64,000 bases of DNA. Source: Raillietiella orientalis. Taxonomy: Eukaryota. The notes below the pieces were generated by a model, which saw only the letters and a program-made list of their open reading frames with translations, was not told the DNA's origin and did no database searches. Positions 1 through 64,000 of this stretch are shown here, piece by piece. Position 1 is the first letter of the stretch. Each line of letters begins with the position of its first letter. The position numbers and the translations under genes were made by a program. The stretch is taken from assembly GCA_036172245.1 (NCBI GenBank), contig JAYWIR010000001.1, positions 9,424,001 to 9,488,000 on the forward strand, read 5' to 3'.

Positions 1-1761
1 ATGGAGGGTGGATGGCAACGGAGAACTCACCTCCCTCCTGTCATCATCAACCGCGAGAGACGGCCGCAGCAAGATAACGGAGGAGCATACATGCATCTCC
101 GACGAAATGCAAAGGGCCCGCGGGAATTCTCGTCGAGTCCTTTTCCTCTACTTCTCCACACAGATAGTACTATTTTTCCATTTTGGGTGTGCGTGCGTCG
201 GTTCCACCGCAAGCTCGAGAAGCAGTGGAATCCTCCAGAGACTCACCGTTTCGAGCAGATCCGGATAGCCAAGAGCGAATCCTCGTGGCACTGTCTCCAG
301 CAGCATCTTTTTTGTAATTTTTCATTAAGTGCCTCGAGTAAACCGAGTGAAAGCACGCGTGGTCCAGGTTTAATGAAACTTCTCGTTTTGCCCCCCCCCC
401 CCCATAGGCTGTTGGAGATTTGTACTTTTTTAAAAAAATAAATAAATAAAAAACAACAACGGGTAGGGTACCAATACAGATTATTGGAAATGATTCGTGT
501 TAAATGAAATTAAGATTCTTGAAACGGGAATAATCCTGGAAGTCGATCCTGAGACATTGTTCAGCGTATGCATTTCTTGCTTTTCGACAAAATCCTGCCA
601 CGGAGTTTCTTTCGTCTTCCAAGGCTCATTGCTGTTAAACAAGTCTTTCTCCATTCTGCATGTCTTCCTGACAGCCACGAAGAGTTCGGGTCGATCCTTT
701 CTGAAAGCAAAAGTTCATTCGTTGGCGCTGGCAAAGGGAACTTTTGCTTGCAGATAGGAATGTTCTGCCACGTGATGCTGAATTATGAAACGAACTCGTC
801 GACCAGATGCCTTATCTCCTGAATTTTATCAAGCCGCGTGGTCTTTCAAAGATGATATCTACACCGCGACAACCAGTAACCAACTTCCAACGGTTTGTAG
901 CGAGGTTCTTCCACCATATTCTCCCTTTCCTGATGCTGCTTGGGGAGGCGCGAGGACCCGGACGGTTTCCTTTCCTCTTCCCTCCCCCCCTCCCCCAAGA
1001 GTTGTCGAAAGCCGCGATGCATCCCGATGTGGTTTTTTCTTTTCCTTCCCTGCGCGGCTTTCCGGAAAGCAAGTTGTTGCAGAGTGGATGCTGGCCGTGC
1101 TTTCCGTTCCCGAACCGGTTCCTCCTTGCACCACGCGAGGCTGCCACCACCGCTGGTGGTCTTCCCCACCTACAAGCATGCGTGGAAAGCAAAGGCCTTC
1201 CACAGCCGTGCTCGGGGGCATCGTGAAAGGGGTCGAAGGCCCCGCTCGTTTCCCACTTTCGCGTGAAGCCCAAACGTCAGTAGTGCAACCGTTGCTTTCG
1301 TCTTTCCACCCGAGGGAGCCGAGCATATGGGACGGGGGCACCGGGGGGTCCCGTGGAGATTCGTGATCCTTGTCTTCCCCAGGGATGCCCTCCGTGATGG
1401 ATTCAAACTCCGGCCCACGGCCGTGACGGGAGCTGCCCGAGCGTCGCGCGCCCAGTCGGATTTGCAGTGTGCAGTGGCCCAGGGTGTGCTGTCAAAAGGG
1501 AAAACGAAAAAATTCCAAGAGCCCCGTCTCCCTCCGCAAGAAAAACTTCAGATTCAGTAGAAACAGTTGAATTTCGAGTATGCTTTGAGTACTTATTGGA
1601 AGTATTTTCGCTAAAACTCTTGTCCTAAGGGCGTTGAAAGCAGTCTGTATTGTGTTGAGGTTTCCCAATAGTTAATCTGCATTTGGCTGGGATCGGTCAA
1701 GCACATATCAATACATTCCTTATGATTTGCAGCCCCCATCACGGGAAATAATTGAGTAAAG

Positions 1762-2978
1762 ATGGCTTCTACCAGGACATACTCTAGTCTTGGAATAGTT
1801 ACAGGAGTTTTTCTTTTGATAGGTATGGTTCACAGTTTGGGGAAATAAAAATGTGTGCGTTGGGATGAATTTCATAGCATTCATTTAAAGGAAATGGTTT
1901 TGTTCACCATTTAATAAACCATTAGTACAGTAAACTAGCCGTACACATGTGTTTTCCAATATTACACCAAATGTAATGTGGTGTAATGTTATGCTGTGGT
2001 ATGGCAGGTTGCCTATCGTGTTATTGGATGCTAATTTATTGTTTGCTTCTTAGGTCTTTATTATTGCCTAACAGGACAGGGTGAAAGGATAGATTTTGGG
2101 TGGTAAGTATCCCCTTATCCTTGTAAAAAGCCATTCGATAAAAGAGTTGATTGATACTTAGGTATAAGATTAGGAATGAATTGCATTATCTTCCCCAAAA
2201 TAATTTAGGGCACCTAAAATAATAATAAGGTACTCGTTATGTTTAATACATCTCTTTTTGAATTTAGGTACCTAGAAGAAACATCACCTTTTATGTGGGC
2301 CAATGTTGGTATCAGTTTAGCCGTTTCATTATCTGTTATTGGAGCAGCATTGTATGATTGTGTAGCATTATATACAAAAGAATCTAAATTAAATATTTAT
2401 TTCAGGGGGATCTTTACAACTGGAGTTAGCATTGTTGGTGCTGGTGTAAGAGCCCCAAGAATTAAAACGAAAAATCTGATTTCTGTGATTTTCTGTGAGG
2501 CTGTTGCAATCTATGGACTTATTATTGCTATTGTAGTGTCTGGTTTGATTGAGGTAATTTCATGAGCTGTGTGAATTAATTATATAATTTTTTGATTCCA
2601 GGATTTTAATTTGGAAATGATTGAAACGCATCCTGTTTTAAAAGCCAGAAATTGGCTGGCTGGTTATTCTATCTTTGGTGCAGGACTCACAGTAGGTTTA
2701 GGAAATCTCTTTTGTGGTATCTGTGTAGGAGTTGTAGGTATGTTTTTCATGTTACTTTTGCATGCTTATTGCTGGACTTTTATAGGATCTGGGGCAGCTC
2801 TAGCTGATGCAGCAAATGCATCTCTTTTTGTTAAGATTCTTATTGTGGAAATATTTGGTAGTGCTATTGGGTTGTTTGGTTTAATTGTAGCTATTCTTAT
2901 GGTAAGTAGAACATTTTATGTAAAATAGTACCCCTGTTGTAGACATCCAAAGTGAAAATGGTCTCCAAAGTAACCTGA
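1762..2978 (+). CDS. ATP6V0B: V-type proton ATPase 21 kDa proteolipid subunit c'' (7 exons, ~209 aa)
   Basis: Exons 1762-1822, 2054-2102, 2268-2351, 2406-2553, 2602-2737, 2786-2901, 2943-2978, all GT-AG and in phase. Translation [11 protein letters not shown]...[35 protein letters not shown]...[24 protein letters not shown]...[45 protein letters not shown] matches the VMA16/ATP6V0B/VhaPPA1 family. Confidence 0.96.
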
Positions 2979-4434
2979 TGATGTTTCCTGAAAACTCATA
3001 ACTTCCAGAGTTTATCTAGTCATGCCCATCTATACTAGTATCATGTTTGTAGCAATAGAATTCTGGGTGTAGATTCATACTCTGTTTCAGAAATTTTCAT
3101 TTTTACATTTGTATAATGGGTTGAGTTTTCAGCTTAATTGTGAAGTTAAAATGTACTCATCACTGATATTCTTCATAAGTATAATGTTTGTGGGTTGCAT
3201 GTAAAGTGTACATTCTGTATGTTATTTGCAGCAGTAATAATTAAAAGCAACTAAGCCCTGGATGAGTTTGTTTTCATGTTTCATGATTCAACTGTTTCTA
3301 CTTTCACATCTTTCATATAAAGCATGTAAATCGTTGAATGGGTTTAATTTGAAAAAATCTTTGTCTACAAACAGTTATGGTTCTCCATATTCTGTTTCTT
3401 TCACAGTCCGGTTTCTGAATACCTTTTGACTTCTATTAAAATTGCAACTTCAGTTCCTTTCAACCATATGGGAAAATATTGGTGATAAGTCTGTGACATA
3501 ATGCATGTACACCCTTAAGTAATTTCATCATAGTTAACTACGTAAGTAATTCAAGTTTTAGTCTCAGTTTAAGTTTAGTGTGAAACCTGGATTCTGGTGA
3601 CTGTCAAGTATTGTTTCCACAGACAGTGCATGCAAAAACAATTTGGCTCCTTGGATATGTGTTTGTATGTGTATATTCATATAAGCAACCCATATACAAG
3701 TGAACCCATCGCAGTTTTTGTTAAACTGTGATTGTGATGCTACTCCGGGTGTGCATCTCTGCATGCACCATGGGAGTAATCCTCTTGTTCGAGTGACATC
3801 GTAAGATAGGAGAGGGAGAAAAAACAACGAGCAATGGATACGTGAGGGGAGGGGGAGATGAGGAAAGCAAGAGGCATCAACATTGAAAAGAATTTGAAAT
3901 TCGAAACCAAATATGATCGCTAATCCATCGCTCTCATTGTCGCGCACAAATCTATGCGACACTGCGCGGCCTCAGAAGCTTTAGATCGAAACTGGAGAAC
4001 AGAAGACTTTCAACGGCTTCGCGCAGTCTAGCATCGCAATCAGAAGAACATGGGGGAACACACTCCTTTCGAAACTCTCATCCCGAAGAAATACAAAACA
4101 CCTTAGGTGAGGCTGGGATCACTGCTGTGGTATTTTGCGCATCCATAGTCATGAATTTTGTTTGAGATTAGGTCGTCCATAGCACCCCAGCAGTAGCTTG
4201 CAATTCTCATTCTAGATCCTTTGATTACCAATCGATATCTAGTCCACAGCCACTGAAGACTCGATTTCTGTACTTCAGCAGGGAGCTACCTGCAACCTCT
4301 ATAGTCTTAATGCATTGGCGTCATTTCTTGAAGGAACCGAACAGCTGCTCTGATAGAAACTTGAAAATCTTTCGGTATCATGCTTCTGATTTTCGAGCAC
4401 ATTCAGGTACACGTGTTCGCCTTCCCAGAACCGG

Positions 4435-6190
4435 TTTTATTTCAAATATTTCATTACAAACATATAAAAACATTAACTGAATGACTTTGCCGTATCTCTG
4501 TTTCCTTGGCTAAAGACTGTTCAATCATCATGAGTCCGATGAGAGGCTCTCTTCTGCAGCTATTGTTCCCTTACGCAGGTTAATAGCGTCATTTGAAGGA
4601 TGTCATAGACGGTGCGTCCAGTAAATATCTCCACTTTACTGGATGTATGAGGCCGCGATCAAGTGCCTCATTATATCTGCATACTGCCTCGGGATGCCTA
4701 ACTCCCGAATGACTGCATCGTTCCGAAGGCCCCGCGATCCTAGTGCACCTATGTTCCATGCACGTACTTCAGCATGAAGTCTTTTTTTCGTGAACGGCAA
4801 GACGATCTCCTGGTACTTTTTTTTTTCCACTCTGGTGAGGCTCTTCCGTGTTATCAGATGGACAGGAGACTTCAAGGATAACCGTCTCCTTTTGCAATAC
4901 CAGATCCAGCTGGTCTTCGAGCAGCACCCAGGCACAGTTCTCCGACACCAGTTTCCATCCTGCGATATCCTTCGCCGCTACCGTCAACCTTTCGACGATG
5001 GCATCATGTGTATAGGAGAGAATGCCGCCTGCAGTGATTCGAAATGCGAGGCAGGGTCTCATCCCAAGCTACACAACATCGACATGATTTTTCTCCTTGG
5101 GGTTTCCTTGACACGCCCCGAAGCGGAAGCAGGTTCAGTTTTGCCACATGGATGAACCGGAAGACGGCGAACCAGTTGTTAGAAAGTAACTGGATTAACG
5201 ATGTAGTCCTGTGCATCGCATGACCTTTTCTCGATCTGGATGTTTGTCGATCAGTTTCAGCTGTTCGCCTTCTCTTTGTGCTTTACGCACCGCTGAAGTA
5301 AACTTCTTCCTCATTGCTGCATCAAATGACAAGTCTCCAACTTGAATTCTGGCTCCTCCATCTTCGAAGCTCCAAGTTGCCGACATACGATGGGAGGCTT
5401 GTCTTCCTGTGGTCCACATATTCTTTATATTTCCACTAACCCGAGAGAATTTTCCTCCAGTGTCTCCAGAGAGGAATCTTCCAAGGTCATCATCCGAAGG
5501 TGATTGCAATATCTTCTCAAGTACCACTTCTCGGAGTGACTGTGTCGCAAGATCCTTGGCGGCGACATCGGTAGATGTCCGAAGCTTGAAGCAGTTATCA
5601 GTGATGAAGGTGGCTGCTTCATCTGACAGCCCCAGAAATTGCTTCTTCTGATCCCCTTAGGGATACTGGTTGGCAGCTCTTTCAGGTAGATGCAACACGG
5701 TCCTCACCATCCTTTTAATATCCCAGCCCACGACCTTCCAATCGCCTTTTGGATGCGTTCCTAGCCTCTGAAAATGCACGAAGCTAGGGAAAACTTTCAA
5801 TGAAAGCTTTCATACACAAAGTTAGCGATCATCATTGTAGTTTCCAAGTGCACATCAGAAGTGAGAGGCTGATGCTAGGCGTAAGCAGCCTGCTTCACTG
5901 ACTGTTCGTGTCTCTTGGTTACCATTATTCATCTTGAGGACCTTAGATACCATTATTCATCTTGAGGACCTTAGATTTCCAACCCTTTTGATCTGGGATA
6001 CAGGAAAGCCAGTTCCACATTGGTTCGACTTGCCTGGGTGCACCTCCAGCTCTCTTTCGCTTCCATCTATGACTAACAGTGCTTCAATGTCACACTCAGT
6101 TTCTCATCTAGTAACCCAATCACGAAATCTGAGGTGGGATTCAGAGATGCCAAGTTTCCCTCGGCCGGTAGAAAATCTGGACAAGAAATC
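4435..6190 (-). mobile_element. Degenerate NeSL/Utopia-like (restriction-like endonuclease) non-LTR retrotransposon, 3' part
   Basis: Minus-strand fragments FRFIHVAKLNLLPLRG..CRCC..ETLPRISNHC (CCHC knuckle), HDAIVERL, DLVL..ILEVSCPSDN (PD..D nuclease core), KKKY, IGALGS..NDAVIRELGIPRQY are the typical C-terminus of this clade. AATAAA on the minus strand at 4436-4441. Many stops and frameshifts. Confidence 0.8.
5920..5975. repeat. Perfect 28-bp tandem duplication
   Basis: TACCATTATTCATCTTGAGGACCTTAGA at 5920-5947 and again at 5948-5975. Confidence 0.95.
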
Positions 6191-7122
6191 GGTATATTGT
6201 TTTTGGAGTGAATATCGTTAATAGGGCATCGCGACAAATTGGTTGCAGTCTCCGGGAAGCATGCACAGCTCGACCGCTTTTCTGTTCCTGTTCTGAAAAA
6301 ATGGAGATGACCAGCTAGGAAGTCTCCATCTGACCGACGAACATGAGAATACATCAAATAAGTCATCATAGATGGTTTCACAGGTCGCAAGCGGTTGATT
6401 ATTTAAAAAACAATTGGCATCCCGACGCCCGGAAGTGTCAAAAAGGGAACGCTAAATGTAGGCTTTCGAAAATGACAGAAAATTGCAAATGTGTTAAACT
6501 TCAAAGAGAACCCTCACGCAGTGGGAACTGAATTTGTGTGTGAGGTAGTTTCGAATTTGCTGGACAAATGTGGTCGAAGGAATTCACAAATTCGTCCAGC
6601 AAATTCGAAATCTTCTCCCCAATTCTTTTTGCCGCCATGAGACCTTTGTATTCTTGCGCGGTTCTATTTCCAGATTCGGACTTTGGTTCCTTTCGGTGAC
6701 TGCGCTGACGTTCAAGAAATTCTTCTTCCATTATACTTTCCGTGGTTTTAGTCCTTGTGGTTGGCGCGTGTAACGATTATGGAGAAGGACCTCGAGAAAT
6801 CCTTACAGTGCTTCGACTGGGACTGTCAACCCGAATCGTTGACAGATGTGATCTCCCGATTCGACTCGCTGTATGAGTCGTGCAAAAGTGAATCCGAGAA
6901 GATCGGCCTCATCAATGCATTCCTGCATCTGACAGCAACGTTCGATCTCGAGCACGAAGGTTCCGTGGACGAGGGCGAAGAGGATGGTGGGAAGTCTCCG
7001 GAGACGACAGGGCACAAGGAAATGCTGAAAAAAGTATTGAGCTGTAAGTGTGTGACAACAAATCCAGTGATTTTCTTCATCGTCCCTTTTATTTGCCATT
7101 GCCCGTAGAACCCCGGTATTAG

Positions 7123-7413
7123 GTGTCCAGTTGTTTGACGCTGGGGTTAGCCCCAGTACGTATTACTTGTGTGGGTGTTCCAGATGTCTGGCGAAAGAAA
7201 GTGGACGTCGGCATAATTGCCTTAAGTTTTTGCGCACCCATCAGCCTGCAAGCCATCGGATTCACGTCGACCGGACAAATCGCGCGCCATGGCTTAATCA
7301 GTGCTCTTCAAAGAGTGGCTGCAACCGGCATTGGCTTCCGGGCAAGGACCATGGTGGCCTGCGCTGCCCTGAGCGCTTACAAGTTACTCGGTCAAATAAC
7401 ACATGTGCACTAA
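7123..7413 (+). other. ISG12/IFI27 (Ifi-6-16)-like hydrophobic motif in a short reading frame; coding status uncertain
   Basis: APISLQAIGFTSTG-QIARHGLISALQRVAATGIG resembles the ISG12 motif (AP..L.A.GFT..G ... V..G.L.A.LQS.GA.G) with the middle part missing. No clear ATG. Confidence 0.4.
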
Positions 7414-7769
7414 GACACTGCTACCCCTGACTGCAAAGAATCTCGATGGAGAAACAGGATTCTTTATTTACTTGGGAAAGCTGGGAAATTTTCCCATTCA
7501 TGATCGTTGAGTGTGTCCTTTTGTCATTTGGTATCCCGTTTGAAGTAAATGGGAATTGGAGGAATCGGATGTTTTTTTCATTGCAGTGGTTCTATAGAGA
7601 GCTCTTTGTTCAGTTCACCTTAGAATCAGAAGCGGCTGGAATATACTATTGGATCGACACGGTCACAAAGTGCTTTCTGTCGAACTTGAGAAATAGCGAA
7701 GCCCAGTGGAGTGTAAACGATCTGAGGTTTGTGAAGGGACCTGGAAGAGGGACTCTTAGTCTTCCTGAT

Positions 7770-9110
7770 TAGTGATGGGACGGATATACATTGAGGTGTT
7801 TTCAGCAAAGGAGACCGAAAGCTCTCTGTTGAAACTTACTTTCTTCCACCCAGCTTTTCTCTTCGGAAGGAAGCAAATAAAAAAGCACGCTCGTGTGCCC
7901 CACGTTCATTCGTGAGCATTTGCCCTGGATGTTGCCACCTGGATTTTTCTGGATCTCATCTTCTAATCGAGTTGCGTATTCTGTAATTTGATCCTTTATA
8001 AGGCCTAAGCTGTCCTAGGTGAAAGCCCTCTTAATCATCTTACAGTTCCTGCAGATGCGTTTCAGGTTTCCCTAGCCTTGCCTTCTCTCTGCATCGTGGG
8101 GGACCTTGAATTGGCGTGTCTGAACGAAAATTAATGGGTAACCTTTACTTACATCACTTCCTGAGGATAGTGGATGCAGATTCCACTCCCGCAGCGTCGA
8201 TGCAACACGAAGCTTCTTGAAGTCCGTGCATAAAGAAAAAAGGAAGGCGAATGGAAATCTCTCCAAATGTTTCCTCAGGTTCGAAAAAAAGCGAACACAG
8301 ACCCATTTTTCGACAGCCGACCCTGTAGCAATATCTTTTGCTGAAGTGACTTCGACCCGAGTTCCTGGGTCAGAAGACGTGTAAGAGATCTTTCCAGTTA
8401 TGAGACACCGAGGCGTCTTTAAGCAGGTCGATACATCCATCAGAAGGACTCGCGAAACTTGTCCGAGCTTCCTAAAGGTAGGACAGAAAGCGGTAGTGTG
8501 TTCGATCCTGCTTGCGCTTCTTCCTCTTGCATATCTTTCGAAGCAAAGGGGAGAAAATCGTATTCAAGAGCTGGAAACCATCACTTCGAGCTTCTTCATT
8601 TCCTCAGCTGTGTGACTCCATAACATTCTTGTGCCGCAGAGGTGGAATTTGCAATGCCGCCCAGACTTCGACATCAGCGTTGCAACCGTGTACATCCAGA
8701 TGAAAGTCCATGTTCCATGTCCTCCCTCCCCCCCTTCCCTTCAAAAAAAAGACCATTTTCTCCCATTTGTTGACTATCAGAAGAACTTGTTCTTCAGTAA
8801 GCAGATTTTGCAACAGAAAGAGGTTCTGTTTTCGGAGTGAATGTGTGACACTTGAAGCTTTATAGGGAACTGTAGAACAATTTCGCTCGGAGGATTTGCA
8901 GAAAATCCTCTCATGCTTTCAATCACGTAATCTGAATTCATCTTAGATTTCCTAATCAGTTGTGTCTCGGCGAATGTAAATGAGACGCAACACCTCCAGC
9001 TGCGACACCTGGTCCGGTCGGCATTCGGTTTACATCAAAATCCCTCAGGATGTCCGTACTTGCAGTGTACGCTAATTTTAGGATCGGTGGAACTTCAGGA
9101 TCAATTCCGT
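7770..9110 (-). mobile_element. Probable upstream part of the same NeSL/Utopia-like element (pre-RT region), heavily decayed
   Basis: Same strand and collinear with 4435-6190. Decayed KSPGPDG-like segment (QKNPGGNI, ~7930-7955) and an LQ.LY-like segment (~8040-8065). Boundaries approximate. Confidence 0.45.
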
Positions 9111-11499
9111 CCTAAGAGAACCATACACAAAGATTGGTAAAAAAGTATTTGTTTCCAGTGGCTTCATGCTCAATTGCTTAAGATAGAAGAAGGTCAAAGA
9201 GGTTCTTTGCGTTTTAAATGCATAGAACTGTATTTCAGCTTTTGTGATCTTAACTTTTCTTGCTCAAGGAAATCTGAAAATGGCTCCCATTTCCTTAGAT
9301 CATCCTGCTGTCTCCTACTTTTTCGTGTTCTGCGGGCACAATAACAGGATCAGATAGATGCACGACCTTTGTGTTTGGTTTTTATTCATATCGAATTCTG
9401 ATTTGTTAATTTGTGGCTTCATGTTTTTTTGTTTTCTTTAACATGCCAAATCGAAATGAAACTTGAGGTTTCCAAGATGAAAATTTTCAGCCTCCTTGGA
9501 ATATCTTATAGAAAAGAGACTCCATCCGAAAAATTGTTTAAAAACCAATGTGGTAGAAAAATCTTAGTTTGCATTTCTATTTTTATTAACTATCTACAAA
9601 AATACATCATGAAAAAAAATACAAAAAAAAAACAGAGAGTGAATGCGTGAAGTATAGCATAATCGTAGATGAATACAAACAAAAGCAGACAGCTAAAGGA
9701 GCTCTCGATAGAAGAAAACACATCAAACCAAATGCGGTTTAGTGTATTCGTGTAAATTTAAAACAAAAATACAGAATGACAAGTGATCTAAAAATTCCTG
9801 AAAAAACATTTCATCTTTCCATTGAAGGATGTACAAACTATTAATCGAAACTGCTTCTCGCCTTTGTGGGTCTCTTCGATTAGAGAAAGAAAAAAAAAAT
9901 GGATATAAGAAAAATGAGCCAAAGCCGAAACTTTCGAATAAATGGTGTTACTCTTTTGCTTTTAGGATTTAGTTCTGATAGGCTCCATTGTAATGCTGAA
10001 TATAAATGACGGTGATTAATCTAGAGGAAATTTGATGTCACACAGACGTTACAAACTGGATGATTCGACCCATTTATTAAGATGAAGTTTTGTTTCATTT
10101 GATGGAATCAACTCGCCGCAACTCTTTTAGTCTGCCGAGTACCATAATTCACTCCTACATAGGATGCAGACTGTTATGGGAAACCTCTCTTCTTTACAAA
10201 CAATTTTACATTAAAAAAAAAGATTCGAAGCAGAAGAGCTACTAAAGAGTCAAGTATTTAGAAGGCACTCGTTAAAGGAAAGGTTTCTGCCTCTTCGCTT
10301 TTATGAAATAAGCAGATTGAAAAAGGAAATGAAATATAGCTAATTCAGCATTTTTCTTGAAAATAACTAGCCAGCATAAAAGATCATTCCAGTCTATGAC
10401 AAGCTTTTTATGTTTTATTAAGTGTAAATAGAACATCGAGTATATTGAGGATTTCTGCGTTGTAAACTGAATTCAATGATAAAATATTCAATAAAAGTAT
10501 CAAAAGACATTCTAAAACAAATTTCCTGGGTAACTCTATCATTAAAAAAAAGGAAAACAAAAAAAGTGGAACTGCTTCAAATTCATAGGTAAATTTATAT
10601 ATGTGCGTATGTGTACGCGTGCGCAAGTGCTGTTCATTAATAAAATGAAGCACTGAATGAAAGAAAATGAAATTTCTTTATTTTTAGTATGGAAATTACC
10701 GTAGTTTTTTATGGATAATTTTATGAATTAATTTTACTTATTAACTTTCTTACTGCGGAAAGGTGTTGGGAATAGATGCAGTGTGGAAAGGATCTGAATT
10801 GGACGTATAGCAACATTAAGTACATATTTGGAGTTAACATTTATTTTAAATTCTATACGTATATGAAATTATTCTTTATTGGAATCAACATTTCATAATA
10901 AAAGGTTTTCACAGCAGTGTTTACTTTTTGCAGTAAAATTTTTGCGGAACTCAGAACAAATACAGGTACAAAGTTGGATGTTTCATAATAGTAGATTTAG
11001 TGGATTTATTGAAGTAAACAACAACAAAAATAGTATGGGATGTTTTTTCTCTAAAAATCGTTCTGAAGAGAATTCAGTAGACACAACAACAAAGTATTCG
11101 TGGTAGGATTCCAAATCGAATTTGCGCACAGAAATTATGCATGCTGCCTTACACAAGTAAAGCACATATTGGTAAATAAACTACAACACATAAGTGCAGT
11201 GCAATAATTCGAGTAAAGTTTGTATCAGTTTGCCAGAACTTTAAGCCTACTTGCAATCTTTTCGTATGAAAATTGCAGCAATTAGCACCTGCCTCTTTGT
11301 GTTAACAGGTGCTTGTATACACGTAATTCATCTCTGGCCATCTTGCACTAACGTTCCTTATTATTTGGACACATGCTTGAGGCACCGCACAACCTCGCCA
11401 GCAAGCAAAAAAAAATCCCATCCCAATAAAGTTCTCTCCCACCCCCTTTTTTTTTTTTTTGCAGGGATTCACGCAAATCTGTTGACCTGTCCAAGTATA

Positions 11500-12650
11500 G
11501 ATGCGAAAATCTGAGCGGTAGATGTATTATCAAGTTAGCTGGATCAGTCAAAAATGAACACTTCACTATTGAGAACTGCATTAACTGCCACATTTTTATT
11601 TTGGACCAAGTCAACTGCTTGACTGTTGAGGGATGTAAGGGGAGCTTACTCTGTGTGGGGCCTGTAAGAGGAAGGTACTGACAAAACAAAGTAAAAATAC
11701 TCATGGTGTCAAAGCGTGTTTCTCCGAGAGTGTGAGGATTGCAGCTGTTTTGTATCATGTGGCCAGTTTCGTGCTCGAAACTGTGAAAAGATGAACTTGT
11801 GGCTCTATTGCCATACACAACCTACATTAGAATGTTGCACATCCTGCCAAGTTGATTGTTTACAGATGTATTACAACCAGTTACCAGGTTTGTTTTTCTT
11901 GAATACTCATAATTCTCTTGCAGAGCAACTGCAGCAGTCTGGATTACACATATTCAGCAATAACTGGAATAATGTGCATGATTTTACACCTGGAAAAGGA
12001 GGAAATTGGAGAAGAATGCCTAAAAGTCAGCCAAGGCCCAAGTTGCCACAACATCCAGAATTAGACAGGTACACCAAACTGACAGTATGCTGACTCCTAT
12101 TTTCAGAATCAACTTCACATGGGATCAAAATAAGAGTGCTATACCATACACCCATGGTATAGAGACAGCTACTCATGAAGAAATGGCAGTCATATTAGTG
12201 TTTTATCATGAGCAGCAGCTGAGAAGAGCATGGAAGATTGTTCACAAATTACAGGTAAACAAGGTTTCCATTTCTCTCTCATGAAGAAAAGTGGTTAGAC
12301 TGTCTGCAGACTCTTAGCTACACAGACCGCCCAGCTCAGCATCATTCAAGCACAGAACTTGTTGCAGTGCAACACATATGACTTGGTTATCACAAGTGGC
12401 CCTCTTGTTGGTTTGTTGTATCAAGGGCAAAACTGTGTTCACAAAAGCAGACAAGTAGGTATCATTTGCATGTTAAAAACTCAGCACAAAGCAATTCAGA
12501 TCGTATCTGAATTATTCCTCATGGAACCAGGATCTCGAGATGTGATCTATGTAAATGGTCCTCCACACCATCAAATTGTCAGTATTCTATTCACCAAGTG
12601 CAGTGATTTTTGGTTACAAGAAAGCCAATAATGATAAGGATATTCACTTG
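11500..12650 (+). mobile_element. Degenerate Helitron Rep/helicase remnant
   Basis: Collinear decayed motifs: LECCTS..MYY (HINVE.C..KY-like), NWRR..PKLPQHP, YTKLT, FTWDQNK, EEKWLDCLQTLSYTDRPAQ (D.EW..CL.EA....P.QLR-like), VIYVNGP. Lies just downstream of the PRP38A stop codon. Confidence 0.5.
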
Positions 12651-12661
12651 GTGTGAAAGTT

Positions 12662-14059
12662 TCAATTCCTCAAAGGCGCCATGCCTAATTTGGCTCTGAG
12701 GGCATTTGCTTCTTGGATTTCTAAATCTCGAGTTGCCTTGGAGGAGGTTTGCTTGTCTTTTTCCTTGCTCTTTTTTTCTTTTTCTTTTTCTTTTGAGCTG
12801 TCAGCATGCCTGCTGTGTTTTGATAACTCTTTTCCGTCTTTCTCCTTGTCTTCCTCTTTATCTTTTTCACGGTGCTTCTTCCGCAACTTGAGCCTTCTAC
12901 TCTCATGGACACGGCTGTGATGGTGTTTCCTTTCCCTGCTATGACTTCTTTTTCTAACATGGATAGCATGGATTACATGCTGTTGTGTCCCTTTGCTTAC
13001 CTTCGGTTCCTTTCTCTCTCTCGGTCCCTTTCTTTCAGTTTCTCGTTATCATCTCGGAGGGAATGAGAGTTTTGTTGAGATGCATCTGGATATCGAGGAA
13101 TGCGACTAGGCAAGTATTGCATGTGAACATCCTCAGGTTCTTCCTCTTCTTCAGACTCTCCATCATCGAGTCCTTCTTCTAAAACTGACACCCTTGGCTC
13201 TAATTCATTATTGGCCTCCAGAACTTGGCGTCTCTGTCAAACTGGGGGGTTTTCCCGAAAATAATGGCAGTTGGATATTTTACCTGTATCCTAGGAAGAA
13301 TTATATCACAACAGCGTTCTTCTCTTAGTAGCTGATCAATATATACATCCATGTACATTAATTCAAACTCTTAGGAATATTCACAAAATCATATTATTTA
13401 CACATAAGAATTGCTTACTTCCTGATCGATTTTTATTACGAAGTTTTCTGTAATCATTGAGTAAAGGTTCCAAATACTTGTAGCAATCCATGGAAGTTCC
13501 TGTGAGTCGCATGTAAAATGCTCCAAGAGCACGAACATATCTTTCGAGAATATGTTTATGTCAGATCAAAAGCAGGAAACATACTTGAATTCTTCATTTT
13601 TGATAAATTCCACGATGATATCCTTTTCTGGTTGAATCTGCAGCATTTTAAGCAATAAACATACAAATGGTGTTGGCTTTATGTTTCCTCCATAAACACC
13701 TCCAATATAATTGATTTCCATAGCTTTATCAACAAGAAGTTCGGCTGGAAAAAAAAATACACGCAGATGGGTAAGATATCCATATTCACGCACGATTCAA
13801 TCACACACAATCACGGTTCTGATAATCAGAAATGCAGTTTATGATTTGGAGAAATTTTGATCCACATTTTGGAAATCGTTCGACACACTGGAATCCTCAT
13901 CCGTCACAAAACACTCAAAGTGTCCTCACCTGTCAAGGCAAAGCATTCTTCCTTCCAGTACTGACTATCGTATACCCTCGATCTTATTATTTTTTCAATA
14001 AGATACTGAGGATTTGTTCCTCTGATGGAAACTGCATCCTTCACCGTGCGATTGGCCAT
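12662..14059 (-). CDS. PRPF38A: Pre-mRNA splicing factor 38A (6 exons, ~340 aa)
   Basis: Exons 14059-13930, 13744-13585, 13540-13419, 13369-13284, 13233-13001, 12953-12662, all GT-AG and in phase. MANRTVKDAVSIRGTNPQYLIEKIIRSRVYDSQYWKEECFALTAELLVDKAM...GGVYGGNIKPTPFVCLLLKMLQIQPEKDII...YVRALGAFYMRLTG, a charged tail and C-terminal EIQEANALRAKLGMAPLR. Confidence 0.97.
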
Positions 14060-15849
14060 GTTGGCAGCTCACCAAGACATGCGATTTTCCATTCTCAAGT
14101 GCGGATGGACTCACAGACCCTGGTCGCCACCGGGAACGCTCACCTGCACCTCACTGTGTGCACAAATCAATCAACTGACTCAACTTTTCCACGTACACCG
14201 AGAGGACACCGACGGTGTCGCGTTGCTTCAGATCTACCACCACCCGCGCCAGAGCCAGGCGCACGCAGAACGCCAGGAAAGCGGCGGCGAATTCGCAGGG
14301 TGCGCTGGCCACGCCTGCCACATTCGCCCTCTTTTTTTTCTCCCCGCTACTGCTGCAGCCCTGAACCTTCTGCTGCCCTGATGAATCTCTTGAAGCAACC
14401 AGATCCAAATGTGTTTTTGTCCCATGCTGAAAAGCATTGAGGGCCTGCGATGCTGATCCAAGCACCTGGTGGCTCACGGAACATGGCGTAAAAGAATCGA
14501 AGGTTTTCAGCACCTCCTTCAACTCAGTAGTTTCCTTCCCCCATCCCCACCCTCCCCTTCTTTCAGCGACAGTTTACTGCTGCGTGCGTTATTACGCATT
14601 CGAAACCCCAGTAACACGCTTTATTAGAAAACCTATCGGGTCAACCTCCTGTAACATACCAAAGTATTCCAGTGAGATTGCTCGTTATCACCTAGTCCAA
14701 TGAGCACAGGCATTTTTTCCCCCTACAATTGAGCATCGAACAGAAAATACCCAGCATTTAACCATATTTTACTATCCGAAATCCGCTTACATACTAGGAA
14801 TAAATGCGATTGCAATATCTAAGTTACAGGTTTTATCTTTACAACTCGTGAAATGATCGGCTGCAAATAAATTCTGTTCTCGGAAGCATGCTAAGGTTCT
14901 TATCAAAAGTCTTTTTTTTTTTCTAAATGGTTCATTGTGTCAGTTACTGGTCCTCACTCTGGAATATTGAAATTTTACCTTCCTAGTCTGGTAGTCAATG
15001 GGAGCCACGGTGAATTGCAATAAGCTCAACCACAATGAGCTCCAGGAAAGCAGGATTTCGAAATAAAGGGAATAAAGACTGCATCAGGGCATCCACATTG
15101 ACTAGAATTCTAAATGCTGGAATAGAAAATCATAAACGAAATAATAAAGGTTAAATTCTAAAATTAAGTACATAAAAAGAATGGATTATAGAAGAAAATA
15201 TCGAGAAACGAACCAATATTTACGTGAAATTTAGGCAATGGTCAACTCTTATAGTTTTTAACGATCAACTCCTGTAATTTCAAATTCTCTTTCAAGAAAT
15301 TCTATCTCCTTTTCAAGACAACGGGCAAACATGAACAGACAAAACAAAAAGAACACAAAAAGAGCAAGAAAATAAGAAAATATTTCCAAAGAACTTTAAA
15401 AAGAATTATTCTGAAAGATATTCCAAAGTAAATGGAAATACAAAAGGTGGAAGTCTGACACCTAACTTTACCACTTTTTCATTCGTACCATTCATCTGAG
15501 TCTTCATCAAAGCACTATCAACGCATCTTGCAAACAGAAAAACTCTGTGTATGGCACGTGGTAAAAATGAATAGAGGCTCACAAAAGTGAATATGATTTT
15601 GAATAAATAATTTAGCAAAACGTTCTCATGTTTCGTCAGTTGAAGAAAATACTTTTAAAAGTGTCTATGAGGATTCGAAAGAGTAATATTTGTGTAAAGA
15701 AAGCAGAGGTTCTAAGAAACCAGAAGAAAAAAAGTCCACTGAGAAAGAATGTTGCGAGTACTCCAGTTCATCACGTATTCGGAGTTGATGACACAAAGAT
15801 CTCTTCTTTATGACCTGGAAGTTGAAGTCCGATTGATAGACGAACTTCT

Positions 15850-16927
15850 GAAGTGCTACCTGCATTTCTTCACTTAAATTACCACATATTCACAATTAAC
15901 TCTCACAGATCAAGCACATTCAGCGTATCCGCCACATTAATTTCGGCTGCTGGCGAAACGCAGGAACATTTTCCTGAAGCAGGGACACCACAAGCCTGCA
16001 CATCGGGAGGGATAGCATTGTGGGTCCTTCCAGCTTTTTGCAGAGGGCAATCAAGTGACAACGATGAGGTGCCGAGAGAGAGAATGCCTCTGCTCTGCAG
16101 ATACACGGCGGTTCTTTCTTGCAGATGCACAAGTTCTTGCACATACACAGTCGACCAAGGACCGCTCCACAAACTAGGCGCACAGAATATTCGTGCTGAC
16201 TGGAGGAGACCCTTCGGATGCTGATGGCGCTGAATGCATAGGCACGTGTTGCCTGAAAGTGCCCAGAGGTCCTGATGCTGCTCAGCAAAACCCTTCCTAC
16301 TCGGTAGGCAACCGAACGTTTGCAGGGCAAAAGACGTGAAGAAAATGCGTCTCTTGCGATAGGAAACGAAGTGTGGTGGACTTGCGTGAAACGCAGTACA
16401 CCGAAGGAACCGATGCATAGCCTTTGCTGCAGTGGTTCGACCAACAGTTGAATGGGAATCAGCCGACCATCAGAGAATTGGTGATGTGGAGTTTATTTCA
16501 AGTTTTGCAGCCCCACCCATCACACCGATGGCTCTTGGCACCCACCTGCAATCTTCTCATCTTCCTGAACTGCAGTTGTAGTGAAACGTAAAAAGAAGAA
16601 GTTCAGCGGAGGAACACGTAGGCAGTACCTTCCCATGGTCACTGTGCTTTCTCCTGCTCTGCCTTGCGGCCAGTTCGTCCTTCTTGGCTTCCTTCTTCCA
16701 CTCTACACTTTGATCTTAGCCAAAAGGCCTGGTCTAACAGTATCCCTGGATGCTAGTTGTCCCCCCATCCCGCGTTGAACGCGTGAAACTGGACCTCTTC
16801 AAACATCCTGCAGGGTGAAGAGGCAGAATCCACATGCTTATCCTCCATTTCCTTCCCAGCTGTAGATGATAGAGATCCCTGTGTGGCTTCTTTTTCTTTT
16901 GATCCTTCTTGGATGACGAGCTCCTCA
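15850..16927 (-). mobile_element. Degenerate non-LTR reverse transcriptase fragment
   Basis: LWSGPWSTVYVQELVHLQERTAVYLQSRGILS resembles the WRPI.L.ST.YK....L..RL......LS start of RT; LQKAGRTHNAIP resembles D..KA(F/Y).S(I/V)P. Highly decayed. Confidence 0.45.
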
Positions 16928-16949
16928 CTGTTTCACTGCTCTCCTTCCA

Positions 16950-17520
16950 GCTTTTTTCTTTTGTTTCGTTTTTTTTTTCGTTTGCCACGCAGTCAAAGAA
17001 CCGTTGGCCTTGCAGCTCACGAAGCTCTTCAGCACCGCCCACGCCACCCGAGGTTGCTTCTTAGCTCTTCAAGTGAGAAGTTGACCCCGGAGGGGGCACC
17101 CCATGAATCCAAAAAGCCTCTTAAGACAATAGTCCATCTCTATCACTCTTGGAAGGCACCTCTCCTTTTGGTTTTCTCCGAAGGAATCTCTCATCCATCT
17201 CAAGTACGTTCTTTTCTTTTCCGTAGGGACCCCTCGGAAAGGATCCCCTCCTGGAATTTCTTAAACGGAGGTCACCCGCAAGGGAACCGCTCCTTGATTG
17301 CCAGCCAGTCAGCGAGGGCATCCGCTTTCTGGCTGCTCCCACCGGTAGCGCACCCGAAAGGTCCAGCCAACGTCATCTTGCAGGCGAAACTCGAAACTGA
17401 CGACGCACCCCCCGCTCTCGGCGTCAATGTTTACCCGAGCGGGATTCGAACTCGCGACTCTTGCTAGTGCCACGAGCGGTGGACGCAGCCTCTCGGACGC
17501 GAACGAGGGCCACGCGGTGC
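16950..17520 (-). mobile_element. tRNA-head SINE copy (inside left arm)
   Basis: B-box-like GAGTTCGAATCCC on the minus strand (~17441-17453), A-rich tail at ~16951-16980, body similar to copies at 20030-20855 and 44350-45000. Confidence 0.65.
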
Positions 17521-17590
17521 AAATTTCAGAGGAAGCACTTTATTGCGAGAGGTTTTCCGGGAGGCTGCAAAACTTCTCCCACAGAGGTTC

Positions 17591-19385
17591 TCAGGTAGAG
17601 AAAGTCAGGGTCTTCTCTTTGTCGTTCGAGAGGTCAACTTTCACTTTGACCTGCCTCATCAGGTCAACTCCAAAGCCCCAGTTCGACTGTATCTCCTTTC
17701 TGAGTCCATGGGTGAAGAGCAGATAGCACCTGTCGCTTCCCGGGAAAGCCTGGAATGCCTCGGACGTAGGTCCTCCCTGCGCGTCGATTCGGGAACCGCT
17801 TCAAGAAGTGAAGAGAAGGAGGAAGTTCCCTCGGTCAGCCCTCAAAGAACGGAAGTTGCGGTCAGAGGGAAAGAGAGAGAGAGGCAACCGCTCCAGCGAG
17901 TACGAAATGTACCTGGAACGTGTAGCTGTAGACGTCGAAAAAGGCCTCCACGCCGCCGCCAACTTTGTACGTCACCTTCTTGTGTTTTTTCGGATCCCGG
18001 GATTGGCAGGACATCTGAGGGAAGCGGGCGTTAGTCTCCACGATCGTGAGAGAGGGTCGCCTACCGCGTAGACGCGGTTGAGTGGTGGCACGGGTTTCGC
18101 GGGGATGTGCTGCAGCAGCCAATCCAGGAACCTCTTGGGAACTTCCAGGAACGGCAGTCCGGCGTCGATGAAGGCTGCCTTTTGTTCACCCATCTCGAAT
18201 TCCGCGTCCCCGTAAGAAATTCTGAAAATGCAATCGCAAGGACCTCGAGGGACGTCCACCGCCTCTTTCAGCTTTCATCTGGAAGCGGAAGCGCTCCGTT
18301 TCGCAGTTCGACGAACTTCTTGCGTTAGACGAGATGCGCGCAAGGAAGAAAAAGAAATCCGCTGAGTTTCTCGCATACGGCGACTCGGGGATTCGGCAAC
18401 TGGCAGGGCACCGCGATGTTCCCCAACATGACGCTCGCATCAGGTCGGGTGGATGGCGACTGTTTCTTACCCTCCCAATTCGAACTCGAGGAGGTGCGGG
18501 TGACTCTTGCCCTCTCTGCTCAGCATCGGCTTCACCACGGTTTTCTCGCGTAACTTCAACGTGATCCTGTCGTTGGAGTCGCCGAACGTGATCTTCTCCT
18601 CGCCTCTGATTCGAAGAGAATGCTGCAGGTCTTCGGTTCCTGCCTCCCATCCCTTACCTTCTGAGGTCGAATACGAACTGGCTGCGGGCGTTCGCGCTTT
18701 CGAAGCGGTACGCGTCCATTCCCAGTAGTCCGTCACCTGCCAAGTACTCGTGGAGGTACGAAGAGTTGGTTTCCAACGTAAACAGCTCCACCTTCTCGTC
18801 CACCGTGAAGGAAACGGATTTGTCCAAGTTCTTCACCTGTGGAAGAATGCGCTCTCCAACTCGCGTCCCTCCTTCCCGTCCTCTTTACGCTGTAAGTGTC
18901 TTCGCCTTCCCTTATGCTGACCGACTTTCCAAAGTATACGGCGTTGCTCTGCTTCCCGTTGGAGTGCCAGGACGAAGAGTCCTCGGGCTTGAACTTCTGG
19001 TGGTCCTCTGCAGGGTCGCGCTTAGCCGACGACGAGCGCCGACCCTGCAGTCCACTTACTGCACCATTTGCTCTTGCATCGTTGATCAGGGATCCACAAA
19101 GAAGACACTGTGGTGTCCAGGATGACCTGGAAGTGCTGGCCCGGGGTCCCGACGCTGGCGAAGCAATAGAACTGGCCCTGGGGGAGCAGAGAGTAGCCAA
19201 AGAGCGCCCCCGGGATGGTGGGCATCTTACGCGTTGCCGGTCGTATCCTAGGCGAAGGACGTGCTGCGAGCTGGAAGTCTTGACCCGGGCGATCCTGAAG
19301 GAGAAACGAACCTGCAGCCGAGAGCTGAAACTCAAGGGAGGTCTTACCCGGAGAAGACCAGGAAGAATAGAAGCGCTCCGAACAT
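17591..19385 (-). CDS. Secreted pepsin-family (A1) aspartic protease homologue, divergent; open copy (9 exons, ~356 aa)
   Basis: Mirror image of 28171-29966 but with 6 A in exon 8, so the frame stays open. Spliced protein: signal peptide MFGALLFFLVFSG, QFYCFASVGTPGQHFQVILDTTVSSLWIPDQRCKSKWCKDHQKFKPEDSSSW, DGLLGM, KITFG, AAFIDAGLPFLEVP, YAMSC, RCYLLF..NWGFGVDLMRQVKVKVDLSND..LTFST. All 8 introns GT-AG and in phase. Confidence 0.88.
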
Positions 19386-19445
19386 CTTGAGGAGATCCCA
19401 GCGCGTTGGCTCTACAGCAGTAGTTGCTTCGGGTGTGGCTCGTTC

Positions 19446-19452
19446 TTTTATA
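19446..19452 (-). promoter_or_regulatory. TATA box of the left aspartic protease copy
   Basis: TATAAAA on the minus strand ~60 nt upstream of the ATG at 19385. Confidence 0.7.
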
Positions 19453-20029
19453 TAACGGCGGCACCAGAAGCGGCGCTTGGGGAAGGTTCGCCTTTGAAGG
19501 GTTCAATGCGGTCACACGGCAAGGTCGGCAGGCGTGTTCGCTGCACCTGTGCTGCTGCTGCTACCGCTCGCTTTGAGGTATCACGACGTTCGCTCCGTTC
19601 CGGGGTGCTCCCCTCCGAGGCGCGCGCGCGAGTCTGGAAGAATCTCACCGGCCTCCCGCGCCTGTGCAACGTTGCATCCGACCGGGAAACGACCGTCCGC
19701 TTCCTCGTCGCAGAGCTCTTTACCAAAGTCGCCGCTGCGCGCGGACGGCTGCCGCCCGGGTGCCCCGAAAATGCCTGCCTCCCGATGCTTCGACAGATGC
19801 CTGTCGGCGCTGCCCCTGAAGTGTCGCGTTCCACGCTCGCGCGCTCTCCGTGTCCAGGACCCAAGGTAGCAAAGTGGGGAACAGGTGCCATTTCCCTCCA
19901 CTCGGAATGCAGATGGCGTGTGTGGCCACGGGCAGGACGATTCCCAAGAGAAAAGTTTTGCCCTGTATCAGCCGAAGGACCCGTCTGGATGCTGGAGGTT
20001 GCGTCTTTGCGAGGCAGCCTTCGTGCCAC

Positions 20030-20855
20030 GCGCTGGCGGCCGTGCGGCTGCGGCCTCCGCGCCGCGTTGCCCCACCTAGCGTCGCGGCTTGGAATCTCGG
20101 CCGTGAAGGGGGATCTACCCTCCTGACAAATGGACGCGTCGTGAGTTTCGAGTTTTCCTTCGTAAGATGACGCAGTAAGCAGCGTCATCTTGGGGAGCTT
20201 CCTTGTAGAGATGCATCCTTCAACCTCCAGACGGTTCCCCCGCCTGAAACGGGACAAAATTTCCGTCTTGGGAATTCTTGCGCATACTCGAGTGTGGCAC
20301 TTCTGGAAGCCGTAAGCCCACGTTGAGTAACCGGGATTGGATGTCGACCCTCCGGGGTCCTTCCAGCAATCAAGGAGTCTTTCAGGGTTCCCTTCCGTTG
20401 GTGAGGATAGAGCTGGTTTATATCCACCTCGGGGAATTGCCCCACCACAGCGCAAGAAGTGCGCTGCTTCCTTCCGGCAGGGAATTCTACAGAAATCTGG
20501 AAGAGTCCCTCGAGCTTTCTCCTCAATGGAAGATAGGAGGAGCGGTTGCATTGTGGATTCTTCCCGGGTAAGAAACGAGGTGTCCACGTCTTCGGGGAAG
20601 CATCTCCCGAGACGACCAGGATGAGTGTTTTCTTCGGGGTTCTCTCCCAGTAGAAAGAGAGGAGTGGACTCCTTCCTCCGGTACCTTTCCTGGATTCATT
20701 GGGTTGTCCCCACGAGATTGCCCTTAAACTGGAAGGGTTACGCACACTCCCTCAAGGAATGTGAGCGGCGCGGATGAGCTTCGTAGGTCCACCGTAGCAT
20801 GGCGGGAGGTTCTTCAGTCCTCATTGAAAACCAAAAAGAAAAAAAAAAGAAAACA
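20030..20855 (+). mobile_element. tRNA-head SINE copy spanning the inner end of the left arm
   Basis: Decayed B box (GTCGCGGCTTGGAATCTC ~20081-20098), body sharing GACCCTCCGGGGTCCTTCCAGCA with the reverse complement of ~44785-44808, A-rich tail ~20827-20855. Confidence 0.65.
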
Positions 20856-22466
20856 GGAAAGCGACCGAGGTCGCTCCGGGAGGGCAGGTTCTTCCGGAAT
20901 TTGTCCACTGTTGAGGCCAGCGCTTGTTTTCCTCTATCAGCGGACGAACCGCGGACACCCGGTGTGCAGTGCAGTGTCCGCCGGCGCCCGGGATCTGGCG
21001 CCAATGGGCAGCGCAATACGGAATCCCGCATCTGCCGACGGTCCTCCAAAGCGCCCATGTGTTCGATCCTCCGGATCTGCATCCACACCGTTGCCGCGTG
21101 AGCGGAGCAGGTACCGGAAGACGACCAGGTGAAGAACGGAGTTCCCTCCTTAACCCCACCTCTCGATTCCCTCGCTTCCTGAATGATCCATCTTCAAAGA
21201 GGGCGCACGCGCACACAGAGTGACCCGGAGTCATCCCTTTCCCATCTTTCACGCTTCCCTCCTAGCGGACCGGCCATGTAATGCGGAGCTCCGTCCGCGT
21301 GGAGGCCGCTGGATAACCTCCCTCGGCATTCCCACGGGAGATGGGGGGTCTTCTGAGCCCCGCGACCCGGAAGGCGCTGGGACCTCTTGGGACTGCCTTC
21401 CGCTAGCTTGGCAGCACACGGCGCCGCGGGTTCAAGAATGCCCTCGGGCTGCTCGCGCACTCCCCACCCGCAGTGACGTGGATTCCCGGAAGCGCTCCTG
21501 CGTGATTCGCAGCTACGAGCCTTCGCAATCAGCGGGCGTTCGCACAGCTGCGTGCGGTCGAGTGGGGCCCTTCCTGATTTCGGGAGAGCGTCACCTGGGG
21601 AGAAGCCGGTGCCTCAAGGGCTCCCGTGACCTACATTCCTCGCAACACTGGTTTCCGGTGCCCCTGTTACTGGGTGTCTTGCCTGCCCTTGGACATTCGC
21701 TCTGGAAAAGCGAGCGTCCCGTTCGAAACCCCGAGGCAAAGGCTGCGACCACCGACAGGACGAGGCGAGCCGGTCACGTAGTGCTCCAGGCTTGCCATCG
21801 ACGCATGTGCCGTCTTCCGTGCAAACGCCCGCCGGTGCTCCTGTCTCTCTCGGTACGCAGAGTCCCGGCGTGCGCGCTCTCCCGTCCTGCGATCACCTGT
21901 TTTGCCGCGCAGTAGACGAACGGATGCCTCTCCTCTCCTCTTCTCGACCCCCTCCCCCATCCGAGGAAGCCGCATCGGCAAGGGACGCTTCACGCTGAGG
22001 TCGTCGCGCTGAAAACATAATTGCTCCCTCCTCCGTTCTTGCCCCAGCAACCGGCTCGCTGCTGCTCCGCGTGTCTTGCTTCCTCTTTCGTGGTCGAGCT
22101 CCTGGCTCGTTGCGCCCTGGCCGCCTGCCGGACTCCTCTCCGGGAGGCAGCCCTGTCGGTTCATCCCTGCTGCAGTCTCTGCCGGTCAAAAACCGCCATG
22201 CCCAACCCATGAGGTCACTTGCACCTGCCACCCCGGCACAGTCGCTCTTTGTCACCGCTGGTGTCTGGTCCATTTGCTGGGAAACCACGACGTGGCTCAT
22301 CGAATTGGATCCAGAGAATGCAGCTGCGGGAGACGGAAGCTGCTAAAATGAAGAAAGATCACAAGTCCGGGGTCACATATATTCAGTAGCTCGAACACCA
22401 AAACCCCGAAAAATCATAAAGATAAATATATATGTTTATTATATACATTCATATGATTAATATGAG

Positions 22467-25400
22467 ATGCAGGAAAACATCGTCAACCTGCGCTCCGTGA
22501 TTGAGAACGCGACGAGTGAAGACCAAAAAAAACAGGCAATCCAGCAGTCCAAGGACCTGCTGCAACGCCTGCGACAGGAGGTCACTACACACGAAGTGGC
22601 AATGCACCTCGAAGAACAGGTCTACGTCATCCTCACCCCCTTAGTCCCGCCAGACGAGGACCGGAAACAGGGGGAAGGAAAGGAGACGCCGGCGGAAACG
22701 CCAAACAAGACGAAGCGATGGAAGGGCAGGAAGTGGAGGGGAGCGCTACCAGCTGTCTCCTCGGGAGAGGATACTCCCGCCGAGGAGGAAGCCGCCATTT
22801 ATGAAATGCTCAACCAAACCCTGCGGTACAGGCGCTCCCAAACCAGGGCGCAAATGGCCCCCCAAAAGCGCAAGATTAAGTAAATTAGCCTAGCCGTTCC
22901 CTTTATGACGCAACACCTGACATCTTTGAATAAAGTCGGGCTCGCATCTTGGAACATTAATGGATGCACGAACCCGACGAGAAGGAAACACATGAAGTGG
23001 CTCCTGCGACAGGAAGCCATCTGCTGCCTGCAGGAAACTCACTTCATGACGCCCGAAGCATGCCAAGATCTTGAGGGAACTCCAATTCGACGTCCACATC
23101 AACCAGGGCTCGACTAACCGAAAAGGCGTGGTCATCCTCGTCAAGCAGACCCTCGCGCCTACCGTCTTGGAAGTTTTCCACGGATGGGAAGGCCGCGTCT
23201 CGGGCCTGAGGATGGCGTGGTCCGGAAGCGTTCACCTGTCCGTAATGAACGTGTACGGACCAATGTTTAACAAGAAAGCCTTTGCGACAGCGCTCGCAGA
23301 GTTAATCAAGAACAAGATCACCTCGAAAGACGTCATGATTGAATGCAGGCGACTTCAATGTCCGTCTGGACGGCTGTCGGCACGACGAGTCGGGTGCGTA
23401 CGGCGTCTACCGATGCATGATGGAGGAACTCTCCCTCCTTTGCACGGGAGCGAACGCGAAGCGCATCGACTACGTCCTGCACTCGGCAACTCTGGCGAAT
23501 AGGATGCAGGGGATCCGGGAACTCAACACCGGAATCTCGGACCATGCTCTGCTGAAATGGAGACTAGCATCCAGGAATCCCAGGAAAGAAAACGCTCCAC
23601 CCTGGGCGGCACTCATCTGCATGCCCGAGTGATACGAGCGTTTTCCACCGTACCAGCGCGTCGTGGAAACCATTCTAGCCACGACCAACATCTTGCGCGT
23701 GGACGACTGGGATATCCTGAAACACACCATGAACCTGTTCTCAAATATGCAGTACGGCGACCGGAACCTCTGCGAGGAAGCGTGCAGGGAAATGTACCAA
23801 CTGATCCCTCCCACTCTGAGTACTGGGAACAGTACCAGAGCCTCTTCCTCGAAAAAAGTGTCAAAAAGGATATCGCACGGCTGGAGAAGCGCAACCTGGC
23901 AACGGACATATTTCATGTCCGTTACCAGGATAAGGACTATAGAAATTCAGAGCAAGTGCTGCAAGCATTCCAACACCACAACTCCGAACTAATCAAGAAA
24001 GAGATTTTGGACCCGGGAGGTCAGGAACGGATTCTCCGTTGCGTGAAGAAACGCCTGGCCTCCCAAGAACTCGACGACCTGGAAAAGCAATTCACTGTCG
24101 AGGAGATCAAAGCGGCGTTCGACGAATTGCACAAGGATGTGGCTGCGGGCCCTGATAGCGTTCCCATCACGCACTATCAGAGGCACCTAACCCACTACCC
24201 GCGCCTACTCCGTCAGCTGCAGGAATGCATCGACCTGGAACAACGACTGCCCGTCTCCTTTCACCGAAGCAGGACGAGGCTGCTCCCCAAGAGCGGCGGG
24301 GACCTCTGCAACGTCACCCAATGGAGGCCCATATCCGTCCTGAATTCGGACGTGAAATGGATGGCGAAAATCTGAGCAAACAGGCTGCGCCAATGTATGA
24401 AGTCGGTGGTTTCCCCACACAAGCGTGTGCCGTACCAGGCATGTGGGATAGCCTGAAGTGCGCCCAAACCCTCCTGGGATACAGTTGTATCCTGGGCAAG
24501 GACTTGTGCTGAGCTTCACTGACATCGAGAAGACCTTCGACTCGGTAGACCTTCACGCCATGCTGCTGAAAGTCCTCGGAAAGGTAGACTTCCAGGGAAG
24601 ATTCGTGCAGCACGTGGCACATACCTTGGAAGAAGCCAATTTCTCGATCATCGTAAATGGGCTATCGTCGAGCAACATCAAGATGGAAAGAGGAGTCCGA
24701 CAGGGAGATGCCCTGAGCCCGATGCTCTTCGTACTATATATAGAGTCTATGAGTGCCTTTGTTAAACACGAGAGTCAGCTAAAGGGTATCGACCTGGGCG
24801 AAGAAGAACCCAAGATCACTCACCTGGCCTATGCTGACGACCTCCTGTTCGTCATGACTGATGAGCGGGACCAGGAGGCATTCCTGGACGTCGTGCGGGC
24901 CATGAAGTGCGGCCTCGGACTTGGAGTCAACCCCAACAAGTCCCATCTGCTCGCCGTGGGAATCCTGGACGTTACCATCCTCCACGCTCCACGCCCATGC
25001 TTCCAGATTGAGGACAACATCAAATACCTGGGGGTACGCATCGGCGATGAAACACCTGCCCTGTCGCAGCAATGGTCGACCATCTTGACCAAGCTGCGCG
25101 AAGAAGCCAGCCAATACACCAGAAGATCCTTCTCGCAGAAGGACAAGGCAAACCTCTGGAACGGGGTGATGGCGCCGAAGTTCCTCTTCACAGAGTCTTT
25201 TCTATCGTTTTCCCCGACGACGGCAAAGGACCTGGCCGCCATCCAGAGGAACCTTGTCTGGAGCGGGAAACGACCGAAGACAAAGTTGCAGTACCTGTGC
25301 CGCCCGCGGATGGAAGGAGGAATCAGCATGCGCAATGTCGCCACTGCCGTGAAACTCCAGGACCTCAAACACTTGGTCCGAATGGTCAGCGCATGGGACG

Positions 25401-26492
25401 AGTGGCCGTTTGCGTTTCACCGTGCCTTTGCAAGACTGGTGCACGGAACCGACGGCCTTTGTCTGCCCTGGTGCTCACCGCGGGCGGCTGGGACCAAGTT
25501 GACCCTACGTGGCCCCGAATCCAGCGTCTAGTATGGACCTTAAAACTGCGAGTGGTACCCAGAAGTAAGGAGATATGGAACAAGGAACTGACCAAGGTGA
25601 TCCCGCTGTTCATCAGCGTCCCTTGGGACACCGAAGCATGGATCACGAAGAACCGAAAGATCACTGTGGAAGCTACCGAGAGACTGGCGGACAGCGTGGT
25701 TATGCACGCCCGCCGAGTCCTAGTATACAAGCGCCAGCTCGAGGGGAGGATAATCCACAAGATCCGGGAGCTTTGGCAGGATCAAGGCTCCCAATGGTCC
25801 AGGGTGAACCTCCTGAGTAACAATCCTCTTAGTTCCCAAGATACAACACCGTCCAGGGCGATGCAGAAGATCAAGTCCAGGTCAGGATCAAGGCAATCCC
25901 GCAGTGGATGCACAGGCAATCGGACGGTCCTATGGAGATCCTCGTTGCCGCCGGACATTCAGAACTGCCTCCTGATGTTTTATCACGGAGGCATACTGTG
26001 TGGCACGAGGTTTCAACACTGGACCGGAAATCCCGACGACTACCAGTGCCCAGGGTGTGGGTCAGTCGAAGATGACCTACACATCTACACCTGTCGCAAT
26101 CGCACCCTCTTCAGGAATTGGAAAACCATAAAGAGGGCGGAGCGATGGAAGAAATGTCGACGCTCGAGATCCTGAGAGGACTCTTCGAAGGCGAAGACGG
26201 AGTACCCCGCTACAATCCCACCTTGAGAGTGATCGTGGCCTCCTTCATGAGAAGTATTCTCATACGAAGGATAACCTTATCCCATGGTGAAGTGTGCAGT
26301 GCCCTGGATGTTCTATATGGAATCCTGAAAAGGGAAAGCAATATCCGAGCATATGGGAGAGTCCCGTCGTGGGTTTTCCTATATTGCCTTAGGATTGTGC
26401 AGTGTGGAGCCAGGACGGTGTAGTGATGTACCCGCTTGGACCGCAACCCTAATTGTGTTTTGTTTTGTTTTGTATGATTGTAGTTAAATAAA
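22467..26492 (+). mobile_element. L1/Tx1-like non-LTR retrotransposon, 5'-truncated and pseudogenised (ORF1 tail plus APE-RT ORF2)
   Basis: ORF1-like tail 22467-22883. ORF2 from 22905: ASWNING, CLQETH, MNVYGP, AGDFN, RIDYV, SDH (APE endonuclease); AAGPD, LLPKSG..WRPISVLNSDVK, DIEKTFDSV, GVRQGDALSPMLF, AYADD, KYLGV (RT); CPGC..EDDLHIYTC; stop at 26422; AATAAA 26487-26492. Several frameshifts and in-frame stops. Confidence 0.92.
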
Positions 26493-26599
26493 TTCACCCC
26501 ACCGCAAGTCGGACTGGGGAAAGACGGGTCAGAGTTCACCTGCCTCCTCAGCTACGAGTTGTTGCTCGGACGTCGCTTGCAAGGCGCGAAGGGTTCGTC

Positions 26600-26900
26600 G
26601 CCTGGCGTTGCTGTCCTCCAAGCACTGAGGTCCCTGCGGCCACTCCAGAAGCGTAGGGATCGAGTGGTGGGGTGCAGGAGGGAACTCCACACTCCCTGCG
26701 GTCGTCTTCTGGAAACTATGCCGTTCACGCCGTGAAGATATGGATGCGGATTCGGGGGGTCGAACACGAGGACGGTTTGGGGGACCATCGGCGGATGCGG
26801 ATCGTATTGGTGCACATCGGTCACCAGGTACTGGAAGTGGGCACCCTCTGCATTGCACATTCGGTGCCCGTGGTCTTCGAGCTCCTGGTCTTTTAAACGG
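26600..26900 (+). mobile_element. Older L1/Tx1-like APE endonuclease remnant (diverged inverted homologue at ~20950-21170)
   Basis: THSLRSSSGNYAVHAVKIWMRIRGVEHEDGLGDH resembles T....SRIDY......I......SDH. The reverse complement shares segments such as CCGCATC.GCCGA.GGTCC and GTGTTCGA.CC.CCG with 21025-21075. Confidence 0.5.
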
Positions 26901-28103
26901 ACTCTGGATCTGCCTTCGTCGCACAGGGCTTTTCTGAGGAGGTCCTCTGTCGTTCTGTGAATTGCTGTTGGAACGGGGCAAACAAAAAGCAAGGGGCAAA
27001 GGAGAAGGGCTGCCAGTGAGTTCCACACCGCGGCCCGTTCCGACAAGTAGAGCATGCCGTCCCCAAACAGGCAGAACACCATCTCTACTTTTAGGAGACT
27101 GTCGGACCAGACTTCTGCTACTCAGAAGTCCCCCAACGAAACTCCAAAGCACTTGATGTAACCACCGTTGAGGATAAGCTCCTTGATTGCTGGAAGGACC
27201 CCGGAGGGTCGACATCCAATCCCGGTTACTCAACGTGGGCTTACGGCTTCCAGAAGTGCCACACTCGAGTATGCGCAAGAATTCCCAAGACGGAAATTTT
27301 GTCCCGTTTCAGGCGGGGGAACCGTCTGGAGGTTGAAGGATGCATCTCTACAAGGAAGCTCCCCAAGATGACGCTGCTTACTGCGTCATCTTACGAAGGA
27401 AAACTCGAAACTCACGACGCGTCCATTTGTCAGGAGGGTAGATCCCCCTTCACGGCCGAGATTCCAAGCCGCGACGCTAGGTGGGGCAACGCGGCGCGGA
27501 GGCCGCAGCCGCACGGCCGCCAGCGCGTGGCACGAAGGCTGCCTCGCAAAGACGCAACCTCCAGCATCCAGACGGGTCCTTCGGCTGATACAGGGCAAAA
27601 CTTTTCTCTTGGGAATCGTCCTGCCCGTGGCCACACACGCCATCTGCATTCCGAGTGGAGGGAAATGGCACCTGTTCCCCACTTTGCTACCTTGGGTCCT
27701 GGACACGGAGAGCGCGCGAGCGTGGAACGCGACACTTCAGGGGCAGCGCCGACAGGCATCTGTCGAAGCATCGGGAGGCAGGCATTTTCGGGGCACCCGG
27801 GCGGCAGCCGTCCGCGCGCAGCGGCGACTTTGGTAAAGAGCTCTGCGACGAGGAAGCGGACGGTCGTTTCCCGGTCGGATGCAACGTTGCACAGGCGCGG
27901 GAGGCCGGTGAGATTCTTCCAGACTCGCGCGCGCGCCTCGGAGGGGAGCACCCCGGAACGGAGCGAACGTCGTGATACCTCAAAGCGAGCGGTAGCAGCA
28001 GCAGCACAGGTGCAGCGAACACGCCTGCCGACCTTGCCGTGTGACCGCATTGAACCCTTCAAAGGCGAACCTTCCCCAAGCGCCGCTTCTGGTGCCGCCG
28101 TTA

Positions 28104-28110
28104 TATAAAA
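28104..28110 (+). promoter_or_regulatory. TATA box of the right aspartic protease copy
   Basis: TATAAAA ~60 nt upstream of the ATG at 28171; matching AATAAA at 30013-30018, downstream of the stop at 29966. Confidence 0.7.
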
Positions 28111-28170
28111 GAACGAGCCACACCCGAAGCAACTACTGCTGTAGAGCCAACGCGCTGGGATCTCCTCAAG

Positions 28171-29966
28171 ATGTTCGGAGCGCTTCTATTCTTCCTGGTC
28201 TTCTCCGGGTAAGACCTCCCTTGAGTTTCAGCTCTCGGCTGCAGGTTCGTTTCTCCTTCAGGATCGCCCGGGTCAAGACTTCCAGCTCGCAGCACGTCCT
28301 TCGCCTAGGATACGACCGGCAACGCGTAAGATGCCCACCATCCCGGGGGCGCTCTTTGGCTACTCTCTGCTCCCCCAGGGCCAGTTCTATTGCTTCGCCA
28401 GCGTCGGGACCCCGGGCCAGCACTTCCAGGTCATCCTGGACACCACAGTGTCTTCTTTGTGGATCCCTGATCAACGATGCAAGAGCAAATGGTGCAGTAA
28501 GTGGACTGCAGGGTCGGCGCTCGTCGTCGGCTAAGCGCGACCCTGCAGAGGACCACCAGAAGTTCAAGCCCGAGGACTCTTCGTCCTGGCACTCCAACGG
28601 GAAGCAGAGCAACGCCGTATACTTTGGAAAGTCGGTCAGCATAAGGGAAGGCGAAGACACTTACAGCGTAAAGAGGACGGGAAGGAGGGACGCGAGTTGG
28701 AGAGCGCATTCTTCCACAGGTGAAGAACTTGGACAAATCCGTTTCCTTCACGGTGGACGAGAAGGTGGAGCTGTTTACGTTGGAAACCAACTCTTCGTAC
28801 CTCCACGAGTACTTGGCAGGTGACGGACTACTGGGAATGGACGCGTACCGCTTCGAAAGCGCGAACGCCCGCAGCCAGTTCGTATTCGACCTCAGAAGGT
28901 AAGGGATGGGAGGCAGGAACCGAAGACCTGCAGCATTCTCTTCGAATCAGAGGCGAGGAGAAGATCACGTTCGGCGACTCCAACGACAGGATCACGTTGA
29001 AGTTACGCGAGAAAACCGTGGTGAAGCCGATGCTGAGCAGAGAGGGCAAGAGTCACCCGCACCTCCTCGAGTTCGAATTGGGAGGGTAAGAAACAGTCGC
29101 CATCCACCCGACCTGATGCGAGCGTCATGTTGGGGAACATCGCGGTGCCCTGCCAGTTGCCGAATCCCCGAGTCGCCGTATGCGAGAAACTCAGCGGATT
29201 TCTTTTTCTTCCTTGCGCGCATCTCGTCTAACGCAAGAAGTTCGTCGAACTGCGAAACGGAGCGCTTCCGCTTCCAGATGAAAGCTGAAAGAGGCGGTGG
29301 ACGTCCCTCGAGGTCCTTGCGATTGCATTTTCAGAATTTCTTACGGGGACGCGGAATTCGAGATGGGTGAACAAAAGGCAGCCTTCATCGACGCCGGACT
29401 GCCGTTCCTGGAAGTTCCCAAGAAGTTCCTGGATTGGCTGCTGCAGCACATCCCCGCGAAACCCGTGCCACCACTCAACCGCGTCTACGCGGTAGGCGAC
29501 CCTCTCTCACGATCGTGGAGACTAACGCCTGCTTCCCTCAGATGTCCTGCCAATCCCGGGATCCGAAAAAAACACAAGAAGGTGACGTACAAAGTTGGCG
29601 GCGGCGTGGAGGCCTTTTTCGACGTCTACAGCTACACGTTCCAGGTACATTTCGTACTCGCTGGAGCGGTTGCCTCTCTCTCTCTTTCCCTCTGACCGCA
29701 ACTTCCGTTCTTTGAGGGCTGACCGAGGGAACTTCCTCCTTCTCTTCACTTCTTGAAGCGGTTCCCGAATCGACGCGCAGGGAGGACCTACGTCCGAGGC
29801 ATTCCAGGCTTTCCCGGGAAGCGACAGGTGCTATCTGCTCTTCACCCATGGACTCAGAAAGGAGATACAGTCGAACTGGGGCTTTGGAGTTGACCTGATG
29901 AGGCAGGTCAAAGTGAAAGTTGACCTCTCGAACGACAAAGAGAAGACCCTGACTTTCTCTACCTGA
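28171..29966 (+). pseudogene. Second copy of the pepsin-family aspartic protease homologue with a +1 frameshift in exon 8 (pseudogene or homopolymer error)
   Basis: Exons 28171-28208, 28262-28325, 28379-28496, 28549-28667, 28720-28898, 28951-29085, 29335-29491, 29542-29644, 29808-29966. Exon 8 is 103 nt (A7 at 29566-29572) against 102 nt (A6) in the left copy. One R/K difference (EVPKKF vs EVPKRF). Confidence 0.82.
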
Positions 29967-30035
29967 GAACCTCTGTGGGAGAAGTTTTGCAGCCTCCCGG
30001 AAAACCTCTCGCAATAAAGTGCTTCCTCTGAAATT

Positions 30036-30606
30036 TGCACCGCGTGGCCCTCGTTCGCGTCCGAGAGGCTGCGTCCACCGCTCGTGGCACTAGCAAGAGT
30101 CGCGAGTTCGAATCCCGCTCGGGTAAACATTGACGCCGAGAGCGGGGGTGCGTCGTCAGTTTCGAGTTTCGCCTGCAAGATGACGTTGGCTGGACCTTTC
30201 GGGTGCGCTACCGGTGGGAGCAGCCAGAAAGCGGATGCCCTCGCTGACTGGCTGGCAATCAAGGAGCGGTTCCCTTGCGGGTGACCTCCGTTTAAGAAAT
30301 TCCAGGAGGGGATCCTTTCCGAGGGGTCCCTACGGAAAAGAAAAGAACGTACTTGAGATGGATGAGAGATTCCTTCGGAGAAAACCAAAAGGAGAGGTGC
30401 CTTCCAAGAGTGATAGAGATGGACTACTGTCTTAAGAGGCTTTTTGGATTCATGGGGTGCCCCCTCCGGGGTCAACTTCTCACTTGAAGAGCTAAGAAGC
30501 AACCTCGGGTGGCGTGGGCGGTGCTGAAGAGCTTCGTGAGCTGCAAGGCCAACGGTTCTTTGACTGCGTGGCAAACGAAAAAAAAAACGAAACAAAAGAA
30601 AAAAGC
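30036..30606 (+). mobile_element. tRNA-head SINE copy (inside right arm)
   Basis: GAGTTCGAATCCC at ~30104-30116 and A-rich tail ~30578-30604; mirror of 16950-17520. Confidence 0.65.
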
Positions 30607-31199
30607 TGGAAGGAGAGCAGAGAAACAGAAGCCCTCATCTCCGACATCGACGCTCTTCGTGCAAGGTATCCTGCAAAGAGCTGTTTCTTGAATTTGTCTA
30701 AAAATTTACGCACTACTTAACGACACCACCAAAGGCTGGTGACCGACAAAGTTAGGTGACTCGATGTGCTGTGGTATCTGCACAATGGACCACACGTTGT
30801 TGTTATCCAGTCTGGCAAAGATGTGAGCTGCCTTGATCAACGAATCGAATATGGCCATGGCTCCAAGCAAGCGAGACAAGAAAGCGTGGTTGTTGCCTTT
30901 GATAAGCAATGTGGTCATCTGTTTGACCAAAAGAGCAGCTGACCAGAATAATCTGAAAATCCTCAGGCGAATCGTGCAAGAACTCGCCACGAATGCAGAT
31001 CGCAAATCCGAGTTATCAATTCGAACAGAACATTCTGTAAAAGGAATTTCTTGGCGTGGAGGCTGTCTCTCTTCGTGTTCTTATGAAAGAATTTGGAGTT
31101 CTTTCCCTGTTTACAATATTCGAGAAAGGGTTCTACAGATAGAAAAAGGCTGCAACCTATTTATGTAAAATTTTCCAAGTTCATCTGAATTTCCTTTGA

Positions 31200-33260
31200 A
31201 AGGGGATTGTTGAAATTTTTCCTTTGAAGTGTATTCTCTTTTGAATACATTTCTTGAAATCACATGGGAGACAATTGGTATTTCTTAGGCTCTATCTGAT
31301 GGACATCAAACAAATGCAAGCTTTCTGCATGAGGCGTTCTTGAAATCCATGATTCCACATATCCAGTGCTATGAACCAATGCTGATCTGGTTCGTTACTG
31401 CAAAGTAACTCATGTGAAATGTGTGGCTGTTCATGTAACTTGTTTGAATGTCATACTTTGACATTCCACACCTTGAGATAACTTTCCTTGGTATTAATTT
31501 TAACTCATCATACAAGCTTACGAGACAGAGCATTAAATCACAGTGGGATGTATGAAAACATCCAATTTCAAGTTTTTAGTAGAGGAAGTTCGGGCAATTA
31601 ATTTAAAAATCTACAAGTTCCGTTTTTAAATGATGAATTTCTGTTCGATGCATCCAGTTCTTACTCTAAAGAAGGGTTTGAACACAAAAGAATCACCTCA
31701 CCAACTAATGCCATTGATGAGAAAGTGGTATACATCATGAAAAATAGAAGGGAGAAAGTCTGTCTCACAAAGAGGCTTGCAATCAGTGGAATTCACTCTT
31801 TGTGGTGAGAAATGTATTTACAAAAAACAGATCTTGTAGTTTTACACATTGCAGCTTTTATAGAAAATAATAAATCAGAGCAAATCACAAACTTATTCCA
31901 GATTACATCCATGCCCCAGTTCCAAGATACCAGTTACATGAAAAGAAATGTTTACAACCTCTATGCTGCTTTCCCAGAAATACGAGTACATTCTTAAAGT
32001 ATCAAAACAGTTTCTTTCATTGCAGACATGCATGAGAGATCTGAAAAATTTACAATGCAGTTGACTTTTAGTGTTATTGACAAACTCAATAAAATGATTT
32101 ACTTTCTACTTTCATAATTATCATGATTTACAAAATAAAATGGTGAACAGAGTGCAGGTGAAAAATGAAAAACAGAAGGGCCCAAGGGACAAATTATTTA
32201 CTTTGCATAGGAACAGCTATTGCTTGAGAGAACGGTTTCCTGCAACTAGATTGCAAAATTGAAATCACTTAATGACAGCACACATAGTTGGGTGGTGAGG
32301 AAGAGTTTCAGTATTCCTTGAATAATATATTTCTTCGTATGTAATAAGAAAAATATCTTAACCTTTAATGCACAATTTTCTGGTCAAAAACTTGGTCTGA
32401 AAGTACTTTTCTCATCAGCTGACAACTTTTCAAGTTCTATAATATATTTTCACTTTTCCTGATCTTGCCTCAAAGCAAATTCCAACCTCGGTAAAACTAG
32501 TACCAAAACCTTCATGCAAAACAAGAACTCTGCTCTGAAAAATTTAGCCTGGATCTCCAAGAAGAGAAGTATCACACCTTCAATCCAATTACTGTTCATA
32601 CAAAATCCTACAGTAAAATGTTGAAGATTTTAGAGGCTCTTCACAGGTCTCAAGAGAATGGTTGCTAGCTGTGGATGTCTCTAGAATGAAGCAACCCTGC
32701 CTTTCATCTAGATGCTTTGAAATTCCCGCAAGTTGAAACATGGCACACCATGGGAGCACATAGACACTGGGACTAAAGATGCTGAAGTCAAATTTTGTTT
32801 TCCAATGCTACCTACAAGATGTTCACAGGAGCATGACTAAATGCTGTGAACATCAAGTCAATGTTAGAAGTTGCATCTCCTACATCATTCAGGAAGCCAG
32901 GAAGACCCAGCATCAAGTACATCTTGATATACTCAATCCATACAACACCTACTCATTGGAGATCTCTCTGTGCACACTTTCCTGTACAAATTGCCAAGTT
33001 TTCCAAGCTTATTGATATTCAACATTACCTTTAGGATCAAAGCTGACAACATAACTGCCATGCCATAGTACCATAGGTATGTTTGATTACCCTATGTACT
33101 GCAAATGCATTAGGTTGAGACCCATCTGTGCGTTTCATGTATAAGCTAACGTATGCCAGGAAAAGGGGCACATGGCACTGAAATACAATCCAAATTATGA
33201 TTTAGCTGTGTTCATTAACAAATCCTCAAACGGGGAGGTATCACAAAAATCCCAATTAGG
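31200..33260. mobile_element. Possible decayed hAT transposase fragments in a CpG-depleted block
   Basis: AFPEIR..ER-like dimerisation-domain remnant on + (~31960-32060); AEFLFCMKVLVLVL..Q-like segment on - (~32460-32560). Weak motif evidence only. Confidence 0.25.
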
Positions 33261-36200
33261 TGTCAACTGAGAAACTTTCCAATCACTGTAACCAAATTTT
33301 GCCCCCCGCAAGTAATTCTCTGTGCTATGGCACCATTTGTGCTTCCGGTTTTCATGATCCCCACACCGAGCTTGCTTGAAACTGCTGAGAGAAAAAATGG
33401 AGGAGCAGTGCTGTAAGAATTTGCTACCAAGGATAGTTTTTCAACGTCAGCCGTCGGAATCCTCCCCGACGAATGAGGAGGCCAAACAAACTTTTTCCAC
33501 TGACTTGGCACGTCACAAATCAAGAATTCAGAAGAGATGCGAAGTTCACATTGAAAGGTACTTTCCAACACATGCAGAATATTTATTACACACCGTGCAG
33601 TTTAGTCTGTCGCACCCCCAAAAATTCCACCATCGAATAAGTGCAATCAATCTGCGAAAACCTTTGCAAATTCTTATCAAAAATGATGCCTGGTGTTCCC
33701 ATCTTCCTTGCAGTGTCGTTACCTGTATGCTGCCCTTTCTCTCTCTCTCTCGTGTCCCTCTTTGTTTTGTTTCGTTTTCGTTTTTTTTTTTTTTTTAAAA
33801 AAAAAATTAATGCAACAATCCGCGTCTGCAGTTACTTCCGCTCATACAGGCAGGCTGCAAACATTAAAATTTACTTCCTTTCCTTGCCTAAACAAGAATG
33901 CTGTGAGCTGTCTTTCGTGAACAACGATCACAGAAAAACACCACTGCCTCCGGATATGAATGGCACCTTCCATCATTCAGACGAAGCATCCCGGGGATAA
34001 TCTTGGAATTCCAGTCAAGTATTGGCTGAAACGAAAATTTTCATTTCCTAAATTGTGGTGTCGCTTCTCGAGACGCCTCTGAAGTCACGTTGATGCCACT
34101 TTGCCTTACTACGCCAGCACATAGCCATTGGCAAAACGTAGCTAACCTTGGCACTGGCCGAATCCCCTGACACGGCGCAGGTGACCAAGGCTGCGGACGC
34201 GCTCGCGTGGATGGGTGGACGCCCAGGCGCTTCCGCTGGCGCCTCGGAATCGATGGACGCATCCACCACCAAGTGCAAGCTGCCTTTCGTGTACTTTGGT
34301 CGTAGCCGAAACGCCGACCAAAGCGCGAAGCAGCCATGCAGACCACACCAACCACCGCGGCGGCACCAATTTATCAAAGAGGTTTCTGTGCCGTGTGGAC
34401 GCATTGCTAATCTCGGCGTGTACGGATCAGGAGTTGCTTGAGATGATGGGTAGCCGGTGTGTTTGTTGACAACTTGCATCAGCGAGAATTGTAATTGGCT
34501 TCCTCGAAATTCTTAAAGAATGCTTTAAAGAGCCTAAGGTTACGGCTTAAGGAACAGGATACTCATCCGAAAACTTTCCCCAAGTTCGGCAATAGTATGC
34601 ATAAATAGGGTTTGTTTATCATTCACACCAAGATTAGATATTCCAGTCGGATTCATAGGGATATTTTCAAAGCCTTTTCTAAATCAAGAGCGAAGGAGCG
34701 CTCGATGAGTCCACATTTCAACTGAGGTGCGTTTCAAATGTGACTTTGTATGGTTCACTAAGAGAAAAAAAAAGAAGAAAAGCAGTGAACAGAATAGGTT
34801 GATTGACAAAAAGTATCCCTGGGTGCAAATCCCGCCTCGAATTTTCTCATTCTTTTTAGAAGTTGACATTATTTCAAGGTCTCGCAAACGATTATCGTCA
34901 GTTGCTTACGGGGGGAAGGATTTCTCTAAAATCGAGGAGCTTAAAAATTCATTGAATCTCCGGCTTTCTAAGGAAAAGCACCTTGCGTATTTCCTCTTGC
35001 GACATTGGTGGTATAATGGTGCTTGCATCAACCAACAGGTCGAGGCGATCGCGTTGCGCACCCGATCTTTTCTTTTGTCCCACCATTTGAATAGGCACCG
35101 GAATTTTTCGTCTCATTGTCTTTTCACCTTACTCTAAGATATTTTGCATGATATTGTTTGGGATGCAAGATTTGTTCAGATGACGCTGTTTTCGATCGCC
35201 CTGCTTTCTCCTGTTTCTTCACGTCAAACGCGAGCAGGGATTCAGATTTCACGCGCTATCTGGTGACATCTCAGAAGCAACAAGAACGATGTTGAAAATT
35301 CGTGCTTACTCCTGCTGGTAAGGACGCTCCCCAACATTTCTGAGCTTTCCTTTCTCCTCCCTTCTGCAACTTTCTATCTGGGCAGGGGAAAAGCAACCGG
35401 AAGGGAGGCGTGTGAGGTAAACCTGTTCTTCACGTGGCGTACGTTTGTTCTGTTGTTAAGTTTTCCCATCTACGTGAAGTTAACACACGCAAGCAAGAAG
35501 CATTGCAGATGCAAATTGACTTTTTGGAAAAAGCTCAAATAAAGCTGCCGAAGTGGATCGTTTCAGTTAGGACTCATTTAGGAAAATTTGGTTCAGATGA
35601 TACCAATCATCGTCCATTATGGCATTGTTCCCCTTTCCCAGCATCTCTTCGGCGATACTCTGCATCTGAAATTTTTTTTCCTCCTGCTCCACCGAGGTTC
35701 CAGGTACATTTTTTGTACACTCTGGTGCCTATTATCCAATCTTGGGCTGCATTTGTAGGAAATTGGAATTTCTCCTTTGAATCTTTTCACGTAAGTTATT
35801 CATGACCCGCCTACAATACCATCCGCTACAGATCTTTGGTTCCTGATTGTAGCAAAGGCTTTTCATGACTGCTCTTCGCATCACTGCTGGGATGAGAGAT
35901 CGGATAGAAATTTCCACTTGGAAGCGGCAAGATCTTCGCCCGCACAGAGGGAAAGCCTTGCACGAGGCATTATTGATTGGATCTTTGCAGATGTTTCATC
36001 AGCTGGGATCTTCAACCAAAGATGTACTCTTTGGGTCTTCTCGCCACACACAGCTCTTCCTTTTGTGGGCGGTCTCGAGCTGAATTCCATTTCGCTAGCC
36101 ACGAACCCTGACTGCCTCTGAAAGCCCGAAGCGGGGATTCATCGAATTCGGAAGAAAAAGAACCGCGGTCCCACTTGGAGGACACCTGGAGGAAGGGAAA

Positions 36201-36399
36201 GATCGGTGTTGCAGTGAAGAAGAAGTTGCAGTTGCAGAAGAAGGACGGCAAGAAGAAGGTAAGCAGATTTCGATGCACTGATTAAACGAAAAGCACACGA
36301 ACTGAACTCTTCTCGTTCCCTGAGGCAATATGGAGTGACCTCTAGGGACGTTCTTCCAAGCTCAGCAAAAGCTGCCCATCCCCGTTTACTTCCCAGGCT

Positions 36400-37100
36400 T
36401 CGCATCCTCTTGACAGGTATCCAGGCCACTGCTTCCAGTGCATCTCACGGCGACAGCGGATACACGAGACAATCTTCAGACGCCTCGTCTTCCAGGATGC
36501 AGCCGATGGACTCCCTCATTCGTTGCGGAGATCTTAGCTTCCCGGAGAAGCAACTGGCAAAGACAGGCACCCTGAGTTTTACAAGCTCTTCTGGGAAAGC
36601 TATAGGGCAACACCGTGGTCTTCCTCCCCCTCCGCCCCCGCTTCCCTCCCCCTCTGGCAGCATCGGAAACCCCCCTTCGCCGTCTCCAAGCGGACAAGAG
36701 ACATCTGGCAGCACCAGATCGGGCTGCAGAATGGAGTTCGCCCCGGGGGCAAGTTGTTCCTCGAGGCCATCCATCCCGCAGCCTTGGCTGCAGCGCCTTT
36801 TATCTCCTTTGCAACAGCATCGTCGCACCCAGCTGTGTACGAGGAAGACGGAAGGAAGCTCGTACGGCGTCACTTTGACCCCGATCAAGAAGGAACAGCA
36901 GGGCGGAGGACTCGCGGGTTGTGGTTTCGGGAAGGAGAAGCTGCGGAGGGCGACAGCGGAAGCGTAAGGAAAGAGCTTTGCATTACCAGGTCTCCTCAGG
37001 AGGCGGAACCTCCAGGACTGCCGCAGAAACCTCTGGGAAGGCGGTGAGGCGCGAAGGAGGGGAAGGATGCGGTATGCATCCATCCCGGGGAAGGGTTGAG
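36400..37100 (+). mobile_element. Decayed L1/Tx1-like post-RT fragment
   Basis: NGVRP..KLFLEAIHP and TLTPIKKEQQGGGLAG parallel WNGVMAPKFLFTESF and LCRPRMEGGIS in the element at 22467-26492. Confidence 0.45.
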
Positions 37101-39559
37101 AGTGGGAGACAAACCGGGAAGCACGGGGGGGCTGGAGAGAGGCGTCACGCTGAGCGCGGGACTTCGAGGAAGGCCGCCTGCGTGTAGCGGAAGTTTCCCG
37201 TCCGTGAGATTTCGGCTGCGTCCGTTCGGAAGGGGTGCTTCCCCGAGGACATCCGAACATCCGGGTTTCCGGAATCCGACCCACAGACCGGACAGCCGCC
37301 GTTCTTCGAGCGTCCTAGGACGGTGGGCAGCAGCGCGCTCACCGGAAAAACGTCTCCTTTTCGGCGGACCGAGCTCTCTTGGGCGCCAAGCCTGACCGCA
37401 TGCTTCCACTTTCCCCGTAGGACAGGGCCTACCACTACGAATAGCACCGCCGGTGGCGAGGACGGGAACCTTCCGCGTTCCCCACCGATAGTCCGCCTGC
37501 TGCTGCAGAGAGCTCGTCCGGGATGCCGGCGCCTGGGGTGTCACCGATGCCACTTCTGAGCGGTTCCCCCCTCCGGACCCCCAGGACGCGCCTGCGACTC
37601 CAGGGATGCTTCTGCAGCTGCTAGGGGGGTAGGGGGAGGGGAACGTTTGTACAGACCCTGGCTCGCCCGACTGCCGACTGCCCCACGTCCATTGTTCCCT
37701 GGATCAGGAGATCAGGTAGGGAGTGTCTTCTCTCACGAAGGAACAGGAAGAGGGAAGGGGGCCGAGAGGCAAAGAGGGCAGTGTCCAGAACCTCTGGACA
37801 CGGCCTTCTGTCGTTTACGCACCGTCCCCGACGACTTGCTCCTTGCGGTTGCCAGCAGCAGTCACTCGCCTTCCGGAGCGCCTGACCACCCTTCTTGCCT
37901 CTTGCATGCCCCCTTCCCCACAATGCCACTCTCCCCTTCCGTGGTAGCGCCGGGGACCGACTCTTCATCCTCTCTGCTTCCGTTCTTCCTTGGTTTCCTC
38001 ACTCGTTTCGGGATGTCAGGCGGGGAGTTAAGCGCGGAGGCTGCATAGAAGTTGGTTATCGGCGTCTTCCGACAGTCGCAGCTGTCGGACTTGGGCGCTG
38101 CCGATGCCTTCGCGTCCCGGTTTTCCCCAAAGATGGAAATGAAGAGCAGAGAGTTTGCCCGAGCGCATCCGGTCTTCAAACAGACATCGGAAGGACCGAG
38201 AGCCCTTTTCATACCCGCGGTTGATCCCGACGCACCGATCCAGGGAGGAGAGCGAGTGAGAGACTCACCCTTCGACTCCAGCACCTCGGCTCGCTTTCAT
38301 CGTTCTGCCCATCCGTTCGCACCGCTTCGCTTTCCACCGCTTCTTCGCCGTGTTCTCGAGAAGAGGCAGTGACGCGAAACGCCACCCTCCGGTGGCGGTG
38401 GAACTTCTCACCTGCGAAGCTTCAAAAAAGAAAAAAAGCAGACTGCTAAAGTTCGCGGAGACCCAAAACACTCGAGGAATGGTCCATGGAAATCAAGAAC
38501 CTCCTACGCTGGTGCTGCAAACGAAAACTGTCGGGGCAACTGAAAGCAAGGATTTGCCCTTTTACTGGGAACCACACTCTTTGAGCGGATCTTCGCCGCA
38601 TGCGCGAGAAAAGTTTGCTGCAAACTCTTCGTTTCGGATGAGCAGGCGCCATTTTCCTTCCCCCTTCAATGGAAGGGAAAATGGCGTCGCCTCCGCCTTC
38701 ACGGTTGCCAACAATGAAACGCGCAATGAAACAACCGATGCGTTCCTCGCGCCTGCTTGGAAAACTGTCCCGCCGACGGGAACACGCTCTAAGAACTTCA
38801 TTTCCGAAGCCCAGCTGCGTAGAATTCCAAACCATTCCGACAATCCAGAAAACCAATTCTCCTCCTTCGTTTGTCTTACAAGAAAACAATTCGCCATCAT
38901 CAGCTGATTGATGCTGCTTTGAAAAGAAAAAAAAAAAAAAAGCCTCATATCGCAGCGCTCCAACATCTCCCAGAGGAGGCGGAATTCCGACGAAACAGTG
39001 ATATCATCGTTTTGTCCGCTGTTTTTCCGTTTTGCAAACTTCCACCAGGAGAGCAAAATTCGAAAAGCAGAAGAGATGCGCCTCTGACTGTATGAGGAAC
39101 AGGAGCAGCTCGCGGTTCCATCGCTTCGCCGCCGAGCAGAGCTTTGTGAAATCGAAAGATTTCCCCCGTTCGATTTCTTTCTTTCTTTTTTCCCGGATGC
39201 CTGTTTGCTCTGTGAGCTTGGCGGAGACGCAAGTGCGAAGAATGCAAACAGCTTGTTAGTCACGATTTTGCAGCACGCAAGGAAATGAGGAAGGAGACCT
39301 TCGTCACCGGGACAAAGGCTGCTTCTTTCCAGAACAATGGCGCCTCAGCGCTCCCGTGAGTGGGAGCGGATGAGCAGCTGAACCACGTCGCCATGTGCAC
39401 GACGTCCTTCCGCCCTGCAGCGTTACCAGCGGGTCTTGGCGGAGAGATCCGGGCTTCCAGCTCCCGACTCGCTCGACTCCGGATTTACGACTTCCCTGCC
39501 GCGTCGGTTGCCTCCGGGATTTCAAGGTTGCGCGCGTTTTCCCGAGCACTCTCGGATTC

Positions 39560-39810
39560 TTCTCCGTCCGATCGAGCGAAGGAGGAAAGAAGAGATCCTG
39601 GGCGCGTGCTGAGATGGGAAGCTGGGCCGAAGCGGCGTCGCCACGACTTCTCGCCTGTCCTTTCCGCGCGAGCGCGGGATCTGCCGCCGGCTTTCCGAGG
39701 TTTCGCTCGGTCGGTGCGTTTGTGGTTCACGGTAGCGTGCGCCCCCGACTCGGAGCACAACAACGGCAGCTCCACGCTCGACCGCATTCTGCTCGAGGTG
39801 GAAACTTCCT
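39560..39810 (+). mobile_element. hAT dimerisation-domain remnant, GC-shifted
   Basis: DPGRVLRWE..SPVLSARARDL then, in another frame, SAAGFPRFRSVGAFVVHGSVRPRLGAQQRQL, resembling S.A.ER.FS..G.VHSKLRNRLG....KL. Confidence 0.45.
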
Positions 39811-42559
39811 GGCGAGCAGAGTGAGGCAGCAGGGAGCGGCGGATCTTGTACTCCTTTCTCATCGGTATCGGAAAGAACGGTCCACTCCATTTGTGAGGCG
39901 CAGGGTCCTGGCGTCGCGAAGCGCTTCAACTCGCCTCCGATATGTGAGCCCACCCCCGGTCACGCCGGGACGTTTATCGAAAGACAATAAACTTACAACT
40001 ATCATGGTAGGGCACGTTGTCCCACCATGCCCCATTTAACAAAGGACCTGCCGGGTTTCAGGAACGCAGACCGGCGAGCTTCACCTCGGTGGCGGAGGGG
40101 AGAGGAGAAAACAAAAATAAAAATAAACGGAAACACTGTGGAGGGCCGGGAAGGGATCACCGTCCTCTGGAGTCAGTCCCTTGCATCCTTTCCAGGATGT
40201 AGGCTAGGTCCGTCTGGATAGCATGCAGGTGAAGCCATCCTGCTGTTATCCGCAGAAAATGGAAGTGCACATTCGATGGCGTTGTCCCTTTCGTTCGGTC
40301 CTCCTTCAGCGTCGCTCCAGGCCATACAATCCCGCGGATGCAGCAAAAAGCTGCTGATGCTGCAGCAGGCCTTAGGACATCCCGCGTAAAGAGGAGCTTT
40401 ACGACGTCTTTGGGGTTGCTGTCGGGGTCCGTAGGTCGTCTCAAACTGTGTTGCCCTCCGTTCCTTATGGGAACTCCCATAGAGAACGGAGGGCAACACA
40501 GTCCACAAGCAGGCGCGGGAGGGATTCCCGTTCCTGCACCCGGGATAGTTTGGGATCGTGCTCCCCAGTGTCCAGTGACATCGGCGAGAGTTGCACAGAA
40601 GACCCCAGAGAGACAGCAGAAGTGCCGACTCCTGCCACTTCAGGGGTAGGGTGCTGCTGTTCTTGAGCACTGGAAACCACTTCAGGTCTTCGCCCAGCGG
40701 CTCTTCCCAGCGTTGTAGTCCTCGTGGAAGGGCATTTGGAATAGCAGCGTCGGTCAGCCTCCCCGTAATCCAACCACTCATTTTCTCCCTTCTGCCTGTG
40801 ATCTCTCAGGAGACTTCCCTCCTCGCCGCTTGGCTGCTGTCATCAGCCTCCCTCAGGGATGGCGGCGCTGCAGCAAGGTGGGTCAGCTCCATCCACGTAC
40901 TCACTCTGGGACTTTTTAGGAACTTCCGCGGCGGGCAGAGGGCGCAGAGGCCAAGTCGCAGGCAGTTCCACCTCTCATTTTGCGTCTCGTTCAGCTTCGC
41001 CTACGTGACAGCTGCTTCTTGTAGCCAGGTGCTAGAGTTTGCGGGGCAGCAGTACATCCAGCCGTTTTCCTTCGCCATGCTGTCCTTCCGTCCGAGATGT
41101 GGTACCTTCAAAGGGTACCTCACGCAGAAGAAATCTCAGCCATCTCCTTCCTTGTCTTTTCTTCAAGAACTCTTCGTGGGTACCCTTTTCGGGTATCCAC
41201 GGAGAGTTCCCTACGAAAAGGAGGAAGAAGCCAAGGACCTGGAGGGGAGCACGTTTCCGTGGCAGCTTCTACGTTGAATGGAGACGCCCGGTTTACGTGG
41301 GGGAGGAGGCGGGTGGTGGTAGCCATACCATCGAAATTTGAAGATGACGGCACGCGCAGCGTGCAGCGCGGACTCCCCAAAAGAAGATGCAATCACCTGG
41401 GACGCCATTTCGTTATCAGCTCCCTGAGGAGAGCATGGGGTTGGCTTCACCTGGCGCACCCACACAAGGTCGAACACCCTCGGGAGGATGCAGGGAATGC
41501 ACGCAAACAGCCTGTGGCCCCTCCACTGACTGTCCCCCCTCTACCACGAAGTCATTTTATATACATTCATTTATTTATTTCTGCCCCCCGCATGGTTTCC
41601 TCGGCGGTTACTCCTGGTTACCTGGCCAGGAAATGTCGCTCGACTTTTGGAAGAGGGGATGGGGGTCTACTGGGCATGGAAAATCAGGGTGCAACCTAAG
41701 CCACGGTGTCGGCGAGCAGGAAGGCTGTTGTCTCGGCTGCCTCGAGAGCACCACGCCGCAGACCCAGCTCTTTAGCAGGCGAGAAATCTGGGGAAGAGGG
41801 AAGAGGACAACGTCCGGACCGTCTGCCTCGAAGAGGTCCAGGCTGCAGGTGATCAAAAATAGGGCGTCGAAAACAAGCATCATCATTCAGTTGTCTTCCG
41901 AGCAGTGCCTCCAGCACGGACGCACTCTTATCTGCATGCGCGGGGCACCTCGACCGAGAGAAGAAGGCAGGTGGACGTCGAGGGAGATGGTGGGTGGGAG
42001 TCAAGCAGGTCGCCCATGTAAGGACACAGTAGGAAGCTCCTTTTGTCCTCGACTTCAAGTCCAATCTTTCGACTAGCCCGGAGGAAAAGTCGACTCCAGG
42101 ACCATAGGACAGCTCGCAGAATAGGGAGTGCCCTACGTCTTCCTAGGACGGCTGGCAGGTCTTCCCAGTCTCTCGATCCACAAACAGTTGATGGAAGCGG
42201 AACTCTCGAGCATGCCCTTGAGTGAACTGGACGACAGGACGAAACGGACGGCTCAGTGCTCGTGAAAGACGACGACGTCCCCATCTGCCTCTGTTGTGAA
42301 CGGGCCGACCGCAAAGCAGGGAGCACGGCGTACGCTACGAATGTACTGGACAGGAAAGACAACGAAAGAACGGCTCTGTGCTGTGACCAGCAAGTGTTTG
42401 CTGGGGCAGGTCGAAGGATGCGAAATAGCAGGCCGGAGATGAATCCGTTAGGTGCACACGAAGAGCAAGCAGAATTCCGGGTAAATAAGAGGATCGGAGG
42501 AAGCTTTCTTCTGATGTCAACACGCAAGGGGAGAGGGGTGGATGTGAAGGAAACAACTG

Positions 42560-42998
42560 CCGTAAAATCTCGTGTATAACACGCACGACTCTTCCTCAAT
42601 TTAGCTCGCCAGAATCGGAGTGCGTATTGTACACGGGTGCAAAAATACCCTCATTTCCCATGTGCACGAGGTGCTGTACACGTGATTGGGACCATCTGTT
42701 CTGCGCGCAAGAGCGTCGCTCGCGACCGATTCAGATTTTTTCTATTTTACCTTCTACAACGTTGAAAATTTGATAGAATGAGATTACACGCGTTGCAAAT
42801 GGATGCGCCATTGGAGAATACACTAAAAAAGAAAAAAACGCATTTTTTGTTAAGAGTAAAGATTTTTGCTTTTACAGATTTTCTAATGATATTTAAGTTT
42901 TTATTTGTATTATTCATTAGAAGTCTTGTTAGTGTTTTATGCAATTTAAAATGAAATTTTGAAAATCATGGGTGCATATTATACGCGAGATTTTACGG
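42560..42998. mobile_element. MITE with 27-bp terminal inverted repeats (pogo/Tc2-like CCGTA ends)
   Basis: CCGTAAAATCTCGTGTATAACACGCAC (42560-42586) against the reverse complement of 42972-42998, CCGTAAAATCTCGCGTATAATATGCAC (3 mismatches). Non-coding AT-rich interior; TG on both flanks. Confidence 0.85.
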
Positions 42999-43299
42999 TG
43001 AGAGGAATAGGGATAGGCCTGCTAGACCTCTAATCACGGAGAACGGTCGAAATGGAAGCGTGTGCAAGTTTCTGTGGGTTCTTAATGGATTGGTGCAGCT
43101 GCTATCACTGTGGAGTCGTAGATGTTTCATTCTGGAGAAAGCTCTGCTGGTCGAGTGGGAAAGAAAGCGGCTGAGTGGTGAGTCTGAGAGGAACTTCCCT
43201 TCTGACAATGAGGCGATGTGACTGCCGATGAGTGACCCTGTGGAAAGAGGTTGATGATAACCACAGCGGATCAAAGTGCCTCCAGGATAGGATGTGGCC

Positions 43300-44345
43300 T
43301 AGAAATGAGGTGCGCCCGTGAACCGCAGACAAAGTGGGGTTTGCGCGACCCGCTGGGCACAAATGATGGCAGTTGAAAGAGTTGAAAGGATGGTCAACAG
43401 CATGTCCGAAGCAGAATGCCACTCTGATGGTCAGACTCGCATTGGAAAGCATAAACGTGGTCTGAAGAGAGGCGAGCCATTCGGTCAGTGTTCTACCGCG
43501 GCTGCTGCTGGTTTGCGAAGCACAAGAGGAACGATGTAACGTCAACTGAGTGGCCATCCAAAAGGAGTGATAGAACGGCAAAGGCCACCAGGACACTACT
43601 GACCTGACTCTGGTAAAACTTGCTTTGCGGAACATCACAAAGGTGGTCGAGAAGGGAGCATTCTGTTCGTTCTGTGCTTGGGAGTGGAATCCAATCCAAC
43701 CCATTCGACCAGAGAGTTCCTCACGGCACGTACACGGTCTGCTGTGTTTGGAAGAACCGGTACAACATACAACCGGCCATAGCACCTCAGTACACTCCCA
43801 CCTTGCTGTTACGCTTCAGCCTCGTTGTGAGGGAATTGTGCGAAGGTCCGCAATACGGAATAGCGGAAAGCCTTTCAGGGACTTGATGCTGGAATGAGAA
43901 AGTCCGCAGCACGACTGCAGAAACAGCAGCTGAAGTACGAAAGGATTGGAAAGCTGGAAAGGCTTTAATTAAGAAGAATTATAATATGTATTGATGATTG
44001 TTTCATAAAAATTGTGGGGTATAGTGGTGTCATATTTAGTATGTTGTGATTTTGGTTGAATGTAAAATTGGTGGGAATAATAGTGGAAATAGGAAAGGGT
44101 GAATAAGGAAGGTTTTGATGTTGATTAGATGATTTTTAAATTTGTTGTTAGAATAGGTAAAATTAGTTTAATAGAATATTTTGTTTAGTAAAGAGCATTT
44201 AAAATTTATATGGTTCTTATGAGTTGGTTGAGTTTGATTTTTATTTTGAGTAGTTGGGTTTTCTTAGTAGGAAGTGATTGGGAAGCTGAAATGTTTTTAG
44301 GAGCAGCCGGTCACTGTGACGCTATTCTGGACTCGCTGCGAAAGA
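43300..44345 (+). mobile_element. Probable N-terminal (zinc-finger/pre-RT) remnant of a NeSL/Utopia-like element, containing the C-depleted tract
   Basis: Decayed Cys/His segments (FCSFC; HGLLCL..TSVHSHL); KSI*NLY at ~44190-44212; GHCDAILDSLRKIF at ~44309-44350. Confidence 0.4.
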
Positions 44346-44349
44346 TATT

Positions 44350-45000
44350 CATCTCTCTCTCTTTTTTTTTGATCCTTCAAGTGCTGAAGAGCCGCTCGCC
44401 TCCTTACAGAGGGCTCACGAGGCTCTTTGACGGTGTCCACGCCACCCGAGGGTGCGTATAACTAACTCTTCATGCTATGAGAGCAAGCTCGTAGGGACCC
44501 TATGAATCCAGGAAGGCTCCGAAAAAGGAGTCCGTTCCTCTTGAGCTTGGAAGGGAACCACCTCTCTCCGGAGGGAATCCCCCCCCCCAAGGGATCTTCT
44601 ACTCGTTTCTTCTCAGAAAGGGACCCGCAAGGGAACCAACAGCTCCTGGATTCCTCTTCTGAAGAGAACCCCTAAGGGAGCAGCGCGCTTCTTAACACTC
44701 TGGAGAGACAACCTCCCCAGCTATAGCCATAGACCGGCTCACTTTTCACGAAGGGAGGGGAACAACCCCGAAGGGTTCCTTGGTGTGCTGGAAGGACCCC
44801 GGAGGGTCACCTTCCAATCGCGGCCAGTCATCCCGGAACCAGGGACAACCAGCGTGACCCTGTGAGGAAGGAAGAGGGGACTCGAAACCAGCGACGCACC
44901 CCCGTTCTCGGCGTCGACCCTTCCCTGGGCGGTATTCGAGCCCGTGACGCTTGGTAGCACCTGCAGAGACCGCAGCCACACAGCCGCTGATGTGGGCTTC
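44350..45000 (-). mobile_element. tRNA-head SINE copy
   Basis: B-box-like GGGCTCGAATACC on the minus strand (~44931-44943), body shared with other copies (CACGCCACCCGAGG, ATGAATCCA, ACCCGCAAGGGAACC, ACTCGAAAC..CGACGCACCCC), T-run tail at ~44352-44370. Confidence 0.7.
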
Positions 45001-47872
45001 TTCAGGCTCGCTGCTGCATGCTCGCCGGTAGCTTGCCGACAGGCCTGGTTCAAAATTCCGAACTCCATAATCCCGAATGTTGGAATCCCGAAAACAGCAT
45101 CCATCATCATTGGGGTGCTGGAGCTGATGCGGAAATGAAACGCAGGGCATAGCAAATTGTAAAAAACAATGCTGACCATTTCAAATGATGTGGGAAGGGA
45201 AAGACTAAAAAAAAGCGAAAATTAATAGAAAAGAAAATTCGACACATCCAGGGGAAAGATTGTGGGCAATCTCTAGGAAGGGTGGTCCACCAAGACCTGG
45301 CCGAGCTTTCCAGACGGCTTGTCCTTTGACGAAAATACAGTTCCCTTCCAGGCTTCAAAGCGGTTTGTGCCTGCTTTGCCGAAAAATAGGAATTTGCAAA
45401 GAAAGCCGACCACAGCTGAATTCAATCCAGGCGGGAGGTTTTAGCAAAATATCAAGCTCGGTCTTCCGAAATGAATCCCTCCTGGATAATGGAACCAAGG
45501 ATATGCAAGCATATGACCGACCTCCCCCTTAGAGTTCTCACTACCACCAAACCACGCAGGTCCTCTTCGCCATCTCCCCATTATTCATTATCTGGAGCAC
45601 CTATTTCTACTTTATAAACAGTGACCTAAGATCTTATGATACCTACACGTTAAACCTAGGATTTTCATGAAACCAAGAGTCATCAACGTTACATGGACTC
45701 TTACGTTGAACCACGACCGCTTAATTAGCTAGATTTTCTAGCGATTGCCAATCGAAGTTTCCCTTTAGAATCACAATTAAATTACCACTGACTTTTTAAA
45801 GTTTTTGCATTCTTCATTACACGCATACTAAGAATGTGCTTAAAATTTGTTTTATAAGCCAAAGCATAATGAAACCCAAAATGTAACGCATGTGTATTCC
45901 TGTCATATTAGAAAATGAGTTGGTTCGGGAATTTTTGGAGCATTTCTCTGTCCTTTGATGTAAACGGAATGCTCGCACTGAACTTTCTTGATTTTTATGC
46001 AAACTGCAAAATCTTTCGATATGGCGATCAGGAAAAATATTTTTAAGAACGAAATCCACAACTCTCACCCCCCTCATATCCGCACTTAAGTTCTTAAACT
46101 AAAGTTTCTATGAAAATGAAGGTTTCAATTTTATCGTCTCATCTGTCATGCCCTCCCCATACTGTAGATTATAATTGTTTATTGATAATCTAAACATTTA
46201 GGGTGTTATACCATCCAAAGCATACTTTCTAGGAGCTTCCAGGTCATTATTGCCATTATTATACCACATATTCAGGTATCAGATAAAACGTTCGGTCAAT
46301 TCATAATTAACTACGGATCCAAATCTCAAAGGAAAACGTTTTCTAGCTTTTTTGGAACGAAATCAAAACGAATTTCTTACGAGTAACAGCCTGGAACTTG
46401 AAGGAAAAAAACCGTGGAGCTTTCTAGAAAGCAACGCCTTAGCCTAGGCTGCCGCCGCCATCCTTGCTGATTGACGGAGATTTTTTTTTCCTTAGCGCCA
46501 CCTAAAAATTCGGCCGATATTTCGTTTAAGCTGAAAACACTCATTCTGGAGCTTGCATTTTGCAGTCGCCAGCTTCAGAATCGAGCTAATGATCGCGAAA
46601 GTCGGCCAGGTCTTCTGGACCACCTCCTGACAATTGCCCATAATCTTTCCCTTTGATGCACTTTTTTCTTGTGTCGAATTTTCTTTTTTGTTTTTCTTAA
46701 TCTTTGCTTCCTCCTCTCCCCCCCCATCTCTTCCCTCCCCCCCTTCCGCACCATTTGAAGTGGTCATATGTTTTTGTTTTTATTTTCCCCCTTAATTCTC
46801 TACGCCCTGGGTTTGCTTTTCGCTCCAACACTCAAGAAACGGAACTTCCTCAATCAATGATGAATTACTGCCTGCTCGTGCCCTTCCGGTCTGGAATCGC
46901 GTGGCCAAGAGCCCGCGCTTACGAGGACGACACCGCCGAACAACCCACGCGGCGCTCCTTCCTCCGAGATGCACTTCATCAGGCCGCAGCCTCCATGTTC
47001 CACGTCTGCGGCGGCGTGGGAGCGCAGAATCCCAACAGGGAAGGAGGAAGGACACCGGCCGCACTGTGAGAGGATTAGGATTCAGGAGGAGCGGAGCGTG
47101 GGAGTCTGGTCCACCCCCACTGTTTGCAGACTTTTTCATCTATCCACTGTCCTCTTTCCCTTGTCACTCTCGACCTCTTCCCCGGAATCCCGTCCTTGGG
47201 GTCGCAGTGGGAACCCGGTTCCTGCTCTGTAGGTCGATTTTTCTATGTCCCGGAGTGACTCGTCCCGGATTTCCAGGTCATCTGTTTAGACATGAAAACC
47301 TCGAAACCCTGCAACAAAGGGAAGGGACCGACCAGAGGCCAAAGGGAGCGATTCTTGCTGGGAGAGAAACGAAGAGGGGAGCGTGGAAAACGGGGTGCGC
47401 CGTCCTCACCGTGGTGAACGCGACCCTGAGGGTCTGCGCTGGGCAATGGAGGAAATGGGGAGGAGGTGCGTCCGTCGGTTTCCGACTGGCACGGTGGGCA
47501 GCCTGCGGCTCCCTGAGGCGATGGCCACTCCCTCCCCCCATTTCGGCGACCTCCCCACGGTTGAGGATCGCCGAGGAGGGGGCGGCTGGCGAGCCCAGAG
47601 GGGCGAAGGCTCGTGTTAGCGGGAGGGGCGGCATCGGGGAAGCGAAGTGGCATCCCACCCTCGCCGTCGGGTTCCGGCGGCACGGGGGGAGAGGCCTTCT
47701 GGCGTCCCGGCAGCAGAACGCGGAAGAGACGAGAGATGCGTGGTGAGAGAACGGCGTAAGGGCCGTGGCGCGGTTCCTCAGTCCGGGGGAGGCTGCGCTG
47801 CGGCGCGAGCCGGGCAGCAGCGTGCCGCCGGAGAGCCGTGACGGCGCGGGAGCCCGGAAATGCGGTGTCGGG

Positions 47873-48452
47873 CGAGATCCCGGACGCCCAAGTCCCGAAA
47901 GATCACAAAAAGTACACATACCTGCTGCTTATCCTACATAGATTTATGTGCAAATCTATTTTAATATGCATAATTACTCGTATTTATTGACATATATACG
48001 ATTAACAGTCATGTTATTTGAACGTGTGCATTCATGAACGTACACTTTATTAATATAATTAATACTTTGTTGATATATATATTAAAGATTATTAAAAATA
48101 AATATATGTGCTTATTACATATATTGATATATGTATTTATACATAAATTAATATATATTATGAAGATTATAAACAATTGATAGGTATTTATGCATATATT
48201 CATGTGAACATTAACATGTAGACCGTAAAGATTATAGAAAAATAAATGTGTATTCATGCATATATGTATGGAAAAAGTAATATATGGATTAATGTTAATC
48301 ATGAAGATTATTATAAATAAAGATATATGCCTATTATATATATCAGTGTATATAGAAAATATAAAAATATGATAATATAAAAAGTAATGATATTAAAATA
48401 TAAAATATCTTCACTTTTTATGATATTTGGGATTTCGGTGTTCGAGATTTCG
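47873..48452. mobile_element. MITE with ~40-bp imperfect TIRs and an extremely AT-rich, loosely repetitive interior
   Basis: CGAGATCCCGGACGCCCAAGTCCCGAAAGATCACAAAAAG (47873-47912) against the reverse complement of 48414-48452, CGAAATCTCGAACACCGAAATCCCAAATATCATAAAAAG. Recurrent AAGATTAT..AAATAAA units inside. A fragment of the same family sits at ~22390-22466. Confidence 0.7.
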
Positions 48453-48479
48453 AAACGAATCCCCGGGAATGGACCTCGG

Positions 48480-51400
48480 GGTTTTCTTTGAAAATTCCAA
48501 GTCGATCCACCCCAAGATGGCGTCGTGCATCAGATGAGACGCATCCCATCAGGCGACGAGGCTCGGCGACTGCGGAAACACTGCAAGTCACCCCTTCTCC
48601 CACGCTGCGGGAGCATCCTCTTCCTCCCGATCCCGGCAATGGAGCTGCGTACGTCCTCGAAGGTCACCCGCCGAGACCTGGGAAGTAGGCCAACATCGTT
48701 CGGTGTTCCCGCAGGGGGGTGGAGCCTCCCCAGGCAACTGCTGGCGCCGCTGTGTGAGGGGGCGAGGCGTATCCTCGTTTCCAGGGATTCTCGCTGCGGG
48801 GCATCCCCGTTCGGCTCCTGCGCCCGCATCCGCTCATCGGAGAGGCAGTTCGGGCCAGAGTCCTGGTGTGACCGAGGGAGCCGAGTCCCTCGGTCGAATC
48901 TCGGTTCCGGGAGCGCCCCGCGGGGCCCTCTCCACAAGGCTGGAGGGCACCAACGGTCTCCAGGATACACAGGAAGGAGGGGTGGGAAGAGGGGCGCGGC
49001 GAAGAAGCCTCCCACAGCCATCCGCTCGGGGAGCAGAGGTTCGACGTTCGGGTCACGCGTCTTCCAAGTAGGCGGACCAGCTCTTCCCCGGGAGAACGAG
49101 CCCCTGGAAACTTAGGGCCCCTCCCACGTGGGATCCCAAAGGAGACCGACCCCCTTCCATAGATAAAACCGATGCCACGGCCTGATCTGGATTTTAGCCT
49201 GCCCACCCGAACTCCGGCGCTCCCGCGCGTGGCCCTGGAGGGTGCTTCGAGAGCCGCTGCTGCTGGGGGTGCGCGCCGGGAGCAGGTCGTTGGCGTAGGC
49301 CGCCACGAGAAGCAGGACGGGAGACGGCGGGAGTCAAAGGGCATGCCGAAGAGTACTGGGGGCAGGTCATCTCGCTGCCCACTTCCCCGCCCCACCGCGA
49401 CAGACTCGGCCAGAGGGACCCTGTCAGCGATAGGAATCTTCGCTCGGAGCAGCGGAGGGTGCTGGCGGCCGAGGCTGCCCGAACGGTCCGGCTGAAAGGC
49501 CGGAGAGTTCCGCCCGCTGGAGAGGGCTCTCCCGGCGGGCGCAGTCGGAAGGAGATCCACTGCTACAGCCGGAACTCCTTCCGCAGGGGCAGTCCTGCGC
49601 CAACCCGCCGCGCATCTCACACTCCTCTTAAAAGCGACCGCGGCTTCTTCCTCCTCCCGCAGCTTGGACCAATGTGGACATCCGTGATTGTCCCTGGGAC
49701 TGTGTACGTCTGCTCCGGGATCCCTATAGATGCCGCCAGCTGCCCCGTCCGCGTGCTCCACGCGCTGGAGGACAACTTGACCCTTGTGCTGGCGGCGCGC
49801 GATAGGGCAACGAGGGAGGTCCACGCCTCTTCCTCGTCTGCACCCGGCGAGGCCCTCGCTGCGGACCCTCCGACGGTGGGCGAGAGCGACCACCTCGCAC
49901 CGGTCACGCGGAGATCATCACCGCCGTCACCCCGCGGACAGTCACCCCGAGGCAAACCCCACACCCCACGGTCCCGGCGGGCAGGTAGCACCCTTCCGCG
50001 AGAGGCTGGTCTTCCGGGTTCGGCGCGCCTGCGGCTGCCCGCAGTCGGGTTAGCCTCTCCGCCGACGCGCGGCGTCCCGCGAGTAGTCCGGCTGTCCTCT
50101 CCCAGGGAGGATACGGAGGAGAAGAGGGCGCCCCTGTCCTCCAGCGAAACCCGCCGGGAGATGATGCGGATGGAGGCGCCCGCAGGGGAAGCTCGCGGGA
50201 CCTTCGGACGGATCCCGGCCTACCGCCATGTGGATGCCAGGGTCCTGCAGGAATGGCACTGTGTCCTTCCCGGGCTTTCGGATGGCCGACCCAGTCTCTT
50301 GCGGTCCTTCGTTGCGACTATCAAGGACGGTCGTGGTGGGCCGCATTGTCAGCGGGTCGTCTTCCTCGGACTTTGGGGCGGAGTTCCTGCGAGCCGACAC
50401 GAGTTCCACCCCCACCTCCCTCCTCTCTCTCACCGGATTCAGGAGGGGGAAGTTGCCGGTTATGGGTCAGGGTGACCTCCCGTTGCCCTGGGGAAGCATT
50501 GGCACCCGGTGGATAACATGTCGTCGCGACCTCCGGCCCGCCCCGGGCAGCCTGACCGTTCATCCGAAACGAACGAACCACAGCCATGGGGACAGAGAAG
50601 GGTCGACGTGATCTCAAGGGACTACCCTCGTAGGAGGAAGGACTAGGAAAGGGTGGAGGAAGGGGACAGAGAATACATAAATAGGGGACAGGATGGACCG
50701 GTTTCACGGCAGCTCGCTCGATTCCCGAGAGCTCGCAGGTCAGGACAGGGAAGGGGAGTTTTGAGTCAGTCCACCCACGATCTTTGCAAGCTTCTCCGGC
50801 ACCCCACTTTCCAGAAGAAGCCCATCCGTCCCTCTTCGCATGAGAGTGCGATGGCGCTTGCAAATGACTCTCCGGAGCATCGGCCGCACACCCTTCCGCC
50901 ATTTTGGCAGGCGCCGGGCGGAGAGGGGTCAGGGACGAGGCAATTCCCTCTCGAGGGGGGGTTTCTGGGGAGGCAGCGGAGTGTTCCGCTGAGGCGCGCT
51001 CCCGTCCCTGACCCCTGCAGCCTCCCACATCCCAGCGCCGCGAGCAGGAGCGTCTTCATAGGAGGAGGACAGGAGGCACCCTTGGTCACTATCCTCCTCC
51101 CCCTGAGGCTGGTGGTGCCGCTCCTCGTTTCGGGGAGGGAACTCCAGCCAGATGGCGGCCTGCTGGCACCGAAGAGGGGAGGACGGAGGCGTTTACTGGG
51201 AAGCGGGAGATCCGGAAGTTTCTTCCGGGGAGTCCCCAGGAACTCCATTTGTGAACTTTCGGGCGTCCTCCCTCCTTGGGCCTTCACTGACCAACGGGCG
51301 CCCGGCGACCCAGAGGCACGGCAGTCACTACCTCTCAGGCTGGGGAGCACCCTCTTCCTCCCGATCTCGGTGATAGCGACAGATGTCCTCGAAGGTCACC

Positions 51401-52700
51401 TGCCGATACTTGGGGAGTCGGCTGGCACCGTCCGGTGTCCCCACAGGGGGGAGGGGGGGAGTCTATCCAGGCGAATGCTGGCGCCACTGTGCGAGGGGGC
51501 GGGGCTCATCCTCGTTTCTAGTGACTCCCGCCGCCGTCATCCCCGTTCGGCGGGCTTCCCCTCGCGCTCCACCCCCGCCCGCGCGGGAGGACAGACCGAT
51601 GCCTGCCTTGCTCTGGGAGGGTGCGCGGGGGAGGGAGGGGAGATGCTGGAGGACATTCCACCGCCAGCCGCACTGACGGCCCGGACGGCGAACCGGAGTC
51701 TCTACCCGCTTCTCCGTGCCCTTTTCGCATCACCTTGACTCCCTGCGGGGTCACGAACCCTGAGTAGGTGGTCTGTTCCTCCTCCCGAGGGTGGCGGCGC
51801 TTGCGACCCGCCTCAGAGCCACCGATGGGCCCCCGCGCGTCCCGGCTCCGGCGAAGACAGGGTTCCGCCCCTGGGGCAGCGCCGGCAGGGGACGGAGACG
51901 CCTTGCGGCCCTCCGGGAGCCGTCAGTGGCTTTTTGGCCCGGAGGAGCTCCCCCTCAGGCCGCATGGGGATCCGGAAGGTGCAGGGGCCCGAGAAATGTC
52001 CAGCGTCGCACACCGCGAGAGGATGCGCCCTTCTTCCGTCACCGCTCCCTACCCAGCTGAGGGACTTCTCGTGGCTGCAGGTGAGGGGAGAATCCGTGGC
52101 CCTTTCAGAGGCTACCTGACGCAGAAGCGGTCTCCCCCCATTCCGCACCTGTTGGATCGAGAGGGGGACGCCCCCCCGGACTGAATTCCCTCTCTTCTCC
52201 TCCTCAGTCCCCTCGGCGCGGCGGAACTTGGGAGCCGACGCTCCCCGCGTCTGGGAGGACGCGCGAGGTGCTCTCGCCCTGCTCCCGGTAGTCGCATTCC
52301 GGAGGAACGATCTTTGACCTCGCCTCTCCCTCGGGAGGAAACCGCACCCCATCCTGCCATCCTGGGGTGGCCGAGCTAGGGGAACGCCTCTGATGTTGCT
52401 CGCGGTCCCCTGCCGGAAGGTGGGCGCGTGAAGCGCACCTTGGCGGCCGTCCCTTCTCGGCCCGATCTCACGGAAACCTCCCCCCGCGATTCCCGGGAGG
52501 CGACGAGCGACCACCTCGCACCGGTCGCGCATGGGTCATCTCCATCTTCAGCTCGCGGGAGGTCTCCCAGAGTCAGACCCCATGTGCCGCGGTTCGGGCG
52601 GCACCCCGCCCGCTTCCACGGGGAAGATGACCGAACAGGGCAGCTCGCGCCCCAGCGCCCCCATCTTCCCGACAGCTCTCCCGACCCCCCAGTGGATGCA
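48480..52700 (-). mobile_element. Two tandem, diverged GC-rich LINE remnants (gag-like ORF1 and start of an APE domain; Jockey/R1-like assignment tentative)
   Basis: 48590-48810 aligns by eye with 51340-51550 (shared GTCCTCGAAGGTCACC, TGCTGGCGCC.CTGTG.GAGGGGGCG, ATCCTCGTTTC); the 22-mer GAGCGACCACCTCGCACCGGTC occurs at ~49884 and ~52505. Minus-strand translation shows decayed Cys/His knuckles and an LETR..DR-like APE start. Confidence 0.5.
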
Positions 52701-53807
52701 TGTCTCAGACCCGTCCCTACACTGGCGCAGGGCATTCCTCGAGGCGTTCCCGGCGGGGCTGCCCAGGAGGGACGCGGAGGGAGGTCGCTCGAGGCGACGG
52801 AAGGGGAGGGGAGGCAAGGAGGAGGAAACTCTTCCGGGGACCGACTGAGAGGGTCGCCGGACGTCGCTGCGCCTCGTCCTCGTCCGGCGACCGCCATCTT
52901 CCTCGCTCATCCCCACGGGACGCCGCCCTCCCGGATGAGGCGTCTGTCCGGGGTGCGCACGCCCTCTCGCGTGAGGCGACGCCCGCCCGCCCGCCCGCGC
53001 ACTCCCGGCCAGAAGTCGCTCGCATGGCCTCCTTCGCTCGATCGCGAAGCGACGTGACCCTCTTCTCGCTGGCGCGCGCGCCCGCGGGCGTCCCCCGCCT
53101 CCTCTTCTCATCCGGGTCTCCTCTTCCTCCTCCTCCTCCCCCCTCCTCGCTTTCCTCGTCGCTCGAGGGAAAGGGTCGAGCCAGCAGCGGAGGCCCTGCG
53201 GCTCCACGGGACGGATGCCCTTGGGCCGGTGTCGGGGCTGCGCACGTTCAGTTCTGCGGTCGTCGCGGAGAGAAACCGGAAGCTGCACGCTCGCCTGGTT
53301 GGGGTGGCTCCGGTGGCGCAGGAGAAACGACCCTTGGGAGGTTGCCGCCACCACCGCTAGGCAGCGGCGGAGGGTCGCTCCCTTTCCTCCGCGGACGCCT
53401 CCTCCCCGCGCGCGGAGCAACGGGTTGCTACAGGGCGACCCGTTGCCGCGCGAGCGGGCGGCAGCGCCATCGCTCCGCTCCTCGACGCGCGCGCCACCTT
53501 CCGCGTGCGGACGCGGGGTTTCTAGGCAGGAAAGAAAGAGGCGAGCGCCGCCTCACATCCGCCCTGATTGGCCTGCTTACGCACTTCCGTCCGGTTGCCA
53601 CGGGGCCCTTTGTCGACGCGGGCGCGCGCGGGGCGCCTTTCTAGAGAGCGGCCCGCGTGGCGAGCGGCGGGAGGAATGCGGCGGCGGCCGGGCTAGCGCA
53701 GCGCCGCCGCCTTTCTCCGGCAGTCAGTCGCCCGTCAAATGGCGTCTCCTGTTGTTTCCGAGTGCGTCGCTTCCGCTGGCTGGACGCTCGCGAAGTTTCC
53801 CTCGGCT

Positions 53808-53839
<32 letters not shown>

Positions 53840-53856
53840 TGGTGGTGGTGGTGGTG
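53808..53856. repeat. Compound (GGTGGC)n/(GGT)n microsatellite
   Basis: Directly visible; lies in a CpG-rich stretch ~350 nt upstream of the serpin ATG. Confidence 0.9.
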
Positions 53857-54206
53857 CAGGGGTCGACCCTCCCCCCTCCCATCCCGCTCGCTCTTGCTCC
53901 GACCGTGTGTGTGCATTCGAGTGAGATGGTGGGTCCCTCCCTCCCCTCCGGTTCTGCTGCCCAGGGTGTGTTGCTGCGCGCGTGTGGTAGCAGCAGGAGT
54001 TTCTGGAGGGCTGCTCTCGCCGACCCCGAGTTGCGAAGAAGCACACTGTGTTGTTGTTGTTTCTCCTTTTTTTTTTAAAAAAAAAGAAAAAAATGTCTTC
54101 TGCATCTCCTGATTGCTTTTTTCCAGCATCTTTCACGTAGCATGACATAAGCAAATCGTTCTGAAAAGAGAAACGAAAAGAAAAAAAAAAAAGAAACAAA
54201 AGAAAG

Positions 54207-55719
54207 ATGCAGATTTTGTTCGCATCCGTGCTTATCTGCTCATCCGTTTTGCAAGCGATTCATGGTCAGTGTTTATCGGAGGATGACTCGCTACCTTTGA
54301 ATATCGATCCGCACATAATGAACTCCTTGAATGACGCAGCTTTTAATTTTAGTGTTAAATATTTTAAAGTACTAGTTGACAGTGTTGGCAGATCTTCGAG
54401 CGCGCATGTCAAAGGCAACGTGTTCGGGTCGCCGTACAGCGTCTGGCAGTCGCTGGTTCTGTGCTACTTCGGGTCGGAGGCTGAGACCGAGGAAGAGCTG
54501 TCCGAGGTTCTGGGCACGCGGGAACTCGGAAAGCTCTGGACCCTGGGCGGATTCAAGCTGAACAACTTCCTCTTCCAAGTGAGGGCGAGGAACGCGTCCG
54601 CGAGTCTGCTGAGGGTAAGCGTGCGCGCGAAGGGGGCTTCGGCCCACCGCCGGAAGCCCACCGTTTTGTCCCCCCTCCTCCCCACACCGTCCAGATCGCC
54701 AACCGCGTGTACTTCGACTCCCGCGAGCCGGTGCGGGAATGCATGAAACCTTTCTTGCAAGACGACGCCCAGGTGCTGGATTTCCTCACTTCGACGGAAG
54801 AATCGCGCGAGTTGATCAACTCGTGGGTGTCTGAGGTGACGTACAGGAGGATACCCGAGCTCCTGCCCGCCGACCTACTGAAGCCGAGTACCCGTGTCGT
54901 CCTGGTAAACGGAAGAACCGTCCTTGCCCCAAAGTCAGCTCCCGGCTCCCCGATCAGGTGAACGCCGCGTACTTCAAGGGTAAATGGCAGTCGAGATTCA
55001 AGACTGGCGACACAACTAAAGAACTTTTCTACGTCTCCCCGAACGAGATCGTCTATGTGGACATGATGACGCAGAAGGGCACGTTTGCAAATGGTGACAC
55101 TTTTTCCCCGACTTCTCTCCAGCTTTACCCAGAGATTCCCAGGTCTTTCGGAGGACTTGAATTCGGCGGTGCTGCAGCTGCCATACGAAGGGGACATCAG
55201 CATGTTCATCTTTCTTCCCTTTTACATCGATAACAGTCTGGAGACACTCATTTCCCGCATGACTCCGGAACGTATAAGGGAAGCGATAGACACGGTCCAG
55301 CCCTCGCAGCTCACAGTTTCCATACCCAAGTTCAAGATGGAGCAGACGCTGGATTTGACGCAAGTAACTTTTTCGCGTTTGGCTGCCGGTTGTTTTGAAG
55401 CGGCGCGTTGCCTGCTTTCCAGTCTCTGAAAGCGATGAACATCACGAGGTTATTCGATCCGTCCCTGGCAAATCTGTCGGGATTCTCCGAAAAGCCCGGA
55501 TTGCACATCTCCGGTGCAGTGCACAAGTCCTTCATCTTGGTCGACGAAGAAGGTTCCGAAGCCGCAGCCGCCACCGCCCTGCTCATGTATCGCTACTCGC
55601 GAGTCCACGACCCCGATAAATTTGTTGCCAATTCTCCTTTCGTTTTCCTTATCTATGACCACGATTCTAACGTACCATTGTTCATGGGTGTCATCGTTAA
55701 TCCAAATAACAGAAACTGA
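54207..55719 (+). CDS. Secreted inhibitory-type serpin (serpin-6/Spn88Ea-like), 5 exons
   Basis: Exons 54207-54614, 54695-54904, 54958-55093, 55143-55363, 55423-55719. Signal peptide, NVFGSPYSVW, IANRVY, INSWVSEVT..I, VLVNAAYFKGKW, LQLPY, IPKFKME, VHKS, hinge EEGSEAAAAT, FVANSPFVFLIYD..LFMGVIVNP. An alternative donor at 54579 is possible. Confidence 0.93.
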
Positions 55720-57445
55720 ATTGTATTGTATATCTATCTATCTATATCTATCTGAAAAAAAAAAAAAAAATATCCAAAGTCGGTATGGAACCCTGCCTAT
55801 TGTTAATTCCTATGGATGCGTATCCGTGCAATAGTATTCCTCTCGCGTGCAAGAGCACGAGATTGCTATATCGCTACTGTTTGTGAAAATAAAATGCTTA
55901 TATGCGTTCTCCTTTTTTTTTTTTCTTTTTTTTTTTCTTTTGGGGTCCCCTACCCCCTTTTGAAGCACACCCACTCCACGAAGCACGGACGTCTCTCTCG
56001 GTCCAGGATGCTTGCAAAGTGAGCGACGATATTCTGCGAGCACATCTGTCACCGAGGGAATTTAGGGTTTTTATTGTGCTCTCGCATAAAGGTGGTGGCG
56101 AAACGTGACACGGAAACGTTCCACCGTTCGAGGCAAGTGAGCAGGAGAAAAGCGCCTTAAGGAATTCTTATGCTTGTCCTGAAAAAATAATAATAAAAGT
56201 CCAAACTGGTATTCCGTCGTATAAGGATGAACACTGGGTGCAGTGACCTAAACAGTTAATGTGTGTGCGGAGTTTGTGAAATGAATAGGCTTGGCAAAGA
56301 TGCAGTCAGCCGGAAAGCAAACACTTGCACGGTGATCACTGGTGTTCCGGGCAGCAGGGACGTTGTTGTTGTTTGCCTCCCGAATTCGTTTTCCGGAGGG
56401 GGCTGGCGCGCGGTGAGGTGGCGAGGTGTTTCCGGGATCCGTCGCGTGGGCATCCCCCCGGGGGCGGTGTGCACCATTCTGCAGCGGTGCAGCTTCCAGG
56501 AAGTTCTCCATGCTGGTGCTCGCGGGTTGTTGTGCCGTGCCGCGTTCCCTGTGATTCGTGTCCATCCGTGAACATTACCGGACGTTGGCCGGGTCGTAAA
56601 ATGTGCACAGTGTAGGTCGGGATTTCGTTGCAGGGGCGCCCCCCCCCTTCCCCTCCCCCGTCGTGTAAATTGCTTTTTCCTTCTCCATTGTTTCTTCAGG
56701 ATTCCGAGTTCCGTTAGCATCGATTTCAGAGAGTTCGGCTTGGGACTTGCGAAAAGTTTGACCAGTGAAAAGAATTCTGCAGAAAGGGGGCATCCATCTG
56801 AAAGATTAAAAAAAAAAAAAAAAAAAAAAAAAAGAAAAGGAAAAAAAAAAAAAAAAGATGGGCTCGCTGGCCAGGCGGTTTCCCGTTCGGGAACTGAATT
56901 TTGAAACCGTCTTGCAAAAGTAGGATGGAAAAAATTCGCAAACGTCGAGAGATAAAATTCGCACTTCCTGCTACGTGTGGATCGTAAATTGCTTTACAAA
57001 TTCCTGTAGTAACCGTGAGTTTTTGAAAATCTACCCACATGTCGAAAATTTAGAAAACCATTTTCCCACGGGGCAACGTTTGTGCAAAATTTTGTGGCCA
57101 AGTGGCCTCTCCGTCGAGCCCACGTGTGTCCATTTAACCAGCTTTTGCAAAAGAGTTTTCTTGAGGGGACACATTTGAGTAGAAGGAACAAATTGGGCTC
57201 AGGTGTTGACCGTTGTGTGAAGGAATGAGTGAATGAATTATTAATTTTTTGTTTTATTTATTTATTTTGTTTTTTTTTGGAAAAAAAAAAAGCAATTTTT
57301 AGACCTTAAAATTCTGTAAACGTAAGGCTGTGAAGTAAATTGAAATTTGTCTCATTTAAATTATGTGTGTTCCTAGTGTCAGTACTTTTGCCTGCCAAGG
57401 ATTTGAACTTAATTTCTGTGATATAGTTTTTACTAAATATATAGT

Positions 57446-59064
57446 ATGCAACAGTTTTGTTTACGTTGGAATAATCACCCATCAAATCTTTTGACTGTAT
57501 TTGAACACTTGAGGCAGAATGAATCGTTTGTGGATGTGACATTGGCTGTTGAAGGGCTAACAGTGAGAGCTCATAGAATGGTTTTGTCGGCATGCAGCCC
57601 ATATTTTGAAAATATCTTAATCAATAATCCTGACAAACATCCGATTGTTTTCCTTAAAGATGTGAAGTACACTGAGCTGAAAGCTTTGTTAGATTTTATG
57701 TACCAAGGAGAAGTTTCTGTGGATCAAGAAAACCTGTCAGAATTATTGAAAGTAGCTGAAAGTCTGAAAATTAAAGGCCTTACAGAAGTCCGTGAAAAGA
57801 ACTGTTCTGAGATTCGAAAAAAGTTGAATTTATTTTTGGATTGCAACTCAGCCCCACTGGTTTCTTCAAAATACCCTTCATTGTCTTCTAATCAATCCAA
57901 TCTTGTTGGTGCACAAAAACGGAAACGAGGAAGACCCCGAACTTTATCACTTTCTCAAACTGCTTCTCCTGTTCCAGTTGTAAATATGGAATATTCAGGA
58001 TTTTCAGGATCAAGTTCTTCTGTTGCTGATGGTGAAAATGCTGAATTTGTAGGGGAAAGTGGGCAAGATGAAGTTCAGGTAATTGTCAAAGATGAGGAAG
58101 AAAGCAATCCCCCAGTTGAAAGTGCTTCAGAATCCAACTGCTCACATGGCACAGAAGTGGACAAAGAAGTAAGTTACTCTTTGGAAGCATGTGCAATAAC
58201 TACTACTCTTGTTTTTTGTAGGATTTGCCTGCGAGGGATAGCTGGACTGGAGGAATAGGTAAAAAAAAAAAAAATTTGTTTGACTATAGAAAAAAAACTG
58301 TGTTGGATCATTGCATTGCAGGAAAAGATGCTGCTGATGCTGCTGATAGCAAAGTGCAGAATTTTCTCCCAGGTGAGTGCTGTGACCTAATTGGAAAAGA
58401 AATGAGTTCAAATGTTTGCATTGGTGAAGAACTTGTCTGATTCATTCAGGATTGCATTCATTATGGATGTACTGTCCTGTGTTCCTAGTATTTGCATGCA
58501 ATCTGCTTGCTTTCTGATTGAGCATTCTTTAAGGAACAGCTTGGTCACATTGGCTGTTTTGTTTCAGAGCAAGAGCTGTGGCAGGACCAGCTGCCTACAG
58601 CGCAAAGTGCGGACATGCTACTGGCTGCCAATTTCTTGAATTCTGTTGATTCCAAAGAGGTTGGCTCTTGGGAGGGTTTCCCATCCTCCAAGAAAAAACT
58701 GCTGATTCATAAAGACAGACGGACAAAATCATCCTTGAACACCCTGTTGGCCATCAACAACAATACCCTGACTAGCATCGACCAGAATGAGAATTCCTTG
58801 CCAAAAGGTGGTGATGCAGGTGGCAGCACAGTGACTCGCTTCAGCACATTGCAAGATGGCACCTATGCCTGCAAGTTATGTCACACCACCTTCACACATC
58901 CAAGCAATTTCCACCGGCACTTCATCACACGCCATCAGCGCCAGCGAAGCTTCCTTTGCCCTGTCTGCAAGAAACCTTTTAATCGCCGTGACAACATGAC
59001 CAATCATTTGCGCACTGTGCACAAACCAGCTGATGCTAGGCAAGCTTTGCACCATTCCTTCTAA
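57446..59064 (+). CDS. ttk: Tramtrack-like BTB/POZ C2H2 zinc-finger transcription factor (Ttk69-type fingers)
   Basis: Exons 57446-58168, 58222-58258, 58322-58372, 58568-59064, in phase. TTK-type BTB (QQFCLRWNNH..DVTLAVEG..AHRMVLSACSPYF..HPIV.LKDV..LLDFMY.GEVSVDQ..AESLKIKGLTEV), AT-hook KRKRGRPR, fingers CKLCHTTFTHPSNFHRHFITRH and CPVCKKPFNRRDNMTNHLRTVH, which parallel the THISNFCRHY and RKDNMTAH helices of Drosophila Ttk69. Confidence 0.9.
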
Positions 59065-59639
59065 CTGAGTAGCTCGTATCCTTTGCCTGGTCGCTACAAG
59101 TTTAAGATTCCACGGAGACTTCATCACAGCATCCAATTTCATGAAGATACTGGGCTTTAGTGCAATAGCATCAAATTACCCTTTCTCCATATTTATTGAC
59201 CAATCGGCTGGTGTTTTCTTAGCTTGCTGGCCCTGATCATCATATCATTTCTGCAAAGTTTATATGCGATTCATTCCGTTTTAAACGATTTGACCAAAGT
59301 ATTTTATTACGATACAAAAGTATTATTTCCATACTTAGAACAGTATTATTTATTTTTGTATTGCTACGTGCCATGCACGCGTAGCGAAAGGGAATGCGCG
59401 TGTTGTATATGCCTTAGCGTGGATGTTTCGTATGAATGACACAATTGATTATTTATAAAATGGAAAATGCCTGGTTAAAATTTTTATGCCAGAGTATATG
59501 ATAGTTTTTTATTATATTTATCGACAGTGTTGGATTTTTTGGTTGAAATAAAATATTTATTGTTGGGAAGTGCTCTTGGTGTGATTTGTTGGCGCGGTAA
59601 TGTGTAGCCGCCTCGAGCGTTCCCTGTGAGAGTCACGCT

Positions 59640-61620
59640 CGGTACCGGGTATGTGGATTTTCCCCGTTTTGTTCTTCCAGCAGTCATTCCGGTGCGCCAA
59701 GCAGTTCTGCGAAGGAATCTGCTTCCCAGCATTCGTTCCGGGAGTACTTGTGACCAACGATAACTCGGGATCCAGAGTCCTGAAGACAACACTTCACCTC
59801 TGTGACCTCCCCACCGTTTGCAGAACACTTCGTCATCCTATGGCATGTGATTTTCCTGTTCCTCCCCACAGGAGGAACAGGAAAACCTCACACTGCCTCT
59901 TGTGTTCCTTCAAGGTCGGGAAAGACGTAATCGGCGTGATTATACAGATGACCCCGTTTTCAGAGATCTGACAGCGGAAGAACCGCGTTCATTCTCCCCA
60001 AAAGTGTGTGTGCCTGGTAGCTTTGTGTTCACCTGCACAAAGTTGCCGTCGCCGTGTTCATTTTCGTGTCACACAGTGGAATTCGCATGGATTTGTTCAC
60101 AGCAAGCTCCAAGTGCCGTGGCGTGCATCGCTGCAGCTGACTCCAAAATGGGTTCTGCAGGGCTTCAAAGCGAATTTGTGATGTTTCAAACAGTTCGTGG
60201 GATCGAAGCTTCTAACGGATCATCAGTATTGGTCGCAACTGATGCGTTAGAAAGAATGGAGTATTTACCGAGCAGATGATTTCGGATGTCTTTCCCGACG
60301 TAGCTGTTAGTAGCGATTTTGCAATAGACTTCCGGTGTCTGTATTGGAGATCTCTGATCTTCTGTGGGTCGATGTGGGTTATCTAAACGTAGCCACATCT
60401 GCCTTCTGAGGCAATCGGCTCAGGAGCCGCGCGTTTGCCTTTAGCTGTGCGTGCCTCTGGTGCATCTGGCTGCCGGGCATCCATACCAGAGGTTCATTTT
60501 CCCAGGTTTGTGTGCCTTCTCTTATGTTGAGACCTGTTTATTGTGGTTGCTCCCTTCGATTTTTTGCAACTAAGGTAAGTTTGCATACCTCGGTGCCAAA
60601 CCGAAGCTTCTGGCTACTGAATCGTTTCGGTTTTCGCAGTGCTGCCTTGGAGGAATGGTTTCACTCTTGCTGTGAGAATGCCCCAAGATCCGAAACAAAT
60701 GCTGCCCTAGGAAGCAATTCGAGTTGTAGGTACTCTGCTTACGGAATGTCGGGGCATCCCCCCCCCCCTTTTTTTCCCTAGAATCTCATGCTTGCCTTCG
60801 TGTATGTTGGAATTCTTGAAGGCTGCTGTTGCAAACGTAGCATTCGTGTTGAAAGTTCCAAAGGATGTAATACAGTGGGAGCTTGGCAAGTCACTTTGCG
60901 CAGTTGCATGCGAGGAGAGTTTCAGATGTATGTGAATGTTAAACGGGAGTTACACACAGCGTGTCTTGCAATAGGGGAATGTCTATTCCTCTCTGTTCTT
61001 GCGAAACTGGATATCTACCAGTTACTTGGCCTACTCGACAGCGTGCATCCGAATCACCAACACGCCGTCTTAGGTGTCTCTGGGTTTCAGCGGGCACTTT
61101 GGCTTCCAGGTCCGGGGCGTTGGTCAGATCCAGGCGTAGACCCAGCCGAATTACGACCAAGTGGCGGAAGACAGATAACGAGGGCATCCTCTTTCTCAAA
61201 CTTTTCGTGGGTTGATTGGTCTTGCAGTGGGACCTCTCTTCTGATGCGACTTTGTTTCTCAGGGTTCCGAGAAGCTGTCTAAATACTATAAAATAACATA
61301 GCTGAGCTGTCGGCAGTCGTCCGTCGAGCAGTGAACGGATTCCAGCGAGAGCTTCAGGTGACCTCAGAACTAGCCAATTCGATAACCTGGCGAATTCAGA
61401 CGGGTGCGCAAGACTTGCCCGTGTGCCCACTAAGATACACAGACGTCCGTCAAGCAGGTGGCGTGCAAGAAACGGATCGGGCACTTGCCTTCCCGGACAC
61501 ACTGGTCCAGGCGCAGGGACGCTGGATCAACGAGGCGAAGCTGCTGCATCTTCGCGATCGTGGTTGCGGTGTTGTGTTGCGACGCAGCATTCCTAGGACA
61601 GCAGAAGGTCAGGTTGGCTG
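59640..61620 (+). mobile_element. Degenerate NeSL/Utopia-like element remnant (zinc-finger and RT region)
   Basis: Cys/His-rich start (SHCLLCSFKVG), RPVYCGCSLRFFATKV..NRFGF..CCEN (RT domains 1-2-like) and a decayed post-RT segment near 61330-61600. Many lesions. Confidence 0.45.
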
Positions 61621-64000
61621 ACGATGATTCAGGGTCCGGCCGTGAGGGGAGGATTCCGGTGGAAACGCGATCGCTCTCTTGCCCTCTGTAGTTTTCGGGA
61701 GGAGAACCTCGGACCGCAGCCGCCGTTTCGTGAGCTCTCCCGAACCCTCCAGGGTGCAAGAATTCCGAACTTCCGGTTTCCCTGCCAACCGGATGAGGTG
61801 GACGCACGGCGCGAGGTCCCGTCGGCGGAGACGTGCAGCTTCGCCTCGCAGATTCCGCTTGACGATGGCTCCCTGGTGCGCTATTGCTGCTCCCAGCGTT
61901 GGGCCCTGCGGCGCGCATCGCCATCACCGTCCCCGCCGGTAGAGATGGCGCCGACTCTGCCGCCGTTGTTGACATCGGTGGCCGTGGTGAAGAGGTTGCA
62001 GTGGCAGCCCTCTCTGCCCGTTTCTGTGCGCGTTGGTCGCGAAGACGGAGGCTCCCGTGTCGCGATGGTGGTTCAGGTTCACATCCACCGCGCGATCCGC
62101 GGCTCCCGAGGTCATCCGGATGCAGACAGTCGCGGCAGGTACCATCCTTCGGGGAAAGGAACCACGAGAAAGGTGCTGCCGAAAGAACGTCTTTCTCTCC
62201 GGAGAAGACGGAACCCCTCTCTCCCCCGCCCACTGGAGACCTGGGGGTTCCTGTGGCGACTTCCTCTTCCTAGGGAGGATGTTCAAGGAAGCGCCCCGCC
62301 GACCCGGAGGGACGTTGCTACGGCGAGGAGGAGGGAAGGAAGACGGGAAAACCCCGGTCGCCGTCGGGCATGGAGATGGCGGGAGTTCGCGATGCCATTT
62401 TTCTCCCTGCAGGATGCGGAGAACAGGAGGGGGAGGGACGAGAGGCTCCTACCGGAGGCGCGCCATCCACGCTCAGCCCTTTCGCACGCGAGCTGACGGC
62501 TCCTGTGGCGACGGCGTTGTTGAGAGTGGAGCTGCGCTCTTCTTCCTCCACAGAGCTCACTTTCCTTGCCCAGTCCACCCCCGCGAGGATCTTCGGGCGA
62601 GTCGCAAGGCCCCCGCGGAGCCACGGCCGTCGTCCCATGCATCCTTCGGGTGCCGACGCTGCGTCTCCTTGCCTCTGCGCGCGCGGTGGGACGCACCCGG
62701 CCCTACGCCTGCGCCGAGGGCAGGCGTAACCGCGGTGGAAAGTGGGAATTCCTCTTTCCCGTTCTCCCCTAAGGGGGCTGGCGTGCCTGCCGAGCCGGTG
62801 GGGACGGAGGCCCGCTCTCCCGGTGTTGCGGCCGCCGGCCCAACTTGGGAGGGGGGGAGGTTGATTATCCCTCGCTGCTTGCTCCCCCCCCATCCTCCTG
62901 GCCTCCTCCAGGCGCAAGCGGCACGCTGGCCTGTGACGTCATTCCTGTCTTTGCGGCAGAGGCGGGAGGAAGAAACCCTGGAAGGGATCGGAGATCCCAC
63001 TGCCGGCCGCTGGAGGGAACAGCCGAGGTCGGACGCGGTTCATAGTCGGCCCTCGGAGAGCCACCAGAAGGATGCCGATCGGAAGCAGCACGAAAGGATG
63101 GCATACCCTCTCAGCCTCCGTTTGCCATCCTACCTTCCATTCGTCCCGAATCTCCCTCGCTCTACCCAGGGGGAGTGCGGAAAAGGACCGCACTTCCGCA
63201 TGTCCCTCCGGCAGCGACCTCCAGGTTCTCGAGCCGGCCAGCAGCAGCTCCGCTTCCGCCATTCTTCCTGCTCCTCCCTCCCTCCCTCCCTCCTCTGCCG
63301 ATCGATCTGGGCAAGCGCCGCGGCCACAGAGAGCGGTGGGGAAGGGGGGGGAGGCCTGGTGGCTTTTGAGGAGGAGAGGCGCCACCATCTTCTCACGTGA
63401 CCTCATTTTTCCCTCGCTGGCCTCCCACCCACCGCCTCTTTCCCCTTCCCCCCAGCTGCCGCAGCACTCGCAGTCGATTGTCGAAAGTTCGCCCGCGGGC
63501 GAAACGCGCGACGCTCGGAGTGATCGTCCCTTCCGCGCCGCAACCATCCAACATGGCGGCATCGCTTCCGCGGGTGAGCAGCCGGCGTGATTCAACCAAG
63601 CGCGAGCGAAAGCAAGGAGCAGCCTTTCTTTAATTAATAATAAGAACAATAATAATAAAAGTTTTCGTCTACCATCGTCCCCCCCCCTATAGAGGATGGT
63701 AGATTTTTTTTAATATATATTTTGAAGACAAATGCGTTGATTTCTTGAACTATTCGAGCAAAATGGTTCTTCGAAGATGAAAGGAATCTTCAATTTTTAT
63801 TAACTGAAGTTCAGGACAGAAAGGGAGGTTAGCATTCTTTTTGTATCATTTTATAGTATTAAAACATACACATAAAATTATACAAATGCGCAGTCTAATC
63901 CTAATGGAACAGTTCCTAATATACTACCTGGAAGAAATACACTTAATTAATCGAACAGAGTTTATTTCAATGGATTTGCATTCCATCGAACGCACTCCTC

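Follow-up and report, generated by a model that had tools for sequence, protein, structure and literature searches.

The stretch of DNA analysed here, called the window, covers 64,000 nt of Raillietiella orientalis (GCA_036172245.1, contig JAYWIR010000001.1, 9,424,001-9,488,000, forward strand). It contains a palindrome made up of two inverted arms, each with a gene for a predicted pepsin-fold protein, around a spacer that holds an L1-like retroelement (Table 1). Self-BLAST of the window returned the arms as its sole long inverted match, over 3,451 columns at 99.83% with 4 mismatches and 2 gaps; the remaining six matches of at least 60 columns are repeats at 72-78%. This agrees with the original prediction, which had put the differences between the 3,450-bp arms at about six. 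Three of the substitutions are transitions (18132/29424, 18026/29530 and 17129/30427), the fourth lies 7 nt from the outer end (16935/30621), and the two one-base indels fall in homopolymers (17990/29566 and 17413/30144). The arms are real in the assembly, inverted, long and more than 99% identical, with the spacer in cis. The left flank is single-copy, and no older homology between the two outer flanks was found at E 0.05 over 5 kb.

The predicted spacer length of 6.8 kb is correct, but the spacer is not unique, as its part outside the L1-like element recurs at 95-97% identity at G000:C1:8.10 Mb in a third copy, referred to as T3. The retroelement was rightly described as dead: it retains a reverse-transcriptase domain (Pfam RVT_1, E 4e-19) and carries nine frameshifting indels and two stops relative to an intact relative. 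It is a passenger and incidental to the palindrome; the L1/Tx1 clade label comes from the original prediction.

Table 1 Features of the palindrome and its surroundings, in window coordinates
Feature	Position	Strand	Remarks
Left arm	16928..20377	-	3,450 bp; outer junction 16927/16928 absent from T3
Right arm	27179..30628	+	3,450 bp; outer junction common to T3
Spacer	20378..27178	.	6,801 bp; non-L1 part recurs at 95-97% in T3
Left gene copy	17591..19385	-	Nine coding exons, intact 356-aa ORF, predicted A1 (pepsin) fold; N-terminus hydrophobic; DTTV and DAGL as motifs
Right gene copy	28171..29966	+	Nine exons; frameshift in exon 8, A run at about 29566
TATA box, left copy	19447..19454	-	Read from sequence
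TATA box, right copy	28102..28109	+	Read from sequence
AATAAA, left copy	17539..17544	-	Read from sequence
AATAAA, right copy	30013..30018	+	Read from sequence
Outer SINE-like repeat, left arm	16928..17532	-	Arm ends in the repeat's A-rich tail region
Outer SINE-like repeat, right arm	30026..30628	+	At the outer end of the arm
Outer-SINE segment	30257..30433	+	Common to both arms, no closer to T3 than to unrelated family copies; candidate left-to-right conversion tract
Inner SINE-like repeat	20023..20910	+	Whole across left inner junction; 3' end approximate
Inner SINE-like repeat, 5' part	27179..27533	-	Cut at right arm's inner end; identical to left copy
Z1	20948..21185	+	Half of a 72% inverted pair; candidate stranded inner part of left arm
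L1-like non-LTR retroelement	22463..26523	+	5'-truncated, disabled; absent from T3, which has 1.45 kb of other DNA there
Z2	26641..26874	-	Partner of Z1; ends 12 nt before Y
Y (filler)	26887..27175	-	Internal piece (289 bp) of a LINE-like dispersed repeat, with about 13% decay
Stretch inverted-duplicated as T3	20552..39984	.	At G000:C1:8093329-8107539, 95-97% identical

The gene copies and their family

Each arm was predicted to carry a whole, outward-facing transcription unit. A TATA box, nine exons with GT-AG introns and an AATAAA signal are present in both, but the right copy is frameshifted in the assembly, so that only the left copy has an intact ORF. This one-base frameshift may be a sequencing error.

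Exon 3 matches the Pfam Asp family (PF00026, E 1.4e-7) and gave 66 PDB matches; Bla g 2 is not named among the 60 listed. The N-lobe aligns with a profile of nine pepsin-like references at E 8e-23 and the C-lobe weakly but colinearly, the family being 15-24% identical to these references; an atlas lead for the C-lobe (0.89) lies below the reliable range. Homology to PF00026 across both lobes thus points to a fold of pepsin family A1. Active A1 enzymes are marked by two DTG(S/T) motifs (PMC12730222). In the arm genes both catalytic Asp residues are kept, but both motifs are altered, to DTTV and DAGL. The family copies that were read have DTT, DST or DSM as the first motif in all cases, and DTG, DSG or DAG as the second. 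In the flap, the Tyr aligned to Tyr75 is kept and the following Gly is replaced by Phe or Leu. The protein is quite likely inactive or atypical as a protease. It appears to be lineage-specific and is probably secreted. Positive selection relative to T3 was considered and rejected, since dN/dS (0.038/0.072) is not above 1.

The family consists of about ten divergent genes, for which protein searches did not find a close relative. The exon 2-3 frame gave 120 matches among 50% representatives, all distant (30-66% identity over short stretches), while the exon 7-8 frame gave 0 of 946 candidates scored among longer proteins, which is weak evidence. Neither the family nor the locus is listed in the literature searched. 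Seven of the ten loci were found within C1 8.1-11.7 Mb, and four of these seven lie in two palindromes, the second being an 18-kb palindrome with 18.1-kb arms on the same contig that holds a paralogous gene pair. The arms of this second palindrome each match a different outside copy in a mosaic of 17 consecutive sites over 277 bp; such tracts speak for conversion but could alternatively stem from reads mis-mapped during polishing. One further copy, at C1:11.48 Mb, is a duplicate part of which has been inverted internally, and one-base indels break three of the nine copies with projected exons.

Inverted repeats with arms above 3 kb at 99% identity or more number four in about 714 kb examined, one of them at a contig start, and their spacers range from 1.5 to 21 kb. 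Background sampling covered 100 kb of C2, unselected, and 100 kb of C1 flanks; it found none in the former, and in the latter none over the 60 kb and 40 kb that adjoin the window on its two sides. The link between the pepsin-fold family and palindromes is suggestive only, because other large inverted repeats occur in the assembly.

Junctions, inner boundary and the third copy

Both arm ends lie within copies of one SINE family, and short near-matches are found at both junctions. As predicted, the inner SINE is whole on the left and cut on the right: across 22 of 22 aligned family copies, average identity is 66% to the left spacer side against 39% to the right. Because the repeat runs on across the left inner junction, this junction is native. 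T3, in turn, continues from the gene into the right flank, so that the outer junction of the right arm is native as well. The two new junctions are therefore located on opposite arms, outer-left and inner-right, in the pattern left by inversion with a staggered break, and the proposal that the right arm is the derived copy is not supported as it stands. The SINE label itself was given by eye from a tRNA-like head; ARAGORN found 0 tRNA genes, and the folding of part of the head is unremarkable (z -0.9).

The DNA at the inner boundary looks old. The filler Y is flanked by a 7-bp direct repeat (26880-26886 and 27177-27183), the right copy of which overlaps the start of the arm, and it has accumulated 24 private changes in 186 scored sites, spread evenly over codon positions (7/60, 9/73 and 8/53). 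The adjoining 2,245 arm bases are identical between the arms. The best relative of Y among the best 40 genome candidates scored is 80% identical; as genome searches score the best 40 candidates, a close donor could be missed, or be unassembled. Z1 and Z2 align over 239 columns at 71.5%, with a local score of 248 against at most 89 in 100 shuffles, and their sequences occur only at the palindrome and in T3 (4 of 4 candidates). If the SINE half and Y are disregarded, the pair sits in mirror position just inside the arms. This register and the 7-bp repeat, for which we estimate a chance of about 1e-3, were noticed post hoc. For an ancestral join of the left flank to the reversed spacer end, as expected for a staggered-break inversion, the sole overlap is a 6-bp palindromic one; members of the Y family run on into other sequence, and comparisons gave no support to the left flank as a continuation of Y or Z sequences. 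A terminal motif of the SINE, 41 nt past the end of the left arm (post hoc, P about 0.005), was likewise set aside, as it has the wrong anchor distance and conflicts with another reading of the same bases.

T3 lies 1.34 Mb from the palindrome and contains the spacer, Z2, the right gene and the right flank in today's order; its breakpoints fall close to the ends of the spacer, at distances of 174 and 376 bp. Three junctions are needed for it, irrespective of whether its copying preceded or followed the formation of the palindrome. With T3 as a stand-in for an orthologous arm, divergence is 0.1% between the arms (4 in about 3,450 sites) and 4.3% between arm and T3 (115/2,663). Outside the arm it is lower, at 2.1% (205/9,691; Fisher p 2e-9), and the arm still exceeds the GC-rich parts outside it (151/5,370, 2.8%; p 5e-4). 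The same excess of arms over flanks is reported for mouse X palindromes (10.1101/800185). The differences from T3 are unevenly spread both in the spacer (dispersion p 0.0005) and in the arm (p 0.001), and flank segments range from 1.25 to 3.6% divergence, so that T3 gives a rough clock at best and may have taken part in sequence exchange itself. For the outer-SINE segment shared by the arms, T3 ranks 19 of 35 compared sequences; no close donor was found for the T3 version among the best 40 of 1,518 candidates, nor for the arm version among the best 40 of 2,379. GC-biased conversion was rejected as an arm-specific signal, the counts being 56 vs 38 within the arm against 100 vs 78 for sequence outside it, and spacers are as GC-rich as arms. 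The decay of the L1-like element appears to be about twice that predicted by the T3 split, although T3 is without it; insertion after T3 copying is made doubtful by 3.1% private second-position changes and the nine frameshifts.

Origin of the palindrome

A DNA-level inverted duplication, as originally predicted, is judged to be right. Since the arms are 99.8% identical though the DNA at their edges looks old, gene conversion, with each copy overwriting the other, is the most likely reason, and we consider it probable that an old inverted duplication has been kept near-identical in this way. Conversion had been raised as a possible cause of the identity and is favoured here from one assembly. 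The duplication would have arisen long ago, either through an inversion of which one break was staggered or through inverted copying and a later flip of the spacer. From the right arm, the 3' half of the inner SINE would then have disappeared, and Y would have been acquired; the resulting non-matching block would have cut the inner 240 bp (Z1/Z2) off from conversion, leaving them to decay to 72%, while outside the block repeated or recent conversion would have homogenised promoter, exons, introns and SINE pieces alike. Four internal markers (the Z1/Z2 pair, the decay of Y, T3 and the shared SINE segment) agree on old age and speak against the earlier description of the structure as recent, although each has an alternative reading. 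That one recent event made the second arm, the identity reflecting youth and little or no later conversion, appears unlikely but deserves weight. Possible routes are a spacer inversion in which a break was staggered by 3.45 kb, or a long template switch for which SINE homology at the two ends served as guide; such an inversion would place new junctions on opposite arms exactly as found, both arm ends fall in one SINE family with short near-matches at the junctions, and the C1:11.48 Mb copy with its internal inversion suggests that T3 could be such a duplicate too. Duplications at one breakpoint are described for 12 of the inversions discussed in PMC1885836, at up to about 1.9 kb. A young duplication, however, requires a break exactly on the edge of the direct repeat of Y, and requires the Z1/Z2 register and T3 breakpoints near both spacer ends to have come about by chance; a separate cause would be needed for the SINE segment that the arms share in a non-T3 form and for the raised divergence between arm and T3.

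Amplification chimeras are inverted and use microhomology. Exactly two unsupported junctions, chimeric or from a haplotype misjoin, would suffice to build the palindrome from a single-copy locus, and both the frequency of large inverted repeats, one at a contig start, and the indels in three of nine family copies, which suggest residual error in repeats, are in keeping with an artefact. We nevertheless regard it as very improbable: SINE continuity on the left and T3 order on the right tie the gene to the spacer in two independent genomic records, the three internal substitutions are all transitions, one of them at a CpG, spacers differ between cases, and both the flanks (60 kb and 40 kb) and the 100-kb C2 sample are free of other inverted repeats. 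Least credible of all is a foldback- or Mutator-like composite mobile unit, whose gene-carrying arms would be its long terminal inverted repeats, or else a source of long hairpin RNA. The near-perfect arms would suit either, and the bases just outside the two arm ends match loosely (8 of 10). The genome-wide search, however, gave one other long arm copy, T3, which is without the L1, and no second arm-spacer-arm layout (best 40 of 2,379 candidates); moreover, the right flank is native, the arm ends lie inside ordinary SINE copies, and no transposase family was found among the 18 window ORFs or exons scanned. As to hairpin RNA, the arm genes point outward and each has a poly(A) signal of its own, so that their mRNAs are not complementary, and both of the two Rfam matches fall below the gathering score.

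Comparison with known systems

What is seen here is most likely a known process, gene conversion between palindrome arms, in a new gene family. Gene palindromes kept alike by conversion are familiar from the sex chromosomes of mammals and from a few pairs in Drosophila, and the present case adds another arthropod lineage. It carries its own clocks in the old filler Y, the stranded 72% inner pair and the third copy. With this locus one can test whether an indel confined to a single arm shifts the boundary of conversion. A further lesson is that identity of 99.8% does not prove a recent duplication.

For the encoded protein, ruminant pregnancy-associated glycoproteins provide a precedent as inactive pepsin-fold proteins with changed catalytic motifs. 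Cockroach Bla g 2 is similar in its secreted-type A1 fold and changed catalytic motifs and occurs in male gland secretion (PMC7492603, PMC9541408). No sequence link to Bla g 2 was seen among the 60 PDB matches listed for exon 3, and the family looks independently derived. By analogy with what is proposed for Bla g 2-like proteins, we would guess that the protein belongs to a glandular or reproductive secretion and binds some ligand or another protein, the second gene copy perhaps serving dosage.

A close arrangement is AttA2a/AttA2b of Drosophila subobscura (PMC7584159), an inverted duplicate of a small secreted-protein gene around a short spacer, in which an old pair evolves in concert and arm recombination reverses the spacer. 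There, proof of the process extends across species, and spacer inversion occurs as a polymorphism; here it is deduced from a single assembly, the spacer measures 6.8 kb and the cargo has a pepsin fold. Drosophila Hsp70Aa/Ab, Hsp70Ba/Bb and Amy-p/Amy-d are likewise linked mirror-image arthropod pairs homogenised by ectopic gene conversion (PMC3924832); in Amy-p/Amy-d this is confined to coding sequence, whereas here promoter, introns and SINE remnants are included over 3.45 kb. Staggered-break inverted duplications (PMC1885836) share one new junction on each side of the inverted segment, but average about 88% identity, reach at most about 1.9 kb and mostly decay, in contrast to a whole gene at 99.8%. 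Mammalian X and Y palindromes (10.1101/800185, PMC3723533) have arms kept above 99% by conversion, with multi-kb tracts and occasional inversions, and on the mouse X (10.1101/800185) the arms diverge from an outgroup copy faster than the flanks. Their arms exceed 10 kb, against 3.45 kb here, and are sex-linked and expressed in testis; no GC bias is seen in the present case. It is a rather doubtful idea that C1 8.1-11.7 Mb forms an ampliconic, possibly sex-linked or non-recombining domain whose palindromes have long held and co-evolved a secreted pseudo-pepsin family, the decayed inner pair being a fossil stratum that dates a partial loss of the arms from conversion. If true, this would parallel the mammalian X and Y palindromes that hold testis genes.

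Palindrome arms and their pepsin-fold gene

The inverted repeat with few arm differences claimed by the original prediction is present in the assembly as described: the arms align over 3,451 columns, differing by 4 substitutions and by single-base indels in 2 homopolymers. The left-arm gene consists of 9 exons separated by GT-AG introns, with an open reading frame of 356 residues. In the right-arm gene, one extra A in exon 8 shifts the frame; since T3, a third copy of the locus, has the left arm's length at this site, the extra base either arose newly by mutation or reflects an error in sequencing. Because of the additional A, the right copy is open in a single frame from exon 7 through exon 8, intron 7 included (window 29282-29695), and retention of the 50-nt intron 7 would restore the reading frame, probably by coincidence.

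Exon 3 matches the Pfam Asp family (E 1.4e-7) and 66 solved pepsin-family sequences, and the arm protein aligns colinearly with nine full-length pepsin-like proteins at 15-24% identity. The flap Tyr is present, the following Gly is lost, and the hydrophobic N-terminus suggests a putative signal peptide. Judging from these sequence features, the product is quite probably a secreted protease that would be inactive or atypical.

Two exon searches of the genome identified a family of 10 loci. Open reading frames are intact at 6 of the 9 exon-projected loci, with nearly constant exon lengths; the other 3 carry one-base indels, and the tenth, on C25, has an in-frame stop codon. The arm copy shares 41% identity with the copy on C17 and 91% with that of T3. 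The C25 copy has a pepsin gene of conventional appearance at a distance of 70 kb, and the cluster around them is a possible source of the family. Furthermore, C184 and C17 are 99.7% identical upstream, but 97.6% across the gene region; the two look like alternative haplotypes, or C184 like a recently duplicated version of C17. Protein-sequence searches with the exon 2-3 and exon 7-8 frames found no close relatives outside this genome, and the literature covered contained no entry on the family or locus.

Features of the window and related loci (plain coordinates refer to the window; C numbers denote contigs of assembly G000)
Feature	Location	Remark
Window	C1:9424001-9488000	Assembly of 210 Mb, 491 contigs
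Left arm	16928-20377 (-)	Outward-facing gene
Spacer	20378-27178	6,801 bp
Right arm	27179-30628 (+)	Outward-facing gene
Z1 / Z2	20948-21185 / 26641-26874	Inverted pair
L1-like element	22463-26523	In spacer
Y	26887-27175	LINE-like fragment, 289 bp
T3	C1:8093329-8107539	Third copy
V-ATPase proteolipid subunit gene	2218-2928	Ordinary neighbour
Weak HIND-motif (SART1-like) exon	12665-13045	Ordinary neighbour
Serpin gene	54165-55719	Ordinary neighbour
BTB zinc-finger gene	57437-59064	Ordinary neighbour; tramtrack type, best matches arthropod
Pepsin-like cluster	C25:740000-810000	Family member, more diverged gene and conventional-looking gene within 70 kb
C184 / C17 alignment	C184:11791-22775 / C17:15001-32734	
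Second palindrome	C1:10897729-10936075	Arms 18,079 bp, 99.4%; spacer 2.2 kb; outward-facing paralogous pair
Copy B	C1:11465955-11483831	Perfect 504-bp inverted repeat
C106 pair	C106:70001-107962	Arms at least 8.3 kb, 99.6%; spacer 21 kb
C24 pair	C24:1259-50000	Arms 18.2 kb + 3.9 kb, ~99%; spacer 1.5 kb; contig start
Shorter inverted pairs	C69:65355-108479; C10:4232337-4244642	0.4-1.5 kb, 96-99%

Junctions and the third copy

T3 is a 14-kb segmental duplicate of window 20552-39984, 95-97% identical, in which the gene runs directly into the sequence of the window's right flank. The original prediction had taken the right arm as probably derived because it cuts a SINE-like repeat. The SINE half of this argument stands, as 22 family copies continue over the left inner junction, with 66% identity there against 39% over the right one, so that the left arm's inner junction is native. 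The derived status of the right arm is not supported, since the passage from gene to right flank in T3 makes the right arm's outer junction native. This pattern is that of an inversion with one staggered break (excerpts of PMC1885836), of an inverted copy with a subsequent spacer flip (excerpts of PMC7584159), or of an old palindrome with a later loss of internal sequence from its right arm.

T3 and the window's right half, separated by 1.34 Mb, together make up a very widely spaced inverted pair; divergence varies from 1.25 to 4.4% among segments, a variation that may reflect exchange between the two. A 1.8-kb stretch (window 34995-36778) with a clean junction and no counterpart in T3 is likely an insertion. 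The left outer junction (16917-16925) and the Z2/Y junction (26878-26886) share an identical 9-mer, possibly by chance given its four occurrences on the window's plus strand.

Age of the palindrome

The duplication had been proposed to be recent, but four internal markers, each open to another reading, are at odds with the 0.1% arm divergence. Y lies at the inner-right junction between 7-bp direct repeats, the right one overlapping the first bases of the right arm. Against 11 other copies (14 fetched, 3 partial or insertion-bearing ones left out), Y has private changes at 24/186 sites, spread evenly over codon positions, and its closest relative among the best-ranked genome candidates scored is 80% identical; the 2,245 adjoining arm bases are identical in both arms. 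Just inside the arms, Z1 and Z2 align over 239 columns at 71.5% identity, in mirror-image positions if the SINE half and Y are disregarded, and all 4 candidates found in the genome lie at this locus or in T3. The genome searches scored at most the best 40 candidates each. The 28% divergence of Z1 and Z2 fits Y's 13% per lineage. The T3 spacer has the present-day orientation, and the T3 breakpoints fall near its two ends, at distances of 174 and 376 bp; T3 differs from the arm at 115/2,663 sites (4.3%, excluding a 177-bp SINE segment) and from the window outside the arm at 205/9,691 (2.1%). Arms as old as even 2.1% divergence would be expected to show ~72 substitutions, versus the 4 observed. 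The 177-bp segment is common to both arms, and T3 is no closer to it than other family copies (rank 19 of 35). Genome searches found no near donor for the arm or T3 version among the top candidates, and the left arm would be the simplest donor of the right arm's segment.

Several observations weigh against an old structure and keep a young duplication in view, although we consider the latter rather unlikely. Whichever of T3 and the palindrome came first, T3 requires three junctions; a further member of the family is also a duplicate containing an inversion. T3 divergence is patchy in the spacer too and spans 1.25-3.6% across flank segments, several of the coincidences were noticed post hoc, and the L1-like element is missing from T3 yet appears to have roughly double the decay expected from the T3 split. 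The likely reading is still an old duplication whose arms are homogenised by gene conversion. On this reading, the steady-state formula c = 2u/d (given in part of 10.1101/800185) with d ~0.001 implies a per-site conversion rate ~2,000-fold that of mutation; one recent long conversion tract would produce the same picture.

The L1-like element retains a reverse transcriptase domain, starts inside the first reading frame as judged from longer copies, and reaches the 3' end typical of its family. Its distances to the arm ends are 2.1 kb and 0.65 kb, with no target-site duplication seen. T3 has 1.45 kb of other sequence in its place, although the element looks older than the T3 split. The element is a passenger, and a mobile unit or a source of hairpin RNA is the least credible reading of the palindrome.

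Other inverted repeats and known gene palindromes

The second palindrome has an intact left gene copy and a right copy broken in the assembly. Its arm differences cluster near the gene. Over a run of 17 sites, the two arms group with two different copies from outside the palindrome, a result of conversion or of polishing cross-talk. In copy B, an inverted 11-kb duplicate (99%) of this palindrome's right flank adjoins an oppositely oriented gene copy. The C106 arms carry the C-terminal exons from a different pepsin-like gene, also divergent; the C24 arms, in which the two exon searches found no family gene, may be real or artefact. The three large pairs were chosen from hints rather than sampled at random, and an unselected 100 kb of C2 plus 100 kb of C1 flanks contained no inverted repeats of at least 300 bp at 90%. 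With several found, large inverted repeats are thus no rarity in this assembly, and any particular link to the family is unproven. A survey of parthenogenetic animals counted 0-19 palindromes per genome and cautions about misassembly (sections of PMC7953838); for the arm pair itself, we regard an artefact as very improbable.

The arm pair would behave like the Drosophila Hsp70 and Amy pairs (PMC3924832), the Drosophila AttA2 pair (PMC7584159) and mammalian sex-chromosome palindromes (PMC3723533). It would belong with these conversion-type gene palindromes on the basis of internal markers rather than a cross-species test, and what stands out are its unusually legible internal clocks and its unstudied, putative pseudo-pepsin cargo.

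What the first reader, a model, noticed from the sequence alone, without database searches (positions are those of the whole stretch)
43964..44285. Strand-specific cytosine desert inside a retroelement remnant: possible processive C-to-T hypermutation
Seen: 43981-44280 has 5 C against about 76 G on the + strand (hand count). The sequence is not periodic and its edges against normal-composition DNA are sharp. Restoring T to C turns GTA AAG AGC ATT TAA AAT TTA TAT into A-K-S-I-Q-N-L-Y, an IQ.LY motif expected upstream of RT in NeSL/Utopia-like elements. Four of the five surviving Cs follow a T. Established: AID/APOBEC deaminases leave clustered single-strand C-to-T tracts, usually seen as G-to-A on the retroelement sense strand. 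Inference: here the presumed sense strand lost C, which points to deamination of the RNA, the second strand or exposed ssDNA by an uncharacterised activity. I am not aware of such a system being well described in arthropods.
Basis: partly seen in the sequence, partly recalled or inferred. Interest (0 to 1): 0.75.

Follow-up and report, generated by a model that had tools for sequence, protein, structure and literature searches.

The report
Cytosine-free 300-base insert between direct repeats
A complex 300-base stretch that almost entirely lacks cytosine on one strand sits between two copies of a 33-base repeat, which looks like an inserted piece of DNA that lost its cytosines while single-stranded, though this could not be proven because no unconverted parent copy or raw reads were available.

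Summary
Window 43964-44285 (322 nt) has A101 C5 G81 T135, and 43981-44280 has exactly 5 C and 76 G. It is the only place in the 64 kb where any base falls to 8 or fewer per 200 nt. The tract is non-periodic and as complex as its own shuffles.

New here: the tract is bracketed by a significant imperfect 33-nt direct repeat, 43934-43966 and 44266-44297, with 26 of 33 matching (0 of 3000 composition-matched shuffles reach its score). It therefore looks like a roughly 300-nt insertion.

The tract is not inside a recognisable retroelement. It lies 62 nt outside the A-tailed end of an old repeat. The only reverse transcriptase (RT) homology found is 19 kb away.

G content and purine share match the flanks, so complete C-to-T conversion of ordinary DNA would give this composition. 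No parent copy was found in the window or the public collections, in three-letter or two-letter alphabets. No genome or reads were available. C-to-T substitution is therefore inferred, not shown.

Best guess (0.4): an inserted single-stranded DNA or cDNA was exhaustively deaminated. Rivals: an intrinsically three-letter insert, or an assembly artefact. Taxon unknown.

The parts
43934..43966 (+). Left copy of the flanking direct repeat (DR1). It keeps 3 Cs (43938, 43954, 43963).
   Evidence: Local alignment of the two edge windows gives 26 of 33 matches and score 18. 3 of 2959 random positions at the same spacing reach it. 0 of 3000 dinucleotide-preserving shuffles of the two edges reach it; their maximum is 15.
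43967..44265 (+). C-depleted insert proper (299 nt): A 0.314, C 0.017, G 0.241, T 0.428. On the minus strand this reads as a G-free A/C/T sequence.
   Evidence: No periodicity. k-mer complexity equals that of shuffles. No ORF in codes 1, 4, 5, 9 or 14, apart from the trivial opening of the G-free minus strand under code 14, whose only stop is TAG.
44266..44297 (+). Right copy of the direct repeat (DR2). Its first 20 nt fall in the C-free run and its C at 44286 is kept.
   Evidence: The 17-nt core occurs with 3 or fewer mismatches only at these two places on the + strand of the window.
43964..44285 (+).
44348..44997 (-). Context, not part of the tract. This is an old repeat copy (61-71% identical to copies at 16956-17510, 30600-30047, 20850-20036 and 27180-27520). 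Its shared end is a T-run on the + strand (T9 at 44362-44370), which is an A-rich 3' tail on the minus strand. It looks like a retroposon.
   Evidence: Homology starts at the same point in all three pairwise comparisons, and the sequence upstream of it is not shared.

Best explanation
About 300 nt (43967-44265) is an insertion flanked by a duplicated 33-nt stretch of the target (43934-43966 and 44266-44297). The inserted DNA was single-stranded for a time, either as first-strand cDNA or as another single-stranded repair or replication intermediate. During that time nearly all of its cytosines were deaminated to uracil. Copying of the uracils fixed them as T on the + strand, which is the same as G-to-A on the minus strand. 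That is the classical polarity of deaminase-edited reverse transcripts if the minus strand is the sense strand.

Shown: the base counts, the sharp edges, the flanking repeat, and a composition compatible with conversion. Inferred: that the T excess comes from C, that the intermediate was single-stranded, and that an enzyme rather than chemistry did it. If the parent had flank-like composition, about 76 of the roughly 140 pyrimidine positions were C and about 93% of them were converted. The 5 remaining Cs could equally be later T-to-C changes.
For: There are 5 C against 81 G in 322 complex, non-periodic nt, unique in the window. G fraction 0.25 equals the window median, and A/G/Y fractions lie inside the range of C=T-collapsed window segments. 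The purine share of the insert (0.555) equals that of the left flank (0.549), and C+T is 0.445 against 0.451. So C appears to have been exchanged for T rather than the stretch being generally AT-rich. Both edges are sharp and coincide with a significant direct repeat (0 of 3000 shuffles; 3 of 2959 random positions), as expected for a discrete inserted molecule. Monotonous one-strand C-to-T or G-to-A substitution is the accepted hallmark of single-stranded-DNA deaminase editing (passages read in PMC4021520 and PMC4866542). Classical AID/APOBEC-like genes exist in several invertebrate phyla, including some arthropods (passages read in PMC5889660).
Against: No unconverted or differently converted relative was found, so not one C-to-T substitution is demonstrated. 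The three-letter BLAST against both strands of the window gave a best score of 44.6 bits, against a shuffle mean of 41.2 and maximum of 54.5. The purine/pyrimidine two-letter search found nothing above chance. Degenerate motifs gave 0 hits in 5 collection scans.

In the collapsed alphabet the tract looks nearly random. Neighbour-dependence chi-square is 2.92 (df 4), and only 6-8% of real collapsed window segments are as low. Markov z is 0.8-1.5 against a mean of 3.1-3.5 for real segments.

Conversion of about 93-100% of Cs in every context exceeds what known deaminases usually leave, and no context preference can be read. There is no poly-A tail, no TE or RT homology in the insert, and no 3-base periodicity. 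The repeat copies differ at 7 of 33 positions, and only one of those differences is C/T. A screen of 19 invertebrate genomes found retroelement DNA editing only at noise level (PMC4866542). No reads could be examined.
Confidence: 0.4

Rival explanations
1. The insert never had cytosines. It would be a real insertion made as a three-letter sequence, for example by template-independent or error-prone filler synthesis at a repaired break that also duplicated 33 nt of the target. Alternatively it is a copy of an unknown, strongly strand-skewed element or foreign DNA.
For: In the A/G/Y alphabet the tract is statistically close to an independent random sequence. Chi-square is 2.92 with df 4, in the lowest 6-8% of real collapsed segments. 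Markov z is 0.8-1.5 against 3.1-3.5. There is no codon periodicity, no ORF, and no match to any RNA family, protein family or public collection. A local duplication next to inserted filler is typical of break repair by template switching (my recollection, not from a call).
Against: I know of no process that makes 300 nt of complex DNA from three nucleotides in a eukaryotic nucleus. Known filler insertions are far shorter (recollection). G and purine fractions equal those of the flanks, which a polymerase bias would not be expected to reproduce. 6-8% of genuine converted-type segments are equally random-looking, so the statistical argument is weak. No second copy of a skewed element exists in the 64 kb.
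Confidence: 0.2
2. Sequencing or assembly artefact. A chemically or enzymatically converted fragment (of bisulfite or EM-seq type), or another chimeric or erroneous read segment, was built into the contig. In that case the tract does not exist in the organism's chromosomes.
For: Near-total conversion of every C regardless of context, with none retained at CpG, is what laboratory conversion does and what enzymes in vivo rarely do. The length (about 300 nt) is that of a short-read library fragment. No raw reads could be checked, and no second assembly or relative was available.
Against: The window is 64 kb without N and resolves a 3.45-kb inverted repeat of 99.8% identity, which suggests long-read data in which a single converted fragment should be outvoted. 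That is inference. The tract is not a converted piece of the usual spike-ins or cloning hosts: blastn 'distant' against phages, plasmids and E. coli gave no match. An artefact does not explain the significant 33-nt flanking repeat. 5 unconverted non-CpG Cs out of about 80 is high for a good conversion.
Confidence: 0.2
3. Fungal-type repeat-induced point mutation (RIP), or a nuclear copy of strongly skewed mitochondrial DNA.
For: RIP is processive and can hit one strand of a duplex in one round (recollection). TpA/ApT in the tract is 36/39 = 0.92. Some mitochondrial genomes are T- and G-rich (recollection).
Against: No duplicate partner exists in the window in three-letter or two-letter alphabets. 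The surviving Cs are CpA (3) and CpT (2), the contexts RIP hits first, while no CpG or CpC survives. The nearest RT relatives in the window are animal-type non-LTR elements, not fungal ones. There is no open frame in mitochondrial codes 4, 5 or 9 on either strand, nor in code 14 on the + strand; the G-free minus strand is trivially open under code 14, whose only stop is TAG. 1.6% C with 25% G is beyond any mitochondrial skew I know of. The organism's mtDNA was not available for direct comparison.
Confidence: 0.05

Closest known systems
AID/APOBEC-type strand-coordinated hypermutation of single-stranded DNA. Examples are G-to-A hyperedited retroviral, HBV or LTR-retrotransposon copies fixed in genomes, and kataegis.
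   Same: Only one base type is lost on one strand. The tract is a few hundred nt long and discrete. It sits in an insertion-like unit. Base composition is otherwise preserved.
   Different: No parent copy is available, so no substitutions can be tabulated. Nothing indicates a dinucleotide context preference, since essentially all Cs are gone. The implied conversion of about 93-100% is far above the 22.7 sites per element reported for edited LTR elements (PMC4866542, passages). The insert has no retroelement homology. The host taxon and its deaminase genes are unknown.
Target-primed or break-captured insertions with target-site duplications (non-LTR retroposition; templated insertions in break repair).
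   Same: A discrete insert is bracketed by a significant direct repeat of flanking sequence. It lies next to another A-tailed retroposon-like repeat.
   Different: The repeat is long (33 nt) and only 79% identical. The insert has no poly-A tail, and no source element was identified.
Laboratory cytosine conversion (bisulfite or enzymatic), and native single-strand footprints of R-loops.
   Same: Context-independent, near-complete C-to-T on one strand with sharp borders.
   Different: This is an assembled genome window, and the tract is flanked by a direct repeat. There is no match to the usual spike-in genomes. 5 non-CpG Cs remain.
Repeat-induced point mutation (RIP) of fungi.
   Same: C-to-T transitions in tracts, possibly processive on one strand.
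   Different: No duplicated partner is present. No CpA-biased survivor pattern is seen. Only one strand is affected. Nothing indicates a fungal genome.

Membership tests
Deaminase-edited (APOBEC/AID-type) DNA | Monotonous C-to-T (or G-to-A) differences relative to a parent or consensus copy | tested here: inconclusive
   No parent was found in the window (three-letter BLAST best 44.6 bits against a shuffle mean of 41.2 and maximum of 54.5; two-letter search) or in public collections. The genome was not held.
Deaminase-edited (APOBEC/AID-type) DNA | Clear dinucleotide context preference of the edited Cs | not testable with these tools
   This needs the parent sequence. The survivors (4 TpC, 1 GpC; 3 CpA, 2 CpT) are too few and match the tract's composition.
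Deaminase-edited (APOBEC/AID-type) DNA | The target is a reverse-transcribed element, with G-to-A on its sense strand | tested here: not met
   The tract has no RT or TE homology. It lies outside the neighbouring repeat. The sense strand is unknown.
Deaminase-edited (APOBEC/AID-type) DNA | The host encodes a nucleic-acid cytosine deaminase | not testable with these tools
   No genome or proteome was held and the taxon is unknown. Literature only: some invertebrates, including some arthropods, have such genes (PMC5889660).
Insertion with target-site duplication | Direct repeat of flanking sequence at both ends, beyond chance | tested here: met
   26 of 33 match. 0 of 3000 composition-matched shuffles reach the score, and 3 of 2959 random positions do.
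Insertion with target-site duplication | Empty site (one repeat copy, no insert) in an allele or related genome | not testable with these tools
   No reads, no relatives and no genome.
Poly-A retroposon or processed retrocopy | A-rich 3' tail abutting the downstream repeat copy | tested here: not met
   Neither end of the insert, on either strand, carries an A-run.
RIP | Duplicated partner, and CpA-biased mutation with CpG and CpC spared | tested here: not met
   No partner in the window. The survivors are CpA and CpT, not CpG or CpC.
Nuclear mitochondrial insert | Match to mtDNA, or an open frame in a mitochondrial code | tested here: inconclusive
   No non-trivial open frame in codes 4, 5, 9 or 14; every + strand frame has 3-10 stops and the minus strand has 4-7 under codes 4, 5 and 9. 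The minus strand under code 14 has no stops only because it lacks G. The mtDNA itself was not available.
Converted spike-in or vector contamination | About 75-80% identity to lambda, phiX, plasmid or E. coli DNA | tested here: not met
   blastn 'distant' gave no match in phages, plasmids or E. coli genomes.

The most novel reading that the evidence does not exclude
The germline of a non-vertebrate eukaryote holds a fossil of saturating, context-independent cytosine deamination. In this reading an uncharacterised DNA deaminase converts essentially every C on a roughly 300-nt single-stranded insertion intermediate before it is sealed into the chromosome. Bolder still, the insert could have been written de novo with only three nucleotides. 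Either would be an unreported way for new sequence to enter a genome.
Probability: 0.15. Interest if true: 0.8.

Novelty: new variant of a known kind. Interest (0 to 1): 0.5.

Why it matters
Edited retroelement copies fixed in genomes are documented for vertebrates. A screen of 19 invertebrate genomes found editing only at noise level (PMC4866542, passages read). A germline-fixed tract in which about 93-100% of the cytosines of one strand are gone would be the most extreme natural editing footprint I know of. If the host is an invertebrate, it would point to an active DNA deaminase outside vertebrates. It would also show that such events create entirely new, AT-shifted sequence at insertion sites. 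If it is an artefact, it is a useful warning for assembly quality control. With only one tract, no reads and no parent, it remains a lead rather than a result.

Tried and rejected
**Data that were not available**
- Own genome: not held.
- Earlier notes of this scan by place, sequence and relatives: nothing. One unrelated bacterial note turned up by words.
- Public sequencing runs for 43500-44750: none was listed, and no RNA holder was listed. Read laying therefore could not be used.

**Searches for a parent copy**
- Three-letter (C=T) BLAST of the tract against both strands of the window: best non-self hit 44.6 bits, no better than 60 shuffles (mean 41.2, maximum 54.5).
- A collinear-looking three-letter hit upstream of repeat copy A scored 42 against 29.8 +/- 4.2, and 4 of 300 shuffles reached it. 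I rejected it because the repeat family ends at the T-run in all 3 copies, so that upstream DNA is not homologous.
- Tandem-duplication idea (tract as a converted copy of the adjacent 332 nt): no three-letter similarity.
- Long-stagger target-duplication idea (a sibling copy at the other end of the neighbouring repeat): no purine/pyrimidine match in the window. The best 120-mer (88 of 120) is a purine-run coincidence.
- Degenerate 31-nt motifs with T written as Y: 0 hits in metagenome contigs (2 scans), viral contigs (2) and prokaryote genomes (1).
- blastn 'distant' against phages, plasmids and E. coli: no match.

**Searches for function or context**
- Rfam: none at gathering threshold for the window. 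At E up to 10, only a chance CRISPR-repeat hit with E = 9.
- Pfam: 0 of 11 ORFs near the tract.
- The 236-aa ORF at 43108-43815 (minus strand): no homologue.
- Restoration-tolerant protein profile against 78 RT proteins: best frame reached by 2 of 40 shuffles, not significant over 6 frames.
- Three-base periodicity of G, A and T: none, p = 0.62-0.98.
- Mitochondrial-code ORFs: none beyond the trivial opening of the G-free minus strand under code 14.

**Taxon**
- The RT's nearest relatives are only about 33% identical (fish, aphid and spider elements), and the Atlas gave only 'Eukaryota'. 'Arthropod' stays unverified.

**Other**
- Supplementary files of the papers were not consulted. Supplementary note S4 of PMC4866542 on invertebrates may bear on the comparison.

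Full report
**Observation**

43981-44280 holds 5 C, 76 G, 91 A and 128 T. The stated span 43964-44285 holds 5 C, 81 G, 101 A and 135 T.

The five Cs are at 44004, 44031, 44196, 44216 and 44263. Four follow T and one follows G. Three are CpA, two are CpT and none is CpG.

The tract stands alone in the window:
- No other stretch lets any base fall to 8 or fewer per 200 nt.
- The longest C-free run is 164 nt. The next longest C-free runs (81, 64 and 64 nt) include poly-A or AT-rich simple sequence at the two places I read.
- GC skew reaches +0.89.
- At the window's C frequency, the binomial chance of 5 or fewer C in 322 nt is 2e-33.

The tract is not periodic. TRF finds only a 22-nt, period-6 array with score 30. 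Its k-mer diversity equals that of its own shuffles. The edges are sharp: C is 0.245 in the left flank, 0.296 in the right flank and 0.017 inside.

**Anatomy: the tract lies between direct repeats**

The two edges carry an imperfect direct repeat, 43934-43966 and 44266-44297. 26 of 33 positions match, with one gap.
- Random positions at the same spacing reach this score in 3 of 2959 trials.
- Dinucleotide-preserving shuffles of the two edge windows never reach it: 0 of 3000, maximum 15 against the observed 18.
- The 17-nt core occurs with 3 or fewer mismatches only at these two sites on the + strand.

The unit is therefore repeat, then a 299-nt C-poor core (43967-44265), then repeat. That is the shape of a discrete insertion with a duplicated target, or of an element with terminal direct repeats. 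The two repeat copies differ at 7 positions, and only one of those is a C/T difference.

**Context: the tract is not inside a recognisable retroelement**

To the right, 44348-44997 belongs to an old repeat family, 61-71% identical to copies at 16956-17510, 30600-30047, 20850-20036 and 27180-27520.

In all three pairwise comparisons, and in a three-way alignment, the homology starts at the same T-run (T9 at 44362-44370), and the DNA upstream of it is unrelated. On the minus strand this is an A-rich 3' tail, so the family looks like a retroposon. The C-poor tract lies 62 nt beyond that end, outside the element.

Other context checks were negative:
- The only RT homology found in the window is at 23866-25114. 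It showed up as a Pfam RVT_1 match (E = 4e-19) and as tblastn hits of 78 RT proteins nowhere else.
- None of 11 ORFs within about 1 kb of the tract has a Pfam match.
- The 236-aa ORF on the left has no homologue.

The 'IQ.LY' motif has no evidential weight. Every stop codon on the + strand begins with T and can be 'restored'. A profile that allowed all T-to-C (or A-to-G on the other strand) restorations found nothing in 78 RT proteins beyond shuffles. The best frame was reached by 2 of 40 shuffles, across six frames tested.

**Is it converted DNA?**

For:
- G is 0.25, exactly the window median.
- The A/G/pyrimidine fractions fall within the range of window segments after collapsing C into T.
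- The purine share is 0.555 in the insert against 0.549 in the left flank, and C+T is 0.445 against 0.451.

So C has been replaced by T, rather than the stretch being AT-rich in general. If the parent resembled the flank, about 76 Cs existed and about 93% are gone. This is my inference.

Against, or undecided: no relative of the tract was found anywhere.
- The three-letter BLAST against both strands of the window is no better than shuffles: 44.6 bits against a mean of 41.2 and a maximum of 54.5 for 60 shuffles.
- A suggestive hit upstream of one repeat copy, reached by 4 of 300 shuffles, falls in DNA that is not homologous between copies.
- A purine/pyrimidine search that tolerates all transitions found only a purine-run coincidence.
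- Degenerate motifs found nothing in metagenome, viral or prokaryote collections.
- Phage, plasmid and E. coli collections gave no match. This also excludes a converted lambda, phiX, vector or E. coli spike-in.

In the collapsed alphabet the tract is close to an independent random sequence. Neighbour chi-square is 2.92 (df 4), and only 6-8% of real collapsed segments are as low. Markov z against its own shuffles is 0.8-1.5, compared with a mean of 3.1-3.5 for real segments. This mildly disfavours 'converted local-type DNA' and leaves room for a foreign source or a non-templated origin.

There is no codon periodicity, no non-trivial open frame in the standard or mitochondrial codes, and no RNA family match.

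**Mechanism**

The only well-established route to a complex sequence missing one base on one strand is cytosine deamination of single-stranded nucleic acid followed by copying.

My best explanation (0.4) has three parts:
- A discrete single-stranded DNA entered this site. It was either first-strand cDNA or a strand exposed during break repair or template switching, which would also account for the 33-nt duplication.
- It was deaminated to saturation.
- The uracils were then fixed as T.

Read on the minus strand this is G-to-A, the classical polarity.

The criteria for calling such editing are monotonous substitution plus a dinucleotide preference (PMC4021520, passages read). Neither can be tested without a parent. 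The implied extent far exceeds the 22.7 sites per element reported for edited LTR elements, and the same study found editing in 19 invertebrate genomes only at noise level (PMC4866542, passages read). Deaminase genes do exist in some invertebrates, including some arthropods (PMC5889660, passages read). Germline clusters attributed to APOBEC are reported for hominids (PMC4864454, seen in the listing and abstract only).

**Rivals**

- An intrinsically three-letter insert, either filler synthesis or an unknown skewed element (0.2).
- An assembly or sequencing artefact of the converted-fragment kind (0.2). This explains context-independent completeness, but it explains neither the flanking repeat nor the apparent long-read contiguity. 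It could not be tested because no runs were listed.
- RIP or a mitochondrial insert (0.05). The evidence against these is the absence of a partner copy, the identity of the surviving contexts, and the lack of mitochondrial-code frames.

The taxon is unknown. The RT's nearest relatives are about 33% identical animal non-LTR elements.

**Verdict**

The C-to-T interpretation is plausible but unproven. The retroelement, motif and polarity arguments are not supported. Interest is moderate (0.5). It would be high if reads confirm the tract and a parent copy shows C-to-T changes.

Noticed in passing
window 16928-20381 and 27176-30628: A 3.45-kb inverted repeat, 99.8% identical over 3455 nt. It brackets a 6.8-kb centre that holds the window's only RT homology.
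   Followed up: partly
window 23503-25531 (+): A degenerate non-LTR-type reverse transcriptase, split over at least two frames. Pfam RVT_1 gives E = 4e-19 on 24452-25531, and tblastn hits span 23866-25114. Its nearest relatives are only about 33% identical (fish, aphid and spider elements). No endonuclease domain was recognised in 10 neighbouring ORFs.
   Followed up: partly
window 44348-44997, 16956-17510, 30600-30047, 20850-20036, 27180-27520: An old repeat family (61-71% identity). Its shared end is a T-run on one strand, that is an A-rich 3' tail, which makes it retroposon-like. One copy ends 62 nt from the C-poor tract.
   Followed up: partly
window 56808-56858 and 57212-57292: A long, almost pure poly-A run of about 50 nt, and an AT-rich simple stretch. 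These are the other long C-free runs of the window, and both are low-complexity.
   Followed up: no
window 47400-47900 and 48009-48392: A 70-72% GC block with long open frames on both strands and no Pfam match in the ORFs tested. It is followed directly by an AT-rich low-complexity block.
   Followed up: no
window 42800-43400: A broader zone of positive GC skew (+0.26 to +0.37) to the left of the tract. It includes an AT-rich, C-poor patch at about 42840-42960. It is not comparable in degree to the tract.
   Followed up: no
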